Source: Escherichia coli
Lineage (GTDB): Bacteria; Pseudomonadota; Gammaproteobacteria; Enterobacterales; Enterobacteriaceae
DNA length: 64,000 bases
Assembly (NCBI RefSeq): GCF_050320075.1
Contig: NZ_CP190018.1
Reading direction: 5' to 3' (one strand)
Of this stretch, positions 1 to 64,000 are shown one piece after another (positions within the stretch are counted from its first letter, which is position 1; the number at the start of each line of letters is the position of its first letter). The position numbers were made by a program, and so were the translations under genes. The notes below the pieces were generated by a model. The model was not told the origin of the DNA. It worked only from the letters and a program-made list of their open reading frames with translations, and searched no databases.

Positions 1-95
1 CGTTGAGATTTTGCCTGCGGACGTCCTGGATACTTTTCATTTTCTGGAAAATCGCCTCATATATGAATCAGTAGATGATTCAATTTAAAGCAATA

Positions 96-158
96 TTACC
101 CAACAGGTAAATGCACCTCATGGGTAACTATCCTTGATTTTTGTTACCTTATGGGTGA
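96..158. promoter_or_regulatory. Operator cluster: three TTACC-N5-GGTAA type palindromes (96-110 perfect; 113-127 and 144-158 degenerate) upstream of Cro-like gene
   Basis: Read directly: TTACCCAACAGGTAA, GCACCTCATGGGTAA, TTACCTTATGGGTGA, spaced like a lambdoid OR region. Confidence 0.6.
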
Positions 159-194
159 ATATTTATTATCTGAAATAAATATCAGGCAATAGCT

Positions 195-425
195 ATGAGC
201 GATAACGGACATTTCGATTTCAAAAAGCACTGGCTTGCACTTACTCCGGATGAGCGTGAAGCCTTCGCACAGGAAGCCGGAACGACGAGTCACTATATCC
301 AGACTCACTTAACAGGTAAGCGCAAAATGCCAGGTAAAGTATTGATGAATGGGCTTTTTAAAGCCTGTAAAACAAGACAATGGCTGCGCTCAAAAGCAGA
401 ACTGGCATACTTCTTCTACTCATGA
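195..425 (+). CDS. Cro/CI-type helix-turn-helix regulator (Cro-like)
   Basis: 76 aa ORF; HTH-like segment AFAQEAGTTSHYIQTHLTGKRKMP; sits directly downstream of the operator cluster and upstream of the replication genes. Confidence 0.6.
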   Translation: MSDNGHFDFKKHWLALTPDEREAFAQEAGTTSHYIQTHLTGKRKMPGKVLMNGLFKACKTRQWLRSKAELAYFFYS

Positions 426-446
426 TATCCAGCTACAACCCTCTGT

Positions 447-470
447 AGACCGCCACCCGGCGGTCTTTTC
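447..470 (+). terminator. Rho-independent terminator after Cro-like gene
   Basis: Hairpin AGACCGCC-ACCC-GGCGGTCT followed by TTTT. Confidence 0.6.
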
Positions 471-480
471 ATATCTATTC

Positions 481-495
481 GTACCTCAAAGGTAA
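481..495. promoter_or_regulatory. Operator-like palindrome GTACC-TCAAA-GGTAA
   Basis: One-mismatch copy of the TTACC-N5-GGTAA motif, intergenic, followed by TAATAA. Confidence 0.5.
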
Positions 496-539
496 TAAAA
501 AACCAAATATGGTTGATATTTTTTTTGTGTCAGCACAAA

Positions 540-776
540 ATGACCGTAATCCCAATACTAATAACAGGGCTTACCATGGAAATCATTACACGTATTGATG
601 CCGCAAAGCGCGGACTTAAACGCTACTACACCGGAAAAACATGTAAGCACGGACATGACAGTGAACGCTGGGTTTACAACGGACACTGTGTTGAGTGCAC
701 CATGGAATCAAACCGTCGTATCAGGGCAGAGATTAAGCAGATCATGATTAATTCCTCCCCACAACATTCAAGCTGA
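540..776 (+). CDS. Hypothetical small Cys/His-rich (possible zinc-ribbon) protein; start uncertain (TTG 513, ATG 540 or ATG 576)
   Basis: ORF with CKHGHDSERWVYNGHCVEC segment; occupies the position between cro and the replication genes. Confidence 0.4.
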   Translation: MTVIPILITGLTMEIITRIDAAKRGLKRYYTGKTCKHGHDSERWVYNGHCVECTMESNRRIRAEIKQIMINSSPQHSS

Positions 777-791
777 TAGCGGAGATTAATC

Positions 792-1607
792 ATGAGCAGA
801 CATGCAACAGATTGGGCCTGGGAGACAGATCCAGGTAGCTCATCATTAAAGCTCATACTGCTCTCGATGGCTGACAGAGCCGATGAATATAACCTCTGCT
901 ACCCCAGCATAGAACGCCTCGTTAAAGACACTTGCCTGAATAAAAAAACCGTGCAGGCCGGGCTTATATCGCTCATGAAAATGGGGCTTATTTCAGATAC
1001 CGGAGAGAGAAAGGGAGCGACAAAAAGAGTGCGGGTTTTCTCTCTTAATATAACCAAAAACGGGAACATTAAAGGCAACCGGGAAGGGGGTAATGAACCC
1101 GAAATCGGTAATGTTACCGAAAACGGGAATATACCCAAAAACGGGATGTTGAATGATCCCAAAAACGGGATGTTGAATGATCCCAAAAACGGGATCCAGA
1201 ACCAGTCATATAACCAGTCATTTAACCAAGAGAGGGAGAGCAGGACAAAAAGCGGGGATTCTGTGCCTCATGACCCCGGAGCAAACAACGCCGTGATGAA
1301 TAACTTTGTTCCTCCTGGTGGGCCAGGGCAATTAGGCAAATTTGTCATGCATGAACAATGGCAGCCATCAGATGACTTTCTTCGGAAAAGCTCATTGCAG
1401 GGGATCTACCTGGACAGTCTGCCAACGGCACAGGAACTTGCAGAGTTCAGAATTTACTGGATGGCTGAGGGTAAGGCATACCATCAGGCACAGTGGGAGC
1501 AGAAGCTGGCAAGGCGGCTGCAGATTAGCAGACAGAAGCAATCAACATTACCTGATAACAACGTTCCGCACTGGAACAGCCCTGAAGCATGGGAGGATTT
1601 CTTGTGA
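792..1607 (+). CDS. Replication initiator, lambda O-like (N-terminal winged-helix DNA-binding domain, iterons inside the gene)
   Basis: 271 aa; GGAG RBS; repeated peptide PKNGMLND encoded by tandem DNA repeats; immediately followed by the P-like gene. Confidence 0.7.
   Translation: MSRHATDWAWETDPGSSSLKLILLSMADRADEYNLCYPSIERLVKDTCLNKKTVQAGLISLMKMGLISDTGERKGATKRVRVFSLNITKNGNIKGNREGGNEPEIGNVTENGNIPKNGMLNDPKNGMLNDPKNGIQNQSYNQSFNQERESRTKSGDSVPHDPGANNAVMNNFVPPGGPGQLGKFVMHEQWQPSDDFLRKSSLQGIYLDSLPTAQELAEFRIYWMAEGKAYHQAQWEQKLARRLQISRQKQSTLPDNNVPHWNSPEAWEDFL
1054..1200. repeat. Iteron array (probable phage origin): two perfect 24-bp units CCCAAAAACGGGATGTTGAATGAT (1134-1157, 1158-1181), a third truncated unit (1182-1200), and degenerate copies at 1054-1068 and 1116-1130
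   Basis: Direct tandem repeats read in the sequence, followed by the short direct repeat ACCAGTCATATAACCAGTCATTTAACC. Confidence 0.7.
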
Positions 1608-2389
1608 ACAACGTTTTTACCGCGATACAAAACCGTGACGGAGAAGCCCTTTCTCGCATGTCAGGTTATGAGCATCAGTACGTCAACAATGACAATGTGG
1701 TGAACATGTCAGCAGAGAGGCTTGTTGATGCCCTTTTTAAACAGCTGAAACAACTGTTTCCGGCGGCAGTGGTAACCAACCTGAAGACGCCAGAGCAGGA
1801 AGTTGCTGCAAAACAGCAGTGGATTGCTGCGTTTGCCGAAGGGGGGATCCGAACCCGTGAACAGGTTTCTGCTGGTATGCGCCACGCCCGCGCCAGTGAA
1901 TCTCCGTTCTGGCCGTCTCCAGGGCAATTTATCAAGTGGTGCAAAGACAGCAAGATGGTTCTTGGCGTCACCATTGACGATGTGATGGCGGAGTTTCACC
2001 GGTACAGCAAGGAAAAAAGTTTATATCCTGGTGGTCCCGAAAGATTCCCGTGGCGACATCCGGTTATGTACTGGGTCGTATGTGATACCCGCCGTGCAAT
2101 GTATCAGCGCCAGCTTAGCGAGATTGAGGTTGAGAAACACGCACGCAGGCTGCTCGATGATTGGGCGAAAAAGGTGGCTTCCGGACAGCAGATACCCGAT
2201 CCGGTGATCAGCATACAGGCAAAGCCAGAGCCCATGAGTACGCCTCCGGACACAGGGAGAGACGTTTACCATCCACCAGGGCGAAGTTTCGGGTGCATGC
2301 CTAACGCCGCCACCCTTGGGGGAATAACACCGGCGCAGTGGCTGATGGAGGAATACAGGCGGGGAAAGGCGGCAGGATTTATCAAGTAA
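1589..2389 (+). CDS. Replication protein P-like (DnaB helicase loader); start 1589 or GTG 1605
   Basis: Matches my recollection of lambda P, e.g. QQWIAAFAEGGIRTREQVSAGMRHARASESPFWPSPGQFIKWCKD versus lambda RQWVLAFRENGITTMEQVNAGMRVARRQNRPFLPSPGQFVAWCRE. Confidence 0.8.
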   Translation: MGGFLVNNVFTAIQNRDGEALSRMSGYEHQYVNNDNVVNMSAERLVDALFKQLKQLFPAAVVTNLKTPEQEVAAKQQWIAAFAEGGIRTREQVSAGMRHARASESPFWPSPGQFIKWCKDSKMVLGVTIDDVMAEFHRYSKEKSLYPGGPERFPWRHPVMYWVVCDTRRAMYQRQLSEIEVEKHARRLLDDWAKKVASGQQIPDPVISIQAKPEPMSTPPDTGRDVYHPPGRSFGCMPNAATLGGITPAQWLMEEYRRGKAAGFIK

Positions 2390-2426
2390 TACCAGCGCGA
2401 TAGCGCATTTTTTTACGTCTATATGA

Positions 2427-2503
2427 TTACCTGGAAGGTAATAAAATGTTCTAATCTCTATTGATTTCATGTCTTATGTGGTTTTTAATTACCTAAGGGG
2501 TAA
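2427..2503. promoter_or_regulatory. Two operator-like palindromes (2427-2441 TTACCTGGAAGGTAA; 2489-2503 TTACCTAAGGGGTAA) flanking a promoter region; the second abuts the start codon at 2507
   Basis: Perfect TTACC-N5-GGTAA copies read in the sequence. Confidence 0.6.
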
Positions 2504-2506
2504 ATC

Positions 2507-2854
2507 ATGAGAAAACAGATACAGGCTCTTGGTCGACTCAAAACAGGCCAGATGAACAAAACAGAATCTGCGTATTGCCAGCACCTTGAGCTGCGTAAAC
2601 GTGCAGGGGAAATCGCCTGGTATCGATTCGAGGGTATCAAGCTGCGGTTAGCTAATAACACGTTCTATACGCCCGATTTCGCTGTGATGCTCGCCACCGG
2701 CGAGATGGAGCTGCACGAAGTGAAAGGGGGATTCTGGACCGATGACGCCAGAGTGAAAACCAAAGTCGCCGCAGATCAGTATCCGTTCCGAATCATCGGG
2801 GTAACGGTTAAACCAAAGAAAGCAGGTGGTGGCTGGAACATCGAAGAGTTCTGA
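2507..2854 (+). CDS. DUF1064-like protein (putative PD-(D/E)XK-type nuclease of phage replication modules)
   Basis: 115 aa; motif YTPDFAV...ELHEVKGG resembles the DUF1064 signature as recalled. Confidence 0.5.
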   Translation: MRKQIQALGRLKTGQMNKTESAYCQHLELRKRAGEIAWYRFEGIKLRLANNTFYTPDFAVMLATGEMELHEVKGGFWTDDARVKTKVAADQYPFRIIGVTVKPKKAGGGWNIEEF

Positions 2855-2915
2855 ATCGACGATCTATTTAGTTATCAATGTAATCAATAAGTTATGTGGA
2901 TAAGCGAGGGTAAAG

Positions 2916-3482
2916 ATGGAAAGTAATATCAAAGGGTTAGTTGCCGCCGGGCATGAGATGGCTTCGGAACTGAAAGCAGAATGTGGTGCCGTTGATATGC
3001 GCAGTGTGGCAAAGCTGATCAGCGATTTGGCAACGCAACTGGAAGTGCAACTGGTGCGTGCTAATGCGCTGGCGGCGGAGAGTGCGGCAATGCATGAAAC
3101 TATTGAAGCCGTTCGGAGTGTTGCGGATAACTCCAGTGGAATTGCCGGATGGCATTTGAATGGCGATATCGCTACATGGGAAGAGATTCTTCCTGAAATT
3201 AACGATATCGAAACTCCAGCCACCGATGCTTTCCTGGCTGAAATTCGTGCGGAAGCACGCAACGAGGGGATTAACTATACCGCCAGCCGTCTTGCTGCTG
3301 CGTTCAATCACGGATTTATCAATAAATCTTTGCGTGAAGTTTTCGACGTTACACGCATGATTTTGTCAGCGAAAGAAGAGTTGGCTAATGAACCGCATCC
3401 GATTGATGGCCTGTCCGGTGAATATGCGGAGAAATCCCTTGAAGAATGGGCGGAACAGATTCGCAAAGGAGGCAAGCAGTGA
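2916..3482 (+). CDS. Hypothetical phage protein (nin-like region)
   Basis: 188 aa ORF, same strand, compact spacing. Confidence 0.5.
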   Translation: MESNIKGLVAAGHEMASELKAECGAVDMRSVAKLISDLATQLEVQLVRANALAAESAAMHETIEAVRSVADNSSGIAGWHLNGDIATWEEILPEINDIETPATDAFLAEIRAEARNEGINYTASRLAAAFNHGFINKSLREVFDVTRMILSAKEELANEPHPIDGLSGEYAEKSLEEWAEQIRKGGKQ

Positions 3483-3778
3483 GTGTATATCTTATTGATA
3501 AACGTCGACGTGGGCAACAAATACCACCTGTAGGAATTCCGAATCACACATGGTTTTGCGTACTTGATATCGATGGTATGGATGCGTTGGTTGACACTCG
3601 TCATTACTGCGATACCGCAACAGCTACTCCGGCGAAAGCAAAGAAAATGGCTGCTCTGATAGAAAACTGGACTCCACCTGATGGTTGGTGCAATGGGAAT
3701 GATCGAGATTGGCATGAAAAAATGAAGGGCTATATCTGCGATTTCTTACGTAAATGCAACGGATTCAGGGTGATGTGA
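3480..3778 (+). CDS. Hypothetical phage protein (GTG start)
   Basis: ORF overlapping the previous stop; start placement uncertain. Confidence 0.4.
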
Positions 3779-3779
3779 C

Positions 3780-4337
3780 ATGAACAAGATTGACTATCAG
3801 GCACTGCGTGAGGCGGCAGAGAAGGCAACGTGGGGAGACTGGGACTCATATAAACCACACCGTGGCGCACGTGGTTATGAGGTCCGACTAAGTAGTCAGG
3901 CCATTGCGCAACACGTTCTGAAAAACAACGCTGAATTTATTGCTGCCTTTAATCCAAAGATTGCTTTGGCACTACTGGATGAACGGGAAAGGAACCAGCA
4001 ATACATCAAATCCCGCGACCAGGAGAACGAGGATATTGCACTAACGGTAGGGAAGTTGCGCGTTGAGCTGGAAGCAGCAAAATCAAAACTCAACGAGCAG
4101 CGTGAGTATTACGAAGGTGTTATCTCTGATGGGAGTAAGCGCATAGCAGAGTTAGAAAGTGGTTCTCAGGCACAAAAGTTAGTTGAAGCAATCATTGTTG
4201 CGATAGAAAACGAACAGGAACGTCTTTTTGATGAAGATTACCTAATGGATTCGAAAGAATGCATTGACGTAATTCGTGAAGAAGTAAAGCGATGGGATGA
4301 TTCCCGCGCCGCTGGCATTGGCATCAAAGGAGAGTGA
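3780..4337 (+). CDS. ead/Ea22-like family protein
   Basis: 185 aa; N-terminus MNKIDYQALREAAEKATWGDWDSY resembles the lambdoid Ea22-like N-terminal signature; coiled-coil middle. Confidence 0.55.
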   Translation: MNKIDYQALREAAEKATWGDWDSYKPHRGARGYEVRLSSQAIAQHVLKNNAEFIAAFNPKIALALLDERERNQQYIKSRDQENEDIALTVGKLRVELEAAKSKLNEQREYYEGVISDGSKRIAELESGSQAQKLVEAIIVAIENEQERLFDEDYLMDSKECIDVIREEVKRWDDSRAAGIGIKGE

Positions 4338-4338
4338 T

Positions 4339-4602
4339 ATGGCAACTTTGACAAAAAAAGAACAAGCATGGTTGAGCGAATTACAGGACGTTCTTGATCG
4401 CTGCCCATCACCGAAAAAAATTGGTTTTTACACCATTGGCGATAAAAGCATTTACCTGTATGACCTGCGCCGCATGGATGAAATCATGGAGGCTCTTGAT
4501 AATCGTTCGTCAATGGATTGGTGTGTTGCTGTTCATGATATGAATGCCGGATTTGATGAAAAGATTTTATTCCCCTCATCAGTTGAAAGTACAGCAGGAT
4601 AA
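4339..4602 (+). CDS. Hypothetical phage protein
   Basis: ATG 4339 preceded by GGAGAG; 87 aa. Confidence 0.45.
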   Translation: MATLTKKEQAWLSELQDVLDRCPSPKKIGFYTIGDKSIYLYDLRRMDEIMEALDNRSSMDWCVAVHDMNAGFDEKILFPSSVESTAG

Positions 4603-4612
4603 GGACTAACAC

Positions 4613-5542
4613 ATGACCACTATTACCAAAGAGCGACTGCTGACAATCAGGCAGTGGCGCGAAACATACGGACCTGGTAGCAACGTTGTACTGCCAGCAG
4701 AAGAAGCGGAAGAACTGGCACGAATTGCTCTGGCATCGCTGGAGCAGAATGTACTATCGGGCAACTCTCCGCTTATTCCTGGTGAAGTGTTGTCCGCAAT
4801 CCGGGAGGTTGCCAGGATTCGTGCCGATTTCGATGATTTTGACGGTGACAGGCGAGGTATCGGTGATTGTCTGGATGAGGCCGAGCAAGAGCTTATCGTT
4901 ACCATTAACAAATATGCCAGTCAGTTGGCAGCAGAACCGATAGCGACTAATGACGTTCGAGAGCAGCAGACAGCCGTTCCGCCAGTTCCGGAAATACAGG
5001 ATGATGTCGCGCAAGCAATTGAAAATCTCAAGCAGAAGTTAGTGGAATGCAATCGCTATAACTACTGCGCAGATGCAGTTAAAGGCGTAGAGGATGCCTG
5101 CCATGCTGCCATGCTTCATAGTGCCGAACCTGCAAGTAATCATGAAGAGTTGCCGCTTGATTATCTCCAAGGTCAAAAAGATGGTCTTGAATGGGCTGCG
5201 CAGCTTGCAGAAGCAAATCACCCACAAACTGGCGACTGGCTTTACGATGACCCGCTGGAGGTGGCTAAAGCTATCAGAAAAGGTCCTGACATGCCCGAAT
5301 TCGATGGACCAACTCCGGCAACTCCGGATGGTTGGATAAGCTGTAGTGAGCGAATGCCGAACGATAAACAGTATGTTTGGTGTTGGGGTAAGTCTTACGG
5401 CTGGACTGAGTGCGATACCTTCGAAGGGTATTACGATTGGTCGAGAAACAAATGGTGGGCAGTTACTGACGATGGGGAAGAACCGGCATCGAAAGTAACC
5501 CACTGGATGCCGCTACCAGAACCGCCGCAGGAGGTGAAGTGA
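4613..5542 (+). CDS. DUF551 domain protein (nin-region type)
   Basis: 309 aa; C-terminal Trp-rich segment WCWGKSYGWTECDTFEGYYDWSRNKWWAV...THWMPLPEPP resembles DUF551. Confidence 0.55.
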   Translation: MTTITKERLLTIRQWRETYGPGSNVVLPAEEAEELARIALASLEQNVLSGNSPLIPGEVLSAIREVARIRADFDDFDGDRRGIGDCLDEAEQELIVTINKYASQLAAEPIATNDVREQQTAVPPVPEIQDDVAQAIENLKQKLVECNRYNYCADAVKGVEDACHAAMLHSAEPASNHEELPLDYLQGQKDGLEWAAQLAEANHPQTGDWLYDDPLEVAKAIRKGPDMPEFDGPTPATPDGWISCSERMPNDKQYVWCWGKSYGWTECDTFEGYYDWSRNKWWAVTDDGEEPASKVTHWMPLPEPPQEVK

Positions 5543-5548
5543 TGAACA

Positions 5549-5671
5549 AGTGCAACGCTCTGCTTTATGCCATGGTGATTGGTTTCGGCCTGGTTGCTGG
5601 TATCCGGGTTTATATTACCTGGGAGTCATTAATCAATCTGGCGTGGAGTGCGATTCGTGGCTAAATCCCCC
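5549..5671 (+). CDS. Small hydrophobic peptide, 40 aa (MNKCNALLYAMVIGFGLVAGIRVYITWESLINLAWSAIRG); not in the ORF track
   Basis: ATG 5549 preceded by strong SD GGAGGTGA; single predicted TM helix; translated by hand. Confidence 0.35.
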
Positions 5672-5995
5672 GCAGAACGCAAAGCCGCGCAGCGCGCTCG
5701 GCAGTCCGCCGCCGGTGAGCGCAAAATTGAACTGGTGCTGGATAAGCAGGAGCAGGAAATGCTGGAGCGTAACTGTGCCACGCGTCGCCCCGGGCGTGCG
5801 CCTTACGAATTTGGGGAGTATATAGCGTTACTGATCCGCCAGGATGATGCACGCGTGCGCGGGCGTATAAAATCGATTAGCAGAAAACGTTGCGGTAAGT
5901 GCGGCGAGAAAGTTCCCGTTAATTCATGCCCGTGTAATGGTGACTCGCAATGCTGGGTGACTAAAGGCTGGCATGAAACGAAATTAATAGTGTGA
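5657..5995 (+). CDS. Hypothetical protein with C-terminal Cys cluster (CGKCGEKVPVNSCPCNGDSQC); possible regulator
   Basis: ORF 5648..5995, likely GTG start at 5657; stop TGA lies inside the GTGACATGTCAC palindrome. Confidence 0.4.
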   Translation: MAKSPAERKAAQRARQSAAGERKIELVLDKQEQEMLERNCATRRPGRAPYEFGEYIALLIRQDDARVRGRIKSISRKRCGKCGEKVPVNSCPCNGDSQCWVTKGWHETKLIV

Positions 5996-6003
5996 CATGT
6001 CAC
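5992..6003. repeat. Perfect 12-bp palindrome GTGACATGTCAC (copy 1)
   Basis: Read directly; overlaps the stop codon at 5993-5995 and precedes the terminator at 6045. Confidence 0.9.
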
Positions 6004-6044
6004 GAGTAGATTATGCATGATGAATTTGATGGGTTTTGAATACT

Positions 6045-6070
6045 GCCGCCAACTATGGCGGCTTTATTTT
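6045..6070 (+). terminator. Rho-independent terminator
   Basis: Hairpin GCCGCC-AACTAT-GGCGGC followed by TTTATTTT. Confidence 0.6.
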
Positions 6071-6081
6071 GCATGGTACTA

Positions 6082-6114
6082 TTACCACAACGGTAACAAT
6101 TACCATGGTGGTTA
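6082..6114. promoter_or_regulatory. Operator-like palindromes at 6082-6096 (TTACCACAACGGTAA) and 6100-6114 (TTACCATGGTGGTTA, degenerate) upstream of terminase genes
   Basis: Read directly; they lie inside the over-extended track ORF 6036..6710. Confidence 0.55.
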
Positions 6115-6710
6115 TGATGCCTGCTGAACCTAAAACCTATAAACGCAAATCAACGCAATTTAAGCCACTAACCGCAATGCAGGAGGCTTATTGCCAGTCA
6201 TACATCAAAACGCCTGAAAACCAGACTCAGGCAGCGATTAACGCAGGATTCTCCCCAAATACAGCGGCAGTTAAAGCCAGTGTCATGATGCGCGATGAAC
6301 GCATTCAAAAACGGATTGCCGAGTTGATGGAGGAGCGCAACAAACGAATGCGCGTCAGTGCCGATTACGTTCTCATGCGCCTGGTGGAGATCGACCAGAT
6401 GGACGTGATTGATATCCTCAATGACGATGGGAGCCTTAAGCCAATCCGCGAGTGGCCGAAAATCTGGCGCACTACGCTTAGTGGCTTTGATCTGTCATCG
6501 ACCATCATGAACATGAACGAGGATTCGATAGAGACAATTCTCAAAAAAATTAAATGGCCTGACAAGGTGAAGAACCTCGAACTGATTGGTAAGCACGTCG
6601 ACGTCAATGCATTCAAAGAACGCCTGGATGTTAATGTGAATGTGACAATTGCTGATCGCATAGCGGCAGCCAGGAAGCGACTCAAAGAACGTCAGGATGG
6701 TAATCAGTGA
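6114..6710 (+). CDS. Terminase small subunit (start trimmed from track ORF 6036; true start 6105-6117 uncertain)
   Basis: Segment LTAMQEAYCQSYIKTPENQTQAAINAGFSPNTAAVKASVMMRDERIQKRIAEL resembles the terminase small-subunit DNA-binding domain; directly upstream of the large subunit. Confidence 0.6.
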   Translation: MMPAEPKTYKRKSTQFKPLTAMQEAYCQSYIKTPENQTQAAINAGFSPNTAAVKASVMMRDERIQKRIAELMEERNKRMRVSADYVLMRLVEIDQMDVIDILNDDGSLKPIREWPKIWRTTLSGFDLSSTIMNMNEDSIETILKKIKWPDKVKNLELIGKHVDVNAFKERLDVNVNVTIADRIAAARKRLKERQDGNQ

Positions 6711-8182
6711 CAGATACAGCGTTATCTCCTGAAGAGCAGTTGATCGAGGATATTGCAGGGTTCACTCACGATCCGCTTGGCTATGCCCTCTATGCGTTCC
6801 CGTGGGGGGAAGAGGGGACTGAACTGGCACATGCTACCGGCCCACGTCAGTGGCAGGCTGATGCGTTCCGAGAGATACGTGATCACCTGCAGAATCCAGA
6901 GACGCGCTATCAGCCGCTTATGCTGGCACGCGCTTCTGGTCACGGTATTGGTAAATCCGCATTCATCTCAATGCTGATCAACTGGGGCATGTCCACTTGC
7001 GAGGATTGTAAGGTCGTGGTGACCGCCAACACCGACAACCAGCTACGAACGAAGACCTGGCCGGAAATTATCAAGTGGTCGAACCTTGCTATCACGAAAG
7101 ACTGGTTTACCTGTACCGCTACTGCGATGTACAGCAATGATCCTGGGCACGACAAGCGGTGGCGAGCTGACGCAATCCCCTGGTCTGAGCACAACACTGA
7201 GGCATTCGCCGGACTACACAACGAGCGCAAACGCATCATCGTGGTATTCGATGAAGCGTCGAACATTGCGGATCTGGTGTGGGAAGTTGCTGAGGGTGCG
7301 CTTACGGACGAAGACACTGAGATTATCTGGGTGGCGTTCGGAAACCCTACACGTAATACCGGGCGTTTTCGCGAATGTTTCCGCAAATACAAACACCGCT
7401 GGAAAACTGCGCAGATTGACAGCCGGACGGTGGAAGGTACTAACAAACAGCAGTTGCAGAAATGGGTTGATGACTACGGGGAAGACAGCGACTTCGTTAA
7501 AATCCGTGTGCGCGGCATATTCCCTGATGCATCTGAATTGCAGTTTATCCCTACCGGTCTTACTGATGAGGCAATGAAACGGGTGGTAACCGCTGCGCAG
7601 GTTGCACATGCTCCGGTGATAATCGGCGTTGACCCGGCATACTCCGGAGTTGATGACGCTGTGATATACCTGCGGCAGGGGCTGCACAGTAAGGTGCTGT
7701 GGACTGGCAACAAGACCACTGACGATCTGATAATGGCGAAGCGTATCGCTGACTTTGAAGACCAGTACCAGGCTGACGCAGTGTTCATCGACTTCGGTTA
7801 CGGAACTGGTCTGAAGTCAATCGGTGACGGCTGGGGTCGTACATGGCAACTTGTTCCGTTCGGTGGCGCGTCTACTGACCCGCAGATGCTCAACAAGCGT
7901 GGGGAGATGTTCAACTCATGCAAGACATGGCTGAGGCTGGGCGGGATGCTGGATGACCAGGAAACAGCAGACGACCTGTCGACGGCAGAGTACAAAGTTC
8001 GCGTGGACGGTAAAATCGTTATCGAACCGAAGGAAGATATCAAGGAGCGGCTTGGGCGTTCGCCGGGTAAAGGCGATGCGCTACTGCTGACGTTTGCGTT
8101 CCCTGTGTCTAAGCGTCTGCGAATTCCCGGGCAGCAGAACCAGCAAGGCAAGGCCATTACAGATTACGATCCCTATGCTTAA
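6707..8182 (+). CDS. Terminase large subunit
   Basis: 491 aa; P-loop-like ASGHGIGKSAF; overlaps the small-subunit stop; typical size and position. Confidence 0.8.
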   Translation: MTDTALSPEEQLIEDIAGFTHDPLGYALYAFPWGEEGTELAHATGPRQWQADAFREIRDHLQNPETRYQPLMLARASGHGIGKSAFISMLINWGMSTCEDCKVVVTANTDNQLRTKTWPEIIKWSNLAITKDWFTCTATAMYSNDPGHDKRWRADAIPWSEHNTEAFAGLHNERKRIIVVFDEASNIADLVWEVAEGALTDEDTEIIWVAFGNPTRNTGRFRECFRKYKHRWKTAQIDSRTVEGTNKQQLQKWVDDYGEDSDFVKIRVRGIFPDASELQFIPTGLTDEAMKRVVTAAQVAHAPVIIGVDPAYSGVDDAVIYLRQGLHSKVLWTGNKTTDDLIMAKRIADFEDQYQADAVFIDFGYGTGLKSIGDGWGRTWQLVPFGGASTDPQMLNKRGEMFNSCKTWLRLGGMLDDQETADDLSTAEYKVRVDGKIVIEPKEDIKERLGRSPGKGDALLLTFAFPVSKRLRIPGQQNQQGKAITDYDPYA

Positions 8183-8232
8183 TCCGTTAGCGGGGATAAT
8201 GACGGAGATATCCTCTGGTGAGGATAAAACAA

Positions 8233-8259
8233 AGCCAGCTCATCGGCTGGCTGTTTGTG
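8233..8259. terminator. Bidirectional terminator hairpin
   Basis: AGCCAGC-TCATCG-GCTGGCT flanked by T-rich runs on both strands; ends + strand terminase transcription and the minus-strand gene 8273..8644. Confidence 0.6.
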
Positions 8260-8268
8260 ACATGTCAC
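8257..8268. repeat. Perfect 12-bp palindrome GTGACATGTCAC (copy 2)
   Basis: Read directly; between the stop of minus gene 8273..8644 and the terminator hairpin. Confidence 0.9.
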
Positions 8269-8272
8269 GGTG

Positions 8273-8644
8273 TTATTGCTCGCTTAACTTCTGCTTCAGC
8301 AAGTAACCTTCAAGCATCCAGATTTTGTTTACAGCATTCTGCCGGGCAATCTTCCGACCAATTTCCGCATCAAAGTTTTCCGGGCTTGCACAGGCGCTCT
8401 CTCCGGTGACGGTGAAGCCGTTGCGCAGCACCAGAACGCAGAACGTCAGCAGAGAAAGTGATTCGTGCGGCTGGTAGTTTACCTCTCCGCCAGTATGTTT
8501 CGCTTTTATGGCTACGCCAAAGACACCATCTTCTGCTGTGAAATATGCCTCCTGAGCAATAATGCTCTCGATATGGTCTGGCGTAACGCGCGGCGCGGCT
8601 AAACCTTTAGCCTGAATTTCAGATTCAATGTCTTTGTCACTCAT
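8273..8644 (-). CDS. Hypothetical protein, opposite strand (moron-like)
   Basis: 123 aa ORF on the minus strand between terminase and the tRNA, with its own terminator; family not recognised. Confidence 0.5.
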   Translation of the reverse strand: MSDKDIESEIQAKGLAAPRVTPDHIESIIAQEAYFTAEDGVFGVAIKAKHTGGEVNYQPHESLSLLTFCVLVLRNGFTVTGESACASPENFDAEIGRKIARQNAVNKIWMLEGYLLKQKLSEQ

Positions 8645-8761
8645 AGTCTAATCTCACCTTAAAAAAATGCCCGGCGAACCGGGCGAACTGGAAGCAATGA
8701 GTTATGCCTTCCGTGGCTGTACTGGTTTACAGCATGAAGTCATCGCAATGGCGTCCTGCTG

Positions 8762-8803
8762 TAAAAAGGGCGGTGATAGTCCTTCAAGGGAAACCATCAC
8801 CGC
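8762..8803 (-). terminator. Possible terminator downstream of the phage tRNA
   Basis: Imperfect hairpin GGCGGTGAT...ATCACCGCC followed on the minus strand by CTTTTTA. Confidence 0.4.
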
Positions 8804-8847
8804 CAAGCACCTGGAACTTCTGGCATCACGGTCCTTAGGCGTGATTC

Positions 8848-8924
8848 TGGCGTGGCATGCAGGATTCGAACCTGCGACCAACCGCTTAGAAGGCGGTTGC
8901 TCTGTCCAACTGAGCTAATGCCAC
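8848..8924 (-). tRNA. tRNA-Arg (anticodon UCU, reads AGA), phage-borne
   Basis: Hand-folded cloverleaf: 7-bp acceptor stem GTGGCAT/ATGCCAC, D-stem GCTC/GAGC, anticodon stem ACCGC/GCGGT with loop CUUCUAA, T-arm GCAGG-TTCGAAT-CCTGC, encoded 3' CCA. Confidence 0.9.
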
Positions 8925-9247
8925 AACGCTGAGAGCACTTAGCCTGTTAAGTGCGCCACACTTTGTCGCAGCTCCATAAATGCTCTCATCGTTGTACCCT
9001 CGTCTCTTCCGAGGCGTCACACCGAATCGCCGGGATGGTGAATCCCCGTGCGCGGAATAAAACCGCTCGACTTGCACATTCCGGCTACCTGGTTCGTTTG
9101 CCCGAGCAAGGGAGGGTGCCCCTTAAACGTATCCAGACCGCTATCGGCGCATGTGCCATACGCCGTACTGCTCAAAATAAAAGCTCACTCCACCTGTTCA
9201 ATTTAACGACAAGCCAGTCAGGTTAATAACCGGAATGAACCATTTAC

Positions 9248-9262
9248 TTACCTGAAAGGTAA
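9248..9262. promoter_or_regulatory. Operator-like palindrome TTACCTGAAAGGTAA upstream of the portal operon
   Basis: Perfect copy of the motif, followed by TAATAA. Confidence 0.6.
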
Positions 9263-9352
9263 TAATTCGTGCGTTAAATGTCAACTACCTACGATAAATA
9301 AATCATATGTGGTTAAATTGGTAATAATTTAATTGCGTACGGAGTCATTGAT

Positions 9353-9559
9353 ATGTGCATGGGTAGCTCACCATCAGTGCCTGCAACACCAGAAGTTCAG
9401 GCAGCACCACAGGAGCAGGATGCCGCCGTTGTTGATGCCCGCGACGAAGAAACACGTCGCCGTCGCGCTGCTGCTGGTCGTAGTTCTACGCTGCTTACCG
9501 GTTCTCAGGGCGACACATCAACTGCTAATACCAGCGGTAAAACGCTGCTTGGTCAGTAA
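9353..9559 (+). CDS. Small low-complexity protein (68 aa)
   Basis: GGAG RBS; its translation initiation region (CGGAGTCATTGA + ATG) is nearly identical to that of the portal gene. Confidence 0.45.
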   Translation: MCMGSSPSVPATPEVQAAPQEQDAAVVDARDEETRRRRAAAGRSSTLLTGSQGDTSTANTSGKTLLGQ

Positions 9560-9573
9560 CCGGAGTCATTGAA

Positions 9574-11253
9574 ATGGCGGAAACAACTAAAGAGCGATTG
9601 AGCAAACAGTTCGCACAACTTGAAAGCGAGCGTCAGTCGTTCGAGCCGCACTGGCGCGAGTTGAGTGATTACATCAACCCGCGTGGTTCCCGCTTTCTGA
9701 CTTCTGAGGCCAACCGTAACGATCGGCGCAATACACACATTATTGATTCGACCGGGACTATGGCGGCGCGCACTCTCGCCAGCGGCATGATGTCAGGCAT
9801 CACAAGCCCCGCGCGTCCGTGGTTTCGCCTGGCTACGCCAGATCCTGAAATGATGGATTATGGCCCTGTTAAGTTGTGGCTTGAGGCGGTGCAGAACCGC
9901 ATGAACGATATGTTCAATAAGTCGAATCTCTATCAGTCGCTGCCGCAGTTATACGGAAGCCTCGGCACATACAGCACCGGTGCAATGGCGGTACTGGAGG
10001 ATGATGAGGACATCATTCGCACAATGCCATTCCCGATAGGCAGTTACTACCTGGCTAACTCACCTCGTGGCAGTGTTGACACCTGTTTTCGCAAGTTCTC
10101 TATGACTGTTCGTCAGCTTGTTCAGGAGTTCGGGCTAAATAACGTCAGCGAATCCGTAAAAAGCATGTGGGAAAGCGGCATCTACGAGAAGTGGATTGAC
10201 GTGATGCATTCGGTTTACCCGAACATTGACCGCGATACATCGAAGCTGGATAGCAAGAACAAGCCATTCAAATCGGTTTATTACGAGGTTGGTGGCGATA
10301 ACGACAAGTTGTTGCGTGAGTCCGGATTCGATGAGTTTCCAATTATGGCTCCGCGCTGGGAAGTTAACGGTGAAGATGTTTATGGATCATCATGCCCGGG
10401 CATGCTGGCGCTTGGACCTGTTAAGGCATTGCAGCTTCTCCAGAAGCGCAAGTCGCAGTTGATTGATAAAGCCACCAATCCGCCGATGGTTGCTCCGACT
10501 TCCCTCAAGAATCAGCGCGCCTCCCTTCTTCCTGGCGACATCACGTATATCGATCAGATTACTGGTCAGGATGGCTTCAGGCCTGCTTATCTGGTTAACC
10601 CCAGTACAGCAGATTTGGTGGCAGACATTCAGGACACTCGTCAAATCATTAACAGCGCCTACTTTGTCGATCTGTTCATGATGTTGCAGAACATCAATAC
10701 CCGCTCGATGCCTGTTGAAGCGGTGATCGAAATGAAAGAAGAAAAACTTCTGATGTTGGGGCCGGTTCTGGAGCGTCTGAACGACGAATGTCTTAATCCT
10801 CTCATTGACCGCGCTTTCTCGATGATGGTGCGTAAAAACATGCTGCCGCCACCGCCTGACGCGATGGAAGGCATGCCCCTGAAGGTCGAATACATTTCCG
10901 TCATGGCTCAGGCGCAGAAGTCTATCGGCCTGTCCAGTCTGGCGTCCACGGTTAACTTCATTGGTCAACTTGCGCAAGCGAAACCAGAAGCTCTCGACAA
11001 ACTCAACGTTGATCAGGCGATCGATGCATTCGCTGATATGTCCGGAGTGTCTCCAACCGTCATTGTTCCGCAGGAACAGGTTGAGCAGGCTCGCCAGCAA
11101 CGGGCACAGCAGCAACAGCAGCAACAAATGATGGCGATGGGGATGGCGGCGGCACAGGGGGCCAAGACGCTAAGCGAAGCTAAAACTTCGGATCCGAGTG
11201 TTTTGTCAGCTATGGCGAATGCAGTTAGTGGTCAGGGTGGGCAATCACAATGA
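9574..11253 (+). CDS. Portal protein
   Basis: 559 aa, immediately after the terminase region; size and position typical. Confidence 0.7.
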   Translation: MAETTKERLSKQFAQLESERQSFEPHWRELSDYINPRGSRFLTSEANRNDRRNTHIIDSTGTMAARTLASGMMSGITSPARPWFRLATPDPEMMDYGPVKLWLEAVQNRMNDMFNKSNLYQSLPQLYGSLGTYSTGAMAVLEDDEDIIRTMPFPIGSYYLANSPRGSVDTCFRKFSMTVRQLVQEFGLNNVSESVKSMWESGIYEKWIDVMHSVYPNIDRDTSKLDSKNKPFKSVYYEVGGDNDKLLRESGFDEFPIMAPRWEVNGEDVYGSSCPGMLALGPVKALQLLQKRKSQLIDKATNPPMVAPTSLKNQRASLLPGDITYIDQITGQDGFRPAYLVNPSTADLVADIQDTRQIINSAYFVDLFMMLQNINTRSMPVEAVIEMKEEKLLMLGPVLERLNDECLNPLIDRAFSMMVRKNMLPPPPDAMEGMPLKVEYISVMAQAQKSIGLSSLASTVNFIGQLAQAKPEALDKLNVDQAIDAFADMSGVSPTVIVPQEQVEQARQQRAQQQQQQQMMAMGMAAAQGAKTLSEAKTSDPSVLSAMANAVSGQGGQSQ

Positions 11254-11546
11254 CAGATTACGAAGACGATCAACTGAAAGAAGAAAACGCCCGTAAGCAA
11301 CGTGACATGGCACAGCGTGAAATTGATGACATTCGCTTTGTCATGAGCTGTGAACAGGGGCGTCGGGTTGTCTGGTCGGTACTGGAGAAAGGCCGTGTGT
11401 TTTCCGCTATCTCGCCGATGGACGCTATGGCAATGGCATTTAATGAGGGGCAACGCAATCTGGCGCTGGAACTGTTTCAGCGCGTTATGGCGCATTGCCC
11501 TGAACAGTATTTGAAGATGGCCAAAGAGGCCAGTGAACAGGAGTGA
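11250..11546 (+). CDS. Hypothetical head-morphogenesis protein
   Basis: 98 aa ORF overlapping the portal stop. Confidence 0.45.
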   Translation: MTDYEDDQLKEENARKQRDMAQREIDDIRFVMSCEQGRRVVWSVLEKGRVFSAISPMDAMAMAFNEGQRNLALELFQRVMAHCPEQYLKMAKEASEQE

Positions 11547-11548
11547 TC

Positions 11549-12244
11549 ATGAATTTATTTGAGCGTTTGCTGTATAGCCGTCTTTGCAATGAGCAACCAG
11601 TCGATGGTGGAGCAGCTCCGGCTGCGTCAGAACCGTCAGCGCCTGCAGGTGATAACCCTGCTCCAGTTGGTGATCCATCACAACAGGAAGGTGATAAGCC
11701 ACAACCTGTTGCTGATGGCGATAAACCTGCTGATGACAAAAAGCCTGAAAACGATAAGCAGGATGAAAAAAAGGACGGCGATAAACCAGAGGGTGCGCCT
11801 GAGAAGTACGAGTTTCAGGCTGCCGAAGGCGTAGAGCTGGATACAGAAGCGTTGAAGGAGTTCGAGCCGGTGGCGCGAGAACTTAACCTGACCAACGAGC
11901 AAGCGCAAAAGCTGGTTGATGCTTATCCGAAAATTCTGGCAGGTGTTCAGCAGCGCCAGGCAGAAGCCTGGCAGAAAACAACCGAGCAGTGGGCTGCGGA
12001 TGTAAAAGCTGACAAAGAAATCGGTGGCGACAAGTTGATTTCTAACCTTAGCGCCGCACAGCGTGCGCTTGACCAGTTCGGGACACCTGAACTCAAAGAA
12101 TATCTGAACACCACCGGGCTGGGTAATCACCCTGATCTGGTCAAAACGTTCGTGAAAATCGGAAAGGCTATGTCTGAAGATGGCATGGTCACCGGTGGTA
12201 ATGAAGGCCAGCGTAGTGCGGCCGAAGTGCTCTATGGCAAATAA
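11549..12244 (+). CDS. Scaffold-like protein (acidic, Pro/Asp/Lys-rich N-terminus)
   Basis: Low-complexity acidic region with GDKP repeats; position between portal and capsid. Confidence 0.5.
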   Translation: MNLFERLLYSRLCNEQPVDGGAAPAASEPSAPAGDNPAPVGDPSQQEGDKPQPVADGDKPADDKKPENDKQDEKKDGDKPEGAPEKYEFQAAEGVELDTEALKEFEPVARELNLTNEQAQKLVDAYPKILAGVQQRQAEAWQKTTEQWAADVKADKEIGGDKLISNLSAAQRALDQFGTPELKEYLNTTGLGNHPDLVKTFVKIGKAMSEDGMVTGGNEGQRSAAEVLYGK

Positions 12245-12258
12245 GAGAGGAGATAACA

Positions 12259-13245
12259 ATGTCTGTTAAAGGCTTAACTGCGCTAACGCTGGCTGACTGG
12301 GGTAAGCGCGTCGATCCAAATGGGAAAGTCGATAAGATTATCGAGCTTCTCAATCAAACTAACCCAATTCTTCAGGATATGCCTTTTGTTGAAGGAAACC
12401 TTCCTACCGGACACCGAACCACCATTCGTTCTGGTTTACCTTCTGCTACCTGGCGTTTGCTGAACTATGGCGTACAGCCAAGCAAATCAACCACAGTGCA
12501 GGTCACCGATTCCATTGGCATGCTGGAAACCTATGCTGAAGTCGATAAGTCTCTGGCTGATCTGAACGGTAATACTGCCGAATTCCGTCTGTCTGAAGAC
12601 CGAGCATTTATTGAAGCGATGAATCAGGCGATGGCGCAGACACTGTTTTACGGTGATTCCAGCGTTAACCCTCAGCAGTTTATGGGACTGTCCTCCCGCT
12701 ATTCCAGCCTGTCTGCGGGTAATGCTCAGAACATCATTGATGCTGGTGGCACGGGTACAGATAACACTTCAATCTGGTTAGTGGTGTGGGGCGAAAACAC
12801 CGTGCATGGCATCTTCCCGAAAGGACAGAAGGCTGGCATTCAGATGGAAGATAAAGGCCAGGTGACACTGGAAGATGCTAAAGGCGGCAAGTACGAAGGT
12901 TATCGTACCCATTATAAGTGGGACAACGGGCTGACATTACGTGACTGGCGCTATGTAGTTCGTATCGCAAACATTGATGTCAGTAATCTTGACGCTCCTT
13001 CTACTGCCGCGAATATCGCAAAACTGATGATTCGTGCCCTTCATCGAATCCCAAATCGTGGGATGGGACGTCCTGTTTTCTACATGAACAGAACCATTAA
13101 CGAAGTGCTTGACCTGCAATCTCTGGAGAAGAGTTCTCTGGCGATCAGCGTGAAAGAGACAGAAGGCGAATGGTGGACAGCACTTCGTGGTGTGCCGATT
13201 CGTGAAACTGACGCACTTCTGGAAACAGAAGCCCGCGTGGTGTAA
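12259..13245 (+). CDS. Major capsid protein
   Basis: 328 aa; strong RBS GAGAGGAG; position after the scaffold-like gene. Confidence 0.65.
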   Translation: MSVKGLTALTLADWGKRVDPNGKVDKIIELLNQTNPILQDMPFVEGNLPTGHRTTIRSGLPSATWRLLNYGVQPSKSTTVQVTDSIGMLETYAEVDKSLADLNGNTAEFRLSEDRAFIEAMNQAMAQTLFYGDSSVNPQQFMGLSSRYSSLSAGNAQNIIDAGGTGTDNTSIWLVVWGENTVHGIFPKGQKAGIQMEDKGQVTLEDAKGGKYEGYRTHYKWDNGLTLRDWRYVVRIANIDVSNLDAPSTAANIAKLMIRALHRIPNRGMGRPVFYMNRTINEVLDLQSLEKSSLAISVKETEGEWWTALRGVPIRETDALLETEARVV

Positions 13246-13296
13246 CGCCTGTTATTAACCTGTGGGCCGCAACAGGCCCACTAATGGAGAAAGAAG

Positions 13297-13734
13297 ATGA
13301 TCACCGACAAACTGTTGATGTTCTCCGAAGCACAGGCGGTAACTGATACCGCGGCTTCTACTGACGTAATCGATCTCGGTCCAATTGACGGAAACCGTCG
13401 CGATATCGGTGTGGGTTACCCGCTTGAGTTTTGGGTGCTGGTTAACGAAGCCGCCACGGCAAGTGGTGAGGCAACTGTAAACATCCAGTTGCAGACGAGT
13501 GAGAATAACAGCTCATGGTCCACTATTTATGATAGTGGCGCACTGGCAAAGGCCACCCTGACAGCAGGTAAGCGAGTTGTTTCTGCAAAGGTGCCTGCCG
13601 GTGTTCAGCGATATCTGCGTGTTAACTACTCCGTCGCAACTGGCCCACTAACGGCTGGCAAATTCACTGCGGGTATCAATCTTGATGTTGATGCCAATAC
13701 GCCGTATCCGATCCGCTCAAAAGTAACTGGTTAA
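13297..13734 (+). CDS. Hypothetical virion protein (possible capsid decoration)
   Basis: 145 aa, GGAGAAAG RBS, directly after the capsid gene. Confidence 0.45.
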   Translation: MITDKLLMFSEAQAVTDTAASTDVIDLGPIDGNRRDIGVGYPLEFWVLVNEAATASGEATVNIQLQTSENNSSWSTIYDSGALAKATLTAGKRVVSAKVPAGVQRYLRVNYSVATGPLTAGKFTAGINLDVDANTPYPIRSKVTG

Positions 13735-13744
13735 GGTGATATTG

Positions 13745-14080
13745 ATGTCAGGTGAGAAACCAAGATACCGCGTTCTGCGCCTCTCTCATATCCATAACAC
13801 TCTGTGGCCGGAGGGGGCAGAAATCGAATACGAAGGTGAGCCTGGTAGCGCACTGGAACCTGTTAACGATGCAGCCAGACAGGCAAAAGCAAAAGTTGCA
13901 GGAAAGGTGTCAATGGCAGCAACCAGCACCAAAATCATCAACGATGTGTCAGATGATGGTGAACTGGATAAGCTCCGTGAAGAGTACGAATTGCTCTTTA
14001 ACGAGAAGCCACACCATAACGCCAAAGCCGAAACGCTCCGCGAGAAGATCGCAGATAAGCGTAAAGAACTGGGCGTGTAA
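13745..14080 (+). CDS. Hypothetical protein
   Basis: ORF 13736..14080 with ATG at 13745. Confidence 0.4.
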   Translation: MSGEKPRYRVLRLSHIHNTLWPEGAEIEYEGEPGSALEPVNDAARQAKAKVAGKVSMAATSTKIINDVSDDGELDKLREEYELLFNEKPHHNAKAETLREKIADKRKELGV

Positions 14081-14136
14081 GCCTCGCGAATCAGACAAGG
14101 GGCTTCGGCCCCTTTATTGCAGGAGTATAGAAACTT

Positions 14137-14742
14137 ATGGCCTCTGTAGTAGAGATCTGCAATCGTGCGCTGTCCAATATTGGCAACAGCCGCAGTATTA
14201 ACAGCCTGACGGAAGCCAGCAAGGAAGCGGGGGAATGTTCGCTGCACTTTGAGGCCTGCCGTGATGCTGTGCTTTCTGATTTTGACTGGAACTTTGCTAC
14301 CAAACGCGTGGCGCTTGCAGATACGAGCAATCCACCGCCTGACTGGGAATATGCGTACCAGTACCCGTCCGATTGTCTGCGCATTACTGAAATTATGCTT
14401 CCTGGTGTACGCAATCCAACAGCAGCAATGCGCGTTCAGTACGAAGTTGGTGCAGACACCAACGGAACAGGAAAGTTGATCTACACAGACCAGCCGCAGG
14501 CATGGCTCAAGTATGTATCTCGCGTTTCAGATGTGAACATGTTTGATGCCATTTTTATGGAGGCGTTGGCCTGGCGTCTTGCGGCAGCCATTAACATGGC
14601 GCTGACTGGGAATGCAGACCTCGGTACGTTTGCCCTCAATATGTACAATCGCGTGATTCTTAGTGCTGGCTCGCATAGCCAGAATGAATCACAGGAACCA
14701 CAGCCACCGGTTGACGAGTTTACCATTGCGAGGTTGTCCTGA
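14137..14742 (+). CDS. Hypothetical virion/connector protein
   Basis: 201 aa, preceded by a hairpin at ~14097-14118. Confidence 0.45.
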   Translation: MASVVEICNRALSNIGNSRSINSLTEASKEAGECSLHFEACRDAVLSDFDWNFATKRVALADTSNPPPDWEYAYQYPSDCLRITEIMLPGVRNPTAAMRVQYEVGADTNGTGKLIYTDQPQAWLKYVSRVSDVNMFDAIFMEALAWRLAAAINMALTGNADLGTFALNMYNRVILSAGSHSQNESQEPQPPVDEFTIARLS

Positions 14743-17213
14743 TGGCTATCAGTTGGATCCAGCCCAGCTTTGCCGGTGGTGAGATTGGACCGTCGTTGTA
14801 CGGACGTATCGACATGGCGAAGTACCAGGTGGCATTGCGCAAGTGCGATAACTTTATCGTGCGGCAGTATGGCGGCGTTGAGAATCGACCAGGTACGCGT
14901 TTTGTCGGTGCCGCAAAATACCCAAATCGGAAATGCCGCCTGATCCCGTTCCAGTTCTCGACGGTTCAGACCTATGCTCTGGAGTTCGGACACCAGTACA
15001 TGCGCGTTATCAAAGATGGTGCGTTGGTGCTGAACAGCAGCAATGTTATTTATGAAATTGCCACGCCATATACTGAAGCCGATCTGTTCCGAATTAAATT
15101 CACGCAAAGCGCCGACGTGCTTACGCTGGTTCACCCGGCATACCCGCCGAAAGAGTTGCGCCGCTACGCGCATGACAACTGGCAACTGGTTGATGTGGTA
15201 ACGAAGAACGGGCCATTTGAAGATATCAATATTGACGAGTCAGTGACGGTTTATGCCAGCGCCAGCACCGGGACAATTACGTTAACGGCAAGCGCCTCTA
15301 TTTTTGGCGCGGAGCAGGTAGGCAAATTGTTCTATCTGGAACAGCCTGCAGTGGATTCAGTGCCGGTATGGGAAACCAGTAAGAGTACGTCGATTGGCGA
15401 TATTCGCCGTGCAGACAGTAATTACTATCGCGCCGTTACAGCAGGCAAAACAGGCACTTTGCGCCCTTCGCATACAGAAGGCACATCATGGGATGGCTGG
15501 GGCGGCTCCGGTGATGATGATACTGGCATTGAGTGGGAGTATCTGCACAGTGGTTTTGGCATTGCCCGTATCACTGCTGTAAACGGCACTACTGCAACTG
15601 CCGAGGTGATTTCCTATATCCCTTCGCAGGTCGTTGGCGAGGATAATGCCAGCTATAAATGGGCTAAATATGCCTGGAACAGTGTTAATGGTTATCCTGG
15701 CACTGTTGTTTATTATCAACAACGTCTTTACTTCGCCGCATCGACTGCGTTCCCTCAGACTATCTGGGCCAGCCGTACCGGGGATTATAAGGATTTTGGC
15801 AAAAGCAATCCTACGCAGGATGACGACAGAATTATCTACACCTATGCCGGGCGTCAGGTTAATGAGATCCGCCACCTGATTGATGTTGGTTCGCTGGTGG
15901 CGCTGACTTCCGGAGGTGAGTACGTCATCACCGGCGACCAGAACAAAGTGTTAACCCCATCATCATTTGCATTCAGCTCTCAGGGATCAAATGGCTCAAG
16001 CAACGTCCCACCAATTGCTGTGGCGAATATTGCTCTGTTCGTCCAGGAGAAAGGCAGTGTTGTCCGTGATCTGGCCTACTCATTCGATGTTGACGGCTAT
16101 CAGGGGAACGACCTTACTATCCTTGCCAATCATCTTTTTCAGAAGCACAGCATTGTTGACTGGTGCTTCTCTATTGTCCCTTACTCCAGCGCCTTCTGCA
16201 TTCGTGATGACGGTAAATTACTGGTGATGACCTATTTGCGTGATCAACAGGTTTTTGCATGGGCACCACAGTCCAGTACCGGAAAATATGAAAGCACATG
16301 CAGTATCAGCGAAGGCAATGAAGATGCGGTGTATTTCGTCGTTAACCGAACCGTTAACGGGCAAACAGTGAGATACATCGAGCGGCTGTCCAGCCGTTTA
16401 TTTACCAGCGATGAAGATGCTTTCTTTGTTGATTCTGGCCTTAGCTATGATGGAAGAAATACGTCTGACAGAACGATGACCATCACTGGTGGTTCTGGCG
16501 AATGGGATTATCGCGCGGAATATACAATCAGTGTTTCTGGTGGTGCGTACTTCACCAGTAGTGATGTCGGCGCGCAACTACAGTTCCCTTATGCCGGAAC
16601 TGATCCTGATACTGGCGATGAAGTGTCAAAGGAATTACGTTGCGACATTATTTCTGTAACCAGCAATACCGCTGTAGTGGTTCGTGCCAACAGGAACGTC
16701 CCGCCATCCCTCAGGAATACGGCCACCACGAACTGGCAGATGGCGCGCCGGACATTTGGAGGCCTGTCTCATCTTGAAGGACAGACCGTAAACATTCTTT
16801 CTGATGCGAATGTTGAGCCACAGAAAGTTGTTTCCGGAGGTGCCGTCACACTGGAATCTCCGGGGGCTGTAGTGCACATCGGCCTGCCAATAACTGCTGA
16901 ATTCGAAACACTGGATATCAACATTAACGGACAGGAAACGCTGCTGGACAAAAAACAGGTGATCCCCTCCGTTACTCTGGTTGTGAATGCCAGTCGCGGC
17001 ATCTGGGCGACTACGCCCGGCGGTAAATGGTACGAATATCCACAGCGTGAATTCGAGTTCTACGATGATCCTGTTGATGATGCTACCGGAAAAGTAGAAG
17101 TGAAACTGGACAGTAACTGGGGCAAAAACGGACGTGTAAAAATCCGTCAGCTTGACCCGTTGCCGCTGTCTGTTCTTGCCGTTATTCCTCGCCTTACTGT
17201 TGGGGGATTCTGA
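14742..17213 (+). CDS. Large structural protein (putative tail hub/tube)
   Basis: 823 aa, translationally coupled. Confidence 0.45.
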   Translation: MAISWIQPSFAGGEIGPSLYGRIDMAKYQVALRKCDNFIVRQYGGVENRPGTRFVGAAKYPNRKCRLIPFQFSTVQTYALEFGHQYMRVIKDGALVLNSSNVIYEIATPYTEADLFRIKFTQSADVLTLVHPAYPPKELRRYAHDNWQLVDVVTKNGPFEDINIDESVTVYASASTGTITLTASASIFGAEQVGKLFYLEQPAVDSVPVWETSKSTSIGDIRRADSNYYRAVTAGKTGTLRPSHTEGTSWDGWGGSGDDDTGIEWEYLHSGFGIARITAVNGTTATAEVISYIPSQVVGEDNASYKWAKYAWNSVNGYPGTVVYYQQRLYFAASTAFPQTIWASRTGDYKDFGKSNPTQDDDRIIYTYAGRQVNEIRHLIDVGSLVALTSGGEYVITGDQNKVLTPSSFAFSSQGSNGSSNVPPIAVANIALFVQEKGSVVRDLAYSFDVDGYQGNDLTILANHLFQKHSIVDWCFSIVPYSSAFCIRDDGKLLVMTYLRDQQVFAWAPQSSTGKYESTCSISEGNEDAVYFVVNRTVNGQTVRYIERLSSRLFTSDEDAFFVDSGLSYDGRNTSDRTMTITGGSGEWDYRAEYTISVSGGAYFTSSDVGAQLQFPYAGTDPDTGDEVSKELRCDIISVTSNTAVVVRANRNVPPSLRNTATTNWQMARRTFGGLSHLEGQTVNILSDANVEPQKVVSGGAVTLESPGAVVHIGLPITAEFETLDININGQETLLDKKQVIPSVTLVVNASRGIWATTPGGKWYEYPQREFEFYDDPVDDATGKVEVKLDSNWGKNGRVKIRQLDPLPLSVLAVIPRLTVGGF

Positions 17214-17677
17214 TGATCGATGTTCAAATTATTCCCGCTACCGAAGAGCATCTTCAGATGATTTTGCCGGATGTTCGTCAGGCTGATATTGACGAACTGT
17301 ATGCGGTATCACTGATGACTACCGAAGATGCGCTGCGTGTTGGTCTGCGTACTGCGACTATGGCCTGGTCAGGATTTGCGAACGGAGAACTGGTAACCAT
17401 GTTTGGTGTATCTCCGGCGTCAATGATCGGTGGCAATGGTACGCCCTGGCTGGTCGGAACCAGCCGTATTGAAAAATATCAGAAGACATTTCTTCGCCAC
17501 TGCCGCCCTGTATTGCAGCAGATGCTGGCAGTTTATCCGCGCCTGGAAAACTACGTCGACGAGCGAAACCATGTTGCCAAAGCATGGCTGCACTGGCTTG
17601 GATTCAGGCTTGAAGAAGCCGCGCCTTATGGTGCTCTTGGTCTTAATTTCCACAGATTTCACATGGAGAGAAAATAA
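17213..17677 (+). CDS. Hypothetical virion protein
   Basis: 154 aa, coupled. Confidence 0.45.
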   Translation: MIDVQIIPATEEHLQMILPDVRQADIDELYAVSLMTTEDALRVGLRTATMAWSGFANGELVTMFGVSPASMIGGNGTPWLVGTSRIEKYQKTFLRHCRPVLQQMLAVYPRLENYVDERNHVAKAWLHWLGFRLEEAAPYGALGLNFHRFHMERK

Positions 17678-18222
17678 TGTGCGATCCGGTTATTGCTGGT
17701 GGCGCAATGCTCGCCATGAGTGGCATTCAGGCATACACCCAGTACCAACAGGGAAAGTATGCCTCGAAGGTTGCAGAAGCGAACGCAGATATAGCCACAG
17801 CTCAGGCAAATGATGCAATAAACAGAGGTAACGCTGAAGCTGAGCAACGGCGCAGAGAGACCCGACAGCGGCTTGGTACACAGGCGGCGACAATGGGGGC
17901 TACCGGCGCTGATTTATCTACAGGTAACGCGCTGGATATATTTGGTGACACTGCTCAGTTTGGCGCTCTTGATTCGCTAACGACGGTGAATAACGCGCAA
18001 CGCGAGGCTTACGGTTATCAGGTTCAGGCTGCCAACTATAAAGCAGAAGCCAGATCAGCCCGTAAACAGGGGAATGTGGGAGCAGCAACAACATTGCTCA
18101 CTGCGCCTCTGAAGGCATACGGTGCGTACCAGATGTTTGGTGGGACGTGGAGTCCGTTTACTCAAAGCACTCCTGCGCCAATCGGGGCAGCAGCAGGAAC
18201 CAGATTACCCGGAGGATTATAA
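17677..18222 (+). CDS. Hypothetical internal virion protein
   Basis: 181 aa, Ala/Gly/Gln-rich. Confidence 0.45.
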   Translation: MCDPVIAGGAMLAMSGIQAYTQYQQGKYASKVAEANADIATAQANDAINRGNAEAEQRRRETRQRLGTQAATMGATGADLSTGNALDIFGDTAQFGALDSLTTVNNAQREAYGYQVQAANYKAEARSARKQGNVGAATTLLTAPLKAYGAYQMFGGTWSPFTQSTPAPIGAAAGTRLPGGL

Positions 18223-20843
18223 TGCCAGTCGTACCAACAGTATCCGGACGTCAGGTTGAGAGCCGTGGAGTTCAGTCAGCAGGCTTGCAGATGTTTTCTC
18301 AGCCAGGTATTGGTGATGCTTTTGTTCTGGCAGGGGCAGAGGCTATTGATGTTCTGGGTCAGGCAAAACAGCGTGCCAATATTGCCTTGGTTCAGGAGGC
18401 ATCCCTTAAACTCAGTCAGACAGGCAGCGATCTGCTGAATAACCCTGAAACAGGTTTGCTTAACCTGAAAGGGAAAAATGCTATTGGAAAAGGTCAGGAG
18501 TATACGCAGCAGTTTGATGCTCAGGTCGAACAACTGGCTATGTCGCTGCCGGATGAACAGGCTCGTAATGCTTTCATGCAGCAGGCGCAGCAGCAGCGCA
18601 TTCAGTTCACTACGCAGGCCGGGAGGTACGAAATAGGACAGGTTCGCCAGTATGAGGCGGATATGCAGGATGCGACACTAAAAAACCTATCGATGCAGTT
18701 CCGTAACCCGACAATGGCAAACCAGGCAGGATTGAAGGCATATCATAGCATCATCGCTTACGGAGAAGCCCACGGCCAGAGTCAGGAAGAGATCGAACAG
18801 AACTGGGTTTCGTGGCGCGAGAATGCCGCGAACGGTGCGGCGGAGGCGTGGTATGTGCCGATGTATCAACAGATGATGGGTCCGAACGGCAAGATTGAGG
18901 TAACCGATACACCGAGTGAGGCGCAGTTATTCTCTGCAATAATCTGGCAGGAGAGTGGCGGAAATCAGTACGGAAAGGACGGAACACCTCTGGTGTCGCC
19001 AAAAGGCGCTGTTGGCGTAGCGCAGGTGACGGAAGATACTGGCCCCGAAGCTGCCCGCCTTGCTGGCGTGCCGTGGGACCGCGATAAATGGTTGAATGAC
19101 CCGCGCTATAATGCCCGCTTGGGGCAAGCTTATTTCGGCGCGCAGATGAAGAAATACGACAATAACCCGGTTCTGGCAGTAGCTGCCTATAACGCTGGCC
19201 CAGGAAAGGTTGACGGCTGGATTAAACAGATTGGCGATCCGCGCACAGGCGAAGTCAGTAACGCCCAGTTTGCCGCAGCTATCCCATACGACGAGACGCG
19301 CAATTATGTGGCAAAAGTAACTGGCAGTGCTGGAGCTATTCCTGGATCTGCGACGATGGAAAACCTCATCGCACAGCCATTCTGGAACGCCATGAGTCCG
19401 GACAAAAAGTCGCAGATGATGAGCAAGGTTGCTGGCATGTACGACATGCAGGCTTCAGCCGGTCGCGTTGCGCTACAGAGTCGAATGCAGGACGACCTAT
19501 CCAAAATTGAGGCCGGTAAGCAGGTGACGCCTATTTCAGCGCACGAATGGGCCGCCGTTATGCCGCTTCAGGCAGCGCCTGCCGAGCGCCTGCAGATGGA
19601 AAAAACCTTCCAGCAATACCAGCAGGCAATGACGCTACAACCTGTTTATCAGACCATTATGCAGGGCAACGTCCAGCAGGGTACCGCCGCCGTGCAGGCA
19701 ATGGCACCGCAGGAAAACGACCCTGACTTTAAATACAAAGCAGAGCTTTATGCATCGGCAAAGGTCAAGCTTGGGCAGGTACTGAAGGCGCGGGAAGCGG
19801 ATCCGGGGGCATGGCTGCAACAAAACTCTCCGGTTGTGCAGGCTGCATTCCAGCAGTACCTGAATGACCCTTCATCTGGTGAATACCTAGTTTCCCGCAT
19901 ACAGTCTGAAAAAGACCGCCTGGGGATAATGAGCAAAAAAGTTTTACCGGAGTCCATGGTCAACGACGTACTGCAGCGTATTGACAACACGCAGGAATCT
20001 AGCGTAAAGGCCATTCAGTCGGTGGCGCAGTCGTTCGGCAAATACTCGGATCAGGTGATGCGGCAGGTGCAAAATAAAGCATTCCCAGCTTTAAAGGTTG
20101 TAATGTCTACAGAAAACCAACGGGCAGCAGATGCGTTGTGGCAAATACGGAATGTACCTACTTCTGATTTGAGATCTGGTTTGGATAAAAACCAGGCAGA
20201 CAGTGCAGACTCATCGTGGACAGATCAATTTAAAGATTTTTCTTCAACTCTTATTCCTCAGAGAAATGGTGCTGAAAACTGGACTATTTATAACGAGCAG
20301 GGAAAACGCTTGACCTACAACTACATGCAGCGCGGAATGTCGGCGTCTGATGCAGCAAAACAGGCGTATCAGGACCTTCTCGGCGAGCAGTACCAGACCA
20401 ATGGCACTTGGCGGCTACCTAATCGTGCAGGGGTAGATATTCGTGACGTTAACGATGGTGCCAATGCGTATCTGAAAAACCTGTCAGCAGATCAGATTAT
20501 GCCGCTTATTGGTGACCCAAGGCTACCTGATGAGGTCAACCGTGAGCAGAGTATCTCCCGCATTCGTGATAATGCGCAGTGGGTTACCAACAGCGACGAA
20601 ACAGGACTTACCCTGATGCTCAACGGGCTGATCGTCAACGGTGCCGACGGCAACTCGATTACGGTGACGTTCAACGATCTGGCGAAACTGGGAACAACCA
20701 ACCGATCAGTATGGAACCGCATTACCAAGTTCATTGATACTCCGGTGAAATATACTCCCGGACAGTCTAAGGAATACAGCGCAGAAAGTCAGCGCGACAA
20801 CCTGATTAACATTTTCCAGAACGGCCAGCAATCAGGACGATAA
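18222..20843 (+). CDS. Ejection/internal virion protein with lytic transglycosylase (SLT-like) domain; start moved to ATG 18222
   Basis: GGAGG RBS before MPVVPTV; region AIIWQESGGNQYG...VGVAQVTEDTG...AYNAGPGKV resembles the SLT active-site region. Confidence 0.65.
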   Translation: MPVVPTVSGRQVESRGVQSAGLQMFSQPGIGDAFVLAGAEAIDVLGQAKQRANIALVQEASLKLSQTGSDLLNNPETGLLNLKGKNAIGKGQEYTQQFDAQVEQLAMSLPDEQARNAFMQQAQQQRIQFTTQAGRYEIGQVRQYEADMQDATLKNLSMQFRNPTMANQAGLKAYHSIIAYGEAHGQSQEEIEQNWVSWRENAANGAAEAWYVPMYQQMMGPNGKIEVTDTPSEAQLFSAIIWQESGGNQYGKDGTPLVSPKGAVGVAQVTEDTGPEAARLAGVPWDRDKWLNDPRYNARLGQAYFGAQMKKYDNNPVLAVAAYNAGPGKVDGWIKQIGDPRTGEVSNAQFAAAIPYDETRNYVAKVTGSAGAIPGSATMENLIAQPFWNAMSPDKKSQMMSKVAGMYDMQASAGRVALQSRMQDDLSKIEAGKQVTPISAHEWAAVMPLQAAPAERLQMEKTFQQYQQAMTLQPVYQTIMQGNVQQGTAAVQAMAPQENDPDFKYKAELYASAKVKLGQVLKAREADPGAWLQQNSPVVQAAFQQYLNDPSSGEYLVSRIQSEKDRLGIMSKKVLPESMVNDVLQRIDNTQESSVKAIQSVAQSFGKYSDQVMRQVQNKAFPALKVVMSTENQRAADALWQIRNVPTSDLRSGLDKNQADSADSSWTDQFKDFSSTLIPQRNGAENWTIYNEQGKRLTYNYMQRGMSASDAAKQAYQDLLGEQYQTNGTWRLPNRAGVDIRDVNDGANAYLKNLSADQIMPLIGDPRLPDEVNREQSISRIRDNAQWVTNSDETGLTLMLNGLIVNGADGNSITVTFNDLAKLGTTNRSVWNRITKFIDTPVKYTPGQSKEYSAESQRDNLINIFQNGQQSGR

Positions 20844-20844
20844 C

Positions 20845-22542
20845 ATGCCAATTTACACAGATGATCCGGGACAGGGCATTAACCAGCCAATTGGCAACGC
20901 GCCAGCAGGGCTTGGCGAATCGCTGCTTTCTTCCCTTAAGCAGGGATTTGAAGAGGGGCCGGTCATGTCCGGCTACCGCTTTGCGCAGGTCGACTCGCTG
21001 GCGAATGACCCAAACTCTACAGTTATCAGTAAGCAGGACGCAGATGAGCTCCTGAAGCAGTACGGCGTAAAGAGCATAAACGTGCCAGATTCTGGCGTTA
21101 CGCAGGCTTTTCTCGATCATGTTATTGCCGAACGCAAAGATTCTCTGGCACGCCAGCAGATTGCGATGTCGGCACCGAGCGGGTGGGTAGCCACGCCGCT
21201 TAATTTCGCAGCCAGCCTAGCTGGTTCAATGGCAGATCCTGGTAACGTGGCGCTGGCGCTGGTTCCGTTCGCTGGAGAAGCAAAGGCAGCTTCTGTGCTT
21301 GGCCGATTTGGCGAGCGATTTGTTGCGGGTGCACGCATGGGGGCAGCGCAGGCGGTGGTGACCGTGCCGTTTACCGGGCTGGCAGCGGCGGCGGAAGGTG
21401 ACGACTTCACCTATAGCAACGCGTTGGAAAGTACTTTCTTTAACACGATGGCTGGCGGTCTAATGCATGCCGGCGGCGGCCTTATCGCCGATATCGTGCG
21501 ACCGCGTCGCGTTCCCGATGCTGCAACGGGAGAGTCCCCGGCGTTTTCTGGCGATGCGCAGCCAACCCCGGTGATAACGCCTGACAACATTCCGGCGGGC
21601 GTGAATATCCCTGAGGTTGGCGCTAACGCAGATCTGGCGGCGGCCATTTCCAGTGAAGCGGAGAGCTACGCATACAGCCGGGCTTATGACGACGTGGTTC
21701 CTGACTATATGGCGCGCCAGCAGGAGTTACAGAGCGGACAGATCGGTAACGTTGCCGACCTGCGTGCCGAGCTTGCGGCTAATCAACGTCATGCTGACTC
21801 GCTTGATGCGACTCTGCAGCAGCGCACCAAAAAGTATCAGGGGCAGCGGATGAAGTTTAAGGATGCGCGCTCTAGGGCACTGAAAGAGATTCAGGCCGAG
21901 AAAGACGCCATCGCTGCACGCAATCAGGAGATCAACACATCGCTGGAGCAGAACGCGACAGCAGAGCAGGCGCGCTGGCACCAGTCTCAGATTTCCCGCG
22001 GCGAGATCCCCGACGACCTGAAAGTCACCATTTCCGAGCGTGCGCAGCAGATCCTGGACGGCATGCAGATGTCGCCGATCGCTGGCGCAGTTCGCACTGC
22101 CGCAAGCGCCATCAGGGATGCTGACTGGAGCGTGAACCAGCAGGCGTATCGCGCTGCGCTGGCACACATGATGGAAGGACGTAGCCCAGATGTTGAGCCC
22201 TTCTATGAACTGCACAAATCGGCACTGCGTGAACGCGCCATCCATCGCATACAGAACCCGGCACGGCAGGTTGATGAAACGGCTCGCCCAGTAAGCGAAA
22301 CAGCCGATCGGGTTTATCAAGAAACGCAAAAGGCAGATCATGAAATTACCGCTGCCGCTGCAGACCTTGATAACGAGCTCAACCTGAGTAACGCCCTGCT
22401 TGACGATATCGCTGTCGATAACCCTGATCTTGCGACCACGTTGCGCCAGAAACTCAATGATATTCGTGCCGACGCCAGCGACAATAGCATGAGCAACGCT
22501 TTCCGGGCATTTGCCGCCTGTATGATTAACCGGGGGATGTGA
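20845..22542 (+). CDS. Putative ejection/internal virion protein
   Basis: 565 aa, Ala-rich, coupled. Confidence 0.45.
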   Translation: MPIYTDDPGQGINQPIGNAPAGLGESLLSSLKQGFEEGPVMSGYRFAQVDSLANDPNSTVISKQDADELLKQYGVKSINVPDSGVTQAFLDHVIAERKDSLARQQIAMSAPSGWVATPLNFAASLAGSMADPGNVALALVPFAGEAKAASVLGRFGERFVAGARMGAAQAVVTVPFTGLAAAAEGDDFTYSNALESTFFNTMAGGLMHAGGGLIADIVRPRRVPDAATGESPAFSGDAQPTPVITPDNIPAGVNIPEVGANADLAAAISSEAESYAYSRAYDDVVPDYMARQQELQSGQIGNVADLRAELAANQRHADSLDATLQQRTKKYQGQRMKFKDARSRALKEIQAEKDAIAARNQEINTSLEQNATAEQARWHQSQISRGEIPDDLKVTISERAQQILDGMQMSPIAGAVRTAASAIRDADWSVNQQAYRAALAHMMEGRSPDVEPFYELHKSALRERAIHRIQNPARQVDETARPVSETADRVYQETQKADHEITAAAADLDNELNLSNALLDDIAVDNPDLATTLRQKLNDIRADASDNSMSNAFRAFAACMINRGM

Positions 22543-25091
22543 TGGCAGCAAACGAATTTTTGACGCAGTGCGAGCGCAGTGTAAATGCTGCCGCTGGTCG
22601 CGAGCTTTCTTCCGATGAGATGGAGTCGCTGGTGCGTGACATGAACGACACCACTAGGCGAATTCTGGCGACCAATGAGGCGCTGTCTCTGGAAGAGGCC
22701 GCGATGCGCGCAGCGGAAGAACTGAGCAATGCCGATATGCTGGCAAAACAGATTGAGTCCCGCAATAAGGCAATCAACACCCGTATTGCCGCACAACGAC
22801 TTAGAGAGCTTCGTACTATCTGGAAAGACCGCCCGGATATCGGGCTTGAAGCAATGCTGGTTGGCCGCAACGATGCGCGTACCGGCGCCCGCCGGTCGGT
22901 ATCTTCGGAGGTGGCGCAACTGCGCGGCAAGTATCATTCCGGTATCAACTACGATTTTGACCGTGCCGGGCTGGTGCAATTCATCGCCAGCGGCAGCAAT
23001 GACAGGGAAATTGCCGATGCAATGTGGCGCATAGGGCGCGGGCAGTCAACTGACGGTATGACAAGGCAATCCGTAAGCGCTGCACAAATCATCATGAAAT
23101 GGCAGGAAACTGCGCACATTGATGAGAACCGCGCCGGGGCATGGATACGCAAAGAGCCGGGCTATATAGTGCGCCAGTCACACGACATCATGAAGATCCG
23201 CGCCGCAGGTTATGAAGCATGGCGAAATGCTATTCTCCCGCGCCTTGATGAGCGCACTTTTGACGGCGTGGCTGACCGCGAGCAGTTCATGCGTAACATT
23301 TATAACGGGCTGGCTTCCGGCGTGCATCTTACATCTGAAAAGCCCGATTGGATGAATGGCTTTAAGGGATCGGCGAACGCAGCTAAACGCGCCAGCCAAG
23401 AGCGAATTTTGCACTTCAAAGATGGTATCTCGTGGCACGAGTACAACCAGCAATTCGGCACCGGCAGCCTGCGAGAGGCGCTGTTTGGTGGCTTAAACAG
23501 CGCTGCCCGCACAACGGGCATGATGCGCGTACTGGGCACTAACCCACAGAACATGTTTAAGTACCTGACGGACACCATTGCTGAAGATATCAGCAAATCC
23601 GGAAGACCGGCAGCGTTGGCTGACTACATGACGAAGGTGCGTCGCATTAACCGTACCGTAATGCCGCAGGTTGACGGCTCGCTAAATATTCCTGGCAGCG
23701 TAGGCTGGGCCAATGCGTCGGCGGCTGTACGCGGCTGGTTGCGTATGAGCCAGCTTGGTGGCGCGGTAATCTCATCGTTTAACGACGTGCCTATCGCCGC
23801 TACCGAGATGCGCTACCAAGGGCAGAATTTTATGCAGGCGTTGCTTGGTGCTATGAGAGGCCGCTTCACGCGTTACAACAGCGCGGAGCAGAAAGAGATC
23901 CTTTCCTCTATCGGAGTTTATTCCGACTCCATGACGCAGGAAATCATCCGGCGTATATCTGGTGATGACACGCTGAATGGAAAACTTGGTCGCGCGCAGC
24001 AGCTTTTCTTTAAGTACAACCTCATGAACTTCTGGACCGAGAGCGGTCGCAACAGCAACGCCATGATGATAACCAACTGGCTTGCAAAGAATGCTGACCA
24101 GCCTCATGCGCGGCTACCGGAAGACCTGCGACGCGTGCTGGATCTGCACGGTATTGGCGAACGTGAGTGGGAAATTTTTCGCAACATGGACATGGCCGAT
24201 AGCGAAGGTCGTAAGTTCATGACGACCAGCGGCATCCGCGGCGTGCCTGACGAAGTGATTGCCGGTTATGTAGAGAGTAAGGGGATCAAGCCAACGCAGC
24301 GCGCTATCGCTGACGCACGCGATCAATTGGAAGGGCAGTTGCGCGGCTACATCCTTGACCGCCTGAATATCGCCATGTCAGAGCCTGGCGATCGCACGCA
24401 GGCGTTTATGAAGATGGGCACGGTGCCAGGAACGGTGGCTGGGGAAGCAATACGATTCGCTGGTCAGTACAAATCGTTCACTGCAAGCTTCATGCAGAAC
24501 GTACTAGGACGCGAAGTATTCGGGCGTGGTTATATTCCTGCTGGGCTTGGTGAGTCGAAAACCGGATCGCTGACGAATGCTCTGCTGCGTAACGGGAAGG
24601 GGGCTTTCCTTGGTGCTGCAAACCTCTTTGTCTGGGCGACTATGTTTGGTTATATCTCCATGCAGTCAAAACTCATGCTGAAAGGGCAAACACCACGCCC
24701 GGCAGATGCCAAGACGTTTCTCGCAGCCGCATCTCAGGGGGGCGGTCTTGGCATCTTGGGTGACTTCATGTTTGGCGAGGTCAACCGCATGGGGGCCGGG
24801 CCGGTTACGTCGCTAATGGGACCGGCAGCATCGAACGCTGACAGCATTATCACGCTGCTCCAGCAGACCACGAGAGGGGATGCAGATTTGGGTGACTGGT
24901 ATCGCACGGCACTTGACAATACGCCATTCCTCAACGTGTTCTGGCTTCGTACGGCGATGAATGGTTTAATATTGAACCGGATACAAGATGCCCTTGACCC
25001 AGGCTCTCTTGAGCGTTATCAGCGCCGTGTTGAGCGTGAGCAGGGTAACGAATTTCTGATCCCACCATCGCAGTTCATGCTAGGGAAGTAA
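22539..25091 (+). CDS. Putative ejection/internal virion protein
   Basis: 850 aa, coupled. Confidence 0.45.
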   Translation: MMAANEFLTQCERSVNAAAGRELSSDEMESLVRDMNDTTRRILATNEALSLEEAAMRAAEELSNADMLAKQIESRNKAINTRIAAQRLRELRTIWKDRPDIGLEAMLVGRNDARTGARRSVSSEVAQLRGKYHSGINYDFDRAGLVQFIASGSNDREIADAMWRIGRGQSTDGMTRQSVSAAQIIMKWQETAHIDENRAGAWIRKEPGYIVRQSHDIMKIRAAGYEAWRNAILPRLDERTFDGVADREQFMRNIYNGLASGVHLTSEKPDWMNGFKGSANAAKRASQERILHFKDGISWHEYNQQFGTGSLREALFGGLNSAARTTGMMRVLGTNPQNMFKYLTDTIAEDISKSGRPAALADYMTKVRRINRTVMPQVDGSLNIPGSVGWANASAAVRGWLRMSQLGGAVISSFNDVPIAATEMRYQGQNFMQALLGAMRGRFTRYNSAEQKEILSSIGVYSDSMTQEIIRRISGDDTLNGKLGRAQQLFFKYNLMNFWTESGRNSNAMMITNWLAKNADQPHARLPEDLRRVLDLHGIGEREWEIFRNMDMADSEGRKFMTTSGIRGVPDEVIAGYVESKGIKPTQRAIADARDQLEGQLRGYILDRLNIAMSEPGDRTQAFMKMGTVPGTVAGEAIRFAGQYKSFTASFMQNVLGREVFGRGYIPAGLGESKTGSLTNALLRNGKGAFLGAANLFVWATMFGYISMQSKLMLKGQTPRPADAKTFLAAASQGGGLGILGDFMFGEVNRMGAGPVTSLMGPAASNADSIITLLQQTTRGDADLGDWYRTALDNTPFLNVFWLRTAMNGLILNRIQDALDPGSLERYQRRVEREQGNEFLIPPSQFMLGK

Positions 25092-25092
25092 T

Positions 25093-25464
25093 ATGAACAG
25101 AATTATATTAATGATTATTCTTATGCTTTTAGCTGTAAAATCTTTTGCAGATACTACCTCACCGTTAATGATTCAGCCTAAAAATGGGGAAACACTGGAG
25201 GACTCTAAAAAGCATACAATGGAATATTTTGGATGTATAAAAGGGCAGGCCGTAAAATACGCTAAGACAGGAGAAAGTGTTGATTCTATATCCAAAGCTT
25301 CGGTTGTGTCATGCGAGTCGTACATACAAAAGATTGCTGAATCAAATATATACTATTTAAATTCCTCTCAAGACGGTAAGCGGAAATTTATTGGAAGGCT
25401 TAAATCAGATGGTGAAAATTTAGCAACGAAATTTGCTATGGATGAAAAGCTAAAAAATAAATAG
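25093..25464 (+). CDS. AT-rich moron: small secreted/periplasmic protein (signal peptide MNRIILMIILMLLAVKSFA)
   Basis: 123 aa; visibly lower GC than flanking genes; N-terminal signal-peptide-like segment. Confidence 0.55.
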   Translation: MNRIILMIILMLLAVKSFADTTSPLMIQPKNGETLEDSKKHTMEYFGCIKGQAVKYAKTGESVDSISKASVVSCESYIQKIAESNIYYLNSSQDGKRKFIGRLKSDGENLATKFAMDEKLKNK

Positions 25465-25471
25465 GTGACAC

Positions 25472-25768
25472 ATGCAAGCGATAGGATTCATTGTTTATAT
25501 CGTCGTTGGTCTTTTTCAGTTGGCAGCAATTATGGCTGGGCTTGAATCATGGTGGGGATTGCACTGGATAATTGCAGCCCCCATTGCTTTCATCGTGAGC
25601 TATATTCCATTTGTTGGAGCGATTGTTGGTATGGTTGGTGCTGTGGATGTATGGCGGTGGGAGTGGTGGCAGGCTGGCCTTCTCTTCTTTGGTGGGATCA
25701 TCTTTGCTATTGTCTGCGGTGGAATGTCATCATTTTTCGAACGGCTATCATTCAGAAAAGGAACGTGA
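25472..25768 (+). CDS. Small integral membrane protein (about 3 TM helices)
   Basis: 98 aa, hydrophobic segments; stop TGA inside the GTGACATGTCAC palindrome. Confidence 0.55.
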   Translation: MQAIGFIVYIVVGLFQLAAIMAGLESWWGLHWIIAAPIAFIVSYIPFVGAIVGMVGAVDVWRWEWWQAGLLFFGGIIFAIVCGGMSSFFERLSFRKGT

Positions 25769-25776
25769 CATGTCAC
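25765..25776. repeat. Perfect 12-bp palindrome GTGACATGTCAC (copy 3)
   Basis: Read directly; overlaps stop 25766-25768; followed by a terminator. Confidence 0.9.
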
Positions 25777-25800
25777 AGGCCGCTTTCGCGGCCTTGTTTT
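25777..25800 (+). terminator. Rho-independent terminator
   Basis: AGGCCGC-TTTC-GCGGCCT followed by TGTTTT. Confidence 0.65.
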
Positions 25801-25961
25801 TAACGAATGCCACCGCCACCCGGGCGGGAATCCGCAGAACGCCCACCGCAGCGGGAGCCGTCAGCGGCAGTATCGCTGTCGTGCTGACAACGACCGGCAA
25901 AGGCCTGAGTTGAAGCTACCAGAGACAACAAAACGAACAGTGCAGCAAATGCTTTTTTCAT
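25800..25961 (-). CDS. Candidate small secreted peptide, 53 aa (signal peptide MKKAFAALFVLLSLVASTQAFA + 31-aa Gly/Ser/Asp-rich part with 2 Cys)
   Basis: Internal ATG of track ORF 25800..26033; sigma70-like promoter on the minus strand (TTGACG 26002-25997, 16-nt spacer, TATAGA 25980-25975); weak RBS. Confidence 0.3.
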   Translation of the reverse strand: MKKAFAALFVLLSLVASTQAFAGRCQHDSDTAADGSRCGGRSADSRPGGGGIR

Positions 25962-26030
25962 TGTGAAATTTCCATCTATAAGCCACCTCAATGTGGCGTC
26001 AATGAGTGTAGCACTGACTTTTGTTTCGTC

Positions 26031-26054
26031 CACAAAAAAGCCCGCAGCGCGGGC
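26031..26054 (-). terminator. Rho-independent terminator ending the minus-strand accessory operon
   Basis: GCCCGC-AGC-GCGGGC immediately after stop 26055-26057, followed on the minus strand by CTTTTTTGT. Confidence 0.7.
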
Positions 26055-26603
26055 TTACTTTTCTTCAGGTTTGTTGTCTTCAGATTTCTTCTTGATGCTT
26101 GGTTTTTGTCTAAGAACGAAAATACCAGCCACTGCAACAACTGTACCGATCACTGTGCCAGCTAGAACTTCATGACCTGTTAAACCTAATAATGTTGCAC
26201 AAGCTACTGTAAAAATAGTTGCACTCAGGCCAAACCACTGCCCACGTTTATCTCTATTAATAGCCCCGTCAAGTGCCTTTTCCTCCATTTTCTGGCGGTG
26301 AGCAAACTCCTTCTCCGTCAGCTGGAAGATGCGTTCGGGGGCATCAGGTAAAATATCCTGATACCCGCGAAGCAGATAGGGGGGAGGAAGCGGACCCTGA
26401 AACGCATGGTGAGCGACAACTATCTCCTGAATTTCAGGGCGATCAAGAACTCTTGTGAAGGCATCTGGGTGTTGAATGATCTCGTTACTTAGCCCTTCCT
26501 CAACTTCCTCGAACTCAGTTTCTTCGTTATCACTTGGTTGCCCAATAGATTTTTGCATATTTGTCGAAGGACATTCCTTTAGCTTCTGGTTTTCCTCTTG
26601 CAT
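26055..26603 (-). CDS. Membrane protein: acidic N-terminal soluble domain plus C-terminal TM helices (possibly DUF2335-like)
   Basis: 182 aa; hydrophobic stretch WFGLSATIFTVACATLLGLTGHEVLAGTVIGTVVAVAGIFVL near the C-terminus; start 26603 or 26558. Confidence 0.5.
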   Translation of the reverse strand: MQEENQKLKECPSTNMQKSIGQPSDNEETEFEEVEEGLSNEIIQHPDAFTRVLDRPEIQEIVVAHHAFQGPLPPPYLLRGYQDILPDAPERIFQLTEKEFAHRQKMEEKALDGAINRDKRGQWFGLSATIFTVACATLLGLTGHEVLAGTVIGTVVAVAGIFVLRQKPSIKKKSEDNKPEEK

Positions 26604-26856
26604 TTGAGTTTTTCCCTGTCACTATTGCCCATTTTCCGCCAGCAGGCGCTGCAATTTTTTTTCCGTTCTTTACTATATATTCAGCATAAACACGATTTTC
26701 TGACCGTCTGAGATCGTCTCCGACCATATTCATGTCTCTTGATATAACTTTGACGACAGAGTCTCGGTTTAAAGCCTTGGCATAGTTGGAGCCAGGAACG
26801 ATACCCAAAGGGGTGCCAGACTCTATAGCCAGCTCCTTGACATATCTTCTGCTCAT
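26530..26856 (-). CDS. Hypothetical small protein (108 aa from ATG 26856)
   Basis: GAGG RBS before MSRRYVKELA; overlaps the 5' end of the downstream membrane-protein ORF. Confidence 0.45.
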   Translation of the reverse strand: MSRRYVKELAIESGTPLGIVPGSNYAKALNRDSVVKVISRDMNMVGDDLRRSENRVYAEYIVKNGKKIAAPAGGKWAIVTGKNSNARGKPEAKGMSFDKYAKIYWATK

Positions 26857-26977
26857 ATGAACCTCAACCAATCGACTTTACCAATCGGGTAATTTTAAAC
26901 ATGAGTATAATGCTTTTAACTGCAACGAGTGTAAACAATTATTGATAATTGTAGGCACATCCCTGTGCCGCCGCCCG

Positions 26978-27664
26978 TCAGAAGAACCCTGCTTTGTCGT
27001 TGATGTACTCCGCGTGCGTCTGGATATCACGCAGGCATTTACTCACACCGACGATGTAGCAGAACATGGTGGTCAACTCCGCCGCCGCGCCCGATACGTC
27101 GTGCCCGTCGTCCTGTAACTGGTTCAGCAAATTCATCAGCAGTGAGTTCTCCGTCAGGCCGAGAACACCAGACGGCGAATGAATCAGGCTACGGTAGCCG
27201 GGCTTCAGTGGGGCGCTGTAGGTTTTGTTCTCTATCTTCATTGCCTGCATCACTGCTGATGCTGTGGCGTTGGCTACCTGGTCGGCAACCATCTTTATGC
27301 GTTCTTCCTGCGGGAGCGAGTTTTTAATGTAACTTCCGGTGCGGCGGATCTGAGGAAGAACCTCACCTGTAACCCATTTGCGAAAGCGGTAGGGGATAGT
27401 GCCTGGTGTTACTGCATCGCGGCAGCGGAGGATCAGTGTGTAGAGGCCTGACTCGTTGATAATATTGGTTTCGCCTTGACGGCCTAAGTTAAATTTAGCC
27501 CTTTCATCATCATCAAGAGATTTTATTGACATAGTGGGGTTTGTCAGTTGAAGAGCTTTAATAACGTCTTTGGCAACAAACCAAGGATTTCCATCAATAA
27601 CAATGGCTCGAATGGTTGCTTCTGATTCAAAATGAAAAACAGATGGGGTTACGTTAGCAGTCAT
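26978..27664 (-). CDS. Bro-N domain antirepressor-like protein (start trimmed to ATG 27664)
   Basis: N-terminal FHFESEATIRAIVIDGNPWFVAKDVIKAL...NIINESGLYTLILRCRDA resembles Bro-N; SD AAGGTGA before ATG 27664. Confidence 0.6.
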   Translation of the reverse strand: MTANVTPSVFHFESEATIRAIVIDGNPWFVAKDVIKALQLTNPTMSIKSLDDDERAKFNLGRQGETNIINESGLYTLILRCRDAVTPGTIPYRFRKWVTGEVLPQIRRTGSYIKNSLPQEERIKMVADQVANATASAVMQAMKIENKTYSAPLKPGYRSLIHSPSGVLGLTENSLLMNLLNQLQDDGHDVSGAAAELTTMFCYIVGVSKCLRDIQTHAEYINDKAGFF

Positions 27665-27932
27665 AGTGATCACCTTTGTAGTTAGGTTAATCACCACTAC
27701 CGACGCCAATCGGTTGGTGGTGAACTGTGCAGGGTTGGCGTAACCGGCTACAAAGGACCCGGCGCACCTTTCGGTGCCCCCACACAGCCCACCATAGAAT
27801 AGGTGCGCTTTACACATAAAAAAAACCGCTTATGCGGCATATGTGCCTCTGTAGTAACTCGGGACGCCAATCCCGGCACTGGATTTTGCCAGTGCCCGAT
27901 TACTATGGCACAAGAGGAGTGCGTTGTAAATT

Positions 27933-27947
27933 TACCGCAAAGGTAAA
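27933..27947. promoter_or_regulatory. Operator-like palindrome TTACCGCAAAGGTAA upstream of the Bro-N gene
   Basis: Perfect copy, intergenic. Confidence 0.6.
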
Positions 27948-27977
27948 TATAAGCACTCCACTTGGCAATTGCAAACC

Positions 27978-28235
27978 TTATCTGGTTTGTTTTCGTAATT
28001 GTTCGGCACAATAGTCGAGATGTGTTTGCAGATCCCGCATAGACATCTGTGAGCTGGTGACGTAGTTAATCAGTGCAGTCAGTTCGGCAAGTGGGCCATC
28101 GACATTAAATCCATCCTTATCGAGATCCCGGAGTAATTTCATCAAGTGCGATCCCTCCACCAGTGACCTGACGCCTCCCGGCGTGTGAATCCTTTCGGTA
28201 AATCCGTCTTCCAGTGGATAGTGATACTGCTGCAT
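27978..28235 (-). CDS. Small protein paralogous to the C-terminal domain of the adjacent Bro-N protein
   Basis: HTPGGVRSLVEGSHLMKLLRDLDKDGFNVDGPLAELTALINYV...MRDLQTHLDY aligns with Bro-N C-terminus HSPSGVLGLTENSLLMNLLNQLQDDGHDVSGAAAELTTMFCYI...LRDIQTHAEY. Confidence 0.5.
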   Translation of the reverse strand: MQQYHYPLEDGFTERIHTPGGVRSLVEGSHLMKLLRDLDKDGFNVDGPLAELTALINYVTSSQMSMRDLQTHLDYCAEQLRKQTR

Positions 28236-28312
28236 CTTAATCTTCTCCATGCAATAACTGTATATTTATACAGTATCAAATAATTTGTTTGCTATCCAGC
28301 ACGTTTTGCAAA

Positions 28313-28327
28313 TTACCTGAAAGGTAA
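28313..28327. promoter_or_regulatory. Operator-like palindrome TTACCTGAAAGGTAA in the divergent region before the tailspike gene
   Basis: Perfect copy; identical to the copy at 9248. Confidence 0.6.
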
Positions 28328-28431
28328 TATCTATTCATATTCACAGTCTTTCTATCCATATATGGTTTTTTGGGTAATAGAATAACCAGATATGCGGCGC
28401 AACGGGTGCTGCGACTATCTGGAGATTTAAC

Positions 28432-31275
28432 ATGACGGTCTCAACCGAAGTTGACCACAACGAATACACAGGTAACGGCGTTACGACATCGTTTCCGTAT
28501 ACTTTTCGAATTTTCAGAAAATCAGACCTGGTTGTTCAGGTGTCTGACCTGAACGGGAACGTAACAGAATTGGTTCTGGATACCGGTTATACGGTAACTG
28601 GGGCGGGCACTTATAGTGGCGGTTCAGTGGTTCTGCCGTCTCCGCTTGCTGCTGGCTGGCGAATTACGATAGATCGTGTGCTTGATGTAGTGCAGGAGAC
28701 AGACCTCCGCAATCAGGGAAAGTTTTTCCCCGAAGTGCATGAAGATGCCTTTGACTACCTGACGATGCTGATCCAGCAATGTTTTGGGTGGTTCAGACGT
28801 GCATTGATGAAGCCCTCTCTGCTTGCAAAATATTACGATGCAAAGCAAAACAGAATTTCTAACCTTGCAGATCCATCACTTGAGCAGGACGCTGTAAATA
28901 ATCGCTCAATGCGTAATTATGTCGATGCTGCAATCGCCGGAGTTGTTGGTGGTTTTGGTTGGTTTATTCAGTATGGTTCTGGGGCAGTATATCGCACCTT
29001 CCAGGACAAGATGCGAGATGAAATAAATGTTCATGATTATGGTGCTATAGGTGATGGAAATTATCACCCGCTTTCTGAACGTTATTCATCGTTGGCTGCT
29101 GCGCAGCAACAATATCCATTTGCTACTTCCCTTGGTCAGTCTATTGACTGGGCTGCAATACAGGCAGCGATCAATGCCTCACAAGGCAGAAAGGTAAAAT
29201 TATTAGCAAAAACATACATTTCTACTGATGGATTCACTGGCGTTGATGGTCTTTGTTTAATTGGTGAAGGTGCTACCCCTTTTTACCTTAACTTTCAGGA
29301 CATTCCATACACCAACAATGGTGGTACTGACATTCTTTTCTATGGTACAGGCCAAAAGAACAGAAGCATTTATGGTATTTCGGATATGCAGCCATCCGGT
29401 GGTGTGAGGACAGATCCTGATTTAGGCGTGACTCATGCATTAACCAATATGACGAATGGAGACGCCAGCACTTCGGCGGCTGCAACCCCTCGAGCAGTAA
29501 GCGCTGGCTTATACCTTGAGCATTGCAAAGGCTGGCAAATTGAGGGAATCCGATTTGCTCCATATTTTAACGGGGTCGAATCATATACAGACCAGACTAA
29601 CTTAGGGCTGGCTGATGAATGGGATATCGGAATTCTCATCAATAGTTCTTATGATGGTGTAATGCGCGATGTTCGCGCGGTTGGGCACTGGCGAGTTGCT
29701 GGCCTGGCTGTGTTTGCAGGCGAAAATCCTTTCAACACAGGCGCGTCATCTTCATGTGAACGAAACAGATTTTTTTCCTGTCAGTTTAATGGAAAGTCTG
29801 GCGTTCTTATTCGCGGCGGGGATGCCTACCGGTGTACAGCAGTAACAGCTGACACTGTCGAAATTCCATGGCACGATTCAAACCCGTTCCGGCATACCGG
29901 TGGGGTATTTCTTGGGGCCTTTGGTGGCGCAACCTCTGCAAGCTATACCTATACCAGCGCAACGGTTACCGGTGATAAGCTGACGCTCCACGGAGTAAGC
30001 CCTAACCCTTTATCGAATGGTATGACAACATCTTCAGGGGTGTATACCGGTAGAAGTTATGGGTTCCAGGGTACGCAATTCTTTGGTTGTTACTTTGGCG
30101 GCCTTGAGCATCAGACTAACCGAGTGGCTACAGACCCGGCGCTTACCTCACCATTCCCTACGTCGTCAAAACCTGTCGAAATTTCAGGTGTTCCGGCAGG
30201 AAATATCAGGTTCTATGGTTGTACGCACATGACCCGGGAAGACTGTGTGTGGATGATCCATAACGCCTCAAATATCTACGACTTCGGAGGCTATTTTGAG
30301 GCCAAGCGAGCGATCACTGCTACTGGCGGCGGCTCGCGCATGGTAGCCATCGGTAATTGGCCTGATTACACCCCGACTGCAGAATCACCATATCCGTTTG
30401 GTACGGTCAGTAACATAAATATGTTCGGTTCGCAGGCTCTTAATTTCGTTGATATGTACCCTGTAGTTGCCCGTTCTACAGGTGTAACGCGCTTTACCTC
30501 CGGGATGTGGGATTGTAAGACCCTCTATAGCTCCGAGGCATTTCAGGATCTTGCTGACACCAACAACTATGTAATAAAGGGTTTACGAAACGAAAGCATA
30601 AGGTTCGAGGACGGAGCCGGCGGCCATCTTATGACCATGCAGAATATTGGCAATCTCCTGCTTGGTAAGCGCGCCAGATTTAACACCTCAACAGAGGATC
30701 GTTATCAGTTCTATCGACTCGATGGAACAACCATTTTCTTATCCCTCGATGGCACGATGTCCACGCCAGTAATGACTCTGGATGGAAACTTTGTCCCTGC
30801 AGTTGCCAATACAAGGTTGGTCGGAACTGCGGCCAAGCCCTTCTCGGGAGGTAATACCCAGACAGCTTATAACATCACTTCTGACCGGAACTACAAAACT
30901 GACTTTGGTGAAATTCCTGACGCCGTTCTGGATGCATGGGAATTGGTGCAGTATTCACAATATAAACTCAGGGATGCAGTTGCGTTGAAGGGGGAAGGCG
31001 CCAGATTACATGTCGGTGTTGTTGCACAGCAGGTGAAAGAGGCATTTGAATCAGTAGGGGTCGATCCTTTTGCATATGGCGTACTGTGCTACGACGAATG
31101 GTCTGGTCAGGAAGAAGTTATTGAGGACGGTGTCATTACGCAGCAAAAAGTGGAAGCAGGGAAGCGTTACAGTGTGCGCTACGAAGAGGCATATGCAATA
31201 GAGTCCGCCTTGCTTCGGAGAACTCATACCAGATTGGAGCAGCGCTTATCTTCTCTTGAAGAAAAATCAAAATAG
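28432..31275 (+). CDS. Tailspike/tail fibre protein with C-terminal intramolecular chaperone (peptidase S74-like) domain
   Basis: 947 aa; GGAG RBS; N-terminal virion-binding-like region; C-terminal region containing SDRNYK and GVVAQQVKEAFESVG resembles autocleaving chaperone domains. Confidence 0.7.
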   Translation: MTVSTEVDHNEYTGNGVTTSFPYTFRIFRKSDLVVQVSDLNGNVTELVLDTGYTVTGAGTYSGGSVVLPSPLAAGWRITIDRVLDVVQETDLRNQGKFFPEVHEDAFDYLTMLIQQCFGWFRRALMKPSLLAKYYDAKQNRISNLADPSLEQDAVNNRSMRNYVDAAIAGVVGGFGWFIQYGSGAVYRTFQDKMRDEINVHDYGAIGDGNYHPLSERYSSLAAAQQQYPFATSLGQSIDWAAIQAAINASQGRKVKLLAKTYISTDGFTGVDGLCLIGEGATPFYLNFQDIPYTNNGGTDILFYGTGQKNRSIYGISDMQPSGGVRTDPDLGVTHALTNMTNGDASTSAAATPRAVSAGLYLEHCKGWQIEGIRFAPYFNGVESYTDQTNLGLADEWDIGILINSSYDGVMRDVRAVGHWRVAGLAVFAGENPFNTGASSSCERNRFFSCQFNGKSGVLIRGGDAYRCTAVTADTVEIPWHDSNPFRHTGGVFLGAFGGATSASYTYTSATVTGDKLTLHGVSPNPLSNGMTTSSGVYTGRSYGFQGTQFFGCYFGGLEHQTNRVATDPALTSPFPTSSKPVEISGVPAGNIRFYGCTHMTREDCVWMIHNASNIYDFGGYFEAKRAITATGGGSRMVAIGNWPDYTPTAESPYPFGTVSNINMFGSQALNFVDMYPVVARSTGVTRFTSGMWDCKTLYSSEAFQDLADTNNYVIKGLRNESIRFEDGAGGHLMTMQNIGNLLLGKRARFNTSTEDRYQFYRLDGTTIFLSLDGTMSTPVMTLDGNFVPAVANTRLVGTAAKPFSGGNTQTAYNITSDRNYKTDFGEIPDAVLDAWELVQYSQYKLRDAVALKGEGARLHVGVVAQQVKEAFESVGVDPFAYGVLCYDEWSGQEEVIEDGVITQQKVEAGKRYSVRYEEAYAIESALLRRTHTRLEQRLSSLEEKSK

Positions 31276-31366
31276 GGGATGGTAATAATTATCCGTATAT
31301 GGTTTATTGTGTATGATGAACTCACCAACTAAGGGGGTTCTTTATGCACAATAAACGGTGGTCATC

Positions 31367-31771
31367 ATGTCGCACTCGTTAACTACGGAGTCGCTAAATC
31401 AGGGGCTTAGCCTGAGCGCGCTGGTTTCCGTATTGGCAGGTGTGCCGCCAGAAGTGGCTTTAGGGGCGCTGGCCGGTGCGGTAATTTTTGTTACCTCTGC
31501 GGTCGAGTACCCCATAAAGCGGCGTTTACTTCTGGCGTTCCTCAGCTTCTTCTGCGGCCTTCTTTTTTATAAACCAGCAGCATCAATTCTTATCGGCATC
31601 GCCAGCCTGATCCCTACTATCACGCAGGACTCTTTTGAAAAAGGGATTGTTTTCTCTGCTGGCGCATTCGTGTCAGCAATTGTTGCTGTGCGTATTGGTA
31701 TATGGCTCTACCACCGTTCCGATAATCCACGCGAGTTAATTCCGGGGAGAAAAGACGATGGTAACGCATGA
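31367..31771 (+). CDS. Holin-like membrane protein
   Basis: About 135 aa, several hydrophobic helices, first gene of the lysis cassette. Confidence 0.45.
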   Translation: MSHSLTTESLNQGLSLSALVSVLAGVPPEVALGALAGAVIFVTSAVEYPIKRRLLLAFLSFFCGLLFYKPAASILIGIASLIPTITQDSFEKGIVFSAGAFVSAIVAVRIGIWLYHRSDNPRELIPGRKDDGNA

Positions 31772-32066
31772 GTTTTTTTTGCTTATCACCAATGCAGTTA
31801 TTTGTACTGGCATAGCAATTCGCGTTGTCACATTCCGGCGTAACGGATCTCAATATCGAAGATTGGGGGGATGGCTTGCTTATTTCCTGATTGTCGCTGC
31901 GGCAAGTATTCCTGTTCGTGTCGTCTATGCAATCTGGTTACGCACGCCAATGGCTGTGGATTTATCCGAGGTCATTATCAATGCTGTCATGCTTGCTGCG
32001 GTTATTAAAACGCGCGGTAACGTCGTTCAGATTTTCAAAATAACGAGGTCTAAACATGGAGATTAA
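31758..32066 (+). CDS. Second small membrane protein (holin/antiholin-like)
   Basis: 102 aa, 2-3 hydrophobic helices, overlaps its neighbours. Confidence 0.4.
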
Positions 32067-32685
32067 ACAATTCCAGCGAGCTGCTGATATTAGTGAGGCG
32101 CTGACCGCCCGATGGTTCTCGCATATAACTTCTGCGATGAAAGAGTTTGGTATTAGCAAAGCAGAAGATCAGGCTATGTTTATTGCTCAGGTCGGGCATG
32201 AGTCTGGTGGCTTCACCAGGTTGCAGGAGAATTTCAATTACAGCGTCACCGGACTGGCTAACTTCGTTCGTGCCGGTCGTCTCACTCAGGGACAGGCCAA
32301 CGCACTGGGTCGCCGTGCTGGTGAACCGCCATTACCACTCGAGCGCCAGCGCGCGATCGCAAATCTGGTGTACAGCAAACGCATGGGTAACAATGCTCCT
32401 GGCGATGGATGGAACTACCGTGGGCGCGGACTTATCCAGATTACCGGTTTGAATAACTATCGTGACTGTGGAAACGGCCTTAATGCTGACCTGCTGGAGA
32501 GTCCTGAACTGCTGGCGCAGGACGAATACGCGGCTCGTAGCGCGGCGTGGTTCTTCTCCAGCAAAGGCTGCATGAAGTATACCGGAGATATTGCACGTGT
32601 AACTCTGATTATCAATGGTGGCCGGAACGGCATCGACGACCGGCGCGCGCGGTACATCACTGCCAGTAAGGTGCTGGCTGTATGA
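32056..32685 (+). CDS. Endolysin, glycoside hydrolase family 19 (chitinase-like lysozyme)
   Basis: 209 aa; [12 protein letters not shown] and [13 protein letters not shown] segments resemble the GH19 catalytic region; GAGG RBS. Confidence 0.7.
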
Positions 32686-33164
32686 TCTTGGCATTCGCAA
32701 AAGCATACTGGAAACAGTTGGTTATCATGGCGATGATTGCTGTTCTGGTCATATCAGGAGTTGTAGTCTGGAATGCACACGGCAGTCGTCAGTACGATGC
32801 CGGGTATGCGCAGGCGGAAGAAGACCGCAAAGACGAAGAAGACAAATTTCGTCAGTACTACGAACAGGAGAAAGTGACCAATGAACGTGAAGCGCAGCAG
32901 AGGATCGATCAGGCGCGCAGTGATGCTCTTGATGCTGCCGCTCGCGCTGGCAGGTTGCAGCAACAGCTCGTTGCCATCCGTGAGCAGCTCAGGCAGTATA
33001 ACGCCATTGTCGGCGCTGGGACGTCAGCCGCAGACACCGGAGTTTTGCTTGCCGACGTGCTCAGCAAATCTCTCGAGAGAAACAGACAACTGGCAGAGTA
33101 TGCTGACCGGGCAGCCGAAGCAGGAAGAGTCTGCGAAAAACAGTATGACACCCTGACCAGATAG
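32682..33164 (+). CDS. Rz-like inner-membrane spanin (i-spanin)
   Basis: 160 aa; N-terminal TM helix then coiled coil; start overlaps the endolysin stop. Confidence 0.6.
32923..33156 (+). CDS. Rz1-like outer-membrane lipoprotein spanin (o-spanin), embedded in Rz in the +1 frame
   Basis: [12 protein letters not shown] lipobox followed by a Pro/Ser-rich short protein, wholly inside the Rz gene. Confidence 0.6.
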   Translation: MLLMLPLALAGCSNSSLPSVSSSGSITPLSALGRQPQTPEFCLPTCSANLSRETDNWQSMLTGQPKQEESAKNSMTP

Positions 33165-33314
33165 CATGGCATTTTCATGGCACTGATTTCCTGTGACGGT
33201 ATATAAAACGGTACGAGGAAAATTTGGTTTTGGAAAAGTGTTATCACTCAATTGGTTATGGTGTCCGTAAATAATTGAGTGGGAATGATTTTGATCCCTG
33301 CACTATGAATGAAC

Positions 33315-33345
33315 AAAACCCTCTGTTACTACAGAGGGTTTTTTA
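33315..33345. terminator. Bidirectional rho-independent terminator (host yfgI 3' end; limit of prophage transcription)
   Basis: CCCTCTGT-TACT-ACAGAGGG flanked by A-run and T-run. Confidence 0.7.
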
Positions 33346-33382
33346 TCTTCAAGAATTATAGGCTTGAAGTTACTTACATCGA

Positions 33383-33922
33383 TTAATTAAACCAGCTGTC
33401 CGATTTGTTCTCTTCTGCTTTGCCCACGCTTTTCATCAGATCGCGACCGCCCTCAGTCATATTCCTGTTTGCGTCAGCTTCAGATTGCACCACATCGGTT
33501 TGCGCAGCTTTGTGCTTCAGTTCCTGATCGATAAATTCGTTTTCTCGCTTAACGCGGGCTTCTTCTTTCGCCAGCGCCAGTTTTTGTTTCTGAATCTCTA
33601 AGCTGCGTAGCTCATCTTCATAACTTTGATCGCGTTTTTTGTCCGCAGTGGCTTCGGCGTCCAGTTTATCCTGACGAGCTTTCTTATTTGCCGCTGCCGT
33701 TGCCGCTCTTTTGTTAGCGGCGGCCTGGGCGTTTGCGCGACGTTGCTTCTCTTGCTGGATTTCCCTGTTGCGCTCCGCGACCCATTCGTCATGCTGCCTT
33801 TGCTCTTCATTTTTACCTTGCTGTTCCGCTTCTGCGACAGCAGAGAGTTGATCCTGCAATGATGAGGCGATAGCCGGATAGCTTAAGGAGGTTAAGATGG
33901 CGCAAAGAAAAACTTTCTTCAT
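33383..33922 (-). CDS. yfgI: YfgI, secreted protein
   Basis: 179 aa with signal peptide and coiled-coil; matches E. coli YfgI in size and context. Confidence 0.75.
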   Translation of the reverse strand: MKKVFLCAILTSLSYPAIASSLQDQLSAVAEAEQQGKNEEQRQHDEWVAERNREIQQEKQRRANAQAAANKRAATAAANKKARQDKLDAEATADKKRDQSYEDELRSLEIQKQKLALAKEEARVKRENEFIDQELKHKAAQTDVVQSEADANRNMTEGGRDLMKSVGKAEENKSDSWFN

Positions 33923-33937
33923 GACTCCTCCTGATCA

Positions 33938-34456
33938 TTAGCTCTTTTCAGGACATTTCGTATTTGGCTGAATACGCGTTTCGTTATACGTCGTGGTAAT
34001 AACAACGGCTAAACCTGTCGTAAACTGGCACTCTTTACCCACCTGGGTAGAGGTATACACTTTGGTGCCTTCCTTATACGTTAGAGAAACACCTTCCACT
34101 AAGGTTTTATCATTCACCATAGAACCCGCTGCCGCGCCAACAGCTCCGCCGCCAACTGCACCTGCCGTCGTTCCGGAATTGCTGCCAGACCCCACGTTGT
34201 GGCCGATTACACCGCCAGCGACTGCACCAATAAGCGCGCCGAAGGCTTGTGCGTTCCGTTTATTTTGGGAGTTGTCTACGGCAACTTTTGCGGGAAGAAT
34301 GGAAATAATATTAACGGTTTTAGTTTCTTGTTTGGTATTCAGTTGATCGGTTTGATAAACATCGGCGGCATGATCATCAGCATTTGACTGGCATCCTGCC
34401 AGAGTGAATGACGCTAACATTGCCACAGGCAGAAGACATTTTTTAAATTTCATCAC
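33938..34456 (-). CDS. yfgH: YfgH, glycine-zipper outer-membrane lipoprotein
   Basis: 172 aa; lipobox LAGC; Gly-rich GAVAGGVIGHNVGSG segment. Confidence 0.75.
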   Translation of the reverse strand: MMKFKKCLLPVAMLASFTLAGCQSNADDHAADVYQTDQLNTKQETKTVNIISILPAKVAVDNSQNKRNAQAFGALIGAVAGGVIGHNVGSGSNSGTTAGAVGGGAVGAAAGSMVNDKTLVEGVSLTYKEGTKVYTSTQVGKECQFTTGLAVVITTTYNETRIQPNTKCPEKS

Positions 34457-34766
34457 TATTCCTTGTTATACACATTACTAAAAATAAGACATTTAAGATC
34501 ATCAAAAGAAGAAAGTAAATGTATTGCGTATAAAGGAATAGATTAAATTTATTAAAATTCATGTGGGAAATAATTTATAAAAATACATCATTAAAATATA
34601 TGTATTAATTTTATATTTATTTCGCAGCCAAACAGGATAAACATCTGTCAGGACAAAGACGTAAAATTTAAGATGAAAGAATATCTGCCGCTTTGATAAT
34701 CCCAAAGAGCAAAAGCATCCGACAGCGAGGTGCCGTTATGTTCTGTGAAAGTGGAGAAGGTAACCG

Positions 34767-34958
34767 CTAACGTTGTACCGGTGATTCGACGGAGAGTGTG
34801 GATTGCTGAGCTTCTTTTTTGCTCTGATGGTGCTGCCATGCACCGACGGACGAGTAGATAAAACGGCCAAAGAAGAAGATAAAGCTGATGAGCAGTACGA
34901 TACGGGTCATGCGACTGTTAAATCGGTGTCGTTTTCGCATACTGGTTGCCTGACTCAC
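34767..34958 (-). CDS. yfgG: YfgG small membrane protein
   Basis: 63 aa, one TM helix; conserved position upstream of pdeF. Confidence 0.65.
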   Translation of the reverse strand: MSQATSMRKRHRFNSRMTRIVLLISFIFFFGRFIYSSVGAWQHHQSKKEAQQSTLSVESPVQR

Positions 34959-35309
34959 AAAAGGTTCCTTGAAGTATGTCCCACGCTGTGGACGGTACTT
35001 ACATTAAGGCACAACAGGACAAAATGGTCAATTCTTCGTTATGTAAAAAAGCGTCAGTGGATACATATTTTAATGTTATGGAAGTTAATTTAATTATTTA
35101 CAATGATGATGTAATAATGATGAATTAACATGATAAACGTAATAATTCATTAATCAGGGTTATTTTGTTTGATATATATCAATTGGAACTTTCATATGAC
35201 ACTTAGAATCAATGCTCTCTATAGTGATGAATAATCATCATTCGAAGTCAGGTGGGATGCCTGTCTGAATACACCTCCTTCAGGATGTGGGGGATTCTGC
35301 TGAGCATCT

Positions 35310-37553
35310 ATGAAACTGAATGCAACTTATATAAAAATACGTGATAAATGGTGGGGGCTTCCGCTGTTCCTGCCTTCTTTAATCTTGCCCATTTTCGCCC
35401 ACATTAATACTTTCGCGCATATTTCTTCCGGTGAGGTTTTTCTCTTTTATCTGCCTCTGGCTCTGATGATCAGCATGATGATGTTTTTCAGCTGGGCGGC
35501 ATTGCCAGGGATCGCCTTAGGGATTTTTGTCCGCAAATATGCAGAGCTGGGTTTTTACGAAACGCTCTCATTAACGGCTAATTTTATTATCATTATCATT
35601 CTCTGTTGGGGCGGTTACAGGGTCTTTACTCCCCGGCGTAACAACGTTTCACATGGTGATACCCGTTTAATTTCCCAGCGTATATTCTGGCAGATTGTGT
35701 TTCCTGCAACGCTGTTTCTGATACTTTTCCAGTTTGCTGCGTTTGTAGGATTACTGGCGAGCAGAGAAAATCTGGTCGGCGTCATGCCTTTTAACCTCGG
35801 GACCTTAATCAATTATCAGGCCTTACTGGTGGGCAATCTGATTGGTGTCCCGCTGTGCTACTTCATCATTCGTGTAGTGCGAAATCCGTTTTATTTACGT
35901 AGTTATTATTCGCAATTAAAACAGCAGGTTGATGTCAAATTCACCAAAAAAGAGTTCGCACTCTGGCTACTGGCATTAGGTGCGTTGTTGTTGCTGTTAT
36001 GCATGCCGTTAAATGAAAAAAGCACAATTTTTAGCACCAATTATACCTTGTCATTATTGCTGCCCCTGATGATGTGGGGAGCCATGCGCTATGGTTATAA
36101 GCTGATTTCGCTGCTCTGGGCGGTCGTGTTGATGATCAGCATCCACAGCTATCAAAATTACATTCCCATTTATCCTGGCTATACCACGCAGCTGACCATA
36201 ACCTCCTCCAGTTATCTGGTATTCTCTTTTATTGTCAATTATATGGCTGTACTGGCAACCCGTCAGAGAGCGGTAGTCAGACGCATTCAGCGGCTTGCGT
36301 ATGTGGACCCGGTGGTTCATCTGCCAAATGTTCGCGCCCTGAATCGCGCGTTGCGTGATGCCCCCTGGTCTGCGCTTTGTTATTTACGCATCCCTGGCAT
36401 GGAAATGCTGGTTAAAAACTATGGCATCATGCTACGGATTCAATACAAGCAAAAACTTTCTCACTGGCTGTCACCATTGCTGGAACCGGGTGAAGATGTT
36501 TATCAGCTATCGGGTAACGATCTCGCGCTGCGACTGAATACAGAATCGCACCAGGAGCGCATTACCGCACTGGATAGCCATCTCAAGCAATTTCGTTTCT
36601 TTTGGGATGGAATGCCGATGCAACCGCAGATTGGCGTCAGTTACTGCTATGTGCGCTCGCCAGTGAATCATATCTACTTACTGCTGGGAGAGCTAAATAC
36701 GGTCGCCGAACTTTCCATCGTGACCAACGCCCCAGAAAATATGCAGCGTCGCGGGGCAATGTATTTGCAACGCGAATTGAAAGATAAAGTCGCGATGATG
36801 AATCGGCTACAGCAGGCGCTGGAACACAACCATTTTTTCCTGATGGCCCAGCCGATTACCGGTATGCGTGGCGATGTCTACCATGAAATTCTTCTGCGTA
36901 TGAAAGGTGAGAATGATGAACTGATCAGCCCCGACAGCTTCTTGCCGGTCGCGCACGAATTTGGTTTATCGTCGAGTATCGACATGTGGGTCATTGAGCA
37001 TACGCTGCAATTTATGGCTGAAAACAGAGCGAAGATGCCCGCTCACCGTTTTGCGATTAATCTGTCGCCAACCTCGGTATGTCAGGCTCGTTTTCCCGTT
37101 GAAGTCAGTCAGCTGCTGGCTAAATATCAAATTGAAGCGTGGCAACTTATTTTTGAAGTCACCGAAAGTAATGCTCTGACAAATGTTAAGCAGGCGCAAA
37201 TCACCTTGCAGCATCTTCAGGAATTAGGCTGCCAGATTGCGATTGATGATTTCGGCACCGGCTATGCCAGCTATGCGCGGCTTAAAAATGTGAATGCCGA
37301 TTTGCTTAAAATTGACGGCAGTTTTATCCGCAATATTGTGTCAAATAGTCTGGATTATCAGATAGTGGCGTCGATTTGCCACCTGGCGCGAATGAAGAAA
37401 ATGCGGGTAGTGGCAGAGTACGTTGAAAACGAAGAGATCCGCGAGGCGGTGCTCTCTTTGGGGATCGATTATATGCAGGGTTATCTTATTGGTAAGCCGC
37501 AACCGTTAATTGATACGCTGAATGAAATCGAACCCATTCGCGAAAGTGCCTGA
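35310..37553 (+). CDS. pdeF: c-di-GMP phosphodiesterase PdeF (YfgF): membrane domain plus degenerate GGDEF and EAL domains
   Basis: 747 aa; N-terminal multi-TM region, C-terminal EAL-like region; context beside ppx. Confidence 0.8.
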   Translation: MKLNATYIKIRDKWWGLPLFLPSLILPIFAHINTFAHISSGEVFLFYLPLALMISMMMFFSWAALPGIALGIFVRKYAELGFYETLSLTANFIIIIILCWGGYRVFTPRRNNVSHGDTRLISQRIFWQIVFPATLFLILFQFAAFVGLLASRENLVGVMPFNLGTLINYQALLVGNLIGVPLCYFIIRVVRNPFYLRSYYSQLKQQVDVKFTKKEFALWLLALGALLLLLCMPLNEKSTIFSTNYTLSLLLPLMMWGAMRYGYKLISLLWAVVLMISIHSYQNYIPIYPGYTTQLTITSSSYLVFSFIVNYMAVLATRQRAVVRRIQRLAYVDPVVHLPNVRALNRALRDAPWSALCYLRIPGMEMLVKNYGIMLRIQYKQKLSHWLSPLLEPGEDVYQLSGNDLALRLNTESHQERITALDSHLKQFRFFWDGMPMQPQIGVSYCYVRSPVNHIYLLLGELNTVAELSIVTNAPENMQRRGAMYLQRELKDKVAMMNRLQQALEHNHFFLMAQPITGMRGDVYHEILLRMKGENDELISPDSFLPVAHEFGLSSSIDMWVIEHTLQFMAENRAKMPAHRFAINLSPTSVCQARFPVEVSQLLAKYQIEAWQLIFEVTESNALTNVKQAQITLQHLQELGCQIAIDDFGTGYASYARLKNVNADLLKIDGSFIRNIVSNSLDYQIVASICHLARMKKMRVVAEYVENEEIREAVLSLGIDYMQGYLIGKPQPLIDTLNEIEPIRESA

Positions 37554-37558
37554 ATAAT

Positions 37559-37585
37559 GCGGGCCGACATTTCTCGTCGGCCCGC
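37559..37585. terminator. Bidirectional hairpin between convergent pdeF and ppx
   Basis: GCGGGCCGAC-ATTTCTC-GTCGGCCCGC; no strong T-tract. Confidence 0.5.
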
Positions 37586-37591
37586 AAAGCA

Positions 37592-41204
<3,613 letters not shown>

Positions 41205-41331
41205 TACCACTTTTACTCCGTTTTATTCACGGGACACTGCCTGGATATTATGGCGAGCAATATTGGCAGATGTCCAACTATGCCAGAAAAGGGGGAAAAA
41301 AACTGCTGGAGCTTGCGATTTACAGGTGAAT

Positions 41332-41358
41332 TGAAAAACGCCAGCGGCAGAGCTGGCG
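41332..41358 (-). terminator. Rho-independent terminator after purN
   Basis: CGCCAGC-GGCAGA-GCTGGCG followed on the minus strand by TTTTT. Confidence 0.6.
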
Positions 41359-41374
41359 CTTTAACTACGGGGCA

Positions 41375-42012
41375 TTACTCGTCGGCAGCGTAGCCCTGCG
41401 GCGGCAGACGTTGACCATCCAGCCACGCGGCGTTTTCGTGCATTTTCAGACGACCATCGGCAAACCAGCTAATCACCAGTGGATAAATAGCGTGTTCCTG
41501 GGTTTGCACGCGGGCGGTGATGTCATCCTCCGTATCACCAGCAAATACCGGGACTTTCGCCTGTAAAATAACCGGGCCACCGTCCAGTTCATCGGTGACG
41601 AAATGCACCGATGTACCGTGCTCTTCATCGCCATTTTCCAGCGCCTGACGATGGGTGTGTAATCCGGGATATTTCGGCAGCAGAGAAGGGTGAATGTTCA
41701 GCAAACGCCCGGCATAGTGGGAGACAATCGCCGGGCTGAGAATGCGCATAAAACCAGCCAGTACGACCACATCGGGTGCGTACATGTCGATTTCATGAAT
41801 CAACTCCCGGTCATAGGCTTCACGACTGTCAAACGCGCTGGCGATGAGCGTATGCGTTGCAATACCCGCCTGGCGGGCGCGTTCAAGGCCGAACGCGTCG
41901 GCCTTATTGCTGAAAACTGCCCGTACGGTGCCTTTAATTTTATTGGTTTTGCAGGCGTCAATAATTGCCTGCAAATTACTTCCGTTGCCGGAAATAAGCA
42001 CCACAATATTCA

Positions 42013-42013
<1 letters not shown>
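41375..42013 (-). CDS. purN: Phosphoribosylglycinamide formyltransferase
   Basis: 212 aa starting MNIVVLISGNGSNLQAII; overlaps purM stop. Confidence 0.9.
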
Positions 42014-43068
<1,055 letters not shown>

Positions 43069-43113
43069 TTACTTGCGGTAGAAAAATAAAATTCGGCGCA
43101 ATTCTAACAGGGA

Positions 43114-43129
43114 AAGCAAACGTTTGCGA
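43114..43129. promoter_or_regulatory. PurR operator (pur box) in the purM / upp divergent region
   Basis: AAGCAAACGTTTGCGA read directly; matches the PurR box palindrome. Confidence 0.7.
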
Positions 43130-43374
43130 GACTGCTTTACACAACCTTTTTGCACGTCTTTTCCCCAGGCGCGCGGCGAAAGAATACTTGTACCAGGGCA
43201 AAGGATCGTTTTCGGATGGAATAATCTTCTTCTATAACCATTTGAATATAAAATAACTTTATCTCAAACCGTTATCATTTTGACTAAAGTCAACGAAAAT
43301 AATATTGCCGCCTTGAAGAAAGGAGGTATAATCCGTCGATTTTTTTTGTGGCTGCCCCTCAAAGGAGAAAGAGT

Positions 43375-44001
43375 ATGAAGATCGTGGAAGTCAAACACCC
43401 ACTCGTCAAACACAAGCTGGGACTGATGCGTGAGCAAGATATCAGCACCAAGCGCTTTCGCGAACTCGCTTCCGAAGTGGGTAGCCTGCTGACTTACGAA
43501 GCGACCGCCGACCTCGAAACGGAAAAAGTAACTATCGAAGGCTGGAACGGCCCGGTAGAAATCGACCAGATCAAAGGTAAGAAAATTACCGTTGTGCCAA
43601 TTCTGCGTGCGGGTCTGGGGATGATGGACGGTGTGCTGGAAAACGTTCCGAGCGCGCGCATCAGCGTCGTCGGTATGTACCGTAATGAAGAAACGCTGGA
43701 GCCGGTACCGTACTTCCAGAAACTGGTTTCTAACATCGATGAGCGTATGGCGCTGATCGTTGACCCAATGCTGGCAACCGGTGGTTCCGTTATCGCGACC
43801 ATCGACCTGCTGAAAAAAGCGGGCTGCAGCAGCATCAAAGTTCTGGTGCTGGTAGCTGCGCCAGAAGGTATCGCAGCGCTGGAAAAAGCGCACCCGGACG
43901 TCGAACTGTATACTGCATCAATTGACCAGGGACTGAACGAGCACGGATACATTATTCCGGGCCTCGGCGATGCCGGTGACAAAATCTTTGGTACGAAATA
44001 A
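43375..44001 (+). CDS. upp: Uracil phosphoribosyltransferase
   Basis: 208 aa from [20 protein letters not shown]. Confidence 0.9.
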
Positions 44002-44018
44002 AGAATAAAAATAATTAA

Positions 44019-44047
44019 AGCCGACTTTAAGAGTCGGCTTTTTTTTG
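44019..44047 (+). terminator. Hairpin plus T8 between upp and uraA (terminator/attenuator)
   Basis: AGCCGACT-TTAAG-AGTCGGCT followed by TTTTTTTT. Confidence 0.6.
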
Positions 44048-44086
44048 AGTAAAGCGCCTATAACACATAATACAGAGGATAATACT

Positions 44087-45376
44087 ATGACGCGCCGTGC
44101 TATCGGGGTGAGTGAAAGACCGCCACTTTTACAGACAATCCCGCTTAGTTTGCAACATTTGTTCGCCATGTTTGGTGCAACCGTCCTGGTGCCCGTCTTA
44201 TTTCATATTAACCCGGCGACTGTACTGTTATTTAACGGTATAGGAACACTGCTGTATCTCTTCATCTGTAAAGGGAAAATTCCGGCTTATCTTGGTTCCA
44301 GCTTTGCCTTTATTTCACCGGTATTGTTACTGTTGCCGTTGGGGTATGAAGTCGCGCTGGGCGGCTTTATTATGTGCGGCGTGCTGTTCTGCCTGGTTTC
44401 TTTTATCGTGAAGAAAGCGGGGACCGGCTGGCTGGACGTGCTGTTTCCACCTGCGGCAATGGGCGCAATCGTTGCCGTCATCGGTCTGGAGCTGGCGGGC
44501 GTAGCTGCCGGTATGGCAGGTTTACTCCCGGCTGAAGGGCAAACTCCAGACTCCAAAACCATCATCATCTCCATTACCACCCTGGCGGTTACGGTTTTAG
44601 GTTCCGTGCTGTTTCGTGGTTTCCTGGCAATTATCCCGATTTTAATTGGCGTGCTGGTGGGCTACGCGCTCTCTTTCGCAATGGGAATTGTCGATACCAC
44701 GCCGATTATTAATGCTCACTGGTTTGCGCTGCCAACTCTCTATACGCCGCGCTTCGAGTGGTTTGCCATTCTGACTATTCTGCCAGCGGCGTTAGTGGTT
44801 ATTGCCGAACACGTAGGGCACCTGGTGGTAACGGCTAATATCGTCAAAAAAGATCTGCTGCGCGATCCAGGTCTGCACCGTTCGATGTTTGCTAACGGCT
44901 TGTCGACCGTGATCTCCGGCTTCTTTGGCTCCACGCCAAATACCACCTACGGGGAAAACATTGGCGTGATGGCGATCACCCGTGTTTACAGTACCTGGGT
45001 TATCGGCGGGGCGGCGATTTTCGCTATCCTGCTTTCCTGCGTCGGTAAACTGGCTGCTGCTATCCAGATGATCCCATTGCCGGTGATGGGCGGCGTTTCG
45101 CTGCTGCTTTATGGTGTCATCGGTGCTTCCGGTATTCGTGTTTTGATCGAATCGAAAGTGGATTACAACAAAGCACAGAACCTGATCCTGACTTCCGTGA
45201 TTTTGATCATCGGTGTCAGTGGCGCGAAGGTAAACATCGGCGCGGCGGAGCTGAAAGGTATGGCGCTGGCGACCATCGTCGGTATCGGCTTAAGTTTGAT
45301 CTTCAAACTGATTAGTGTGCTGCGCCCTGAAGAAGTGGTGCTGGACGCAGAAGACGCGGATATAACAGACAAATAA
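44087..45376 (+). CDS. uraA: Uracil permease
   Basis: 429 aa from [28 protein letters not shown]; multi-TM. Confidence 0.9.
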
Positions 45377-45470
45377 TGTACCGACCGGGCAGTGTTGCTG
45401 CCCGGTTCAAACATCATGGGATTCTGTGGTAAACTTCTCGCGATTTTGTGAAATCCTGGTTGAGGTATCT

Positions 45471-46172
45471 CTGAACACACCGGCACAGCTCTCTTTGCCA
45501 CTTTATCTTCCTGACGACGAAACCTTTGCAAGTTTCTGGCCGGGGGATAACTCCTCTTTACTGGCCGCGCTGCAAAACGTGCTGCGTCAGGAACATAGCG
45601 GTTACATCTATCTCTGGGCACGCGAAGGCGCGGGGCGCAGCCATCTGCTGCACGCGGCTTGCGCGGAATTGTCGCAGCGTGGCGATGCGGTGGGCTATGT
45701 CCCGCTGGATAAACGCACCTGGTTTGTTCCGGAAGTGCTCGACGGTATGGAGCATTTGTCGCTGGTCTGTATCGACAACATTGAGTGTATTGCAGGCGAT
45801 GAGTTGTGGGAGATGGCGATTTTCGATCTCTACAATCGAATTCTGGAATCGGGCAAAACACGGTTGTTAATCACCGGCGATCGTCCACCGCGGCAGTTGA
45901 ATCTGGGATTACCGGATCTCGCGTCGCGTCTCGACTGGGGGCAGATCTACAAATTGCAGCCACTTTCTGATGAAGATAAGTTGCAGGCGCTACAGTTACG
46001 CGCGCGTTTGCGTGGTTTTGAACTGCCGGAAGATGTGGGGCGTTTCTTGTTGAAGCGGCTCGACAGAGAGATGCGCACGTTATTTATGACGTTGGATCAG
46101 TTGGATCGTGCGTCGATTACCGCGCAACGTAAGCTGACCATTCCGTTTGTGAAAGAAATTCTGAAACTGTAG
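45471..46172 (+). CDS. hda: DnaA-inactivating protein Hda (CTG start at 45471 assumed; track ORF begins 45426)
   Basis: AAA+ DnaA-like sequence; conserved uraA-hda context; start per K-12 reannotation, from memory. Confidence 0.75.
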
Positions 46173-46184
46173 ACAAGACGTTTA

Positions 46185-46248
46185 TTGTCGGATGCGCACC
46201 CATAGTATTCGTCGGCCGGATAAGACGCGGCAAGCGTCGCATCCGGCA
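46185..46248. repeat. REP (repetitive extragenic palindromic) element(s)
   Basis: GTCGGATGCGCACCC...GCCGGATAAGACGCGGCAAGCGTCGCATCCGGC, the typical E. coli REP consensus. Confidence 0.65.
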
Positions 46249-46277
46249 ATGTGCTTCAACTAGCGATGGAGCACTTC

Positions 46278-46637
46278 TTAACCCACGATTTCCAGCACCT
46301 GCTCCGGTGGACGACCAATTCGCGCTTTGCCATTCGCGACCACAATCGGGCGCTCCATTAGCTTCGGATTATCCACCATTGCCTGAATCAGCGCCTCTTC
46401 GCTAAGCGAACTGTCAGCCAGGTTCAGTTCTTTATAAAGATCCTCTTTCTGGCGCATCAATTCACGAGCGCTATTCATCCCCAGCATTTTCAGCAAATCA
46501 CGCAGCGTTGCCGCATCGGCGGGTGTCTCAAGGTAGAGCACCACTTCTGGCTCCACGCCGTTTTCTTTCAGCAGGTTCAGCGTTTCCCGGCTCTTTGAAC
46601 AGCGTGGGTTATGGTAGATTTTTACCTGTTTGGTCAT
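46278..46637 (-). CDS. yfgD: ArsC-family reductase YfgD
   Basis: 119 aa; N-terminal MTKQVKIYHNPRCSKSRETL with CxxS motif. Confidence 0.8.
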   Translation of the reverse strand: MTKQVKIYHNPRCSKSRETLNLLKENGVEPEVVLYLETPADAATLRDLLKMLGMNSARELMRQKEDLYKELNLADSSLSEEALIQAMVDNPKLMERPIVVANGKARIGRPPEQVLEIVG

Positions 46638-46657
46638 TGTTCTTCCTTTAATGCGAA

Positions 46658-48121
46658 TTACATCTTGGTATAAGGCTTAAAGCGTTCCTGCAGCTGGCGC
46701 AACTGGTCGATGCGCGCATCGTAACGTGCTTGTTGCAGGCTGCCTAATTTCACCTGCGAACTGGCGCTACTCAACAAGGAAATAGCCTGATCGAGTCGCC
46801 CGGCGAGCGCATAACCTTCTGCTCGCGCAGCCAGTTCCTGATCGCGGTTATTTAGCGCGGCTTCCGCCTGTGCCAGCAAATCCCAGCCGTTGCTGTCATC
46901 TTTATTATTAAAGGTGTAGCGATTCAGAATATTGGCCGCTTCTTGTGGTTGACCGCCTTGCAGATAAGCGTTCGCCAGGTTGAGCTGCAACACCGGATTG
47001 GTGCGTAAATCACGGGCATTTTTCAGACGATTGATAGCGTCATTGGCTTTGTTTTGCCCAAGATCGATATCAGTAGCCAGATCGAGATACCATGCGTTGC
47101 CAGGTTCTGCCGCCAGTAACGGTTGCAGCGTTTTACGCGCCTCGTCGTATTTATTGGCTTCCATCGCCTGTAAAGCACGACCATATTGTGCTGCTCGTTG
47201 CTGACGAACGTTTCCTTTCGCCCATTCATCCAGCAAATCACTGGTGAGCTGGTTACGTCCGGAATTATACATCCCCAGTGTGCGCGCTTTCGCCAGATAG
47301 AAATCTTCCGACGACTGCACCACCATCGGACGCATCTGATTAGCACGGTTGCGGGCATCTGCCAGACGACTTTCCGGCAACGGGTGAGTCAATAAAATTT
47401 CCGGCGGACGCGAGGAGTAACGCGCCTGATCGAGCAATTTTTCGAGGAAGGTCGGCATCGCCTGCGGATCGAATCCCGAGCGTTGCAGCACCTGAATACC
47501 AATGCGGTCCGCTTCCTGTTCATTTTGCTGGGTGAAACTGATCATCCCCTGGCGCGTTCCCGCCAGTGTACCGGTCAGCGCAGCCATCCCCGCCTGCGGA
47601 CTGGCCATCGCCAGTAAAATAGAACCTAATGCGCCGACCCAGGTCAGCGGCGCGCTGCGCTGCTGATCTTCCATCGCTCGCGCCAGGTGACGTTGGGTGA
47701 CGTGGGAGATTTCGTGCGCCATAACTGAAGCCAGTTGACTTTCGTTATCGGAATAACGGAACAGGGCAGAGTGCAGCACCACGTTGCCGCCAAAGAAAGC
47801 AAAGGCGTTAATTTCGTCGTTGTTGATCAGAAAGAAATGAAACGGTGTCTTAACCGAATTGGCATGCGAAACCAGACGCATACCCAGCGAATTAATATAT
47901 TGCGTTAACAGCGGGTCATTAATTAACGGCGCGCTGCCGCGTAGCTGGCGGACATAATAGTCGCCCATCTGCATTTCCTGGCCAATGGAAAGCGTGCTTC
48001 CTGCGGAGGTTCCCATATCCGGCAAGGTGTCTGCGCTGTCGGCAAACGCCGGGGCTACCTGACCAATGGTCATAGCAGCAATGAGGGTTGCAACCAGGTT
48101 TTTTTTCAACTGCCTGAACAT
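46658..48121 (-). CDS. bepA: Periplasmic beta-barrel assembly-enhancing protease BepA (YfgC), M48 peptidase with TPR repeats
   Basis: 487 aa; signal peptide; HEISH zinc motif; TPR-like C-terminus. Confidence 0.85.
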
Positions 48122-48333
48122 AACCTCTATCCTGTATTTCTGAAGATAGTCATTTGACCGATACTGTGAAATATCGTTCCCACCGCGCCGCCTTTGAGTG
48201 TAACGGCGAAGATTAGCCCACTCAAATGACTTTTCAGTTTCCTGAATCCGTCATAAAAAGCGAAGTCTTTTTTGTGACATTTCGATACAATTGCGGATCG
48301 CAATCCCGCTCTTGAGGTTCAGGGAAGGTCTTT

Positions 48334-49395
48334 ATGCTCGAAATGTTGATGCAATGGTATCGCCGCCGTTTTAGCGACCCGGAAGCGATTGCCTTGCTGG
48401 TTATTTTAGTTGCCGGATTTGGCATTATCTTTTTCTTTAGTGGCCTGCTTGCTCCGTTGCTGGTGGCTATTGTGCTGGCCTATTTGCTGGAATGGCCAAC
48501 CGTGCGCCTGCAATCTATTGGCTGCTCCCGCCGCTGGGCGACGTCGATTGTATTGGTGGTTTTCGTCGGTATATTGCTACTGATGGCGTTCGTGGTATTG
48601 CCTATCGCCTGGCAGCAGGGCATCTACTTAATTCGCGATATGCCGGGGATGCTCAATAAGCTTTCTGACTTTGCCGCCACGTTGCCGCGCCGCTATCCGG
48701 CGTTGATGGATGCGGGCATTATTGATGCAATGGCCGAAAATATGCGCAGTCGGATGCTGACCATGGGCGATTCGGTGGTGAAAATTTCCCTCGCCTCGCT
48801 GGTCGGTTTGCTGACCATTGCCGTCTATCTGGTGCTGGTACCATTGATGGTCTTCTTCCTGCTAAAAGACAAAGAGCAGATGCTGAACGCCGTTCGCCGG
48901 GTGCTGCCACGTAACCGTGGACTGGCAGGACAGGTGTGGAAGGAGATGAATCAACAAATCACCAACTATATCCGCGGCAAAGTGCTGGAGATGATCGTGG
49001 TGGGGATCGCCACCTGGCTGGGATTCTTACTCTTCGGGCTGAACTATTCGCTGCTGCTGGCGGTGCTGGTCGGCTTCTCGGTACTTATTCCGTACATTGG
49101 CGCATTTGTGGTGACCATTCCGGTGGTTGGCGTGGCGCTATTCCAGTTTGGTGCTGGCACGGAATTCTGGAGCTGCTTCGCGGTGTATCTGATCATTCAG
49201 GCGCTGGACGGCAACCTGTTAGTACCTGTGTTGTTCTCCGAAGCGGTTAACCTGCATCCGCTGGTCATTATTTTATCGGTGGTGATCTTCGGTGGTTTGT
49301 GGGGATTCTGGGGCGTATTCTTCGCCATTCCGTTGGCGACGCTGATCAAAGCCGTGATTCATGCCTGGCCCGATGGGCAAATCGCGCAAGAATAA
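48334..49395 (+). CDS. perM: Inner-membrane protein PerM (YfgO), AI-2E-family-like
   Basis: 353 aa multi-TM protein; conserved context. Confidence 0.8.
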   Translation: MLEMLMQWYRRRFSDPEAIALLVILVAGFGIIFFFSGLLAPLLVAIVLAYLLEWPTVRLQSIGCSRRWATSIVLVVFVGILLLMAFVVLPIAWQQGIYLIRDMPGMLNKLSDFAATLPRRYPALMDAGIIDAMAENMRSRMLTMGDSVVKISLASLVGLLTIAVYLVLVPLMVFFLLKDKEQMLNAVRRVLPRNRGLAGQVWKEMNQQITNYIRGKVLEMIVVGIATWLGFLLFGLNYSLLLAVLVGFSVLIPYIGAFVVTIPVVGVALFQFGAGTEFWSCFAVYLIIQALDGNLLVPVLFSEAVNLHPLVIILSVVIFGGLWGFWGVFFAIPLATLIKAVIHAWPDGQIAQE

Positions 49396-49399
49396 TCTT

Positions 49400-49434
49400 C
49401 AGCCCGACGAACTGTTTCGCCGGGCTGATTTTTT
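49400..49434 (+). terminator. Rho-independent terminator after perM
   Basis: CAGCCCG...CGGGCTG hairpin followed by ATTTTTT. Confidence 0.6.
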
Positions 49435-50281
49435 AGGGTTCCTGACGTAAATAAATAGCCCGATAACAAATACTCACCAGCACTGCACCGCCGATAATAT
49501 TACCCAGCATCACCGGGAGCAGATTGGCGGTAATAAAATGGCTGACCGTCAGTGCCGGAAAATTGTCTGCGCTACTGTGCGCCAGTTGCCAGAAGGGGGG
49601 AGGGGCGAAATGGCGAATGGCAATGGCGAACGGAATCACAAACAAATTGGCGATACAGTGCTCAAAGCCACTTGCGACAAACAGGGTGATGGGCAAAATC
49701 ATGGCGACGATTTTGTCGCATAATGAACGTCCGCAATAACTCATCCACAGCGCCAGGCAAACCATCACATTGCACATAATGCCGAGGCTGACTGATTCAG
49801 TAAATGTATGATGCATTTTGCCCTCGGCGCAGTGTAAAACCGCGACTCCCCACATCGCGTTTTCACTCATCACCAGCCCGGAAAACCAGATTAACAAACT
49901 GAAACAGGCAATACCTGCCAGATTACCGCAGGCCACCAGAAGTGCATTAATCAGCCATGTTCGCCAGCTAATAACGCCCCGACTTTTTGCCATCACCGTC
50001 ATTACCGACGAGGTGAACAGGCTGGTGCCGCAAACCGCTAGCAAAATAAAGCCGAGTGTAAAGCAAAGGCCGCCCACCAGATGGGTTAATGCCTGTGAAG
50101 ACGGGGCATCGGCGATAACGGAAAGGTAAAAAGTAAATCCAATCGCCATAAACACGCCAGCGGACATCGCCATTAAAAAGACCGATACTTTGCTGCGGGC
50201 AATTTTATGGGCAGCAATCCGTTCAGCGATTGCCGCTTTTCTGGCGCTCAACTGCAAGTCGAAAGAGAGTTTGTTTCTCAT
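49433..50281 (-). CDS. focB: Formate channel FocB
   Basis: 282 aa, formate/nitrite transporter-like membrane protein next to hyfR. Confidence 0.85.
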   Translation of the reverse strand: MRNKLSFDLQLSARKAAIAERIAAHKIARSKVSVFLMAMSAGVFMAIGFTFYLSVIADAPSSQALTHLVGGLCFTLGFILLAVCGTSLFTSSVMTVMAKSRGVISWRTWLINALLVACGNLAGIACFSLLIWFSGLVMSENAMWGVAVLHCAEGKMHHTFTESVSLGIMCNVMVCLALWMSYCGRSLCDKIVAMILPITLFVASGFEHCIANLFVIPFAIAIRHFAPPPFWQLAHSSADNFPALTVSHFITANLLPVMLGNIIGGAVLVSICYRAIYLRQEP

Positions 50282-50302
50282 GCATACTCCTGCAAAAACA
50301 GA

Positions 50303-52318
50303 TTACAACACCTCGCGAACCGAGATCCCCAGCCGCTGCATTCGTGACAGCAGCGTGGTGCGCTTCATCCCTAATCGCGTCGCCGCGCCACGGGGCCCGG
50401 CAACAATGCCATTGGTTTCTCGCAATACCTGAACAATGCGCTGACGTTCTTCTTCGTCATTCTCTGGCGTCGTCGGGTGCAGCAACTGTGCCATTGAACT
50501 GCGAAGCGCTGAATCTTCATTTAGCGTCGGCAGTAAACGGCTTTGTCGGACATTAAGATGTAAATTCAGACTGTTACCGCGAGTCAGTAGTACCGCTCGC
50601 TCAATCACGTTTTCCAGCTCGCGCACGTTGCCCGGCCAATCCCACGACATCAACTGGCGTAGTGCCTCGGTCGGGATGGCGTCAATTGCGCGATTCATAT
50701 GGCGCGCCATTTTTTGCGTGAAATGTTTTGCTAAAAGAGGGATATCTTCCGGACGGTCGCGCAGCGGCGGCAATTCCAGTGGGAAGACATTCAGGCGATA
50801 AAAGAGATCGCTGCGAAACTGGCGATCTTCAACCATTTGCCACAAATCACGGTTGGTGGCGGCAATGACTCTGACATTCACCGGGATCGTTCTACTCCCG
50901 CCGAGACGCTCAATCTCCCGTTCCTGCAATACGCGCAGCAGTTTAGGCTGAAGTTCTAACGGCAGATCGCCAATTTCATCGAGAAACAACGTGCCGCCAT
51001 CGGCAATTTCAAAACGACCACGATGGGTATTAATCGCACCAGTAAATGCCCCTTTGTCATGACCGAATAACTCACTTTCCAGAAGACTGGCGGGGATGGC
51101 AGCGCAGTTGATTTTGACCAGTGGCTTGTCGCGTCGTGGGCTAAGTTGATGGATCGCTCTGGCGATCACCTCTTTGCCGGTTCCGGTTTCACCACAAATC
51201 AACACCGTACTGACGCTCTTCGCCACAATATCTACCTGCTGGAGCAAATCTTCCATTGCCTGGCTTTGATAGATAATGTCACCGACGCCCAGATTCGAAA
51301 GGAGCTGCTCGCTAAGCTGGTGGTTTTCTTGCTGCAAGCTTTCCTGCAAATCGGTCATGCTGCGCCAGGCATCGGCATTGCCAACGGCAATAGCGATGCG
51401 ATCGGCAATATGTTGTAGTAGCTGGCAGTTTTCCTCACTAAAGAGAGTGGAAGAGGTATGCGCCAGCAACAATGCGCCCGGTGTATGGTTGCCAAAGGTG
51501 AGCGGTATCAGGAGCGCAGATTCGCAGCCGTTAGATGCAAGTAAGTGTAATAACGGGTCGCGTTGCCAGAGAAACAGATCGTCTGCACGGTGCGTCAAGG
51601 TCGGTTGTCGGGTTTGTAGCGTTTGTGTCAGCAATACACTTTCGCCAGGCATACAGCGTGGCAGACACGCACAATGTGAGGCAGAAAGATCGCTGCACCA
51701 CAGGCTGAACTTCTCGTTCTTTCGATGATCGCCCAGTACCATACTGACTGAAGCCAGACCGAAAAAATGATGGATCTCACGAGCGACGTCAGCGATCAGA
51801 TCGTCGAGATCAAGATGTGACAACACTGCATTAGTGATATCCACCAGTACCCGATGATGATCGCGATCTTTCTCCAGCAAACGCAGCGCCACCTGCTGTT
51901 CTTCATCATTGAGCCATGATTGCAGAACCGGAGTGATTATGTGTGCCAGCCAGTTAAACAGTGTGCAATCCTGGGGAGTAAAACGGCTGCCGTGAGTGCG
52001 AATAAAGCGTAGCTCCGCCATTCCACTACTGCCGAGAAGGACGGCGTGACGCGAATAATCGACCATCTCACCCTGATACTCTGTTGTTGCCGTCACATCG
52101 CTGCCATCATCATGGTAGCGGTAATAGAAGTTGCTTTTGAGAACATGCAGTTCAATAAGTTGTACCGGGCTGAACGGCGGCGGCAGCGGGATGAAGGCGC
52201 GTAATAAAGACGCCTTGCCGTGTTTCTGCGCTAACCGCTCCGCGAGCATTCCGTTTACCGCTTCAATTGTTATTCCTTGCGGCGGGGCAAACATCGCCTC
52301 GTCTGACATAGCCATCAA
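50303..52318 (-). CDS. hyfR: Sigma54-dependent transcriptional activator HyfR
   Basis: 671 aa; AAA+ sigma54-interaction region with GETGTGKE and GAFTGA; C-terminal HTH. Confidence 0.85.
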
Positions 52319-52344
52319 CAGTCCTTATTAATGAGAAATCCTTC

Positions 52345-52758
52345 TCACGCAATTTTTCTGGCCATCAGATAGATGGCCGGTTCCTGCACAATTTCATCCA
52401 ACAGATGAATGAATTGAATGCTACGCGCCTGCCACGCCGACGTCGCGTCATCTGCCAGTGGCGCGAATGCCCGGGTCAACAGGGCGGTGTGGCTGGCGTC
52501 AATAACAATCTCACCAAAAGTCATCACCCCCAGCATCTTACGTCGGGCTTGCTCCTCTTCGACCAGTGCAAGCCAATCTTCGTATTCCGTCAGTGGGCAG
52601 CGGAAGGCGACATTCAGACAATCAATCACGCCAACGTGATGGCCGATAGCCAACGAGTAATACATTACCTGGGAGCTGTGTTCCGGCATCTCGTCGCTAC
52701 TGGCGATAAATTTTTTTCGCAGCATCCAGAAAACAATTTCCCTGCACTCCTCAGCCAT
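52345..52758 (-). CDS. hyfJ: Hydrogenase-4 component HyfJ
   Basis: 137 aa; position at the operon end. Confidence 0.75.
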
Positions 52759-53509
52759 GTAACCCCCGGAGAACGCGAAAGAGTTGCTGAACGATACTAT
52801 TGAGACGCGGATCGTCGGCTTCGCGCAACCAGGTGTTAACCCGATTTCCTGTGGGATCGTCGCTTAAATGGCGCAGGAGTCGATCGCAAATTTCTCGCCC
52901 TTGACGATAGCCCGCCAGCCGCCTCGCTTCTCGCTCAATGGCGATACGCTGTGATGGCGGGATCTGCGGCCACAGCGGTTGCATGGTCACCCCGGTGGGA
53001 TCGCGATAATCCACCGCGTGAATCTTCTGTTGCAGCAAACCGAGCGCCACGGCGAAACCGTGAATGGTGGCGGCCGGTGTTGGCGGGCAGCCGGGGATCC
53101 AAACATCAATGGGGACAATGGTGTCGCTGCCGCCCCAGACGCTGTAGAGATCGTGGAAAATACCGCCGCCGACACCACACGCGCCGTAGGAAACACAGAT
53201 TTTATGATCGGGGGCAGACTCATATGCCCGAAGTGCAGGCATACGCATCGCCCGGGTGACTGCGCCAGTAAATAACAAAATATCGGCGTGACGCGGTGAT
53301 GAAACAACCTTAATGCCAAAACGTTCTGCGTCGAATACGGGTGTGATGGCGGCAAAAATTTCGATTTCGCAGGCGTTACAGCCGCCGCAATCGACGCGAT
53401 AAACGTAGGCCGAGCGACGGATATCCTGTAGCAAATGCTGCTTCATCTTTTGCGTTTGCTCGTCCAGCGTTATGGGCTGGCTGACATGTTGCGTAAGCAC
53501 TGGACTCAT
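52751..53509 (-). CDS. hyfI: Hydrogenase-4 small subunit HyfI
   Basis: 252 aa; Cys motifs typical of a NuoB-like small subunit. Confidence 0.85.
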
Positions 53510-54051
53510 AGCTGCTCCTTAGCCACCAGCGGTTCATCTGTGTCGTCGTTGATCAGCGTCGCGCGTTGTTTGCATTCCGGGCAGACGCTCGCTTGCGCCC
53601 GCAACATTTCGCGGTTTTGTGGTGCATTTTGTTGCTGTGCCAACAGTTCTGCAGCCAGTGCGACGGTTTTTTGCGGGGCAAACGGGCGTTCGCAACGGCT
53701 GCAACGTTGTAGATGGAACGTCGCGCGGGTATAGAGATCGGCTTTATTGGTGACGGTCAGTTCAAAGTTATTGGTAAGCTGAATGGCTCTGGTCGGGCAC
53801 ACTTCTTCACAACGTCCGCAGTAAATACAACGTCCCAGATAGAGCTGCCAGGTGCGCGTATTTTGCTGGTAGTCGGTCTGGATAGTCAGCGCATTTGCCG
53901 GACAAGCACAGGCGCAGGCACCGCAGGCAATACATTGGCTGGGCATCAGGTCCGGTTTCCCGCGAAAGCCTGGGCTGACCTCCAGTGGTGCGAAGGGATA
54001 TTTCACCGTCGCGGTTCCGGCGCGCATAATAGTTTTCAGTAACTTCAGCAT
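53506..54051 (-). CDS. hyfH: Hydrogenase-4 ferredoxin-like subunit HyfH
   Basis: 181 aa with two CxxCxxCxxxCP motifs. Confidence 0.8.
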
Positions 54052-54060
54052 CTTCTGTCC

Positions 54061-55776
54061 TTACTTCAGCGGCGAACGGTTACGATCAATGCCGTAGCGT
54101 TCGATCTCTTTATACGGCACGATTTTTGACTGGCGCTTGCGCACATCAACCAGCGTCACACGGTCGGTACAGGAGTAGCAGGGATCAAGGCTACCGATAA
54201 TTAGCGGTGCGTCAGAAACGGTATTGCCGCGCAGCATGTAACGCAGCACTGGCCAGTTGGCGTAGGTGGCGGCACGACAGCGCCAGCGGAACAATTTTTG
54301 GTTATCACCGAGCATGCTCCAGTGCACGTCTTCACCACGTGGCGCTTCAACAAAGCCCAGCGCGAATGCGTGAGGTTTATAGCTAAAGCCTTCGGTCAGC
54401 AGTGGGGTATCTGGCATGTTGTCGAGGGCAAATTCCAGCATTGCCAGCGAATCAAACGTCTCTTTGACACGGACCATCACGCGGGAGAAGACATCGCCGC
54501 CGGTAAAGGTAAACAGCGTTTTTGGAATATTGCCGTAGTCGGCGTAGGGGTGATCAAAGCGCAAATCACGGGCAAAACCACTGCCGCGGATCAGCGGCCC
54601 GACAGGGCTATAATCACGGGCGATTTGTCGGTCGAGAATGCCAATGCCCTGAGTGCGTTGTTCCATATTCGGCGTGGCAAGCAGCATCTCTACCAGCTCC
54701 GACACGTCGGCGCGCATCTCGCGCACTAGTTTCAGCGTTTGCAGACGTTGCTCTTTGAGAATATCGCGGCGAACACCACCAATCAGATTCAGACCGTAGG
54801 TTTTACGCGACCCGGTCAGCAATTCCGCCATCGTCATCGACTTTTCCCGCACGCGGAAAAATTGCATAAAGCCGGTATCAAAACCAACAAAATGACAGGA
54901 GAGGCCAAGGTTGAGCAAATGACTGTGCAGCCGTTCGACTTCCAGCAGAATCGAGCGAATAGTATGCGCTCGTTGCGGCACCTCAATCCCCAGTGCATTT
55001 TCAACCGAGTTGGTATAGGCCACACTGTGGGCAAAACCACAAATCCCACACACGCGGTCGGATAAGAAGGTCACTTCGTTGTAGCCCATCCGCGTTTCTG
55101 CCAGTTTCTCCATGCCGCGATGGACATAAAACAGGCGGTAATCAGCATCGACAATTTGCTCGCCATCCACAAACAAGCGGAAGTGACCTGGTTCATCGGA
55201 GGTGATATGCAGCGGGCCGACAGGGATCACCCGCGCATCGCTGTTGCCCTCGTTGATAAACGGATACGTTTCGGTATCAGTCGTCGGTTCTGGGCGCAGT
55301 CGATAATCCATCGCGTCTTTGCGCAGCGGATGCATATCTTCCGGCCAGTCATCGGGCAACACCAGCCGACGCTGATCCGGCAGGCCAACCGGAATCAGCC
55401 CGTACATATCGCGAATTTCTCGCTCGCCCCAGACCGCGGCAGGGACGCGCGGTGTGACTGACGGAAACTCCCGACTGTCGGCATCGACCAGTGCCTTCAC
55501 CACGATCCAGCATTTTTCGGCCCCTTCCATAGAAAGGGCGTAATAAACCGCGTAATGACCGTTAAGTGTCCGCTCGTCGTTGCCAAACAGGACCGGAAGC
55601 CAGCCATCATGTTGATAATAAAGATAATGTACAACGTCAGGCAGCAGATTGATTTTCACCGTAATGGTGACCTGTTCAGGCGTTTGTCGCTCTTCATCCA
55701 GCACCGCGCCGGGGAACTGCGTTTTCAGGGCGGCGAGAATCGCTTCGCCACGATTTGACGATGAATTAACGTTCAC
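54061..55776 (-). CDS. hyfG: Hydrogenase-4 large subunit HyfG (start set to GTG with GGAGAA RBS)
   Basis: NiFe large-subunit-like; N-terminal CGICGFAH motif and C-terminal DPCYSCTDR motif. Confidence 0.85.
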
Positions 55777-57346
55777 TGTGTTTCTCCGAAACAGATGCGG
55801 TGCCTGAAGGCAAAAAATCATGCCAGGTGCTACGTTGTGCAGGCAGGTCGTGCGTCCCTGAGAGGACTATAGTGGAAGCGCCCGCCAGGATCCTGATGAC
55901 AGGTTGTGGAATATGCGTTCCCATCGCCAGCATCATGACCAGCAGAATCACCATTGGCGAGGTGGTCAACCAGCCAAGTTCACCCCGGTTAACGGCCTGC
56001 GGCGGTTTCGCCATTAATACCCGTGCAGCCATCCGTACCAGGCCCGCCAGCACCAGCGTTAACAGCAATAACAGCAGGACGATAAGCAGCAGATGATTAC
56101 GCGCCAGTCCGGCGGTAACGGTCATAAATTCGCTAAGAAAAATGTTGAAGGGCGGCATCCCGGCCAGCGCCAGCGCACCGCCGCCAAACAACACGGCGGT
56201 AAATGGCATGATTTTGAGCATCCCACAGACGACGTTGAGATCGCGCGTGCCGTACTTGAGCAGTACATTGCCGGAACCGCAGAACAACAGCGTTTTGGCC
56301 AGACTGTGGTTTAAGGTGTGCAGCAGCGCGGCAAAAATTCCCAGCGGCCCGCCAATGCCTAACGCCGCCGCGACCAGTCCCATGTTCTCCACGCTGGAGT
56401 ACGCCAGCAGACGCTTAATGTCCCGCTGTACCAGAATGAAAAATGCCGCCACGGCAACCGACAACATGCCGAAGATGAGCAACAACCGGTTGGGGAAATC
56501 GCTGCCGATGGCCTGGCAAATAATGATGTAATAGCGAATAAGCACCAACAGCGCGCAGTTCAGCAATACGGCGGAGAGCAGGGCGCTGACCGGACTCGGC
56601 GCTTCACTGTGAGCATCTGGCAGCCAGGCGTGCATGGGGAATAGCCCGGTTTTGGTGCCAAAGCCAATTAGCACAAACACAAAGGCCAACAGCATTAATG
56701 TTGGGTCAAGCAAGGACGATTGCTTAAGAACCTCGCTCCAGAATATCGCCATTTCTGCCTGCGGCATAACGCTGGCGGCGTTGGCGTATACCAGCACGGT
56801 ACCGAACAGACCAAAAGCGACACCAACAGTACAAATAATGATGTACTTCCATGCAGCTTCCAGCGATGAACGCTGACCGTAAATGCCTACCAGAAACGCC
56901 GAGCTTAAGGTGGTGGCTTCAATTGCCGCCCACATCACAATCAGGTTATTGCTGGTAACAACCAGCAGCATGGTGAACAAAAACAGATGGAAGAAACCGT
57001 AGTAATCGCACAGCGTAACGGGTGAAAGCTCGCCGTGTGCCACTTCATGACGCATGTAGCCAATCGAGTAAACACCGGTGAGAAAGCCAATCACACCAAG
57101 AATGGCGAGGAACAAACCGCCCAGACCATCAATGTGAAGCCACAGTCCCGCAGCGAATATTTCTCCCGCATCAGCGGCAGTTTGGACCACCCACAGTGCC
57201 AGAATCAGCAGCAGTGTGATCCCTAAGCCATGTAGTACTGTCACCGTGCGAGTCGCAGAGTGCCCCCGTTTCCGGCAGGCAAAACAGAGCAGCGAAAAAA
57301 GCAGCGGCGTGAGCAGGAGTAAAGCGAACATCACAGAATAACTCAT
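55766..57346 (-). CDS. hyfF: Hydrogenase-4 membrane subunit HyfF
   Basis: 526 aa multi-TM antiporter-like subunit. Confidence 0.85.
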
Positions 57347-57350
57347 CTCA

Positions 57351-58001
57351 TTATCCCTTCAGCGCGGTCAAGTTATTCACGTCCAGCGTGCCGTGGGTAC
57401 GCCATATTTTTCTTGCCAGTAACACCATCACAATGACGGCGAAGATGGCGTCGGTAGCGATACCTATTTCCACCAGTTCCGGTGCTCGCCAGGCAAGAAG
57501 CGCCAGCACCAGATGGGAGCCGTTTTCCATCAGGCAGTAACCAAAAATTTGCCGCAGGATATTGCGCTGGCTGACAATGCACAGCAGGCCAAGCAGAAAA
57601 TGACCTAACGCCACCGCCAGCGCCGGTTTCAGCCCGGTAGCCATCGGTAGCTTCACGGGCTGAACGACAAATGCGCAAAGCAGGACAATTAACGCCGCGA
57701 GCAGTGTCATCATTGCCGGACCGAATAACGCTTTTTCCGGGATGTTCTGGGGAATATTTCGTGCAGCGTAAGTCATGATTAACGGTACCAGCAGCACTTT
57801 GGTGATAAAGGCGCTGGCGGACCAGATCAGCAGTTGCTCTGCGACGAACAGGCACGAGAGGGTGGCGAAAATAGACACCAGCACCAGCGACTGGCAGGCG
57901 TAAAATCCGCATGACAGGCGATAGCTTTTGACGCTAATCACAAACAGCGATGTCAGCATCATCAGTCCCGCCAGATTATTTACGATCATAGAACCGGTCA
58001 T
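57351..58001 (-). CDS. hyfE: Hydrogenase-4 membrane subunit HyfE
   Basis: 216 aa multi-TM. Confidence 0.8.
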
Positions 58002-58012
58002 TCATCATCTCC

Positions 58013-59452
58013 TTACTGCAACCAGGTCGCGGCGATTACGCTGGAAATCAGCGACATCACAATCAGTACAATCAACACCAGGCGCATTGATCCTGGCAGC
58101 GGTGCGGCATCGGCGACGGCCTCGCTCGGTTTGCCAGGCACGACGCGACCAAACCAGCGAATAAACCAGGCGAAACTGGCGACCGATTCAATCATCAGCA
58201 GAATCATGGCGGGCAGCAGGATCCAGTACTCCACTGACAACGCAAAACCGGCGGCAAACAGCGGGAATTTACTGAAGAAGCCGTTGAACGGCGGTACGCC
58301 GGTAATCGCCAGCGCTGCCACGCAGAAACCCACGCCTGGCAACGGCAGGGTGTGCAATACGCCACGCAGACGCGGCAACAAGCGCGTGCCGCAGCTGTAA
58401 CTCAGCGCACCTGCTACAAGGAAAAATAGGCTTTTAGCGAACGCGTGGTTGACGATGTAGGCGATGCTGCCCTCCAGCGCCAGCCGCGAGCCGAAGATGG
58501 AGAGCGACAAGCCGAAAAACATCCAGCCAAGTTGAGTGATGGTCGACCAGGCCAGCAACCGCTTCATATCCTGCTGTGGCAAATACATCAGGAAGCCATA
58601 AAGAATGGTGACCAGTGCCATAACCATGCCAACGCCGCCAATCACATGCGGGATATTGCCGCCGTCGATAATGGCGCGGGCAAAAATGTAAACGCCCACT
58701 TTCACCATCGATGCGGCGTGGAGATAGGCGCTGATCGGTGTTGGCGCTTCCATTGCATCCGGTAGCCACGCTTGCATCGGTAGCTGGGCCGATTTCCCCC
58801 ACGCGGCAAACAGGATGCCACCATAAACCAGATAGCGTGCGTCGCCGTGTAACTCGCTCATCGCGCTGAGCGCGAACGTTCCGGTCTGCAAAAACAGCGT
58901 GGCGGCGGCAAGATACAACCCCAACGAACCGATATGAGTGATAAGCAACGCTTTTAGTGCTGAACGCTGCGCTTTATCGCTCTGGTAATAACTGATCAAC
59001 GCCCAGGAGCAGCCGCCCGTAATTTCAAAAAACAACAACTGACCGAGCAGCGTCGAGGAGAGTACCAGTCCCGCCATCGCGCCGATAAAAACCAGCAAAA
59101 ATGCGTAATAACGATTCGTGCCGTTATGCGGGTGTTCGCGATTTTTATCCGTCAGATAACCCGTGGAGTAGATCGTGACCAGCAAACCGAGAAACACCAC
59201 CACAAACAGAATCAGCGTACTCACGCGATCAATGACCAGGCCAAACAACGCCACACCCCCCACGTTGACCAACGTCAACGTGACGGCAACTTTATCGGCC
59301 TGATAAAACGCGGAGATCAGTGACAACATGCACAGCGTGGTCAGCGCGGCGAACAAAACCCCCCATTCGGCGGCCCGACGTTGTGGCGAAAACGAAACGA
59401 CCAGTGCGCCGATAAAAGGCAGCAATAACGTCGTCAGAGCAAGATTTTCCAT
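58013..59452 (-). CDS. hyfD: Hydrogenase-4 membrane subunit HyfD
   Basis: 479 aa antiporter-like. Confidence 0.85.
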   Translation of the reverse strand: MENLALTTLLLPFIGALVVSFSPQRRAAEWGVLFAALTTLCMLSLISAFYQADKVAVTLTLVNVGGVALFGLVIDRVSTLILFVVVFLGLLVTIYSTGYLTDKNREHPHNGTNRYYAFLLVFIGAMAGLVLSSTLLGQLLFFEITGGCSWALISYYQSDKAQRSALKALLITHIGSLGLYLAAATLFLQTGTFALSAMSELHGDARYLVYGGILFAAWGKSAQLPMQAWLPDAMEAPTPISAYLHAASMVKVGVYIFARAIIDGGNIPHVIGGVGMVMALVTILYGFLMYLPQQDMKRLLAWSTITQLGWMFFGLSLSIFGSRLALEGSIAYIVNHAFAKSLFFLVAGALSYSCGTRLLPRLRGVLHTLPLPGVGFCVAALAITGVPPFNGFFSKFPLFAAGFALSVEYWILLPAMILLMIESVASFAWFIRWFGRVVPGKPSEAVADAAPLPGSMRLVLIVLIVMSLISSVIAATWLQ

Positions 59453-59468
59453 ATTCCGTCAGTGCTCC

Positions 59469-60416
59469 TTACAGACCGGTTAACCAGAAGACCCATGCAA
59501 GCGCAGCAAGGCTGAAGCCAAGCCAGGTCACATGGTGAATGAGTAAAAATCGCCCGCGTGCCAGCGTGTTTTCTGCGATTGAGGCCAGTACAAAAATCAG
59601 CAAAACCTTGAGCAGCGTAACGACAAGTGAAGTCAGCAGGCAGGCGAGAGAAAGCTCTTGCGCGCGCCCAAAGGGCAGAAACAGGGCCACAAACAGTGAT
59701 GCCATCACGACCTGTTTCAGCCCCAGCCCCAACTTCGCCAGCGCCAGCCCGGCACCGGAATATTCGGTCAGCGGGCCTTCCTGTAATTCCTGTTCTGCTT
59801 CAGCAACATCAAAGGGAATTTTTCCCATCTCAATGAAGCAGGCAAAACCACAGGCCAGTAACGCCAGTACGGTGGTTAGCGGCGAGTTCCAGCCCGTCGC
59901 CAGCGTCTTGCTGATCATCTCGATATGCGTGGAATCCGCTATCAGCGCCAATACCAGCAGTGAGAGAATGAGCATGGGTTCGACCAGAATGCCGAGCGTC
60001 AACTCGCGACTGGCACCGACTCCCGCAAACGGGCTTCCGGTATCCAGCCCGGAAAGAGCAAAGAAAAAATGAAACAGGGCAAGAAGATAGATAAGGGTGA
60101 TCAGATCGCCGCCGCCCGCAAAAGGGGAAACAGTAATAAATAGTGGCAGGGCCATCGCCAGCACCAGCATGCTGCTGATTAATACCCACGGCATCAGGCG
60201 GAACATCAGACCTGAAGATGTCGGCGCAACTTCCTGGCGTTTAAACAGTTTGTGGATATCGCGATAATCCTGCCAGAACCCCGGTCCGCGACGGGAGTGC
60301 ATTCGCGCGCGTATCTGCCGGGAAATCCCCGTAAAAAGCGGGGTTAGCACCAGCAGAGTCACGGCCTGTGCTAACGCAAAAATGACCAGATATCCGTCGC
60401 AAAGAGTTTGTCTCAT
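59469..60416 (-). CDS. hyfC: Hydrogenase-4 membrane subunit HyfC (NuoH-like)
   Basis: Start set at MRQTLCDGYLVIFALAQ; multi-TM. Confidence 0.8.
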   Translation of the reverse strand: MRQTLCDGYLVIFALAQAVTLLVLTPLFTGISRQIRARMHSRRGPGFWQDYRDIHKLFKRQEVAPTSSGLMFRLMPWVLISSMLVLAMALPLFITVSPFAGGGDLITLIYLLALFHFFFALSGLDTGSPFAGVGASRELTLGILVEPMLILSLLVLALIADSTHIEMISKTLATGWNSPLTTVLALLACGFACFIEMGKIPFDVAEAEQELQEGPLTEYSGAGLALAKLGLGLKQVVMASLFVALFLPFGRAQELSLACLLTSLVVTLLKVLLIFVLASIAENTLARGRFLLIHHVTWLGFSLAALAWVFWLTGL

Positions 60417-60426
60417 GGTGATTTCC

Positions 60427-62445
60427 TTAGACGGCAATAGCGATTAGCAGCACAACCAGTGCGGCGACCACATACAGGCAATAGAGACGAAAGTCGCCAC
60501 TTTGCAGATGCTGTATTTCTTTGGCCAGCCGTTGGGTGGCGCTCACGATGGGGCGGATCACCCGCTCATCCCAGAAGGGTTCTGTGCTCTGAGCCCTGGC
60601 GGTGACGTGCGCAAGACCTTTGTTCAGCCTCAGCGTAGGGTCGAGCTGTTGTCGTAGACGAAATAGCGCACAAAAGACCACACGCAGCGGCTGCATCACG
60701 CCATTGCCTGACGGGGCCATCGCATGTTCCCAGCCGTAGCCGCATGCCCAGGCATCTCCAGTGCGACGAAACGCTGCGCGGCGCGAACGACACCACAGCC
60801 AGTAAAGGCCAGGCAGCAAAGGCATCGCCAGTAGTAACAGCAACAGTAATGAGGGAGTGACCCGTGTATGAAACGTGCCGGGTACAAGTGCTATTCCGCT
60901 GGTGACAGTGACGGGAGGGGTATTGGTAAACGCATGGGCAATGTGCATTATCTTCGGTGCCAGCCAACTGGCACTAAGCGCAATGAATACGCAGAGTGCC
61001 GCGAGCAGTAGCATGGCGACGATCATCGTATTTGGCACTTCCTGTGCCTCTTCAGCGTGTGTACTGCGCGGCGCGCCACAGAAAGTAATACCGTACATTT
61101 TGACGAAGCACATTACTGCCAGCCCACCAGTGACTGCCAGCATCACCATAGCAATAGGACCCGCAAGTTGTAGCGCTACGGCTTCCACACGACTTAGTGA
61201 GAACAGCGACTGCCAGGTGTACCATTCGCTGATAAAACCATTCAGCGGAGGAATGGCTGATATCGCGAGGCAACCAATCAGGCATGCTGCGGCTGTCCAC
61301 GGCATCCGTTTCGCCAGTGCCCCCATTTTTTCCATGTCGTGGGTATGCAAACGCGAAATAATCGCACCCGCGCCGAGAAACAGCAGCCCTTTGAACAGCG
61401 CATGGTTGAGCAGATGAAACAGCGCGCCGAGCAGTCCAACAACGGTGAGCAGCGGGTCGTGCAGTGACAGACCGACCATCGCCACACCGACCGCCAGCAA
61501 AATAATGCCGACGTTTTCGACGGTGCTCCAGGCCAGCAGCCGTTTGATATCCTGTTCCGCCAGCGCATACAGCACGCCCAGGAGCGCGGAGATTGCGCCG
61601 ATCGCCATCACCAGAATGCCCCACCACAGCGGCAAACCCGTTTGCGCCAGCAGATCAATCGCTACTTTCAGGATGCCGAAAATACCGATTTTGACCATTA
61701 CGCCAGACATCAACGCCGAAGCGTGCGATGGTGCGGCAGGGTGAGCGCGTGGCAACCAGCTGTGCAACGGCATCATCCCGGCTTTCGCGCCAAAACCGAA
61801 AAAGGCCAGCAGGAACACCGCCGACGCCAGCCCCGGAGAAAGTGAAAGCGTGCGGAAACTGGCAAAATCGAGGCTGCCGCTTTCGCGCCCCATCAGCAAG
61901 AAGGCGATCATAATCAGCACCGATCCGGCGTGGGCGATAAAAAAGTAGAGCATGCCAGCGTTGATCGACGTTTTATCCTGCCTGGCAATGACCAGAAACC
62001 AGGAAGACAGCGACATCATTTCAAACAGCACGATGAACCAAAAAGCGTTGTCCATCACCAGCAGGGCAACCATCGATGCGATGAAAAGATTCATAAAGAA
62101 GCCCATCGCCGCCGCGCCTTTACCCTCGTATTCGCGCATATAAGTCAATGAATAGAGCGAACAAACCACCACCAGCAAGGAGATAACCATCACCATAAAT
62201 GCCGAGAGGCTATCCATTCGCAGTGTTAAATCGGCAAAGTCAAAAGGCGTGGCAAAACGGGCGACTAAAGTTACGCCTGCATGTAATTGCGTAATTCCGC
62301 TGATGATGCCAATCACGCCACCCACCAGCGATGTGATGCCGGAAAGCTTAATAGCCAGTCTGTCCAGACCGAGTAAAAACAGCGAAGCCAGACTGGCAAA
62401 CAGATAGAGGATCAGTGACCAGGTTAATAATTGCAGGGCATCCAT
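60427..62445 (-). CDS. hyfB: Hydrogenase-4 membrane subunit HyfB
   Basis: 672 aa antiporter-like. Confidence 0.85.
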   Translation of the reverse strand: MDALQLLTWSLILYLFASLASLFLLGLDRLAIKLSGITSLVGGVIGIISGITQLHAGVTLVARFATPFDFADLTLRMDSLSAFMVMVISLLVVVCSLYSLTYMREYEGKGAAAMGFFMNLFIASMVALLVMDNAFWFIVLFEMMSLSSWFLVIARQDKTSINAGMLYFFIAHAGSVLIMIAFLLMGRESGSLDFASFRTLSLSPGLASAVFLLAFFGFGAKAGMMPLHSWLPRAHPAAPSHASALMSGVMVKIGIFGILKVAIDLLAQTGLPLWWGILVMAIGAISALLGVLYALAEQDIKRLLAWSTVENVGIILLAVGVAMVGLSLHDPLLTVVGLLGALFHLLNHALFKGLLFLGAGAIISRLHTHDMEKMGALAKRMPWTAAACLIGCLAISAIPPLNGFISEWYTWQSLFSLSRVEAVALQLAGPIAMVMLAVTGGLAVMCFVKMYGITFCGAPRSTHAEEAQEVPNTMIVAMLLLAALCVFIALSASWLAPKIMHIAHAFTNTPPVTVTSGIALVPGTFHTRVTPSLLLLLLLAMPLLPGLYWLWCRSRRAAFRRTGDAWACGYGWEHAMAPSGNGVMQPLRVVFCALFRLRQQLDPTLRLNKGLAHVTARAQSTEPFWDERVIRPIVSATQRLAKEIQHLQSGDFRLYCLYVVAALVVLLIAIAV

Positions 62446-63062
62446 TAGCGTTGCTCCTGAGTGAGGGAAAGGGGATCCTCCCCGCCATTGGCAAACCAGC
62501 TTGCGGCAAGGCGCTGTTTTTCTTTCATCTGACGTTGCAGGCTATCGTCGGTGATCAGCCGTAACGCCTGATTCGGGCAAGCGCGAACGCAGGCCGGACC
62601 TTCTGGCAAGAAATCACACAGGTCGCATTTCACCGCGACGGTCTGGACACCCGGTTCCCAGCGCAGCAAAGCATGTTGGGTCGGCGCGTTTTCTTCGCCG
62701 TCTTTGAGTGAGCCGTCAGCCTGAAAAACATATTGCGCAGGGGCATTCACCGGACGGCTTCCTGAAGCGCTGATTGCGCCAAATGGGCAGACCACGGCGC
62801 AAAGCTTGCAGCCAATACAGAGGCTTTCGTTGAGTTGGATCGCATCGTCCCTCTGGGAGATGGCATTGACCGGGCAGACCTGCAGGCAAGGGGCTTCCTC
62901 ACAGTGATGACACACGACAGGGGCAGTGAGTGTTGACGTCTTCGCCAGGGCCAGGCGCGGGTGTTGCTGTAAACCTTGCGTTTTATGCACGTCCGAACAG
63001 GCAGCGAGACAGGTATTACATCCTGTACACCACAGTGGTTCGGCCACCACAAAGCGGTTCAT
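62445..63062 (-). CDS. hyfA: Hydrogenase-4 4Fe-4S ferredoxin subunit HyfA (start at MNRFVVAEPLWCTGCNTC)
   Basis: Multiple CxxCxxC ferredoxin motifs; first gene of the operon. Confidence 0.8.
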   Translation of the reverse strand: MNRFVVAEPLWCTGCNTCLAACSDVHKTQGLQQHPRLALAKTSTLTAPVVCHHCEEAPCLQVCPVNAISQRDDAIQLNESLCIGCKLCAVVCPFGAISASGSRPVNAPAQYVFQADGSLKDGEENAPTQHALLRWEPGVQTVAVKCDLCDFLPEGPACVRACPNQALRLITDDSLQRQMKEKQRLAASWFANGGEDPLSLTQEQR

Positions 63063-63103
63063 GTCGGCTCCTTGAAAATGATATGAAACATTGCATTTCA
63101 TAT

Positions 63104-63119
63104 TGCATAAAGGATGCCA
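63104..63119 (-). promoter_or_regulatory. Sigma54 (-24/-12) promoter of the hyf operon
   Basis: Minus-strand sequence TGGCATCCTTTATGCA matches TGGCAC-N5-TTGCA; about 40 bp upstream of hyfA. Confidence 0.6.
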
Positions 63120-63314
63120 GTCTGATTAATTTAATGTATTCAATAAGTTATGAATTAACTGTATTCTGAACGGTACAAAAATGATGGTCATTAACGTTCA
63201 GCAAAAAATGAATTCGACACCCGTGTCGCAGGGGAAAGCGAGAATGTGATCTTGATCACGAGAAGTGAGGTGTGCTGACCGCAAGCGCAGCCAGCACGGA
63301 ATGGAGCAAAGTAA

Positions 63315-63785
63315 TCAGGCGTGTTCTTTCAGCCAGTTCAGCACAACGTCGTGGTGATTGCTGGTTTTGAAATCGTCAAAGACATGTTCGATTTTGCCAT
63401 CAGCGTCAATCAGGAAGCTGATGCGATGAATACCATCGTAGGTTTTGCCCATGAAGGACTTTTCACCCCAGACGCCGAATTGTTCGCACACCTGGTGGTC
63501 CTCATCAGACAGGAGCGTAAAGTTAAGCAGCTCTTTTTCCGCAAAACGGGAGAGTTTTTCGGGTTTATCGGTGCTGATACCCAGCACATCAACGCCCGCT
63601 TTTTTCAACTCATCCATGTTATCGCGTAAGCCGCAGGCCTGTACGGTACAGCCGGGGGTCATGGCTTTCGGGTAGAAATAAACCAGAACACGCTGTCCCT
63701 GGAAGTCGGTCAAATTAACTTGTTCTCCGTCTTGATCCGGCAAGCTAAATTTCGGTGCGATATCACCGGCTTTCAGTGGATTCAT
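63315..63785 (-). CDS. bcp: Thiol peroxidase / bacterioferritin comigratory protein (peroxiredoxin)
   Basis: 156 aa; peroxiredoxin motif PGCT; conserved bcp-hyfA context. Confidence 0.9.
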   Translation of the reverse strand: MNPLKAGDIAPKFSLPDQDGEQVNLTDFQGQRVLVYFYPKAMTPGCTVQACGLRDNMDELKKAGVDVLGISTDKPEKLSRFAEKELLNFTLLSDEDHQVCEQFGVWGEKSFMGKTYDGIHRISFLIDADGKIEHVFDDFKTSNHHDVVLNWLKEHA

Positions 63786-64000
63786 TACTTAACTCCATCC
63801 TGTTCATCATGTTGGGAATAATTGACGACGTTAATACTGCCTTGTGCATTGAGTTCTGTACATAGGGCTTTGAACGCTTGCTCAATATTTGCTGCGTCCG
63901 CAGATGCGGGGCTGTGGGCGGTTATCTGAATATGCAACTGCGCAGCCCGTTCATTTTCAGCAGGTTGCGTGCGCGACACCAGCTCCGCAATGTTCATATG
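63785..64000 (-). CDS. gcvR: Glycine cleavage system regulator GcvR, 3' portion only (truncated by window edge)
   Basis: ORF running off the window end, stop overlapping bcp start; K-12 gene order gcvR-bcp-hyfA. Confidence 0.55.
   Translation of the reverse strand, partial: HMNIAELVSRTQPAENERAAQLHIQITAHSPASADAANIEQAFKALCTELNAQGSINVVNYSQHDEQDGVK

What the first reader, a model, noticed from the sequence alone, without database searches (positions are those of the whole stretch)
96..158. Tripartite operator cluster upstream of the Cro-like gene
Three adjacent palindromes (one perfect, two degenerate) lie in about 60 bp, resembling an OR1-3 genetic switch; the degenerate copies may be lower-affinity sites. 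This implies the immunity repressor gene lies divergently just left of the window.
Basis: partly seen in the sequence, partly recalled or inferred. Interest (0 to 1): 0.45.

Follow-up and report, generated by a model that had tools for sequence, protein, structure and literature searches.

The report
Prophage repressor operator cluster (OR)
The three palindromes are real and are the right-hand operator of a common phiV10/epsilon15-type E. coli prophage, next to its divergent repressor gene; the same motif marks nearly every promoter region of the phage, so this is a correct call on an already studied kind of switch.

Summary
Confirmed. Window 96-158 holds three 15-bp sites of the form TTACC-N5-GGTAA: O1 96-110 (perfect), O2 113-127 (2 mismatches) and O3 144-158 (1 mismatch). 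No such cluster appeared in 300 shuffles.

The predicted divergent repressor gene exists. Its start codon is at window 40-38 on the minus strand. Its 194-aa product is a full-length homologue of Salmonella phage SPC32H Rep (PDB 5D50, E=4e-42).

The window's first 33.3 kb is the right arm of a phiV10-like (Uetakevirus) prophage. The arms of all three sites, their spacing (17 and 30-31 bp) and a TTGATT -35 box are invariant in six phages whose repressors are only 42% identical. In 80 near-identical prophages, every polymorphism inside the sites falls in the N5 spacers.

The motif is not confined to OR. There are 8 perfect copies in the prophage part (0.013 expected), none in the host part, and nearly all are intergenic. 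The epsilon15 RefSeq record annotates identical sites as repressor-binding.

The switch is SPC32H-type, not lambda-type. The repressor has no S24 protease domain, and a LexA-boxed anti-repressor gene lies at 27978-28250.

Verdict: ordinary, a new member of a known kind. No binding was tested here.

The parts
1..40 (-). 5' end (start codon 40-38 and first 13 codons, MKSIQDVRRQNLN) of the prophage repressor gene rep; the rest lies left of the window
   Evidence: Window 1-612 is 100% identical to the end of phage EC.W1-9, where the 585-bp 'putative repressor' CDS ends at this position. The protein matches SPC32H Rep, PDB 5D50_A, E=4e-42 over its full length.
96..110 (.). O1, perfect site TTACCCAACAGGTAA; the site nearest rep
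   Evidence: The arms are invariant in six phages. The only polymorphism in 80 prophages (position 104) is in the spacer.
113..127 (.). O2, degenerate site GCACCTCATGGGTAA (2 mismatches), 17 bp from O1
   Evidence: ACC and GGTAA are invariant. The site is perfect in epsilon15, SPC32H and the Klebsiella phage. Polymorphisms 118, 120, 121 and 122 are all in the spacer.
134..139 (+). Inferred -35 box (TTGATT) of the rightward lytic promoter PR
   Evidence: TTGATTTTT is invariant in the six-phage alignment. The same box lies before O3 in distant relatives L090 and L092. The promoter was not mapped.
144..158 (.). O3, site TTACCTTATGGGTGA (1 mismatch), 31 bp from O2; fills the PR spacer and touches the -10 box
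   Evidence: The only polymorphism (position 153) is in the spacer.
157..162 (+). Inferred -10 box (GAATAT) of PR, 17 nt after TTGATT. The consensus scan instead proposes TTGTTA 141-146 / TATTAT 164-169
   Evidence: Either choice puts O3 inside the core promoter. Inferred, not mapped.
195..425 (+). First gene of the rightward unit (phiV10 gp41 homologue, 76 aa): small helix-turn-helix protein, Cro-like by position and predicted fold
   Evidence: PHROG 35 'transcriptional repressor', E=5.6e-13. No Pfam hit. Predicted structure pLDDT 85.7 with five helices. Best fold matches are the YdaS N-terminal domain and the 434/P22 repressor DNA-binding domains, TM 0.55-0.66 but E about 0.6-1.
447..466 (+). 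Terminator-like hairpin directly after gp41
   Evidence: Annotated as a terminator in phiV10.
481..495 (.). Further site GTACCTCAAAGGTAA (1 mismatch) before the gp42/replication genes
   Evidence: A site lies at about the same offset (+441 to +443) in five of the six phages, with 1-2 mismatches.
2427..2441 (.). Perfect site, upstream member of a pair 62 bp apart, after the replication genes
   Evidence: The pair and its spacing are conserved in Tyrion and epsilon15. The equivalent epsilon15 site is annotated as 'repressor' binding.
2489..2503 (.). Perfect site, downstream member of the pair, ending 3 nt before the ATG of the next gene (2507)
6082..6096 (.). Perfect site before the small terminase gene
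   Evidence: The epsilon15 equivalent (12-27) is annotated as 'repressor' binding.
6100..6114 (.). 1-mismatch site 18 bp from the previous one
9248..9262 (.). Perfect site before the head-gene block
26878..26892 (.). Perfect site next to minus-strand promoter-like hexamers
27932..27946 (.). Perfect site abutting a promoter-like -10 upstream of the long anti-repressor gene
27978..28250 (-). Short anti-repressor gene ant (90 aa)
   Evidence: PDB 5D50_E 'Anti-repressor protein', E=1.6e-46.
28258..28273 (.). LexA-box-like palindrome CTGTATATTTATACAG directly upstream of ant
28313..28327 (.). Perfect site between ant and the tail fibre gene
   Evidence: The epsilon15 equivalent (19895-19911) is annotated as 'repressor' binding.

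Best explanation
Window 96-158 is the right operator (OR) of a phiV10/epsilon15-type (Uetakevirus) prophage.

What binds. The three TTACC-N5-GGTAA sites are binding sites for the prophage repressor Rep, whose gene starts at window 40 and runs leftward. Each site offers two 5-bp half-sites whose centres are 10 bp apart, which suits a pair of helix-turn-helix domains on one face of the DNA.

How it represses. O3 lies in the spacer of the rightward promoter (TTGATT-17-GAATAT) and touches its -10 box. Bound Rep would therefore block transcription of the small Cro-like gene at 195-425. O1 (perfect, nearest rep) and O2 (17 bp away) are inferred to anchor the complex and to control the rep promoter itself.

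Wider control. The same motif sits at the leftward promoter beyond rep and before most other transcription units. One repressor would thus silence the whole phage directly.

Induction. By homology with SPC32H, induction is not by repressor cleavage. DNA damage removes LexA from the box at 28258-28273, the anti-repressor Ant is made, and Ant takes the Rep tetramer apart.

Shown here: the sites, their conservation, their placement, and the identity of the Rep and Ant genes. Inferred: that Rep is the binding protein, the promoter positions, the occupancy order and the stoichiometry.
For: - Sites and statistics.
- Divergent repressor gene. The identical protein in phage ZX5, when overexpressed, abolished free phage and cut holin and endolysin mRNA by more than 99.9% (PMC9782041).
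- Homology of Rep and Ant to the SPC32H pair: PDB 5D50 chains A and E, E=4e-42 and 1.6e-46. SPC32H Rep is reported to bind palindromic DNA sites as a tetramer and to be dismantled by Ant (summary of Kim et al. 2016 in PMC9638917).
- Annotation: the epsilon15 RefSeq record marks seven ATTACC-N5-GGTAAT sites as 'protein_bind: repressor'.
- Phylogenetic footprint: site arms, spacing and TTGATT are invariant in six phages while spacers and flanks vary. The same three-site layout occurs in four distant Rep homologues.
- Population footprint: 6 variable positions inside the sites are all in the 15 spacer positions and none in the 30 arm positions. My hypergeometric calculation gives p about 6e-4.
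- Repressor-type placement: a perfect site abuts the -10/+1 of a near-consensus leftward promoter, TTGACA-17-AATTAT. O3 lies inside PR.
- Genome-wide: 16 of 17 sites with <=1 mismatch in EC.W1-9 are intergenic, although 92% of that genome is coding.
- Link to Rep rather than gp41: the Rep segment NLVNRW (residues 36-41), which I take to be in the DNA-reading helix, is invariant. A Pseudomonas phage cI with a homologous N-terminal domain (E=1e-12), but no detectable gp41 homologue, is flanked by TTACC-N4-GGTAA sites.
Against: - No binding experiment was run here. I also could not read the primary SPC32H and epsilon15 papers, which are not held. I therefore do not know which sites were footprinted.
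- The epsilon15 record does not annotate its own three OR sites, and the basis of its 'repressor' labels is not stated.
- The gp41 helix-turn-helix is as invariant as Rep's, so conservation alone cannot say which protein reads the sites.
- The motif does not change across Rep homologues whose putative reading helix differs, so no covariation test was possible.
- No consensus promoter for rep was found.
- The perfect site is the one farthest from PR, the opposite of lambda, so the occupancy order is unknown.
Confidence: 0.85

Rival explanations
1. The sites are read mainly by the small Cro-like protein gp41 (or another phage regulator) rather than by Rep. For example, they could serve as lytic-cycle control sites shared by all promoters.
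For: The gp41 helix-turn-helix (AGTTSHYIQ.HLT) is invariant across the phages, as the site arms are. In lambdoid phages Cro and repressor share operators (established knowledge). PHROG 35 calls the family 'transcriptional repressor'.
Against: A Pseudomonas phage with a Rep-type N-terminal domain, but a divergent small ORF with no detectable similarity to gp41, still has TTACC/GGTAA palindromes on both sides of its repressor gene. The epsilon15 record assigns the sites to the repressor. SPC32H Rep is reported to bind palindromic sites. Binding by both proteins is not excluded and is in fact likely; only 'instead of Rep' is the rival.
Confidence: 0.07
2. A true lambda-type switch: dimers of a RecA-cleavable repressor bind cooperatively to OR1 and OR2, activate PRM, and fill OR3 last.
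For: There are three sites between divergent repressor and Cro-like genes. In phage ZX5, anti-repressor overexpression lowered repressor mRNA by 75%, a hint of positive autoregulation.
Against: Rep has no Peptidase_S24 domain; only helix-turn-helix domains were found. It is homologous over its full length to SPC32H Rep, whose C-terminal part is a tetramerisation and Ant-binding domain. A LexA-boxed ant gene is present. Spacing is 17 and 31 bp rather than 23-24 bp. The strongest-looking site is distal to PR. The motif occurs at many promoters, not only OL and OR.
Confidence: 0.03
3. The palindromes are chance or serve an unrelated role, such as a host-factor site, a replication or packaging signal, or an RNA structure.
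For: Two-mismatch matches to the pattern are common everywhere in the window.
Against: 0 of 300 shuffles gave such a cluster, and 8 perfect copies compare with 0.013 expected. The arms are invariant across genera. There is no Rfam match in 1-800. The iteron-like repeats of the replication gene are a different sequence.
Confidence: 0.02

Closest known systems
Rep/Ant lysis-lysogeny switch of Salmonella phage SPC32H (Kim & Ryu 2013 J Virol; Kim et al. 2016 PNAS; PDB 5D50, 5D4Z)
   Same: Rep and Ant are homologues (E=4e-42 and 1.6e-46). The gene order is the same. SPC32H has the same three OR sites at +55, +72 and +102 from the rep start, and the same leftward sites. A LexA-box-like palindrome lies before ant.
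   Different: Rep is only 42% identical overall. O2 is degenerate here (GCACC) but perfect in SPC32H. O3 carries its mismatch in the other arm. O2-O3 spacing is 31 rather than 30 bp. This prophage also has a second, long anti-repressor gene with an Ant-like C-terminal domain. I could not read what was mapped experimentally in SPC32H.
Repressor-binding sites annotated in the epsilon15 genome (NC_004775.2; Kropinski et al. 2007)
   Same: The motif is identical, ATTACC-N5-GGTAAT. The positions before the terminase, head, tail-fibre and recombination genes, and after the replication genes, correspond to window sites 6082, 9248, 28313 and 2427 and to the leftward sites.
   Different: The record lists 7 sites and omits the three in its own rep/gp39 intergenic region, which are the equivalents of this finding (33341, 33358, 33388). 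No phiV10-type record I inspected annotates any site.
Lambda OR1-OR2-OR3
   Same: Three related palindromes lie between divergent repressor and Cro-position genes. One site lies inside the lytic promoter. The match to consensus is graded.
   Different: The sites are 15 bp (5-N5-5) with 17 and 31 bp spacing. The best site is distal to PR. The repressor lacks the S24 autocleavage domain and belongs to a family reported to be tetrameric. Induction is by an anti-repressor. The operators are not limited to OL and OR.
Dispersed-operator immunity of phage P1 (C1) and mycobacteriophage L5/L1 (gp71 'stoperators')
   Same: One repressor motif is scattered over many transcription units. Multi-site binding by the L1/L5 repressors is mentioned in the abstract of PMC1934351; the P1 C1 comparison rests on my own knowledge.
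   Different: Those operators are asymmetric. Here they are palindromic, almost all intergenic, and often occur in pairs at fixed spacing (17-18 or 62 bp).

Membership tests
Uetakevirus (epsilon15/SPC32H-type) Rep operator region | Adjacent divergent gene for a Rep homologue | tested here: met
   The rep start is at window 40 on the minus strand. PDB 5D50_A, E=4e-42, residues 1-190.
Uetakevirus (epsilon15/SPC32H-type) Rep operator region | Site sequence equals the motif annotated as repressor-binding in epsilon15 (ATTACC-N5-GGTAAT) | tested here: met
Uetakevirus (epsilon15/SPC32H-type) Rep operator region | Same number, order and spacing of sites at the homologous position in relatives | tested here: met
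   The six-phage alignment and offset table show O1 at +55/56, O2 at +72/73 and O3 at +101 to +104. Four distant homologues also have sites in this region.
Uetakevirus (epsilon15/SPC32H-type) Rep operator region | Partner anti-repressor gene with a LexA box | tested here: met
   ant lies at 27978-28250 (5D50_E, E=1.6e-46). CTGTATATTTATACAG lies at 28258-28273. LexA binding itself was not tested.
Uetakevirus (epsilon15/SPC32H-type) Rep operator region | Rep physically binds these sites and represses the adjacent promoters | not testable with these tools
   The evidence is indirect: Rep overexpression silences lytic genes in the 99%-identical phage ZX5, and there is a literature summary for SPC32H.
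Lambda-type tripartite OR switch | Three operators between divergent repressor and cro genes | tested here: met
Lambda-type tripartite OR switch | Operators overlap two back-to-back promoters (PR and PRM) | tested here: inconclusive
   O3 lies inside a conserved PR candidate. No convincing rep promoter was found. The best guess is TTACCT (110-105) / TAAATT (87-82) on the minus strand, which is weak and was read by eye.
Lambda-type tripartite OR switch | Repressor with a C-terminal S24 (LexA-like) autocleavage domain | tested here: not met
   Pfam finds only helix-turn-helix domains. The C-terminal half matches the SPC32H Rep tetramerisation and Ant-binding domain.
Lambda-type tripartite OR switch | Operators confined to OL and OR | tested here: not met
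   There are 8 perfect sites in the prophage part of the window and 11 in the whole EC.W1-9 genome.
Cro (for the gene at 195-425) | Small helix-turn-helix protein encoded first on the rightward lytic transcript | tested here: met
   Position. A five-helix model whose best matches are YdaS and the 434/P22 DNA-binding domains, with weak E-values.
Cro (for the gene at 195-425) | Sequence membership in a described Cro family, or binding to the same operators | tested here: not met
   No Pfam hit. No PDB sequence hit. All homologues are named 'hypothetical'. The profile match to the Rep N-terminal domain is not significant. Binding is not testable here.

The most novel reading that the evidence does not exclude
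The working unit of repression may be one Rep tetramer bridging two palindromes at fixed spacing. The spacing would be 17-18 bp at OR and before the terminase gene, and 62 bp at the leftward promoter and after the replication genes. A deliberately weakened third site (O3) would sit on the lytic promoter and the strongest site next to rep. This paired-site design would be repeated at most transcription units, so a podovirus with lambdoid gene order would be silenced promoter by promoter, as in P1, rather than through two operators plus antitermination. The conserved spacings and graded degeneracy fit this reading but do not prove it. It may already be described in the SPC32H papers, which I could not read.
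Probability: 0.3. Interest if true: 0.45.

Novelty: new member of a known kind. Interest (0 to 1): 0.25.

Why it matters
This immunity region is common: window 1-200 matches 538 of 5426 complete E. coli genomes. It also occurs in phiV10-type O157 typing phages.

- **Better annotation.** None of the phiV10-type records I inspected lists any operator site.
- **Predicting superinfection immunity.** The arms are identical in E. coli, Salmonella, Enterobacter and Klebsiella phages. This raises the question of whether their repressors, only 42% identical, cross-react.
- **A compact parts list for experiments.** Rep, three graded operators, Ant and a LexA box could be used to study how a tetrameric repressor reads paired sites.

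It does not change any concept. The system type is already characterised structurally in SPC32H.

Tried and rejected
- **Primary papers.** Kropinski 2007 (PMC2698709), Kim & Ryu 2013 (PMC3807360) and Kim 2016 (PMC4983836) are not held. Full-text searches for the motif and for Uetakevirus operators found nothing relevant. I therefore cannot say which sites have been footprinted.
- **Covariation test between the Rep reading helix and the half-site.**
  - The related-loci scan of viral contigs returned only identical repressors.
  - The word-indexed search with the N-terminal domain returned only close fragments.
  - The profile search found distant homologues, but all four that I fetched still carry TTACC-N5-GGTAA, so the motif does not vary and the test has no power.
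- **Is gp41 a diverged copy of the Rep N-terminal domain?** The helix-turn-helix segments align in register, but the probability is 1.3% and E=0.04, so I did not use it.
- **A consensus promoter for rep.** None was found. Candidates read by eye are weak.
- **Consensus promoters at the pairs 2427/2489 and 6082/6100 and at the single site 9248.** The scan found none next to the sites. A conserved TTGATT-17-TTTAAT between 2427 and 2489 shows only in the alignment.
- **Known RNA families in 1-800.** None.

Full report
**Observation.** Window 96-158 contains three 15-bp sites of the form TTACC-N5-GGTAA.
- O1: TTACCCAACAGGTAA (96-110), perfect.
- O2: GCACCTCATGGGTAA (113-127), two arm mismatches.
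- O3: TTACCTTATGGGTGA (144-158), one arm mismatch.

Start-to-start spacing is 17 bp (O1-O2) and 31 bp (O2-O3). The coordinates and the description 'one perfect, two degenerate' are exact.

The cluster is not chance.
- In 300 dinucleotide-preserving shuffles of the prophage part of the window, the mean number of perfect sites was 0.013, against 8 observed.
- No shuffle gave three sites with <=2 mismatches within 63 bp.
- Among all 1024 five-base half-sites counted as h-N5-rc(h), TTACC ranks first, with 8 copies against 3 for the next.

**Where the window comes from.**
- Window 1-800 is 98.4-98.8% identical to phiV10 and several related E. coli phages. Window 1-612 is 100% identical to the end of phage EC.W1-9.
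- A comparison with the whole EC.W1-9 genome shows that window 1 to about 33290 is the right arm of such a prophage: early right genes, packaging, head, tail and lysis.
- The attachment core ATTGAGTGGGAATGATT reported for the near-identical phage ZX5 (PMC9782041) lies at 33274-33290. The rest of the window is host chromosome.
- The first 200 bases match 538 of 5426 complete E. coli genomes.

**The divergent repressor gene.**
- In phiV10 and EC.W1-9, a 585-bp gene on the minus strand starts at the position equal to window 40. It is annotated as putative repressor, or as a helix-turn-helix protein.
- The minus strand of window 40-1 encodes its first 13 residues, MKSIQDVRRQNLN.
- Pfam finds two helix-turn-helix regions and no S24 protease domain.
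- The protein is homologous over its full length to the repressor Rep of Salmonella phage SPC32H (PDB 5D50 chain A, E=4e-42).
- The identical protein of phage ZX5, when overexpressed, abolished free phage and reduced holin and endolysin mRNA by more than 99.9%. That paper did not map operators.

**Conservation of the three sites.** I aligned the rep/gp41 intergenic region from the window, Enterobacter phages Tyrion and BUCT554, a Klebsiella phage, epsilon15 and SPC32H. Their repressors are 42-78% identical to this one.
- The arms of all three sites are invariant: TTACC and GGTAA in O1, ACC and GGTAA in O2, ACC and GGT.A in O3. The block TTGATTTTT at 134-142 is also invariant. The N5 spacers and the flanks vary.
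- Offsets from the rep start are constant: O1 at +55/56, O2 at +72/73, O3 at +101 to +104.
- O3 carries a mismatch in every phage, in one arm or the other. O2 is degenerate in the phiV10 clade and perfect in the epsilon15 clade.
- Four much more distant full-length Rep homologues, found by a profile search with the N-terminal domain, also have TTACC-N5-GGTAA sites in this region. A 17-bp O1-O2 step is visible in them, and in three of the four the single perfect site is the one nearest rep.
- Within 80 prophages encoding the identical Rep, the variable positions inside the sites are 104, 118, 120, 121, 122 and 153. All six are among the 15 spacer positions and none among the 30 arm positions. 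My hypergeometric calculation gives p about 6e-4.

**Promoters.**
- The consensus scan finds one rightward candidate: TTGTTA 141-146 / TATTAT 164-169.
- Conservation favours TTGATT 134-139, a 17-nt spacer, and GAATAT 157-162. In epsilon15-type phages and in distant relatives, the -10 box is formed partly by the O3 arm (GGTAATAAT).
- Either way O3 lies inside the core promoter of the gp41 transcript, the position of a repressing operator.
- No convincing promoter for rep was found. A weak candidate read by eye is TTACCT at 110-105 and TAAATT at 87-82 on the minus strand, which would put its -35 box inside O1.
- In ZX5, overexpression of an anti-repressor lowered rep mRNA by 75%. This hints at positive autoregulation, but it is indirect.

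**The motif is genome-wide.**
- Perfect copies lie at 96, 2427, 2489, 6082, 9248, 26878, 27932 and 28313. One-mismatch copies lie at 144, 481 and 6100. The 30.7 kb of host DNA has no perfect copy.
- In the complete EC.W1-9 genome, 16 of 17 sites with <=1 mismatch are intergenic, although about 92% of the genome is coding.
- Just left of the window, beyond the rep terminator, two perfect sites 62 bp apart bracket a near-consensus leftward promoter (TTGACA-17-AATTAT). The downstream site abuts its -10/+1.
- The same positions carry the motif in epsilon15 and Tyrion.
- The epsilon15 RefSeq record annotates seven of them as 'protein_bind: repressor'. It omits the three in its own rep/gp39 region, which are the equivalents of this finding.
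- Pair spacings recur. They are 17-18 bp at OR and before the small terminase gene, and 62 bp at the leftward promoter and after the replication genes.

**Type of switch.**
- The window also encodes a homologue of the SPC32H anti-repressor Ant (27978-28250, minus strand; PDB 5D50 chain E, E=1.6e-46).
- A LexA-box-like palindrome, CTGTATATTTATACAG, lies directly upstream at 28258-28273.
- According to the summary of Kim et al. 2016 in PMC9638917, SPC32H Rep binds palindromic sites as a tetramer whose DNA-binding pairs come from different dimers. A tetrameric Ant breaks this assembly.
- PMC9986798 describes the Rep C-terminal region as a tetramerisation domain that also binds Ant.
- From my own memory of the Kim & Ryu 2013 abstract, which I could not check here, Rep is not cleaved during SOS and ant is LexA-controlled.
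- The system therefore works like lambda OR in layout but not in mechanism. See the membership table.

**Which protein reads the sites.**
- Rep is the best candidate for these reasons: the placement at -10/+1 of lytic promoters, the epsilon15 annotation, the SPC32H literature summary, and the invariant NLVNRW segment (residues 36-41), which I take to be in its reading helix.
- One further pointer comes from Pseudomonas phage PseuP_224. Its cI has a homologous N-terminal domain (E=1e-12) fused to an S24-type C-terminal domain. It carries TTACC-N4-GGTAA sites, two upstream and one downstream of the gene. Its divergent small ORF has no detectable similarity to gp41.
- gp41 may well bind the same sites, as Cro does in lambdoid phages. 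Its helix-turn-helix is equally invariant. Its predicted five-helix fold best matches the YdaS N-terminal domain and the 434/P22 DNA-binding domains, though with weak E-values. It has no Pfam family, no PDB sequence hit, and only 'hypothetical' homologues.

**Verdict.** It is a new, unannotated member of a known kind. Interest is low to moderate. The main uncertainty is that no binding data could be consulted or produced here.

Noticed in passing
window 2427-2441 / 2489-2503; window 6082-6096 / 6100-6114; L003 39326 / 39388: Sites of the same motif come in pairs at two recurrent spacings, 62 bp and 17-18 bp. Both spacings are conserved in epsilon15 and Tyrion. The 2427/2489 pair brackets a conserved TTGATT-17-TTTAAT. 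The downstream members end 2-3 nt before the start codons, with the purine-rich N5 spacer where a ribosome-binding site would be.
   Followed up: partly
window 26978-27817 (minus) and 27978-28250 (minus): There are two anti-repressor genes. One is a short SPC32H-type Ant with a LexA-box-like palindrome. The other is a 279-aa protein (PHROG 130 Ant, E=7.5e-57) whose C-terminal 82 residues are 41% identical to the short Ant (E=2e-21). The long gene is preceded by a perfect TTACC-N5-GGTAA site (27932-27946) abutting a promoter-like -10, so Rep may repress one of its own antagonists.
   Followed up: partly
window 159-182: A perfect AT-only inverted repeat, ATATTTATT-N6-AATAAATAT, lies directly after O3, in the likely 5' leader of gp41. 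It is largely kept in the phiV10 clade, while epsilon15-type phages have a different small palindrome (ATTCA-GATA-TGAAT) at this place. Its function is unknown.
   Followed up: no
window 1134-1195 and 1200-1228: Exact tandem repeats (24 bp x 2.6, CCCAAAAACGGGATGTTGAATGAT; then 12 bp x 2.4) lie inside the replication-initiator gene (792-1607). They look iteron-like, as with the lambda origin inside gene O.
   Followed up: no
window 33274-33290: The attachment core ATTGAGTGGGAATGATT marks the right prophage/host junction. The ZX5 paper reports it as the site at the 3' end of guaA.
   Followed up: partly
L004 (epsilon15 NC_004775.2) 33341-33402, 24704, 35969: The epsilon15 RefSeq record annotates seven repressor-binding sites but misses at least five more good matches. 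These include the three between its repressor gene and gp39.
   Followed up: yes
L089 (Pseudomonas phage PseuP_224) 1122, 1161, 2023; unannotated ORF 861-1091 (minus): A cI with a Rep-like N-terminal domain and an S24-type C-terminal domain is flanked by TTACC-N4-GGTAA sites, the same half-site with a spacer one base shorter. An unannotated divergent 76-aa ORF sits in the Cro position. This suggests the DNA-reading domain and half-site are an old module joined to different C-terminal domains.
   Followed up: partly
window 447-495: gp41 is followed at once by a terminator-like hairpin (447-466) and then by another operator-like site (481-495). The Cro-like gene therefore looks like a one-gene transcription unit, and the replication genes appear to have their own controlled start.
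   Followed up: no

What the first reader, a model, noticed from the sequence alone, without database searches (positions are those of the whole stretch)
792..1607. Origin-like iteron array inside the O-like initiator gene
Tandem 24-bp direct repeats (two perfect, one partial, plus degenerate copies) centred at 1054-1200 encode a repeated PKNGMLND peptide linker. This mirrors lambda, where ori iterons sit inside gene O, so the phage origin is probably here.
Basis: partly seen in the sequence, partly recalled or inferred. Interest (0 to 1): 0.4.

Follow-up and report, generated by a model that had tools for sequence, protein, structure and literature searches.

The report
Phage replication origin repeats inside initiator gene
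The tandem repeats are real and are most likely the binding sites (iterons) of a prophage's replication origin, sitting inside the gene of the initiator protein that binds them, as in phages lambda and phi80; this is an unannotated but ordinary example of a textbook arrangement.

Summary
ORF 792-1607 of a phiV10-like E. coli prophage holds a perfect 24-bp x 2.6 tandem array at 1134-1195. It also holds three more degenerate copies of the same core. All six matches to CCNAAAWYGGK in the 64-kb window lie at 1054-1193, against about 1 expected.

The protein has a winged-helix N-domain (Pfam HTH_36), an ~89-residue linker predicted to be disordered, and a DnaT-like C-domain. A lambda-P-like helicase-loader gene follows it.

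The iteron reading is well supported by comparison:
- Sixteen diverse N-domain relatives (Vibrio, Edwardsiella, Acinetobacter, Burkholderia and sludge phages) carry the same 10-bp core at the same place. It is about 300-fold enriched there.
- The core is often read in two or three reading frames, so the constraint is on the DNA.
- The repeats follow the N-domain type, not the C-domain type.
- The annotated gp15-binding iterons of phi80 (TTCCCGAAAACGGGAA) share the core. One copy here is 15/16 identical.

Two points differ from lambda. There is no marked AT-rich tract; conserved GAAYC 10-13-nt repeats follow the last iteron instead. The protein is also not in the lambda O Pfam family.

No experiment maps this origin. 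Verdict: new member of a known kind, of modest interest.

The parts
792..1607 (+). Replication initiator gene (271 aa), equivalent to PhiV10p43. It contains the putative origin.
   Evidence: ORF list. Pfam HTH_36 at aa 18-67 and DnaT domain at aa 184-252. PHROG 1032, E=1.8e-107. phiV10 annotation.
792..1055 (+). N-terminal winged-helix DNA-binding domain (aa 1-88), the presumed iteron reader.
   Evidence: AlphaFold2 model with pLDDT 89.9, H-H-H-H plus a beta-hairpin wing. Only generic winged-helix matches in the PDB, including RepA_N-type plasmid initiators. All 16 relatives match HTH_36.
1059..1325 (+). Coding region for the linker predicted to be disordered (aa 90-178). It carries all the repeats.
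   Evidence: Full-length AlphaFold2 model: pLDDT about 30 and no secondary structure for aa 90-178, between two confident domains.
1051..1066 (+). Iteron 1, TAACCAAAAACGGGAA (degenerate dyad).
1096..1111 (+). Iteron 2, AACCCGAAATCGGTAA. It carries a private A>T change at 1105; 45 of 46 same-length alleles have A.
1114..1129 (+). Iteron 3, TTACCGAAAACGGGAA. It is 15/16 identical to the phi80 gp15-binding iteron TTCCCGAAAACGGGAA.
1132..1147 (+). Iteron 4, TACCCAAAAACGGGAT.
1156..1171 (+). Iteron 5, ATCCCAAAAACGGGAT. Perfect dyad ATCCC/GGGAT; GATC at 1155.
1180..1195 (+). Iteron 6, ATCCCAAAAACGGGAT. Perfect dyad; GATC at 1179 and 1193.
1134..1195 (+). Copy number is 2-6 in close relatives.
1196..1235 (+). 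CAGAACCAGTCATATAACCAGTCATTTAACCAAG: 12-bp (G/T)AACCAGTCAT repeats directly after the last iteron. They are conserved as GAAYC/GACA-type 10-13-nt repeats in all relatives. Candidate unwinding element (inferred).
   Evidence: TRF; 14 loci plus lambda; phi80. Different reading frames in Vibrio phage H20. Third least stable 40-mer in the gene, but only 40% GC.
1341..1547 (+). DnaT-like C-terminal domain (aa 184-252). Presumed contact for ssDNA and for P-DnaB.
   Evidence: Pfam PF17948, E=1.2e-15. E. coli DnaT structures 9zbt, 6aep, 4ou6, E about 1e-20.
1604..2389 (+). Lambda-P-like helicase loader gene. The GTG start at 1604 overlaps the initiator's stop; an alternative ATG lies at 1589.
   Evidence: Pfam PF06992, E=1.5e-56. 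PHROG 109, 'P-like helicase loader'. phiV10 and RefSeq annotation.

Best explanation
Window 1 to about 36.8 kb is a phiV10-like (Uetakevirus) prophage of E. coli. Its early rightward operon encodes an initiator (792-1607) and a lambda-P-like helicase loader (1604-2389).

The six copies of the 16-bp dyad element (consensus ATCCC-AAAAAC-GGGAT, core CCRAWWWYGG) at 1051-1195 are the iterons of the phage origin.

Proposed steps, all inferred by analogy with lambda and phi80:
1. Dimers of the initiator's own N-terminal winged-helix domain bind each iteron, with half-sites about one helical turn apart.
2. The array, spaced 18-45 bp with an A5 tract in every copy, is wrapped into an O-some-like complex.
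3. The adjacent DNA is destabilised. The most likely stretch is the GAAYC 12-mer repeats at 1196-1235.
4. The DnaT-like C-domain, tethered by the ~89-residue disordered linker, holds the single strand and/or docks the P-DnaB complex, so that the host helicase is loaded.

Shown here: the anatomy, the DNA-level conservation, the co-variation with the N-domain, and the identity of the core with the annotated phi80 iterons. Inferred: binding, unwinding, helicase loading and origin activity.

Because the iterons lie in a linker with little protein-level constraint, slippage freely changes their number among otherwise near-identical prophages (24-mer 2-6 copies, 18-mer 1-3, 12-mer 1-3).
For: 1. Repeats and chance. 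24-bp x 2.6 at 100% identity. Six of six core matches in 64 kb lie at 1054-1193, against 1.07 expected.

2. Gene identity and context. HTH_36 plus DnaT domain, followed by lambda P, downstream of a repressor and cro-like immunity region.

3. Position. The repeats lie between two folded domains in a segment with pLDDT about 30. This is the same relative position as the annotated lambda iterons.

4. Deep conservation of the DNA motif. In 16 dereplicated loci whose N-domains are 43-57% identical to this one, CCRAWWWYGG occurs 59 times in the codon 81-175 windows (12.9/kb). Elsewhere it occurs 5 times in 118 kb (0.04/kb). In 9 of the 14 loci with hits it is read in 2-3 different frames, for example TQKRE, PKNG and PKTE (sequences).

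5. Co-variation.
- Edwardsiella phage GF-2 has this N-domain type with a C-terminal region that resembles lambda O's by eye, and keeps GATCCCAAAATTGGGAT iterons.
- TL-2011b, SPN1S and Tyrion share the DnaT-like C-domain (all three) and the P-like loader (Tyrion, annotated by its depositors). Their N-domains differ and they lack the motif.

6. phi80. Four sites annotated as gp15-bound, TTCCCGAAAACGGGAA, lie inside gene 15. They have the same core and are followed by GAACAAGAACAG.

7. Polymorphism. Among 46 same-length alleles the core positions have pi 0.0049 and the non-core positions of the array 0.031. The difference holds at third codon positions.

8. An 8.46-kb circular E. coli plasmid record (NZ_CP148379.1) has an initiator of this family plus P as its only replication genes. 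Its only four core motifs lie inside the initiator gene.

9. Variation in iteron number is known in lambdoid origins: 4 in lambda and 6 in Stx phages, all needed for replication (PMC7466680).
Against: No experimental origin mapping or binding data exist for phiV10-like phages in the literature I could search.

The lambda-type AT-rich tract is missing. The 40 bp after the last iteron are 40% GC, and the least stable 40-mer of the gene (1035-1074, 30% GC) lies on the other side of the array. More AT-rich DNA lies in intergenic gaps at 2400-2520 and 2860-2905, the latter with a perfect DnaA box.

Sequence homology of the N-domain to lambda O and phi80 gp15 is not significant in my tests: hhalign probability 2% and 11%, and 4 of 16 relatives give weak Phage_rep_O hits.

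The motif was defined on part of the comparison set. The enrichment figure is therefore partly circular for those loci; L102-L150 were fetched after the motif was fixed.

The lower diversity of the cores could partly reflect concerted evolution of tandem copies.

The small circular plasmid record could be an assembly artefact.
Confidence: 0.8

Rival explanations
1. The repeats are initiator-binding sites, but they serve regulation rather than origin firing. Examples are autoregulation or roadblock of the early operon, titration, or handcuffing. Unwinding and initiation would then occur elsewhere, for example in the AT-rich gaps at 2400-2520 or 2860-2905.
For: There is no strong AT-rich tract next to the array. 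The intergenic 40-mers at 2438-2477 and 2864-2903 are much less stable, and a perfect DnaA box lies at 2895-2903. In iteron plasmids, iterons also act in copy-number control (general knowledge; PMC4980987 is listed).
Against: In lambda and phi80, the characterised relatives with the same core and position, the iterons are the origin. The GAAYC repeats next to the last iteron are conserved at the DNA level in all 14 relatives that carry the motif, which suggests a second cis element exactly where lambda unwinds. No iteron-like copy lies near any promoter or anywhere else in the window.
Confidence: 0.1
2. The repeats are only a slippage-generated, low-complexity flexible linker (the PKNGMLND peptide) with no function at the DNA level.
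For: The segment is predicted to be disordered. Copy number varies freely among near-identical prophages, and all variants stay in frame. In this window all six copies share one reading frame.
Against: The same 10-bp DNA core is read in 2-3 frames, giving unrelated peptides, in 9 of the 14 diverse relatives that carry it. It persists between phages of gamma- and betaproteobacteria whose N-domains are 43-57% identical. It is a dyad. It tracks the DNA-binding domain and not the rest of the protein. It matches the annotated phi80 gp15-binding sites. Core positions are less polymorphic than spacers, including at third codon positions.
Confidence: 0.06
3. The array is bound mainly by a host factor rather than by the phage initiator. 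One candidate is SeqA on the clustered GATC sites. Another is a DNA-bending protein on the A-tracts.
For: Three GATC sites lie within 40 bp (1155, 1179, 1193), and there would be more in alleles with more 24-mers. Every copy has an A5 tract.
Against: The GATC is not conserved in relatives: Vibrio phage H20 has AGGCCC, and Bcep176 and the EBPR phage have GTCCC, while the CCRAWWWYGG core is conserved. Other places in the window have 3-4 GATC in 60 bp. No DnaA box lies within the array.
Confidence: 0.03

Closest known systems
Phage phi80 origin inside gene 15 (gp15 is the O analogue, gp14 the P analogue)
   Same: Four annotated gp15-binding sites, TTCCCGAAAACGGGAA, lie in the middle of the initiator gene. 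They have the same CCRAWWWYGG core and the same 16-bp dyad size. One copy here is 15/16 identical. Both are followed by short GAAC-type repeats and by a P-like loader gene.
   Different: The gp15 N-domain is Pfam Phage_rep_O, not HTH_36, and profile comparison is not significant. By eye, gp15's C-terminal region resembles lambda O's, not DnaT. Spacing in phi80 is a regular 20-21 bp in shifting frames. Here it is 18 or 24 bp, in frame.
Phage lambda ori-lambda inside gene O, with the O-some, P and DnaB
   Same: The origin lies in the middle of the initiator gene, between the DNA-binding N-domain and the C-domain. There are 4 or more dyad iterons with ATCCC...GGGA arms around an A-tract. The P gene lies immediately downstream.
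   Different: Lambda iterons are 18 bp, with about 3 more bases between the CCC and GGG blocks. Lambda has a 40-bp AT-rich tract that is not seen here. Both protein domains belong to other Pfam families.
Stx-phage origins (933W, P27) with six iterons
   Same: Natural variation in iteron number within one origin type; the extra iterons are needed for replication (PMC7466680).
   Different: Those are true lambda-O-family initiators. Here the copy number varies far more, with 41 distinct repeat regions among 77 close relatives.
DopC/DopE of Cellvibrionales and Oceanospirillales (Brezellec et al. 2017, PMC5509034)
   Same: The same two-gene architecture: an HTH_36 plus DnaT-C 'O-like' protein followed by a lambda-P-like protein.
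   Different: dopC is a domesticated chromosomal gene in which the authors found no iteron-like sequences. The phage gene here has them, as expected for the ancestral, origin-bearing form.
Iteron plasmids (RK2 TrfA, F RepE) with repeated 13-mers in the unwinding element
   Same: A winged-helix initiator, directly repeated binding sites, and next to them short repeats that the Rep protein binds as single-stranded DNA (PMC4081077). This is a possible model for the GAAYC repeats.
   Different: Plasmid Reps have two winged-helix domains, and their iterons lie outside the rep gene. The fold search gave only generic winged-helix matches.

Membership tests
Lambdoid origin embedded in the initiator gene (ori-lambda / ori-phi80 type) | The initiator gene lies directly upstream of the helicase-loader gene in the early operon next to the immunity region. 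| tested here: met
   ORFs 792-1607 and 1604-2389; Pfam lambda P, E=1.5e-56. Repressor and cro-like genes lie upstream in phiV10.
Lambdoid origin embedded in the initiator gene (ori-lambda / ori-phi80 type) | Four or more direct repeats of about 16-19 bp with internal dyad symmetry, in the middle of the gene between the N- and C-domains. | tested here: met
   Six copies at 1051-1195, three of them with ATCCC/GGGAT-type arms. They lie inside the linker predicted to be disordered. Relative position is 32-49% of the gene, against 39-48% in lambda.
Lambdoid origin embedded in the initiator gene (ori-lambda / ori-phi80 type) | The repeat sequence resembles iterons annotated as initiator-bound in a characterised lambdoid phage. 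| tested here: met
   The sites annotated as gp15-bound in phi80, TTCCCGAAAACGGGAA, against TTACCGAAAACGGGAA here at 1114-1129. The lambda iterons share ATCCC...AAAAC...GGGA but have a longer spacer.
Lambdoid origin embedded in the initiator gene (ori-lambda / ori-phi80 type) | An AT-rich unwinding tract (about 40 bp, well below local GC content) directly to the right of the iterons. | tested here: not met
   1193-1232 is 40% GC (4th percentile of stability in the window). In 14 relatives the 60 nt after the last iteron are mostly only 0-9 points below gene GC (two loci are above it). GAAYC repeats occupy the place.
Lambdoid origin embedded in the initiator gene (ori-lambda / ori-phi80 type) | The initiator binds the iterons, and the fragment supports replication when O and P are supplied. 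| not testable with these tools
   This needs EMSA or footprinting and a replication assay. The only indirect hint is an 8.46-kb circular plasmid record carrying just this module.
Lambda O protein family (Pfam Phage_rep_O PF04492, with the lambda O C-terminal domain) | The N-domain matches PF04492 above its curated cut-off. | tested here: not met
   Only HTH_36 is found. Four of 16 relatives give sub-threshold Phage_rep_O hits, best E=0.0087. hhalign probability is 2% against lambda O and 11% against phi80 gp15.
Lambda O protein family (Pfam Phage_rep_O PF04492, with the lambda O C-terminal domain) | A lambda-O-type C-terminal (P-binding) domain. | tested here: not met
   The C-domain is DnaT-like (PF17948; E. 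coli DnaT structures at E about 1e-20).
HTH_36 + DnaT-C 'O-like' initiators (PHROG 1032; phage counterpart of DopC) | An HTH_36 N-domain and a DnaT-like C-domain in one protein. | tested here: met
   PF13730, E=1.8e-10, and PF17948, E=1.2e-15. PHROG 1032 over the full length, E=1.8e-107.
HTH_36 + DnaT-C 'O-like' initiators (PHROG 1032; phage counterpart of DopC) | A lambda-P-like gene immediately downstream. | tested here: met
   PF06992 and PHROG 109. The architecture is described in PMC5509034.
Iteron-plasmid Rep proteins (RepA, RepE, pi, TrfA) | Two tandem winged-helix domains, with iterons outside the rep gene. | tested here: not met
   There is one winged-helix domain. The fold search found only generic winged-helix matches at E>=0.006. 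The iterons lie inside the gene.

The most novel reading that the evidence does not exclude
The array may be one instance of a conserved two-part origin 'cassette' that travels with the winged-helix N-domain of phage initiators across Proteobacteria.

Part 1 is the CCRAWWWYGG dyad iterons. The same core is used by two Pfam families (HTH_36 here, Phage_rep_O in phi80).

Part 2 is a fixed junction, GGGAYMCR-GAAYC, followed by 2-4 GAAYC/GAACA repeats at 10-13-nt spacing. These would replace the classical AT-rich tract and act as a sequence-specific unwinding or single-strand-binding element, like the 13-mers of the RK2 unwinding element.

The slippage-driven variation in iteron number (5-9 cores among near-identical prophages) could then tune replication or incompatibility between co-resident prophages.
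Probability: 0.3. Interest if true: 0.45.

Novelty: new member of a known kind. Interest (0 to 1): 0.28.

Why it matters
It places the replication origin of the phiV10/Uetakevirus-type prophages, where neither RefSeq nor GenBank annotates one. These prophages are present in about 8% of complete E. coli genomes and are used as O157 reporter phages.

It also gives a simple sequence rule for finding origins in many uncharacterised phages that have HTH_36-type initiators: the CCRAWWWYGG cluster right after the winged-helix domain, followed by GAAYC repeats.

It suggests that the iteron recognition mode is shared between the lambda/phi80 O family and the HTH_36 initiators. It also shows the ancestral, iteron-bearing form of the domesticated DopC/DopE helicase-loading pair.

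Conceptually it repeats the textbook lambda arrangement, so the gain is in annotation and comparison rather than a new mechanism.

Tried and rejected
1. Sequence homology of the N-domain to lambda O and phi80 gp15. hhalign gave probabilities of 2% and 11%. Homology is therefore not claimed from my data; PMC5509034 reports it from HHpred.

2. Fold search of the N-domain model against the PDB. It found only generic winged-helix proteins at E>=0.006 and no specific initiator match.

3. A lambda-like AT-rich tract, DnaA boxes, promoters and terminators around the array.
- No strong AT tract was found.
- The only DnaA-box-like sites are at 1603 (one mismatch) and 2895 (perfect), both outside the array.
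- Promoter and terminator counts are at chance level. The two minus-strand 'terminators' at 1142-1185 are just the inverted arms of neighbouring iterons.

4. The first IMG/VR scan returned only near-identical loci. It was useful for copy-number variation but not for diversity. An eight-sequence alignment was too divergent to scan with. A second scan with Bcep176 as first sequence gave 9 clusters.

5. Literature searches for a mapped phiV10 origin or for iterons with HTH_36/DnaT-type initiators found nothing specific.

6. -1 frameshifting on CCCAAAAAC was considered. In this frame the sequence does not fit the X XXY YYZ pattern, so it was dropped.

7. Two relatives lack the core. Moraxella phage Mcat8 has a different repeat, GGGGGTACAATTTTGCA. 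L136 has no matches to the core; other repeat types were not looked for in it. The rule is therefore not universal.
Full report
**Where the finding sits.** The first ~36.8 kb of the window is a phiV10-like temperate podovirus prophage of E. coli (genus Uetakevirus). Window 1-18,640 matches phiv142-3, EC.W1-9, PAS61 and phiV10 at 97-99% identity. Phage similarity continues to about 36.8 kb.
- ORF 792-1607 corresponds to PhiV10p43, annotated 'replication initiation protein'. It lies downstream of the repressor and cro-like genes and upstream of PhiV10p44, 'replication protein P'.
- The same gene, at 90-100% identity, is present in 423 of 5426 complete E. coli genomes. There it is annotated 'DnaT-like ssDNA-binding domain-containing protein'.
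- No record I looked at annotates an origin here.

**Check of the observation.**
- Tandem Repeats Finder reports a 24-bp unit at 1134-1195 (2.6 copies, 100% identity, score 124) and a 12-bp unit at 1200-1228. The 24-bp array is the strongest tandem repeat in the whole window.
- The repeat finder adds degenerate copies further left and an 18-bp pair at 1089-1124.
- The shared core CCNAAAWYGGK occurs six times in 64 kb on both strands, all at 1054-1193 on the + strand. Dinucleotide-preserving shuffles give 1.07, and none of 100 reaches six.
- With flanks, the copies are 16-mers at 1051, 1096, 1114, 1132, 1156 and 1180. The three rightmost are dyads, (T/A)(A/T)CCC-AAAAAC-GGGAT.
- In the gene's frame they encode TKNGN / PEIGN / TENGN / PKNGM-LND / PKNGM-LND / PKNGI.

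**The protein.**
- Pfam finds HTH_36 (aa 18-67) and the DnaT DNA-binding domain (aa 184-252).
- The C-domain matches solved E. coli DnaT structures at E about 1e-20.
- PHROGs places the whole protein in phrog_1032, 'replication initiation protein'. The N-terminal half also hits several 'replication initiation O-like' families.
- An AlphaFold2 model of the N-domain is confident (pLDDT 90) and is a winged helix. The PDB fold search returns only generic winged-helix proteins, among them RepA_N-type plasmid initiators.
- The full-length model has two confident domains (aa 1-89 and 179-252) joined by an 89-residue segment with pLDDT about 30 and no secondary structure.
- All the repeats lie in the DNA that encodes this predicted disordered linker.
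- The next gene is a lambda-P-like helicase loader (PF06992, E=1.5e-56; phrog_109).

**Is the constraint on the DNA or on the peptide?** This was the key question, and relatives answer it.
- tblastn against phage genomes finds N-domain homologues at about 40-50% identity in Vibrio anguillarum phages (H20 group), Edwardsiella GF-2, Acinetobacter AP22, LZ35 and Ab105-2phi, Burkholderia Bcep176, an uncultured EBPR-sludge podovirus and the E. coli PPompW prophages.
- Each carries a cluster of the same motif directly after the winged-helix domain. Examples are AGGCCCGAAAACGGTACTTTGAAT x4-5 in H20, GATCCCAAAATTGGGATTTTGAAT x3 in GF-2, and six GTCCCGAAAACGGGAC-like copies in the EBPR phage.
- A second IMG/VR scan added seven further clusters.
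- Over 16 dereplicated loci, the 10-bp core CCRAWWWYGG occurs 59 times in the codon 81-175 windows (12.9 per kb). Elsewhere in the loci it occurs 5 times in 118 kb on both strands (0.04 per kb).
- In 9 of the 14 loci that have the core, it is read in two or three different reading frames. The same DNA then gives TQKRE, PKNG or PKTE. A peptide-level constraint cannot explain that.
- The motif was derived from part of this set, so the enrichment is partly circular there. The loci of the second scan were fetched afterwards and behave the same way.
- Among 46 distinct same-length alleles of the close relatives, core positions are about six times less diverse than the other positions of the array (pi 0.0049 against 0.031). 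This holds at third codon positions too. Concerted evolution of tandem copies could contribute to it.

**Co-variation with the DNA-binding domain.**
- GF-2 combines this N-domain type with a C-terminal region that, by eye, resembles lambda O's, and it keeps the CCCAAAATTGGG iterons.
- TL-2011b, SPN1S and Tyrion share the DnaT-like C-domain, and Tyrion also the P-like loader (as annotated by its depositors). Their N-domains are unrelated and they have no such motif. They carry other short repeats in the equivalent place.
- The repeats therefore follow the N-domain, as expected if that domain reads them.

**Link to characterised origins.**
- The lambda record annotates four iterons (ATCCCTCAAAACGAGGGA and variants) at 39-48% of gene O. 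The array here spans 32-49% of its gene.
- The phi80 record annotates four gp15-binding sites inside gene 15: AACCGGAAACGGGAA, TTCCCGAAAACGGGAA, TTCCCGAAATCAGGAA and TTCCCGAAAACGGTA.
- These sites have the same core and the same 16-bp dyad size as the repeats here. The copy at 1114-1129 (TTACCGAAAACGGGAA) differs from the second phi80 iteron at one position.
- phi80 gp15 is nevertheless a Phage_rep_O protein. My profile comparisons with lambda O and gp15 are not significant, although they align the helix-turn-helix at equivalent positions. Four of 16 relatives give weak Phage_rep_O hits.
- Brezellec et al. describe the HTH_36 + DnaT-C / lambda-P-like pair as O/P-like by HHpred. They found no iterons in the domesticated bacterial version, dopC (PMC5509034).
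- The phage gene here looks like the origin-bearing form of that architecture.

**What differs from lambda.**
- There is no conspicuous AT-rich tract. The 40-mer after the last iteron (1193-1232) is 40% GC.
- The least stable 40-mer of the gene (1035-1074, 30% GC) lies at the left edge of the array. Intergenic DNA nearby is less stable still.
- Instead, every relative with the motif shows a fixed junction after the last iteron, GGGAY-MCR-GAAYC, followed by 2-4 GAAYC/GAACA elements 10-13 nt apart.
- Here that is CAGAACCAGTCATATAACCAGTCATTTAACCAAG. In H20 it is CAGAACCAGTCATTAGAACCAGTCATAGAACCAAG, read in shifting frames. In Bcep176 it is GAACAGTAG x4. In phi80 it is GAACAAGAACAG.
- I propose these repeats as the unwinding or single-strand-binding element. 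The analogy is the repeated 13-mers that plasmid Rep proteins bind in the RK2 unwinding element (PMC4081077). This step is inference only.

**Copy-number variation.**
- Close relatives differ in the number of each unit. The gene is mostly 792-888 bp long. There are 2-6 24-mers, one to three 18-mers and 1-3 12-mers.
- Among 77 IMG/VR relatives there are 41 distinct repeat regions. The 816-bp form of this window is the commonest.
- Lambdoid origins are known to vary in this way: 4 iterons in lambda and 6 in Stx phages, with the extra ones required for replication (PMC7466680).

**Indirect hints of autonomous replication.**
- An 8,461-bp circular E. coli plasmid record carries dicA/cro/ydaT, an initiator of this family and P as its only replication genes. 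Its only four core motifs lie inside the initiator gene.
- Two 41-kb circular 'plasmid' records are whole phiV10-like genomes.
- Either kind of record could be an assembly product, so I give them little weight.

**Verdict.** I put 0.8 on the repeats being initiator-binding iterons of the prophage's origin. The main rival, at 0.1, is that they are bound by the initiator for regulation while initiation happens elsewhere. A purely protein-level linker (0.06) and a host-factor site (0.03) fit the comparative data poorly. This is a new, unannotated member of the lambdoid origin-inside-the-initiator kind. The only moderately new aspects are the shared iteron core across two initiator families and the GAAYC element that replaces the AT-rich tract.

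Noticed in passing
window 96, 144, 481, 2427, 2489, 6082, 6100, 9248, 26878, 27932, 28313 (also 37481, 46622, 50002, 58974): The 15-bp palindrome TTACC-N5-GGTAA (at most 1 mismatch) occurs 15 times, against 1.07 expected; 0 of 100 shuffles reach 15. Several of the sites at the left end of the window lie in gaps between ORFs of the prophage: the immunity region, and before the ORFs at 513/576 and 2507. It looks like a phage-wide operator for a repressor or regulator. Its spacing is one base shorter than in the iterons.
   Followed up: partly
window 2895-2903 (- strand): A perfect DnaA box, TTATCCACA, lies in the AT-rich gap before ORF 2916-3482, about 1.7 kb right of the iterons. It could be a host DnaA input to early transcription or replication.
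   Followed up: no
window 27713-27799 (-) and 27819-27895 (-): Rfam matches above gathering score to C4 antisense RNA (79.5 bits) and to the isrK Hfq-binding RNA (74.2 bits), side by side inside the prophage. TL-2011b, which matches this part of the window, annotates an anti-repressor. This suggests a P1/P7-style antisense immunity module.
   Followed up: no
window 8848-8924 (- strand): A tRNA-Arg (anticodon TCT) gene lies inside the prophage, on the strand opposite to the surrounding phage genes.
   Followed up: no
window 1155, 1179, 1193: Three Dam sites (GATC) within 40 bp, one per 24-mer iteron. Alleles with more 24-mers would have more. The GATC is not conserved in distant relatives. A possible link to SeqA or methylation was not tested.
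   Followed up: partly
window 1105: This window's second iteron carries a private A>T change (CCCGAAATCGG, peptide PEIGN instead of PENGN). It is found in 1 of 46 distinct same-length alleles.
   Followed up: yes
window 1142-1161 and 1166-1185 (- strand): Two terminator-like hairpins, each followed by a T-run, on the antisense strand. They are formed by the facing arms of neighbouring iterons (GGGAT...ATCCC followed by TTTTT). They are probably a by-product of the repeat, but they could stop antisense transcription.
   Followed up: no
L181 (NZ_CP148379.1, 8461 bp, circular); NZ_CP079771.1 and NZ_CP079768.1 (41,027 bp, circular): A small circular E. coli 'plasmid' record consists of dicA, cro, ydaT, an initiator of this family, P and a few cargo genes. 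It resembles a natural lambda-dv-like replicon. Two 41-kb 'plasmids' are complete phiV10-like genomes. Whether these are real episomes or assembly products was not checked.
   Followed up: partly
L002 (phage BP9, PP488543.1, 133.4-137.2 kb): A 138-kb Vequintavirus (rV5-like, lytic) record ends with a phiV10-like repressor, initiator and P module at 96% identity. This is probably an assembly chimera or host-prophage contamination. The 115-kb 'phage PH444' record shows the same.
   Followed up: no
L098 (Moraxella phage Mcat8), gene at 1501-2619: The most distant N-domain relative (30% identity) has a different and longer repeat system in the same place: GGGGGTACAATTTTGCA and GGGGGTGCAAAAATGATACCCC units encoding KGGTILH/ERGCKNDTP. 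It is a likely example of iteron and initiator specificity drifting together.
   Followed up: no

Follow-up and report, generated by a model that had tools for sequence, protein, structure and literature searches.

We conclude that the 64,000-nucleotide stretch of Escherichia coli DNA analyzed here (from contig NZ_CP190018.1; hereafter the window) very probably contains ~33 kb of a phiV10-type Uetakevirus prophage, its right-hand part, at the guaA/yfgI site, with the open reading frame at 1589-2389 as its P-family helicase loader. The initiator gene upstream and the P gene form a swappable cassette (about 546-2393) that is one of several in the genus. Mosaicism is real at the level of the genus, but it is ordinary. 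Window segments 32600-36600 and 780-2400 match E. coli YZLc1-3 (NZ_CP123240.1) at 100%, and in that genome the prophage sits between guaA and yfgI. Gene-by-gene synteny, nucleotide similarity, a GP7 capsid and a T7-type portal place the prophage among the epsilon15/phiV10-like podoviruses of Uetakevirus. The ICTV genus threshold is about 70% whole-genome intergenomic similarity; the left 6 kb of the prophage lies outside the window, and the similarity figures given here are megablast coverage-times-identity values of window segments, with the late region 95.5% identical to phiV10 over 55% and 76.5% identical to epsilon15 over 32%. The prophage genes and terminator-like hairpins for which coordinates are given below lie on the + strand.

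The initial annotation had recognized a relative of lambda P next to a uetakevirus-like structural module, and homology searches uphold both assignments. The frame that runs exactly from an ATG at 1589 to a stop at 2389 has 266 codons for amino acids. Its product matches PF06992 (Phage_lambda_P) over profile positions 2-162 of 162 (Pfam E-value 1.5e-56; score 191.1 bits, cut-off 26 bits). It also matches PHROG 109 'P-like helicase loader' (4.7e-92) and, by BLASTP, lambda P itself (E 2e-35, 201 aligned residues, 31% identity). Residues 1-204, which correspond to lambda P domains I-III, align with the solved lambda P chain 8v9t_V (2e-31). The protein is 99% identical to phiV10 gp44 (phiV10p44), labeled "replication protein P" in its record. 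Residues 205-261 align weakly with lambda P 200-233, and the C-terminal ~55 residues align poorly with lambda P domain IV (residues 193-233), the C-terminal 'lasso' that grips DnaB. The phi80-type gp14 aligns over 95% of the protein, C-terminus included. The true start of the P gene is probably the GTG at 1604, because a Shine-Dalgarno sequence (GGAGGA, 1592-1597) lies 7 nt before it, it overlaps the initiator TGA as GTGA, and it is the start annotated in both phiV10 and PGAP.

The gene at 792-1607 encodes a putative origin-binding replication initiator that is O-like in behavior only and should be named a DnaT-C-domain initiator. The protein has an HTH_36 winged-helix N-domain (Pfam, 1.8e-10), a linker encoded by repeats, a DnaT-like C-domain (1.2e-15) and a C-terminal tail (VPHWNSPEAWEDFL), and it matches PHROG 1032 'replication initiation protein' (1.8e-107). 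Residues 180-265 are homologous to the C-terminal ssDNA-binding domain of E. coli DnaT (DnaT 85-170; about 7e-21 against solved DnaT chains). Compared to E. coli DnaT, the initiator has the winged-helix domain, predicted to be origin-specific, in place of the DnaT N-terminal domain, and the DnaT tail is replaced. The NCBIfam DnaT equivalog model NF002770 scores 85 bits against a cut-off of 201, with only residues 181-264 matching. A lambda O homologue can be ruled out by the DnaT-like C-domain, by BLASTP, which detects no similarity to lambda O (best E 0.07, 17 residues), and by PF04492 (Phage_rep_O), which is absent at E<=0.01 while the same search gives lambda O a match at 5.7e-36. 'O-like' PHROGs give weak matches to the initiator N-terminus. 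Of the "lambda-type O/P" module that had been proposed, the organization stands, with iterons within the initiator gene itself and a stop codon that overlaps the start of P, but homology to O does not.

A putative origin lies within the initiator gene, at 1046-1198, where exact copies of a repeat cluster. Five exact CCNAAAACGGGA iteron cores occur within 140 bp, compared to 0.93 expected in the whole window even when one mismatch is allowed, and the last three iterons are ATCCCAAAAACGGGAT-type dyads with a spacing of 24 bp. The dyad, ATCCC-AAAAAC-GGGAT, is similar to the lambda iteron ATCCCTCAAAACGAGGGAT, and lambda, too, has its ATCCC...AAAAC...GGGAT iterons midway along the initiator gene. 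Similar arrays occupy the corresponding part of the gene in Vibrio phage H20, HK225, PPompW and lambda. The related initiator gene of H20 contains six iteron-like repeats: five share the core CCGAAAACGGTAC and lie at 24-bp intervals (four of these are identical CCCGAAAACGGTAC units), and the sixth is an upstream variant. No convincing, clearly AT-rich unwinding element was found after the iterons here. The AT-richest 40 nt (67.5%) lie upstream of the first iteron and run into it, whereas lambda reaches 75% just downstream of its iterons.

The same genes, order, overlap and iterons are present in phiV10 (gp43/gp44), EC.W1-9, phiv142-3, PAS61 and the O157 typing phages 9 and 10. phiV10 differs by a few substitutions and by one more 12-nt repeat in the linker of its initiator, which has 275 amino acids, compared to 271 here. 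The likeness to lambda lies in the order of initiator and loader, the overlapping stop and start, and a P that is homologous over domains I-III. In contrast, lambda O has a PF04492 N-domain, and neither the HTH_36 N-domain nor the DnaT-like C-domain is homologous to it. The iteron is shorter than that of lambda (16 bp, compared to 19 bp), a marked AT-rich tract after the iterons is missing, the C-terminus of P is longer than that of lambda P and divergent, and the tail motif of the initiator is of another type. Also unlike lambda, the prophage has no ren and no Q. Klebsiella phage RothC ('primosomal protein 1' and P) has the same HTH_36 plus DnaT initiator, the tail type SPHWNSPEGWKDFI, and a P with 63.5% identity. 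HK225 (phi80-type gp15/gp14) has a PF04492-type initiator with a lambda-type tail. Both RothC and HK225 are lambdoid siphovirus genomes, unlike the podovirus-like prophage described here.

Homology and gene anatomy suggest how replication might begin. The winged-helix N-domain of the initiator would bind the five iterons in its own gene (1046-1198), as lambda O does at ori-lambda, and the unwound single strand would be engaged by the DnaT-like C-domain. Translation of P would be coupled to that of the initiator at the GTGA stop/start overlap, and P would bind host DnaB via its conserved domains II-III and C-terminus. Its N-terminal ~95 residues would dock on the initiator, likely at the extreme C-terminal tail (...HWNSPEAWEDFL). 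DnaB would then be loaded, and the host replisome would assemble.

Published work on lambda places the P-binding region at the C-terminus of O and the O-binding region at the N-terminus of P; a collection of O mutants includes an O amber allele that keeps 294 of 299 residues. We compared 10 initiator-P pairs: the more alike the last 16 residues of two initiators are, the more alike residues 1-95 of their P proteins tend to be (Mantel rho 0.65, p 0.0004). For the same 10 pairs, with initiator bodies from four Pfam families, tail similarity is unrelated to similarity of the body (rho 0.01). We tentatively propose that the last ~15 initiator residues are a portable docking peptide for P-type loaders, with two tail types, 'HWNSxEAWExF' and 'LDxxNTDWIxGV', that would each have a counterpart type of P N-domain and would occur on unrelated bodies (DnaT-type, lambda-O-type, HTH_36-only and Lin1244/DUF4373-type). 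However, the two segments adjoin on the DNA, and co-variation could thus reflect simple physical linkage and is not proof of contact. The tail codons also hold the Shine-Dalgarno sequence of P.

One alternative is that the initiator loads DnaB via the host PriB/DnaT/DnaC restart route, and that P is an accessory, acting for example in DnaB sequestration or dependence on a host factor. P is not intrinsically required by the DnaT-type initiator class, since epsilon15 and SPN1S have an initiator of this class without P. epsilon15 gp42 and SPN1S_0046 occupy the same slot, with a DnaT-like C-domain and the same conserved intergenic flanks, which carry operator sites, but their N-domains are unrelated and no P gene follows. 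epsilon15 gp42 ends right after the DnaT domain. The SPN1S initiator ends in ...RDVNAVPEPDSEIPPGFRG, which is almost identical to the C-terminal tail of host DnaT (17 of 20 residues match). P on its own has been described as sequestering DnaB and as toxic, in keeping with an accessory role. Against the host route, the phages with P have another tail, which co-varies with the P N-terminus, the initiator and P genes are probably translationally coupled, as in lambda, and the E. coli and Enterobacter members have kept P, with 82-99% identity. We consider the host route improbable for the phages that have P. For SPN1S the idea is speculative, because no binding partner of the host DnaT C-terminal tail was found in the DnaT paper that we examined. 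If the docking peptide is real, the Uetakeviruses show both states of a switch: the E. coli members have a P-docking tail and P, and the Salmonella members that lack P, with a host-DnaT tail or no tail, presumably use the host loader.

The limits of the cassette are visible when members of the genus are compared. In epsilon15 and SPN1S it is replaced by a version with an initiator and no P, and in TL-2011b by another initiator with a hybrid P. On the left, the first early-rightward gene (195-425) encodes a small epsilon15 gp39-like regulator (PHROG 35 'transcriptional repressor', 5.6e-13; equivalent to phiV10p41) and is followed by a terminator-like hairpin (447-466), and the conserved flank extends to about 545. 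A small conserved protein, epsilon15 gp40-like (576-776; PHROG 1081, 1.8e-42), is encoded just upstream of the initiator. On the right, the boundary is a conserved intergenic segment with two TTACC-N5-GGTAA inverted repeats (2426-2442 and 2488-2504) whose epsilon15 equivalent is annotated 'repressor'. The next gene, for a DUF1064 protein (2507-2854), follows P here and directly follows the initiator in SPN1S. Accessory 'ea/nin-like' genes (eae-like, DUF7739, Ead/Ea22 and DUF551) occupy 2916-5542.

The initial annotation implied an unusual new hybrid, in which P or the whole module had recently come from a lambdoid phage. In favor of this, lambdoid siphoviruses typically carry P-family loaders, the Salmonella phages epsilon15 (the type species) and SPN1S have no P, and the adjoining accessory genes share >90% nucleotide identity with Stx and lambdoid phages. 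This sharing is confined to the ea22/DUF551 accessory genes (about 3200-5550), however, and sensitive blastn found no lambdoid or Stx phage that matches the module at the nucleotide level, which contradicts a recent lambdoid origin. Protein identity to the P of lambda, Stx phages and phi80-type phages is only 30-35%. The initiator-P module is 97.7-99.8% identical in nucleotide sequence to those of EC.W1-9, phiv142-3, PAS61 and phiV10, 404 of 5426 complete E. coli genomes (about 7%) carry it, and the P of Enterobacter phage Tyrion is 86% identical to the one described here. We therefore regard recent capture as very improbable. The mosaic genome that had been postulated holds up at the level of the genus, with the cassette swapped in epsilon15, SPN1S and TL-2011b, but it does not hold up as a discovery, because the initiator-P pair is standard in phiV10 relatives, where its members are annotated as DnaT-family and lambda-P-family proteins. 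The phiV10-type cassette is already known and annotated in published phage genomes.

Outside the replication cassette, the prophage is epsilon15/phiV10-like. The terminase small and large subunits are encoded at 6118-8182, with the small-subunit start probably at ATG 6118 (conserved MPAEP). The Uetakevirus morphogenesis operon (9574-25091) encodes the T7-type portal (Head-tail_con profile, 5.6e-187), a protease, the GP7 major capsid protein (1.5e-148), tail tube proteins and internal/ejection proteins. The large ejection proteins, chaperone-domain tailspike and GH19 endolysin that had been noted from the sequence are all present. The three large internal/ejection proteins have 898 (with an SLT domain), 565 and 850 amino acids. 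In the 947-residue tailspike (28432-31275), residues 817-876 form a C-terminal intramolecular chaperone domain (Peptidase_S74), and an operator-like repeat (28312-28328) lies upstream of the tailspike gene. The lysis cassette (31358-33164), at the right end of the prophage, encodes a membrane protein, a holin, the GH19 endolysin (32056-32685), which matches the SPN1S endolysin structure 4ok7 at 3e-113, and an Rz-like spanin; the host gene yfgI starts at 33383. The structural region is 95.5-97.7% identical in nucleotide sequence to those of EC.W1-9, phiv142-3, PAS61 and phiV10, in agreement with the proposed Uetakevirus-like character of the morphogenesis and lysis genes (95-98% nucleotide identity to the phiV10 group, 76.5% to epsilon15). 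A decaying remnant with non-functional replication genes is highly unlikely: PGAP calls three DUF551-region fragments (about 4613-5542) pseudogenes and the window holds only part of the prophage, but all replication, packaging, structural and lysis frames are unbroken and follow the gene order of plaque-forming phages, to which they are 96-99.8% identical, and the matching genome YZLc1-3 has the full 39-kb prophage with its integrase (PGAP annotation).

The absence of a Q-like antiterminator, also proposed earlier, is borne out. No Q family match was found with Pfam (including PF03589, Antiterm), PHROGs or NCBIfam in the scanned frames (early-right genes and reverse-strand islands), in a search in which lambda Q scored 6e-58 as a positive control, and the PGAP annotation of the NZ_CP123240.1 prophage names no Q. 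The last early-right gene (5657-5995), conserved and epsilon15 gp49-like ('transcriptional regulator'), lies at the position of lambda Q and is not a Q homologue. As a hidden Q it was rejected: the protein has no Pfam, NCBIfam or PDB sequence match, and Foldseek with its AlphaFold model, of moderate confidence (pLDDT 74.8), returned nothing from the PDB below E 5. Its N15 homologue is gp46, distinct from the annotated late activator gp40. A Q-like role for this protein is unsupported. A perfect palindrome, GTGACATGTCAC, overlaps its stop codon (5992-6003), with exact copies at 8257-8268 and 25765-25776. A Rho-independent terminator-like hairpin with a T-run (6045-6070) separates the early-right operon from terS and is conserved in epsilon15, Tyrion and SPN1S.

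Late-gene control might instead depend on sites of the immunity type. The 17-bp inverted repeat TTACC-N5-GGTAA has 22 strand-matches in the window, compared to 0.43 expected, and occurs in the immunity region, after P, and before terS, the portal operon, the tailspike gene and ant; the epsilon15 record marks the same positions as repressor sites. One copy (95-111) lies in the repressor/early-right control region, where the epsilon15 equivalents are annotated 'repressor', two adjacent operator-like inverted repeats (6081-6115) directly precede terS (epsilon15 site 12-27, annotated 'repressor'), and a further operator-like copy is at 9247-9263. Position and the epsilon15 record point to the prophage repressor as the protein that would bind these sites. 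Because the immunity-region repeat precedes each late operon, direct repressor control of the late operons, not a Q antiterminator, is the likeliest arrangement. Immunity-type operators on late operons would be a regulatory logic unlike that of lambda. This is predicted in the epsilon15 record, we found no test of it in the literature, and we found no information on replication or late regulation in the vB_EcoP_ZX5 paper.

The replication module described here restates the published organization of a common kind of E. coli prophage, the phiV10-like temperate podoviruses, and as a finding in itself it matters little. If the docking peptide is real, it would provide a simple sequence rule for the choice of loader at a phage origin, and a handle for re-wiring that choice. 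The genus offers a natural comparison of one initiator class with and without P, and could help to dissect the choice between host and phage helicase loaders.

On sequence similarity, the prophage is a phiV10-group Uetakevirus. In megablast searches against phage genomes, it is 95-99% identical to EC.W1-9, phiv142-3, PAS61, phiV10 and the O157 typing phages 9 and 10, ~81% identical to Enterobacter phage Tyrion and ~76% identical to Salmonella phage epsilon15. The right-hand part of this temperate podovirus prophage occupies positions 1 to ~33,200 and the remainder of the window is E. coli chromosome, with yfgI, yfgH, yfgG and pdeF to the right of the prophage and, at 50303-63101 on the minus strand, a region whose ORF lengths and gene sizes and order point to the hyf (hydrogenase-4) operon, hyfR and focB included. 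The window begins within the prophage repressor gene and therefore does not include attL, int or the early-left operon. A matching full-length prophage is present in E. coli YZLc1-3 (NZ_CP123240.1), where ~39 kb of prophage lies between guaA and yfgI and the integrase gene adjoins guaA; the two segments compared (780-2400 and 32600-36600) are 100% identical.

The structural and lysis modules are epsilon15/SPN1S-like, as the initial annotation had proposed. The late region encodes a GP7-type capsid protein, a T7-type portal, internal proteins of 898 amino acids (with an SLT domain), 565 amino acids and 850 amino acids, a 947-amino-acid tailspike with a Peptidase_S74 chaperone domain, and a GH19 endolysin similar to the SPN1S endolysin of structure 4OK7 (3e-113). 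Two reverse-strand islands interrupt it. The first, between terL and the portal operon, carries a tRNA-Arg(TCT) gene (8848-8924, minus strand), with an ORF of the 'Gp49 family' resembling Sf6 gene 66 (8273-8644) next to it; the annotations of O157 typing phages 9 and 10 include this tRNA gene too. The second (25800-28250, minus strand), between the structural operon and the tailspike gene, encodes small DUF2335 membrane proteins, an antirepressor of the BRO-N/Ant type (26978-27817) and, at 27978-28235, a small protein that is a partial paralogue of the antirepressor C-terminus.

The ORF at 1589-2389 is present exactly as first described, and by homology its product belongs to the lambda P family. 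It matches the full PF06992 profile (1.5e-56) and PHROG 109, 'P-like helicase loader' (4.7e-92), and shares 31% identity with lambda P (E 2e-35). In the solved structure 8v9t, the lambda P chain aligns with residues 1-204 (E 2e-31), a span that corresponds to lambda P domains I-III, with the domain limits given in PMC12661323. Translation probably does not begin at ATG 1589: the sequence GGAGGA lies at 1592-1597, and both the phiV10 record and PGAP start P at GTG 1604, which overlaps the TGA of the upstream initiator gene as GTGA.

That initiator gene (792-1607) had been described as part of a lambda-type O/P module, and here the description fails. We reject homology to lambda O: the initiator has no BLASTP similarity to it and does not match PF04492, which lambda O itself matches at 5.7e-36 in the same test. 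Instead, the protein consists of an HTH_36 winged-helix N-domain, a linker encoded by repeats, and a C-domain that is a homologue of the C-terminal, ssDNA-binding domain of host DnaT (Pfam 1.2e-15; DnaT chains in PDB ~7e-21). It is not DnaT, since its score falls far under the equivalog cut-off (85 vs 201 bits). PHROGs places it in the class 'replication initiation protein' (1.8e-107); its matches to 'O-like' families are weak and lie in the N-terminal part only.

Repeats within the initiator gene resemble a lambda-type origin. Five copies of CCNAAAACGGGA are clustered at 1046-1198, against an expectation of 0.93 matches across the entire window even when one mismatch is tolerated, and the final three form dyads of the ATCCCAAAAACGGGAT type at 24-bp spacing. 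Lambda has four iterons of the ATCCCTCAAAACGAGGGAT type at the same relative position within O. The initiator of Vibrio phage H20 (1801-2769 of its record), whose N-domain is 44% identical to that of the window initiator, has six iteron-like copies at the same gene position, five with the core CCGAAAACGGTAC at exact 24-bp spacing and one upstream variant; four of the core copies are identical CCCGAAAACGGTAC units. No P gene is annotated 3' of the H20 initiator. Related initiators in HK225, PPompW and Edno5 have CCC-N-AAAAC-GGG motifs at this place. A search downstream of the window iterons found no clearly AT-rich unwinding tract. We infer that the initiator and P work together as a lambda-like origin module, in which the DnaT-like ssDNA-binding domain would act once the origin opens and the initiator tail, its last ~15 residues, would recruit P by docking the P N-terminus.

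The initial annotation had also noted the lack of a Q-like antiterminator, and this observation stands: no ORF scanned matched a Q family, and PGAP named none. The position of lambda Q is occupied by the last early-right gene (5657-5995), which resembles epsilon15 gp49 and is classed by PHROG as a 'transcriptional regulator'; between it and terS are a promoter-like site and a conserved terminator (6045-6070). A Q-like role for its product is unsupported, since the protein has no family match and no PDB sequence match, its moderate-confidence model has no PDB fold match, and its N15 homologue is distinct from the annotated late activator of N15. A candidate operator of this gp49-like regulator is the perfect 12-bp palindrome GTGACATGTCAC, which occurs exactly three times in the window (5992-6003, 8257-8268 and 25765-25776; 0 expected), each time at the 3' end of a plus-strand operon beside a terminator-like hairpin. 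All three sites are present in epsilon15 and SPN1S; the first has one mismatch in phiV10 and spans the record junction in Tyrion. The palindrome is not annotated in the epsilon15 and phiV10 records. In the unrelated phages ZF40, N15, KpLi5 and AH07, the gene of the gp49-like homologue has a GTGAC-N2-GTCAC palindrome at its stop codon, either overlapping it or immediately after it.

Operators of the immunity type seem to be present at the late operons. The 17-bp inverted repeat TTACC-N5-GGTAA has 22 strand-matches in the window (0.43 expected). It is found in the immunity region (95-111, and two PL sites in the full prophage), at 481-496, right after P (2426-2442 and 2488-2504), directly ahead of terS (6081-6097 and 6099-6115), ahead of the portal operon (9247-9263), flanking the antirepressor gene (26877-26893 and 27931-27947) and ahead of the tailspike gene (28312-28328), as well as at 10108-10186 of another sequence record, L004. 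The holin-endolysin cassette has no such site in front. We regard these sites as operators because the equivalent positions in the epsilon15 GenBank record are annotated as repressor-binding. Judging from position only, a plausible substitute for a Q cascade at the late operons is direct control by the repressor. As called mechanically, the terS ORF starts at TTG 6036, as in the phiV10 record, and spans the conserved terminator and two operator-like sites; comparison with epsilon15 and Tyrion indicates that the conserved start is probably ATG 6118 (MPAEP...).

The proposal of a mosaic genome was partly right. Sequence comparison indicates that the replication region is a replaceable cassette within the genus: homology to epsilon15 and SPN1S ends at ~546 and resumes at 2394, directly after the P stop codon. 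However, the combination of P with this structural module is not notable. The initiator-P pair is standard phiV10-group content, a known and common architecture already annotated in the phiV10 record as DnaT-family plus lambda-P-family. Four isolated phages carry it at 97.7-99.8% identity, and 404 of the 5426 complete E. coli genomes contain it; PGAP uses the name 'replication protein P' there. Recent import from a lambdoid phage can be rejected, as a sensitive blastn search with the module gives no hit in lambda or Stx phages and P is 28-35% identical to lambdoid P proteins. Stx and other lambdoid phages share recently exchanged sequence with the prophage (90-99% nucleotide identity) only at the ea22/eae/DUF551 accessory genes (~3200-5550). 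Within these, a 309-amino-acid ORF ending in a DUF551 domain (4613-5542), which PGAP splits into three pseudogene fragments in YZLc1-3, looks like a chimera of Stx-phage-like ea/DUF551 pieces.

In epsilon15 and SPN1S the slot holds an initiator alone, and tblastn finds no P anywhere in either genome. The epsilon15 initiator ends right after the DnaT domain. That of SPN1S (35140-35955 of its record) ends in ...RDVNAVPEPDSEIPPGFRG, a near-copy (17/20 residues) of the C-terminal tail of host E. coli DnaT, ...RDVNTVSEPDSQIPPGFRG, and may mimic a host primosome contact. These initiator ends hint that phages lacking P use the host loading route.

We compared 12 initiator-P pairs, and the initiator tails sort into two main types. 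The tail 'HWNSPEAWEDFL' is found in the window, phiV10, Tyrion, RothC, PdC23 and Pm34, and the lambda-type tail 'LDLTNTDWIYGVDL' in lambda, Edno5, HK225 and TL-2011b. Each pairs with a matching type of P N-terminus whatever the initiator body (DnaT-type, PF04492-type, HTH_36-only or Lin1244-type). With the near-duplicate phiV10 and the truncated P of PPompW left out, the remaining 10 pairs show a correlation between tail similarity and similarity of P residues 1-95 (rho 0.65, Mantel p 0.0004); tail similarity and similarity of the initiator body are uncorrelated (rho 0.01). TL-2011b has a hybrid P (2414-3190 of its record), lambda-P-like over ~95 N-terminal residues and ~100% phiV10-type in the remainder, with the junction at about window position 1859; its initiator differs from that of the window and ends in a tail resembling that of lambda O. 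The hybrid P is also found in ZX5 and HEMP4. Published genetic work on lambda maps P binding to the C-terminus of O and O binding to the N-terminus of P, and an amber allele that keeps 294 of 299 residues is among the listed O mutants (PMC6022878). However, linkage explains the correlation as well as contact does, because the tail codons abut the P start; they also contain the Shine-Dalgarno sequence of P. We hold only tentatively, and with more doubt than confidence, that initiator tail and P N-terminus form a portable docking code, with a switch between replication with and without P inside one genus. If shown, such a code and switch would be of moderate interest.

Follow-up and report, generated by a model that had tools for sequence, protein, structure and literature searches.

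A conserved palindrome at the 3' end of the PHROG 536 gene points to a probable regulator of operon boundaries in an epsilon15/phiV10-type prophage of E. coli

The last early gene of an epsilon15/phiV10-type (Uetakevirus) prophage of E. coli probably encodes a regulator that binds specific DNA sites at operon boundaries, with terminator read-through as its probable target. The gene belongs to family PHROG 536, and a 12-base palindrome, GTGAC-NN-GTCAC, overlaps or adjoins the stop codon of PHROG 536 genes in most of the lineages compared. To our knowledge, how late genes are timed in epsilon15/phiV10-type phages is not known, and a literature search found no study of the PHROG 536 family. What is new is that this widespread family receives a concrete predicted DNA target together with a short list of genomic sites.

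The gene closes a block at positions 2916-5995 of the window, the 64,000-nucleotide stretch of DNA analyzed here. According to the ORF list, seven tightly packed plus-strand ORFs fill the whole block (Table 1). GTG 3479 overlaps the preceding stop codon (3480-3482), the 3778/3780 and 4337/4339 junctions each leave a one-base gap, ATG 5542 overlaps TGA 5540-5542, and the last two ORFs share 8 nt (5657 versus 5664). A sequence-only reading had described seven small, tightly packed ORFs, several of them with overlapping stop and start codons, and both coordinates and junctions agree with it. Since each of the seven matches a PHROG with E <= 1e-29, they are genuine genes of the phage, not ORFs that arose by chance. 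For the second gene, GTG 3479 is the likely start; profile alignments begin at residues 12-15 of the longest ORF. Counterparts of the first gene, found by synteny, are labeled EaE-like in phage ZX5 and Eae-like in epsilon15. Separate segments of the 4613-5542 product match several different PHROGs.

Much of the sequence-only reading holds for this block. Its Ea22-like and DUF551 labels are borne out by Pfam (Ead_Ea22, 4e-37; DUF551, 2e-17), and the block does lie between replication genes (O/P-like and DUF1064 upstream) and packaging genes (terS and terL downstream). It is also a typical accessory early region, a mosaic that has only 18-73% in common with any single phage. The description "nin-like" fits the position but not the content, which is of the P22/933W "ea" type (Eae, Ead/Ea22, EaA/DUF551); no Pfam match to NinB, NinG, NinH or other Nin families was found among the seven products. 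Judged by sequence, genes 1-6 are interchangeable "ea"-type accessory early genes to which no function can be assigned, and the block itself is ordinary.

Table 1. Genes, palindromes, terminators and operators in the block and its surroundings (window coordinates)
Position	Strand	Feature	Remarks
792-1607		O-like	upstream flank
1589-2389		Phage_lambda_P	upstream flank
2507-2854		DUF1064 resolvase	upstream flank
2916-3482	+	Eae-like accessory protein, 188 aa	phrog_614/492; without Pfam family
3479-3778	+	DUF7739 protein, ~99 aa	Pfam DUF7739, phrog_1239
3780-4337	+	Ead/Ea22-like protein, 185 aa	PF13935 4e-37; phrog_250 1.5e-65
4339-4602	+	phrog_1714 protein, 87 aa	full-length match, 1e-50
4613-5542	+	mosaic EaA-like protein, 309 aa	C-terminal DUF551, residues 240-306, 2e-17
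5542-5664	+	hydrophobic membrane peptide, 40 aa	phrog_5525
5657-5995	+	PHROG 536 protein, 112 aa; predicted ribbon-helix-helix and 4-Cys knuckle	family of epsilon15 gp49 and N15 gp46
5992-6003	.	home palindrome GTGACATGTCAC	G-TGA-C contains gene stop codon 5993-5995
6013-6039	+	remnant ATGCATGATGAATTTGATGGGTTTTGA, 8 codons of a 70-aa gene	gene intact there in ~20 related prophages
6045-6070	+	intrinsic terminator T1, GCCGCCAACTATGGCGGC + TTTATTTTG	end of early operon; annotated at equivalent epsilon15 spot
6082-6114	.	two CI-type operator palindromes, TTACCACAACGGTAA and TTACCATGGTGGTTA	directly upstream of terS; epsilon15 equivalent is an annotated repressor site
6117-6710		terS (Terminase_2)	downstream flank
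6707-8182		terL	downstream flank
8233-8252	.	terminator hairpin T2	between convergent terL (+) and Phage_gp49_66 gene (-)
8257-8268	.	second perfect palindrome	4 nt past stop of minus-strand gene 8644-8273
25765-25776	.	third perfect palindrome	contains TGA stop 25766-25768
25777-25801	+	intrinsic terminator T3, AGGCCGCTTTCGCGGCCT + TGTTTTT	directly after third palindrome

The seventh product, scored as a 115-residue translation from GTG 5648, matches the PHROG 536 profile with E = 5.6e-54 (residues 5-114 against profile positions 3-114 of 115); Pfam and NCBIfam gave no match. The family comprises ~730 clusters at 90% identity and is carried by phages of Enterobacterales, Vibrio and Aeromonas. 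Epsilon15 gp49 (81% identity), ZF40 gp22 (66%), phiKO2 gp45 (~40%) and N15 gp46 (~37%) share with it a length of ~110 aa, the Cys pattern and a palindrome at the 3' end of the gene. These relatives are uncharacterized, and their labels ("transcriptional regulator", "hypothetical", "RepB-like") come without experiments. Among 61 members C79 and C82 are invariant, and R8, R13, P87 and C99 are conserved in at least 90%; the latter four are invariant within a 30-sequence subset. The Cys cluster noted by the sequence-only reading is thus real. The DNA-binding type of N-terminus that it proposed likewise agrees with a basic N-terminal half, encoded at the early/packaging junction in a gene that RefSeq and PHROGs label "transcriptional regulator".

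An AF2 monomer model of the product (pLDDT 92.7) contains a strand-helix-helix fold, and a basic, Arg-rich N-terminal helix is predicted to precede this ribbon-helix-helix (RHH) core. When two copies were modeled as a dimer joined by a linker (pTM 0.68), residues 22-28 and 164-170, the same stretch in each copy, became strands that the monomer model lacks. Curated RHH models are matched weakly, RHH_5 and RepB-RCR_reg by two members each and RHH_1 and TacA1 by one each of the 61, with E of at least 0.013. Foldseek against PDB and BFVD returned one RHH chain, a fragment of the PHROG 536 family and nothing else useful. The models suggest that the product is most likely a small dimeric RHH protein with a Zn-type Cys4 knuckle.

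Of 15 distant lineages, 11 have a perfect palindrome no more than 40 nt from the stop codon (chance P ~3e-42), and perfect sites number 21 across eight genomes, where 0.3 would be expected. Both expectations assume uniform base composition, and the phages scanned were carriers of the gene; shuffles of the window allowed one mismatch. The diverse loci were obtained from family-encoding contigs and GenBank phage records, as single-protein scans gave only close relatives. Protein identity among the 15 lineages is only 30-65% and their virion and packaging modules are unrelated; those with the palindrome include podo-, N15-, P2-, Mu-like and Vibrio phages. All 21+ sites are 12 bp long with a 2-nt center, which varies (AT, AG, TG, CG, AC, GG) between invariant arms. 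The extended consensus is Y-GTGAC-NN-GTCAC-R (14-bp duplex form, YGTGACNNGTCACR and TGTGACATGTCACG; 12-bp pattern, GTGACNNGTCAC). Invariant arms, the absence of compensatory changes and a variable "loop" indicate base-specific recognition of the duplex by a symmetric dimer, and the protein that recognizes this consensus on double-stranded DNA is most likely the PHROG 536 product. The palindrome was rejected as a pac or cos site because the packaging systems of the carriers are unrelated (cos in N15 and P2-like phages, headful in podoviruses); the site follows the PHROG 536 gene, not terminase.

The prophage has three perfect palindromes, beginning at 5992, 8257 and 25765, and in all three cases the site falls in the interval from a stop codon to an intrinsic terminator. 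The same layout occurs at 3/3 sites in epsilon15 and 2/3 in Tyrion, and pairs of the T3 type are found in both. The home site accompanies the gene, in most cases overlapping its TGA stop; Uetakeviruses carry two sites besides it. Here and in epsilon15 one site ends the early operon, one a solitary minus-strand cargo gene beside terL, and one the structural operon, whose last gene here (ORF 25472-25768) has its stop codon inside the third palindrome. The adjacent cargo varies while hairpin and palindrome are kept. On the minus strand, the second palindrome is 4 nt ahead of the T2 hairpin. Between the home site and T1 there are 22 nt in epsilon15 and 41 nt in this prophage, and loci with an intact 70-aa gene have ~230 nt there; the geometry of site and terminator is not fixed. 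CI-type operators (TTACC-N5-GGTAA) sit upstream of terS and of the structural and tailspike genes; the palindrome does not. An RNA mini-hairpin formed by the palindrome is predicted beside each terminator, and no alternative pairing of the palindrome with the terminator was predicted. A sigma70 promoter over the home palindrome (GTGACA-18-CATGAT) was rejected as a conserved element because its -10 falls within what is left of the deleted 70-aa gene and ~20 related loci have another sequence right after the palindrome; the promoter-like match overlapping the site here is weak and non-conserved.

The PHROG 536 gene is last or nearly last in the early operon of epsilon15-like, ZF40, P2-like and Vibrio-type phages. 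In Pantoea AH07 the homologue lies in a leftward operon, next to xis. Homologues occur alongside dedicated late regulators, Q in N15 and AH07 and Mor in a Mu-like phage, and possibly Ogr-type systems as well. No recognizable homologue of Q, Mor or Ogr was seen in the examined regions of epsilon15/phiV10-type phages. In Vibrio phage K303 a promoter-leader-terminator unit follows the site and precedes the lysis and packaging genes, and no other candidate late regulator was seen in its early operon. A related marine contig, L085, also has such a unit ahead of its late genes. Clear units of this kind near a site are confined to the Vibrio-type loci and the N15 antirepressor locus. Other perfect sites lie inside coding regions (Q in AH07; repA in N15 and N15-like L090; cII in ZF40) or 1-20 nt upstream of the next SD or ATG (N15 gp47, K303 terS and gene 32, Mu-like gemA, the 70-aa gene variant, L108/L110).

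The reading that we tentatively put first, at somewhat less than even confidence, is that an RHH-Cys4 dimer on the palindrome alters terminator read-through, with increased read-through (antitermination) as the favored direction. The PHROG 536 protein would be made last from the early operon and would then bind the palindromes, its paired beta-strands lying over the variable center and its basic N-terminal helices (R8, R13) reading the GTGAC arms. Lying right behind the polymerase while the terminator hairpin folds, the bound protein would change the amount of transcription that passes the terminator. Read-through would couple early transcription to terS, terL and the downstream late genes, a logic like that of lambda Q on an unrelated fold. 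Several observations count against this reading. The T2 site precedes its terminator on the minus strand only, where read-through would produce terL antisense RNA, and site-terminator spacing is variable. In this prophage the regions upstream of the late operons carry operators of their own, some homologues share a genome with Q or Mor, and most RHH proteins are repressors.

The same protein and sites could act with the opposite sign, as a roadblock or repressor that insulates transcription units, blocking RNA polymerase or backing up termination and silencing downstream genes. We regard this as possible, if on the unlikely side. It fits the extra sites within Q, repA and cII or just ahead of ribosome-binding sites at least as well as antitermination does, and T2 and T3 lie between convergent units, their hairpins having runs on both sides. 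Against it, a roadblock 1-4 nt upstream of a good intrinsic terminator seems redundant, and an early protein that cuts read-through into terS and terL brings no obvious benefit. In K303, moreover, the late genes sit behind a terminator that some factor must overcome, and the early operon offers no other candidate.

The sequence-only reading had noted that a late-gene regulator would be expected here, and the position directly before terS stands. Classical activation, in which the protein recruits RNA polymerase upstream of the terS, structural and tailspike promoters, now has only a slim chance of being correct. Beyond gene position, predicted DNA-binding fold and database label, it draws on one N15 site, centered ~66 bp upstream of the isrK/C4 leader start, and on Vibrio-type loci with a sigma70-like promoter 53-97 bp past the site. 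However, the site and the promoter or gene start that follows it are 24 to ~800 bp apart, the 70-aa gene variant puts ~190 bp between terS and an unchanged site, and late operons here have CI-type operators in place of the palindrome. The AH07 locus beside xis does not suit it either, and the coexistence of homologues with Q or Mor, and possibly with Ogr-type systems, weakens it further. Equally doubtful is a MatP-like organizer that would use a few matS-like sites to bridge or condense the phage genome or to exclude host SMC/nucleoid factors. Palindrome arms identical to matS, an equal taxonomic range (Enterobacterales, Vibrio, Aeromonas) and 1-3 sites per genome, some within coding DNA, are in its favor. 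MatP homology was rejected, as hhalign of the family against MatP was not significant (E = 0.23), even with the RHH helices in register. The protein also has neither the four-helix bundle nor the coiled coil of MatP, the site is 12 and not 13 bp, and the strict stop-codon/terminator placement in Uetakeviruses would go unexplained. Least probable, and very unlikely, is an RNA element. In this view the transcript would fold into a mini-hairpin, GUGA-CNNG-UCAC, to which the Arg-rich N-terminal helix binds much as lambda N binds boxB, controlling termination or translation of the next gene. The invariant R8 and R13, the transcription of all sites ahead of terminators or ribosome-binding sites and the mini-hairpins adjoining the terminators are consistent with it, but the stem is only 4-5 bp, the arm and "loop" pattern points to the duplex, and RHH is a double-stranded DNA-binding fold.

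If the protein does control terminator read-through, this would be a new way of switching from early to late genes. A broader and quite unlikely version proposes a new class of DNA-loaded elongation regulators. In it, an RHH dimer on a matS-like 12-bp palindrome upstream of a terminator would engage RNA polymerase through a TraR-like Zn knuckle and turn the terminator off (or on), serving as the early-to-late switch of Q-less temperate phages and perhaps sharing ancestry with MatP/matS. If instead it is a MatP-like organizer, phages would be tied to a system by which their hosts structure the chromosome. Under both readings, the conserved palindrome-terminator units help to mark where operons end and where mosaic junctions fall when these prophages are annotated. 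Phage phiV10 serves as a diagnostic reporter phage, and related prophages alter the O-antigens of Salmonella and E. coli.

Among known systems, E. coli MatP/matS resembles the present one in its RHH core after a basic helix (predicted here), in the arms GTGAC/GTCAC and in host range. The matS site, GTGAC[AG]N[TC]GTCAC (GTGACRNYGTCAC; PMC3603311), has 13 bp, one center base more than the palindrome. The PHROG 536 protein differs in being phage-encoded with few sites per genome and in having a Cys4 knuckle in place of the bundle and coiled coil; a profile search of PDB sequences with the family did not find MatP. The knuckle resembles the C4 zinc finger of DksA/TraR (CxxCG..(I/L)P, then 16-17 residues to the next Cys), and YbiI and TraR chains are matched weakly (E ~0.04). 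The fourth ligand is elsewhere, however, there is no acidic-tipped helix that could enter the RNAP secondary channel, and 0/61 members match zf-dskA_traR (PF01258, CxxC-x17-CxxC). With lambda Q/QBE/tR' the family shares a gene placed last in the early operon, a Zn-type Cys cluster and a putative site directly downstream of the gene and upstream of the terminator that precedes the late genes. It differs in its predicted RHH fold and in sites that lie outside any clear promoter in this prophage; the Q families PF06323 and PF03589 did not match the PHROG 536 protein, whereas a separate scan with that library did identify genuine Q genes in N15 and AH07. The RHH fold and the dimer, both predicted here, are common to Arc, Mnt, CopG, Omega, MetJ and TacA, whose operators are likewise short and either palindromic or repeated; one dimer of Omega binds each heptad (ATCAC-type). 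Only 2-3/61 PHROG 536 members give even weak Pfam RHH matches. Unlike these repressors, the PHROG 536 protein is predicted to have an extra conserved N-terminal helix and a C-terminal Zn knuckle, and its putative operator is found where its own gene ends, not at the promoter.

Each of the seven tightly packed small ORFs between the replication genes and terS matches a PHROG at E ≤ 1e-29, and the block described in the sequence-only reading is therefore real. Junctions fall at GTG 3479/stop 3482, 3778/3780, 4337/4339 and ATG 5542/TGA 5540–5542, and the last two ORFs overlap by 8 nt (5657/5664). The Ea22-like and DUF551 labels were borne out by Pfam, with Ead_Ea22 in 3780–4337 and DUF551 at the C-terminus of 4613–5542; DUF7739 is a further match in 3479–3778. 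Syntenic genes in related phages are labelled Eae-, Ead/Ea22- and EaA-like. The term "nin-like" suits the position of the block but not its gene content, as none of its products matched a Nin family. Megablast of 2400–6100 matched 522 phage records with a best coverage of at most 73%. Conservation is patchy, as expected for a mosaic accessory region. Nothing unusual was seen in the first six ORFs, to which no function could be assigned.

The block belongs to a prophage of the epsilon15/phiV10/TL-2011b type (genus Uetakevirus), which occupies approximately the first 35 kb of the window in the E. coli chromosome. Core E. coli DNA (pdeF-ppx-ppk1) runs from about 36 kb on. G+C is 0.40–0.45 at 25000–27000 and 34000–36000, compared with about 0.52 elsewhere in the window. 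In the first dip are minus-strand cargo genes that follow terminator T3, among them one for a DUF2335 membrane protein (26055–26603); the second is close to the junction of prophage and host. A prophage-borne tRNA-Arg (anticodon TCT; 8848–8924, minus strand) separates the Phage_gp49_66 gene from the structural operon.

Coordinates of replication and packaging genes, GTGAC-NN-GTCAC sites and CI-type operators
Feature	Position	Strand	Remark
O-like initiator	792–1607	+	
lambda-P-like loader	1589–2389	+	
DUF1064/Holliday-junction resolvase	2507–2854	+	directly before the seven-ORF block
terS	6117–6710	+	after the seven-ORF block
terL	6707–8182	+	
Site 1	5992		followed by 8-codon remnant (6013–6039), then intrinsic terminator T1 (6045–6070)
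Site 2	8257		4 nt past the Phage_gp49_66 gene stop and 4 nt before hairpin 8252–8233 (both on - strand)
Site 3	25765		contains TGA of the structural operon's last gene; abuts terminator T3 (25777–25801)
TTACC-N5-GGTAA, perfect	96, 2427, 2489, 6082, 9248, 26878, 27932, 28313		
TTACC-N5-GGTAA, one mismatch	144, 481, 6100		

The final ORF (5657–5995) encodes a 112-aa member of PHROG 536 (E = 5.6e-54) that has no Pfam or NCBIfam family. Clustered at 90% identity, PHROG 536 forms about 730 groups, almost all of which bear the name "hypothetical"; at 50% identity there are 148 representatives (1.84 billion proteins searched). No study of the family was found in the non-subscription literature. Members include epsilon15 gp49, Tyrion gp52, N15 gp46, phiKO2 gp45, ZF40 gp22, proteins of phiV10, SPN1S and P2-like Yersinia phages, and numerous Vibrio and Aeromonas phage proteins. 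Alignment of 61 full-length members showed C79 and C82 to be invariant and R8, R13, E54, L59, P87 and C99 to be at least 90% conserved. The consensus runs from a basic helix (ERKxAQRxR) through a strand (xVExxL) and two helices to a Cys knuckle (CxxCGxxLPxxC...GDxxC). The knuckle resembles DksA/TraR in its CxxC-to-Cys spacing, and profile matches to TraR and YbiI are marginal (E ~0.04). Because none of the 61 members matches the Pfam DksA/TraR zinc-finger model, this possible kinship is treated as no more than a lead.

The gene ends inside a perfect 12-bp palindrome, GTGACATGTCAC (5992–6003), which contains its TGA stop codon (5993–5995). The 3' ends of homologues from 15 lineages of very different phages were compared. 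A perfect GTGAC-NN-GTCAC overlaps the stop codon of N15 gp46 and of the homologues in Pantoea phage AH07, a P2-like Yersinia phage and four lineages that are marine or metagenomic. It follows the stop by 1–14 nt in ZF40 and two further lineages, and a Mu-like phage carries it inside the gene, about 40 nt ahead of the stop. Thus in 11/15 lineages the site and the stop are no more than 40 nt apart (binomial P = 3e-42). It is more distant in two lineages and was not found near the gene in the other two. Eight complete genomes, all carrying a PHROG 536 gene, contain 21 perfect sites against 0.3 expected from uniform base composition (P = 2e-31). Perfect sites also occur inside the Q-type antiterminator gene of AH07 (L112 34430–34441), where the site encodes VTCH in the Cys-rich part, and within the 5' portion of the repA genes of N15 (L098 33237–33248) and an N15-like prophage (L090 92–103).

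The arms are invariant and often longer (YGTGAC...GTCACR), the central dinucleotide is free, and no compensatory changes were found among the lineages compared. This pattern favours recognition of duplex DNA, by a symmetric dimer, over an RNA stem, leaving an RNA-level role of the palindrome possible but less likely. Strand residues of the protein differ between lineages that share identical arms while R8 and R13 are conserved, suggesting that the basic helices would read the arms and the ribbon would lie over the centre. The firm part is that 5657–5995 encodes a predicted ribbon-helix-helix (RHH)-plus-zinc DNA-binding protein whose putative cognate site belongs to its gene cassette.

Exactly three perfect copies of the palindrome occur in the window. 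The remnant after site 1 consists of the first codon and last seven codons of a 70-aa gene, the rest having been deleted. That gene, which has no Pfam family, is intact between the home palindrome and T1 in about 20 related prophages (693–905 in the related prophage L013). Site 2 sits between the minus-strand Phage_gp49_66 gene and convergent terL; in 80 close relatives both this palindrome and the hairpin are retained, whereas the cargo on their right varies. Epsilon15 has three palindromes at equivalent places, beside terminators that its authors annotated. Three are likewise present in Enterobacter phage Tyrion, and two of these form a palindrome-terminator unit despite a different upstream gene; no strong hairpin was seen at the middle one.

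The sites mark the ends of three operons, each between a stop codon and a terminator, which suggests that the PHROG 536 protein would control terminator passage. Read-through is the favoured direction. The protein is made last from the early operon, site 1 precedes the terminator that divides the early genes from terS/terL, and the regions examined in the epsilon15/phiV10 phage type revealed no homologue of Q, Mor or Ogr. In the early operon of Vibrio phage K303, PHROG 536 is the only candidate regulator; its gene is followed by a promoter-leader-terminator unit and then by the lysis and packaging genes, and a K303-related marine contig (L085) has such a unit as well. Bound to site 1, the last early-operon product would let transcription pass T1 into terS/terL.

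A roadblock or insulator, which uses the same sites with the opposite sign, is almost as probable. Repression is the usual role of RHH proteins, the terminators at sites 2 and 3 (T2 and T3) lie between convergent units, and other phages have sites just 5' of ribosome-binding sites or within Q, repA or cII. Weaker still is the proposal of the sequence-only reading that the protein activates late promoters. Site-to-promoter distances are variable, other operators occupy the late upstream regions, homologues occur together with Q (N15, AH07) or Mor (the Mu-like phage), and the AH07 gene is located in a leftward operon beside xis.

Those other operators are TTACC-N5-GGTAA palindromes, distinct from GTGAC-NN-GTCAC, with 11 copies in the prophage; the whole window has 15 matches, where about 1 would be expected. 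Their presence in front of terS, the tailspike gene and the structural operon suggests that the repressor directly controls the late units. The operators also occur at the immunity region, and the epsilon15 equivalents are annotated as repressor operators.

C4 antisense RNA (79.5 bits) and isrK (74.2 bits) were identified by Rfam at 27713–27895 (minus strand), directly 5' of a Bro-N antirepressor-like ORF (26978–27817, minus strand), with a CI-type operator at 27932–27946. The arrangement is a P1/N15-style anti-immunity module, and N15 itself has the isrK and C4 pair (28301–28489), with one of the N15 GTGAC-NN-GTCAC sites about 60 nt upstream of it. K303 has a Qrr-like sRNA (RF00378; L094 5678–5775, genome 33406–33503) between the PHROG 536 and holin genes, ending in a strong terminator. 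At 46.6 bits (E = 1.4e-5) it falls just short of the gathering score of 50, and it may be a phage copy of a quorum-sensing sRNA. Just 3' of the PHROG 536 gene of Yersinia phage vB_YenM_31.17 (L095 ~5390–5415) there is a near-perfect LexA box, TACTGTACATAAATACAGTAT, together with a consensus-like promoter. Both precede a 64-aa ORF, an arrangement that resembles the SOS-controlled tum antirepressor of coliphage 186.

MatP is also an RHH protein. Profile comparison of PHROG 536 with MatP gave no significant match (E = 0.23), and a MatP-like structural role is possible but less likely. The PHROG 536 palindrome has arms identical to those of the 13-bp E. coli matS, GTGAC[AG]N[TC]GTCAC (PMC3603311), and differs from it in spacing by one base pair.
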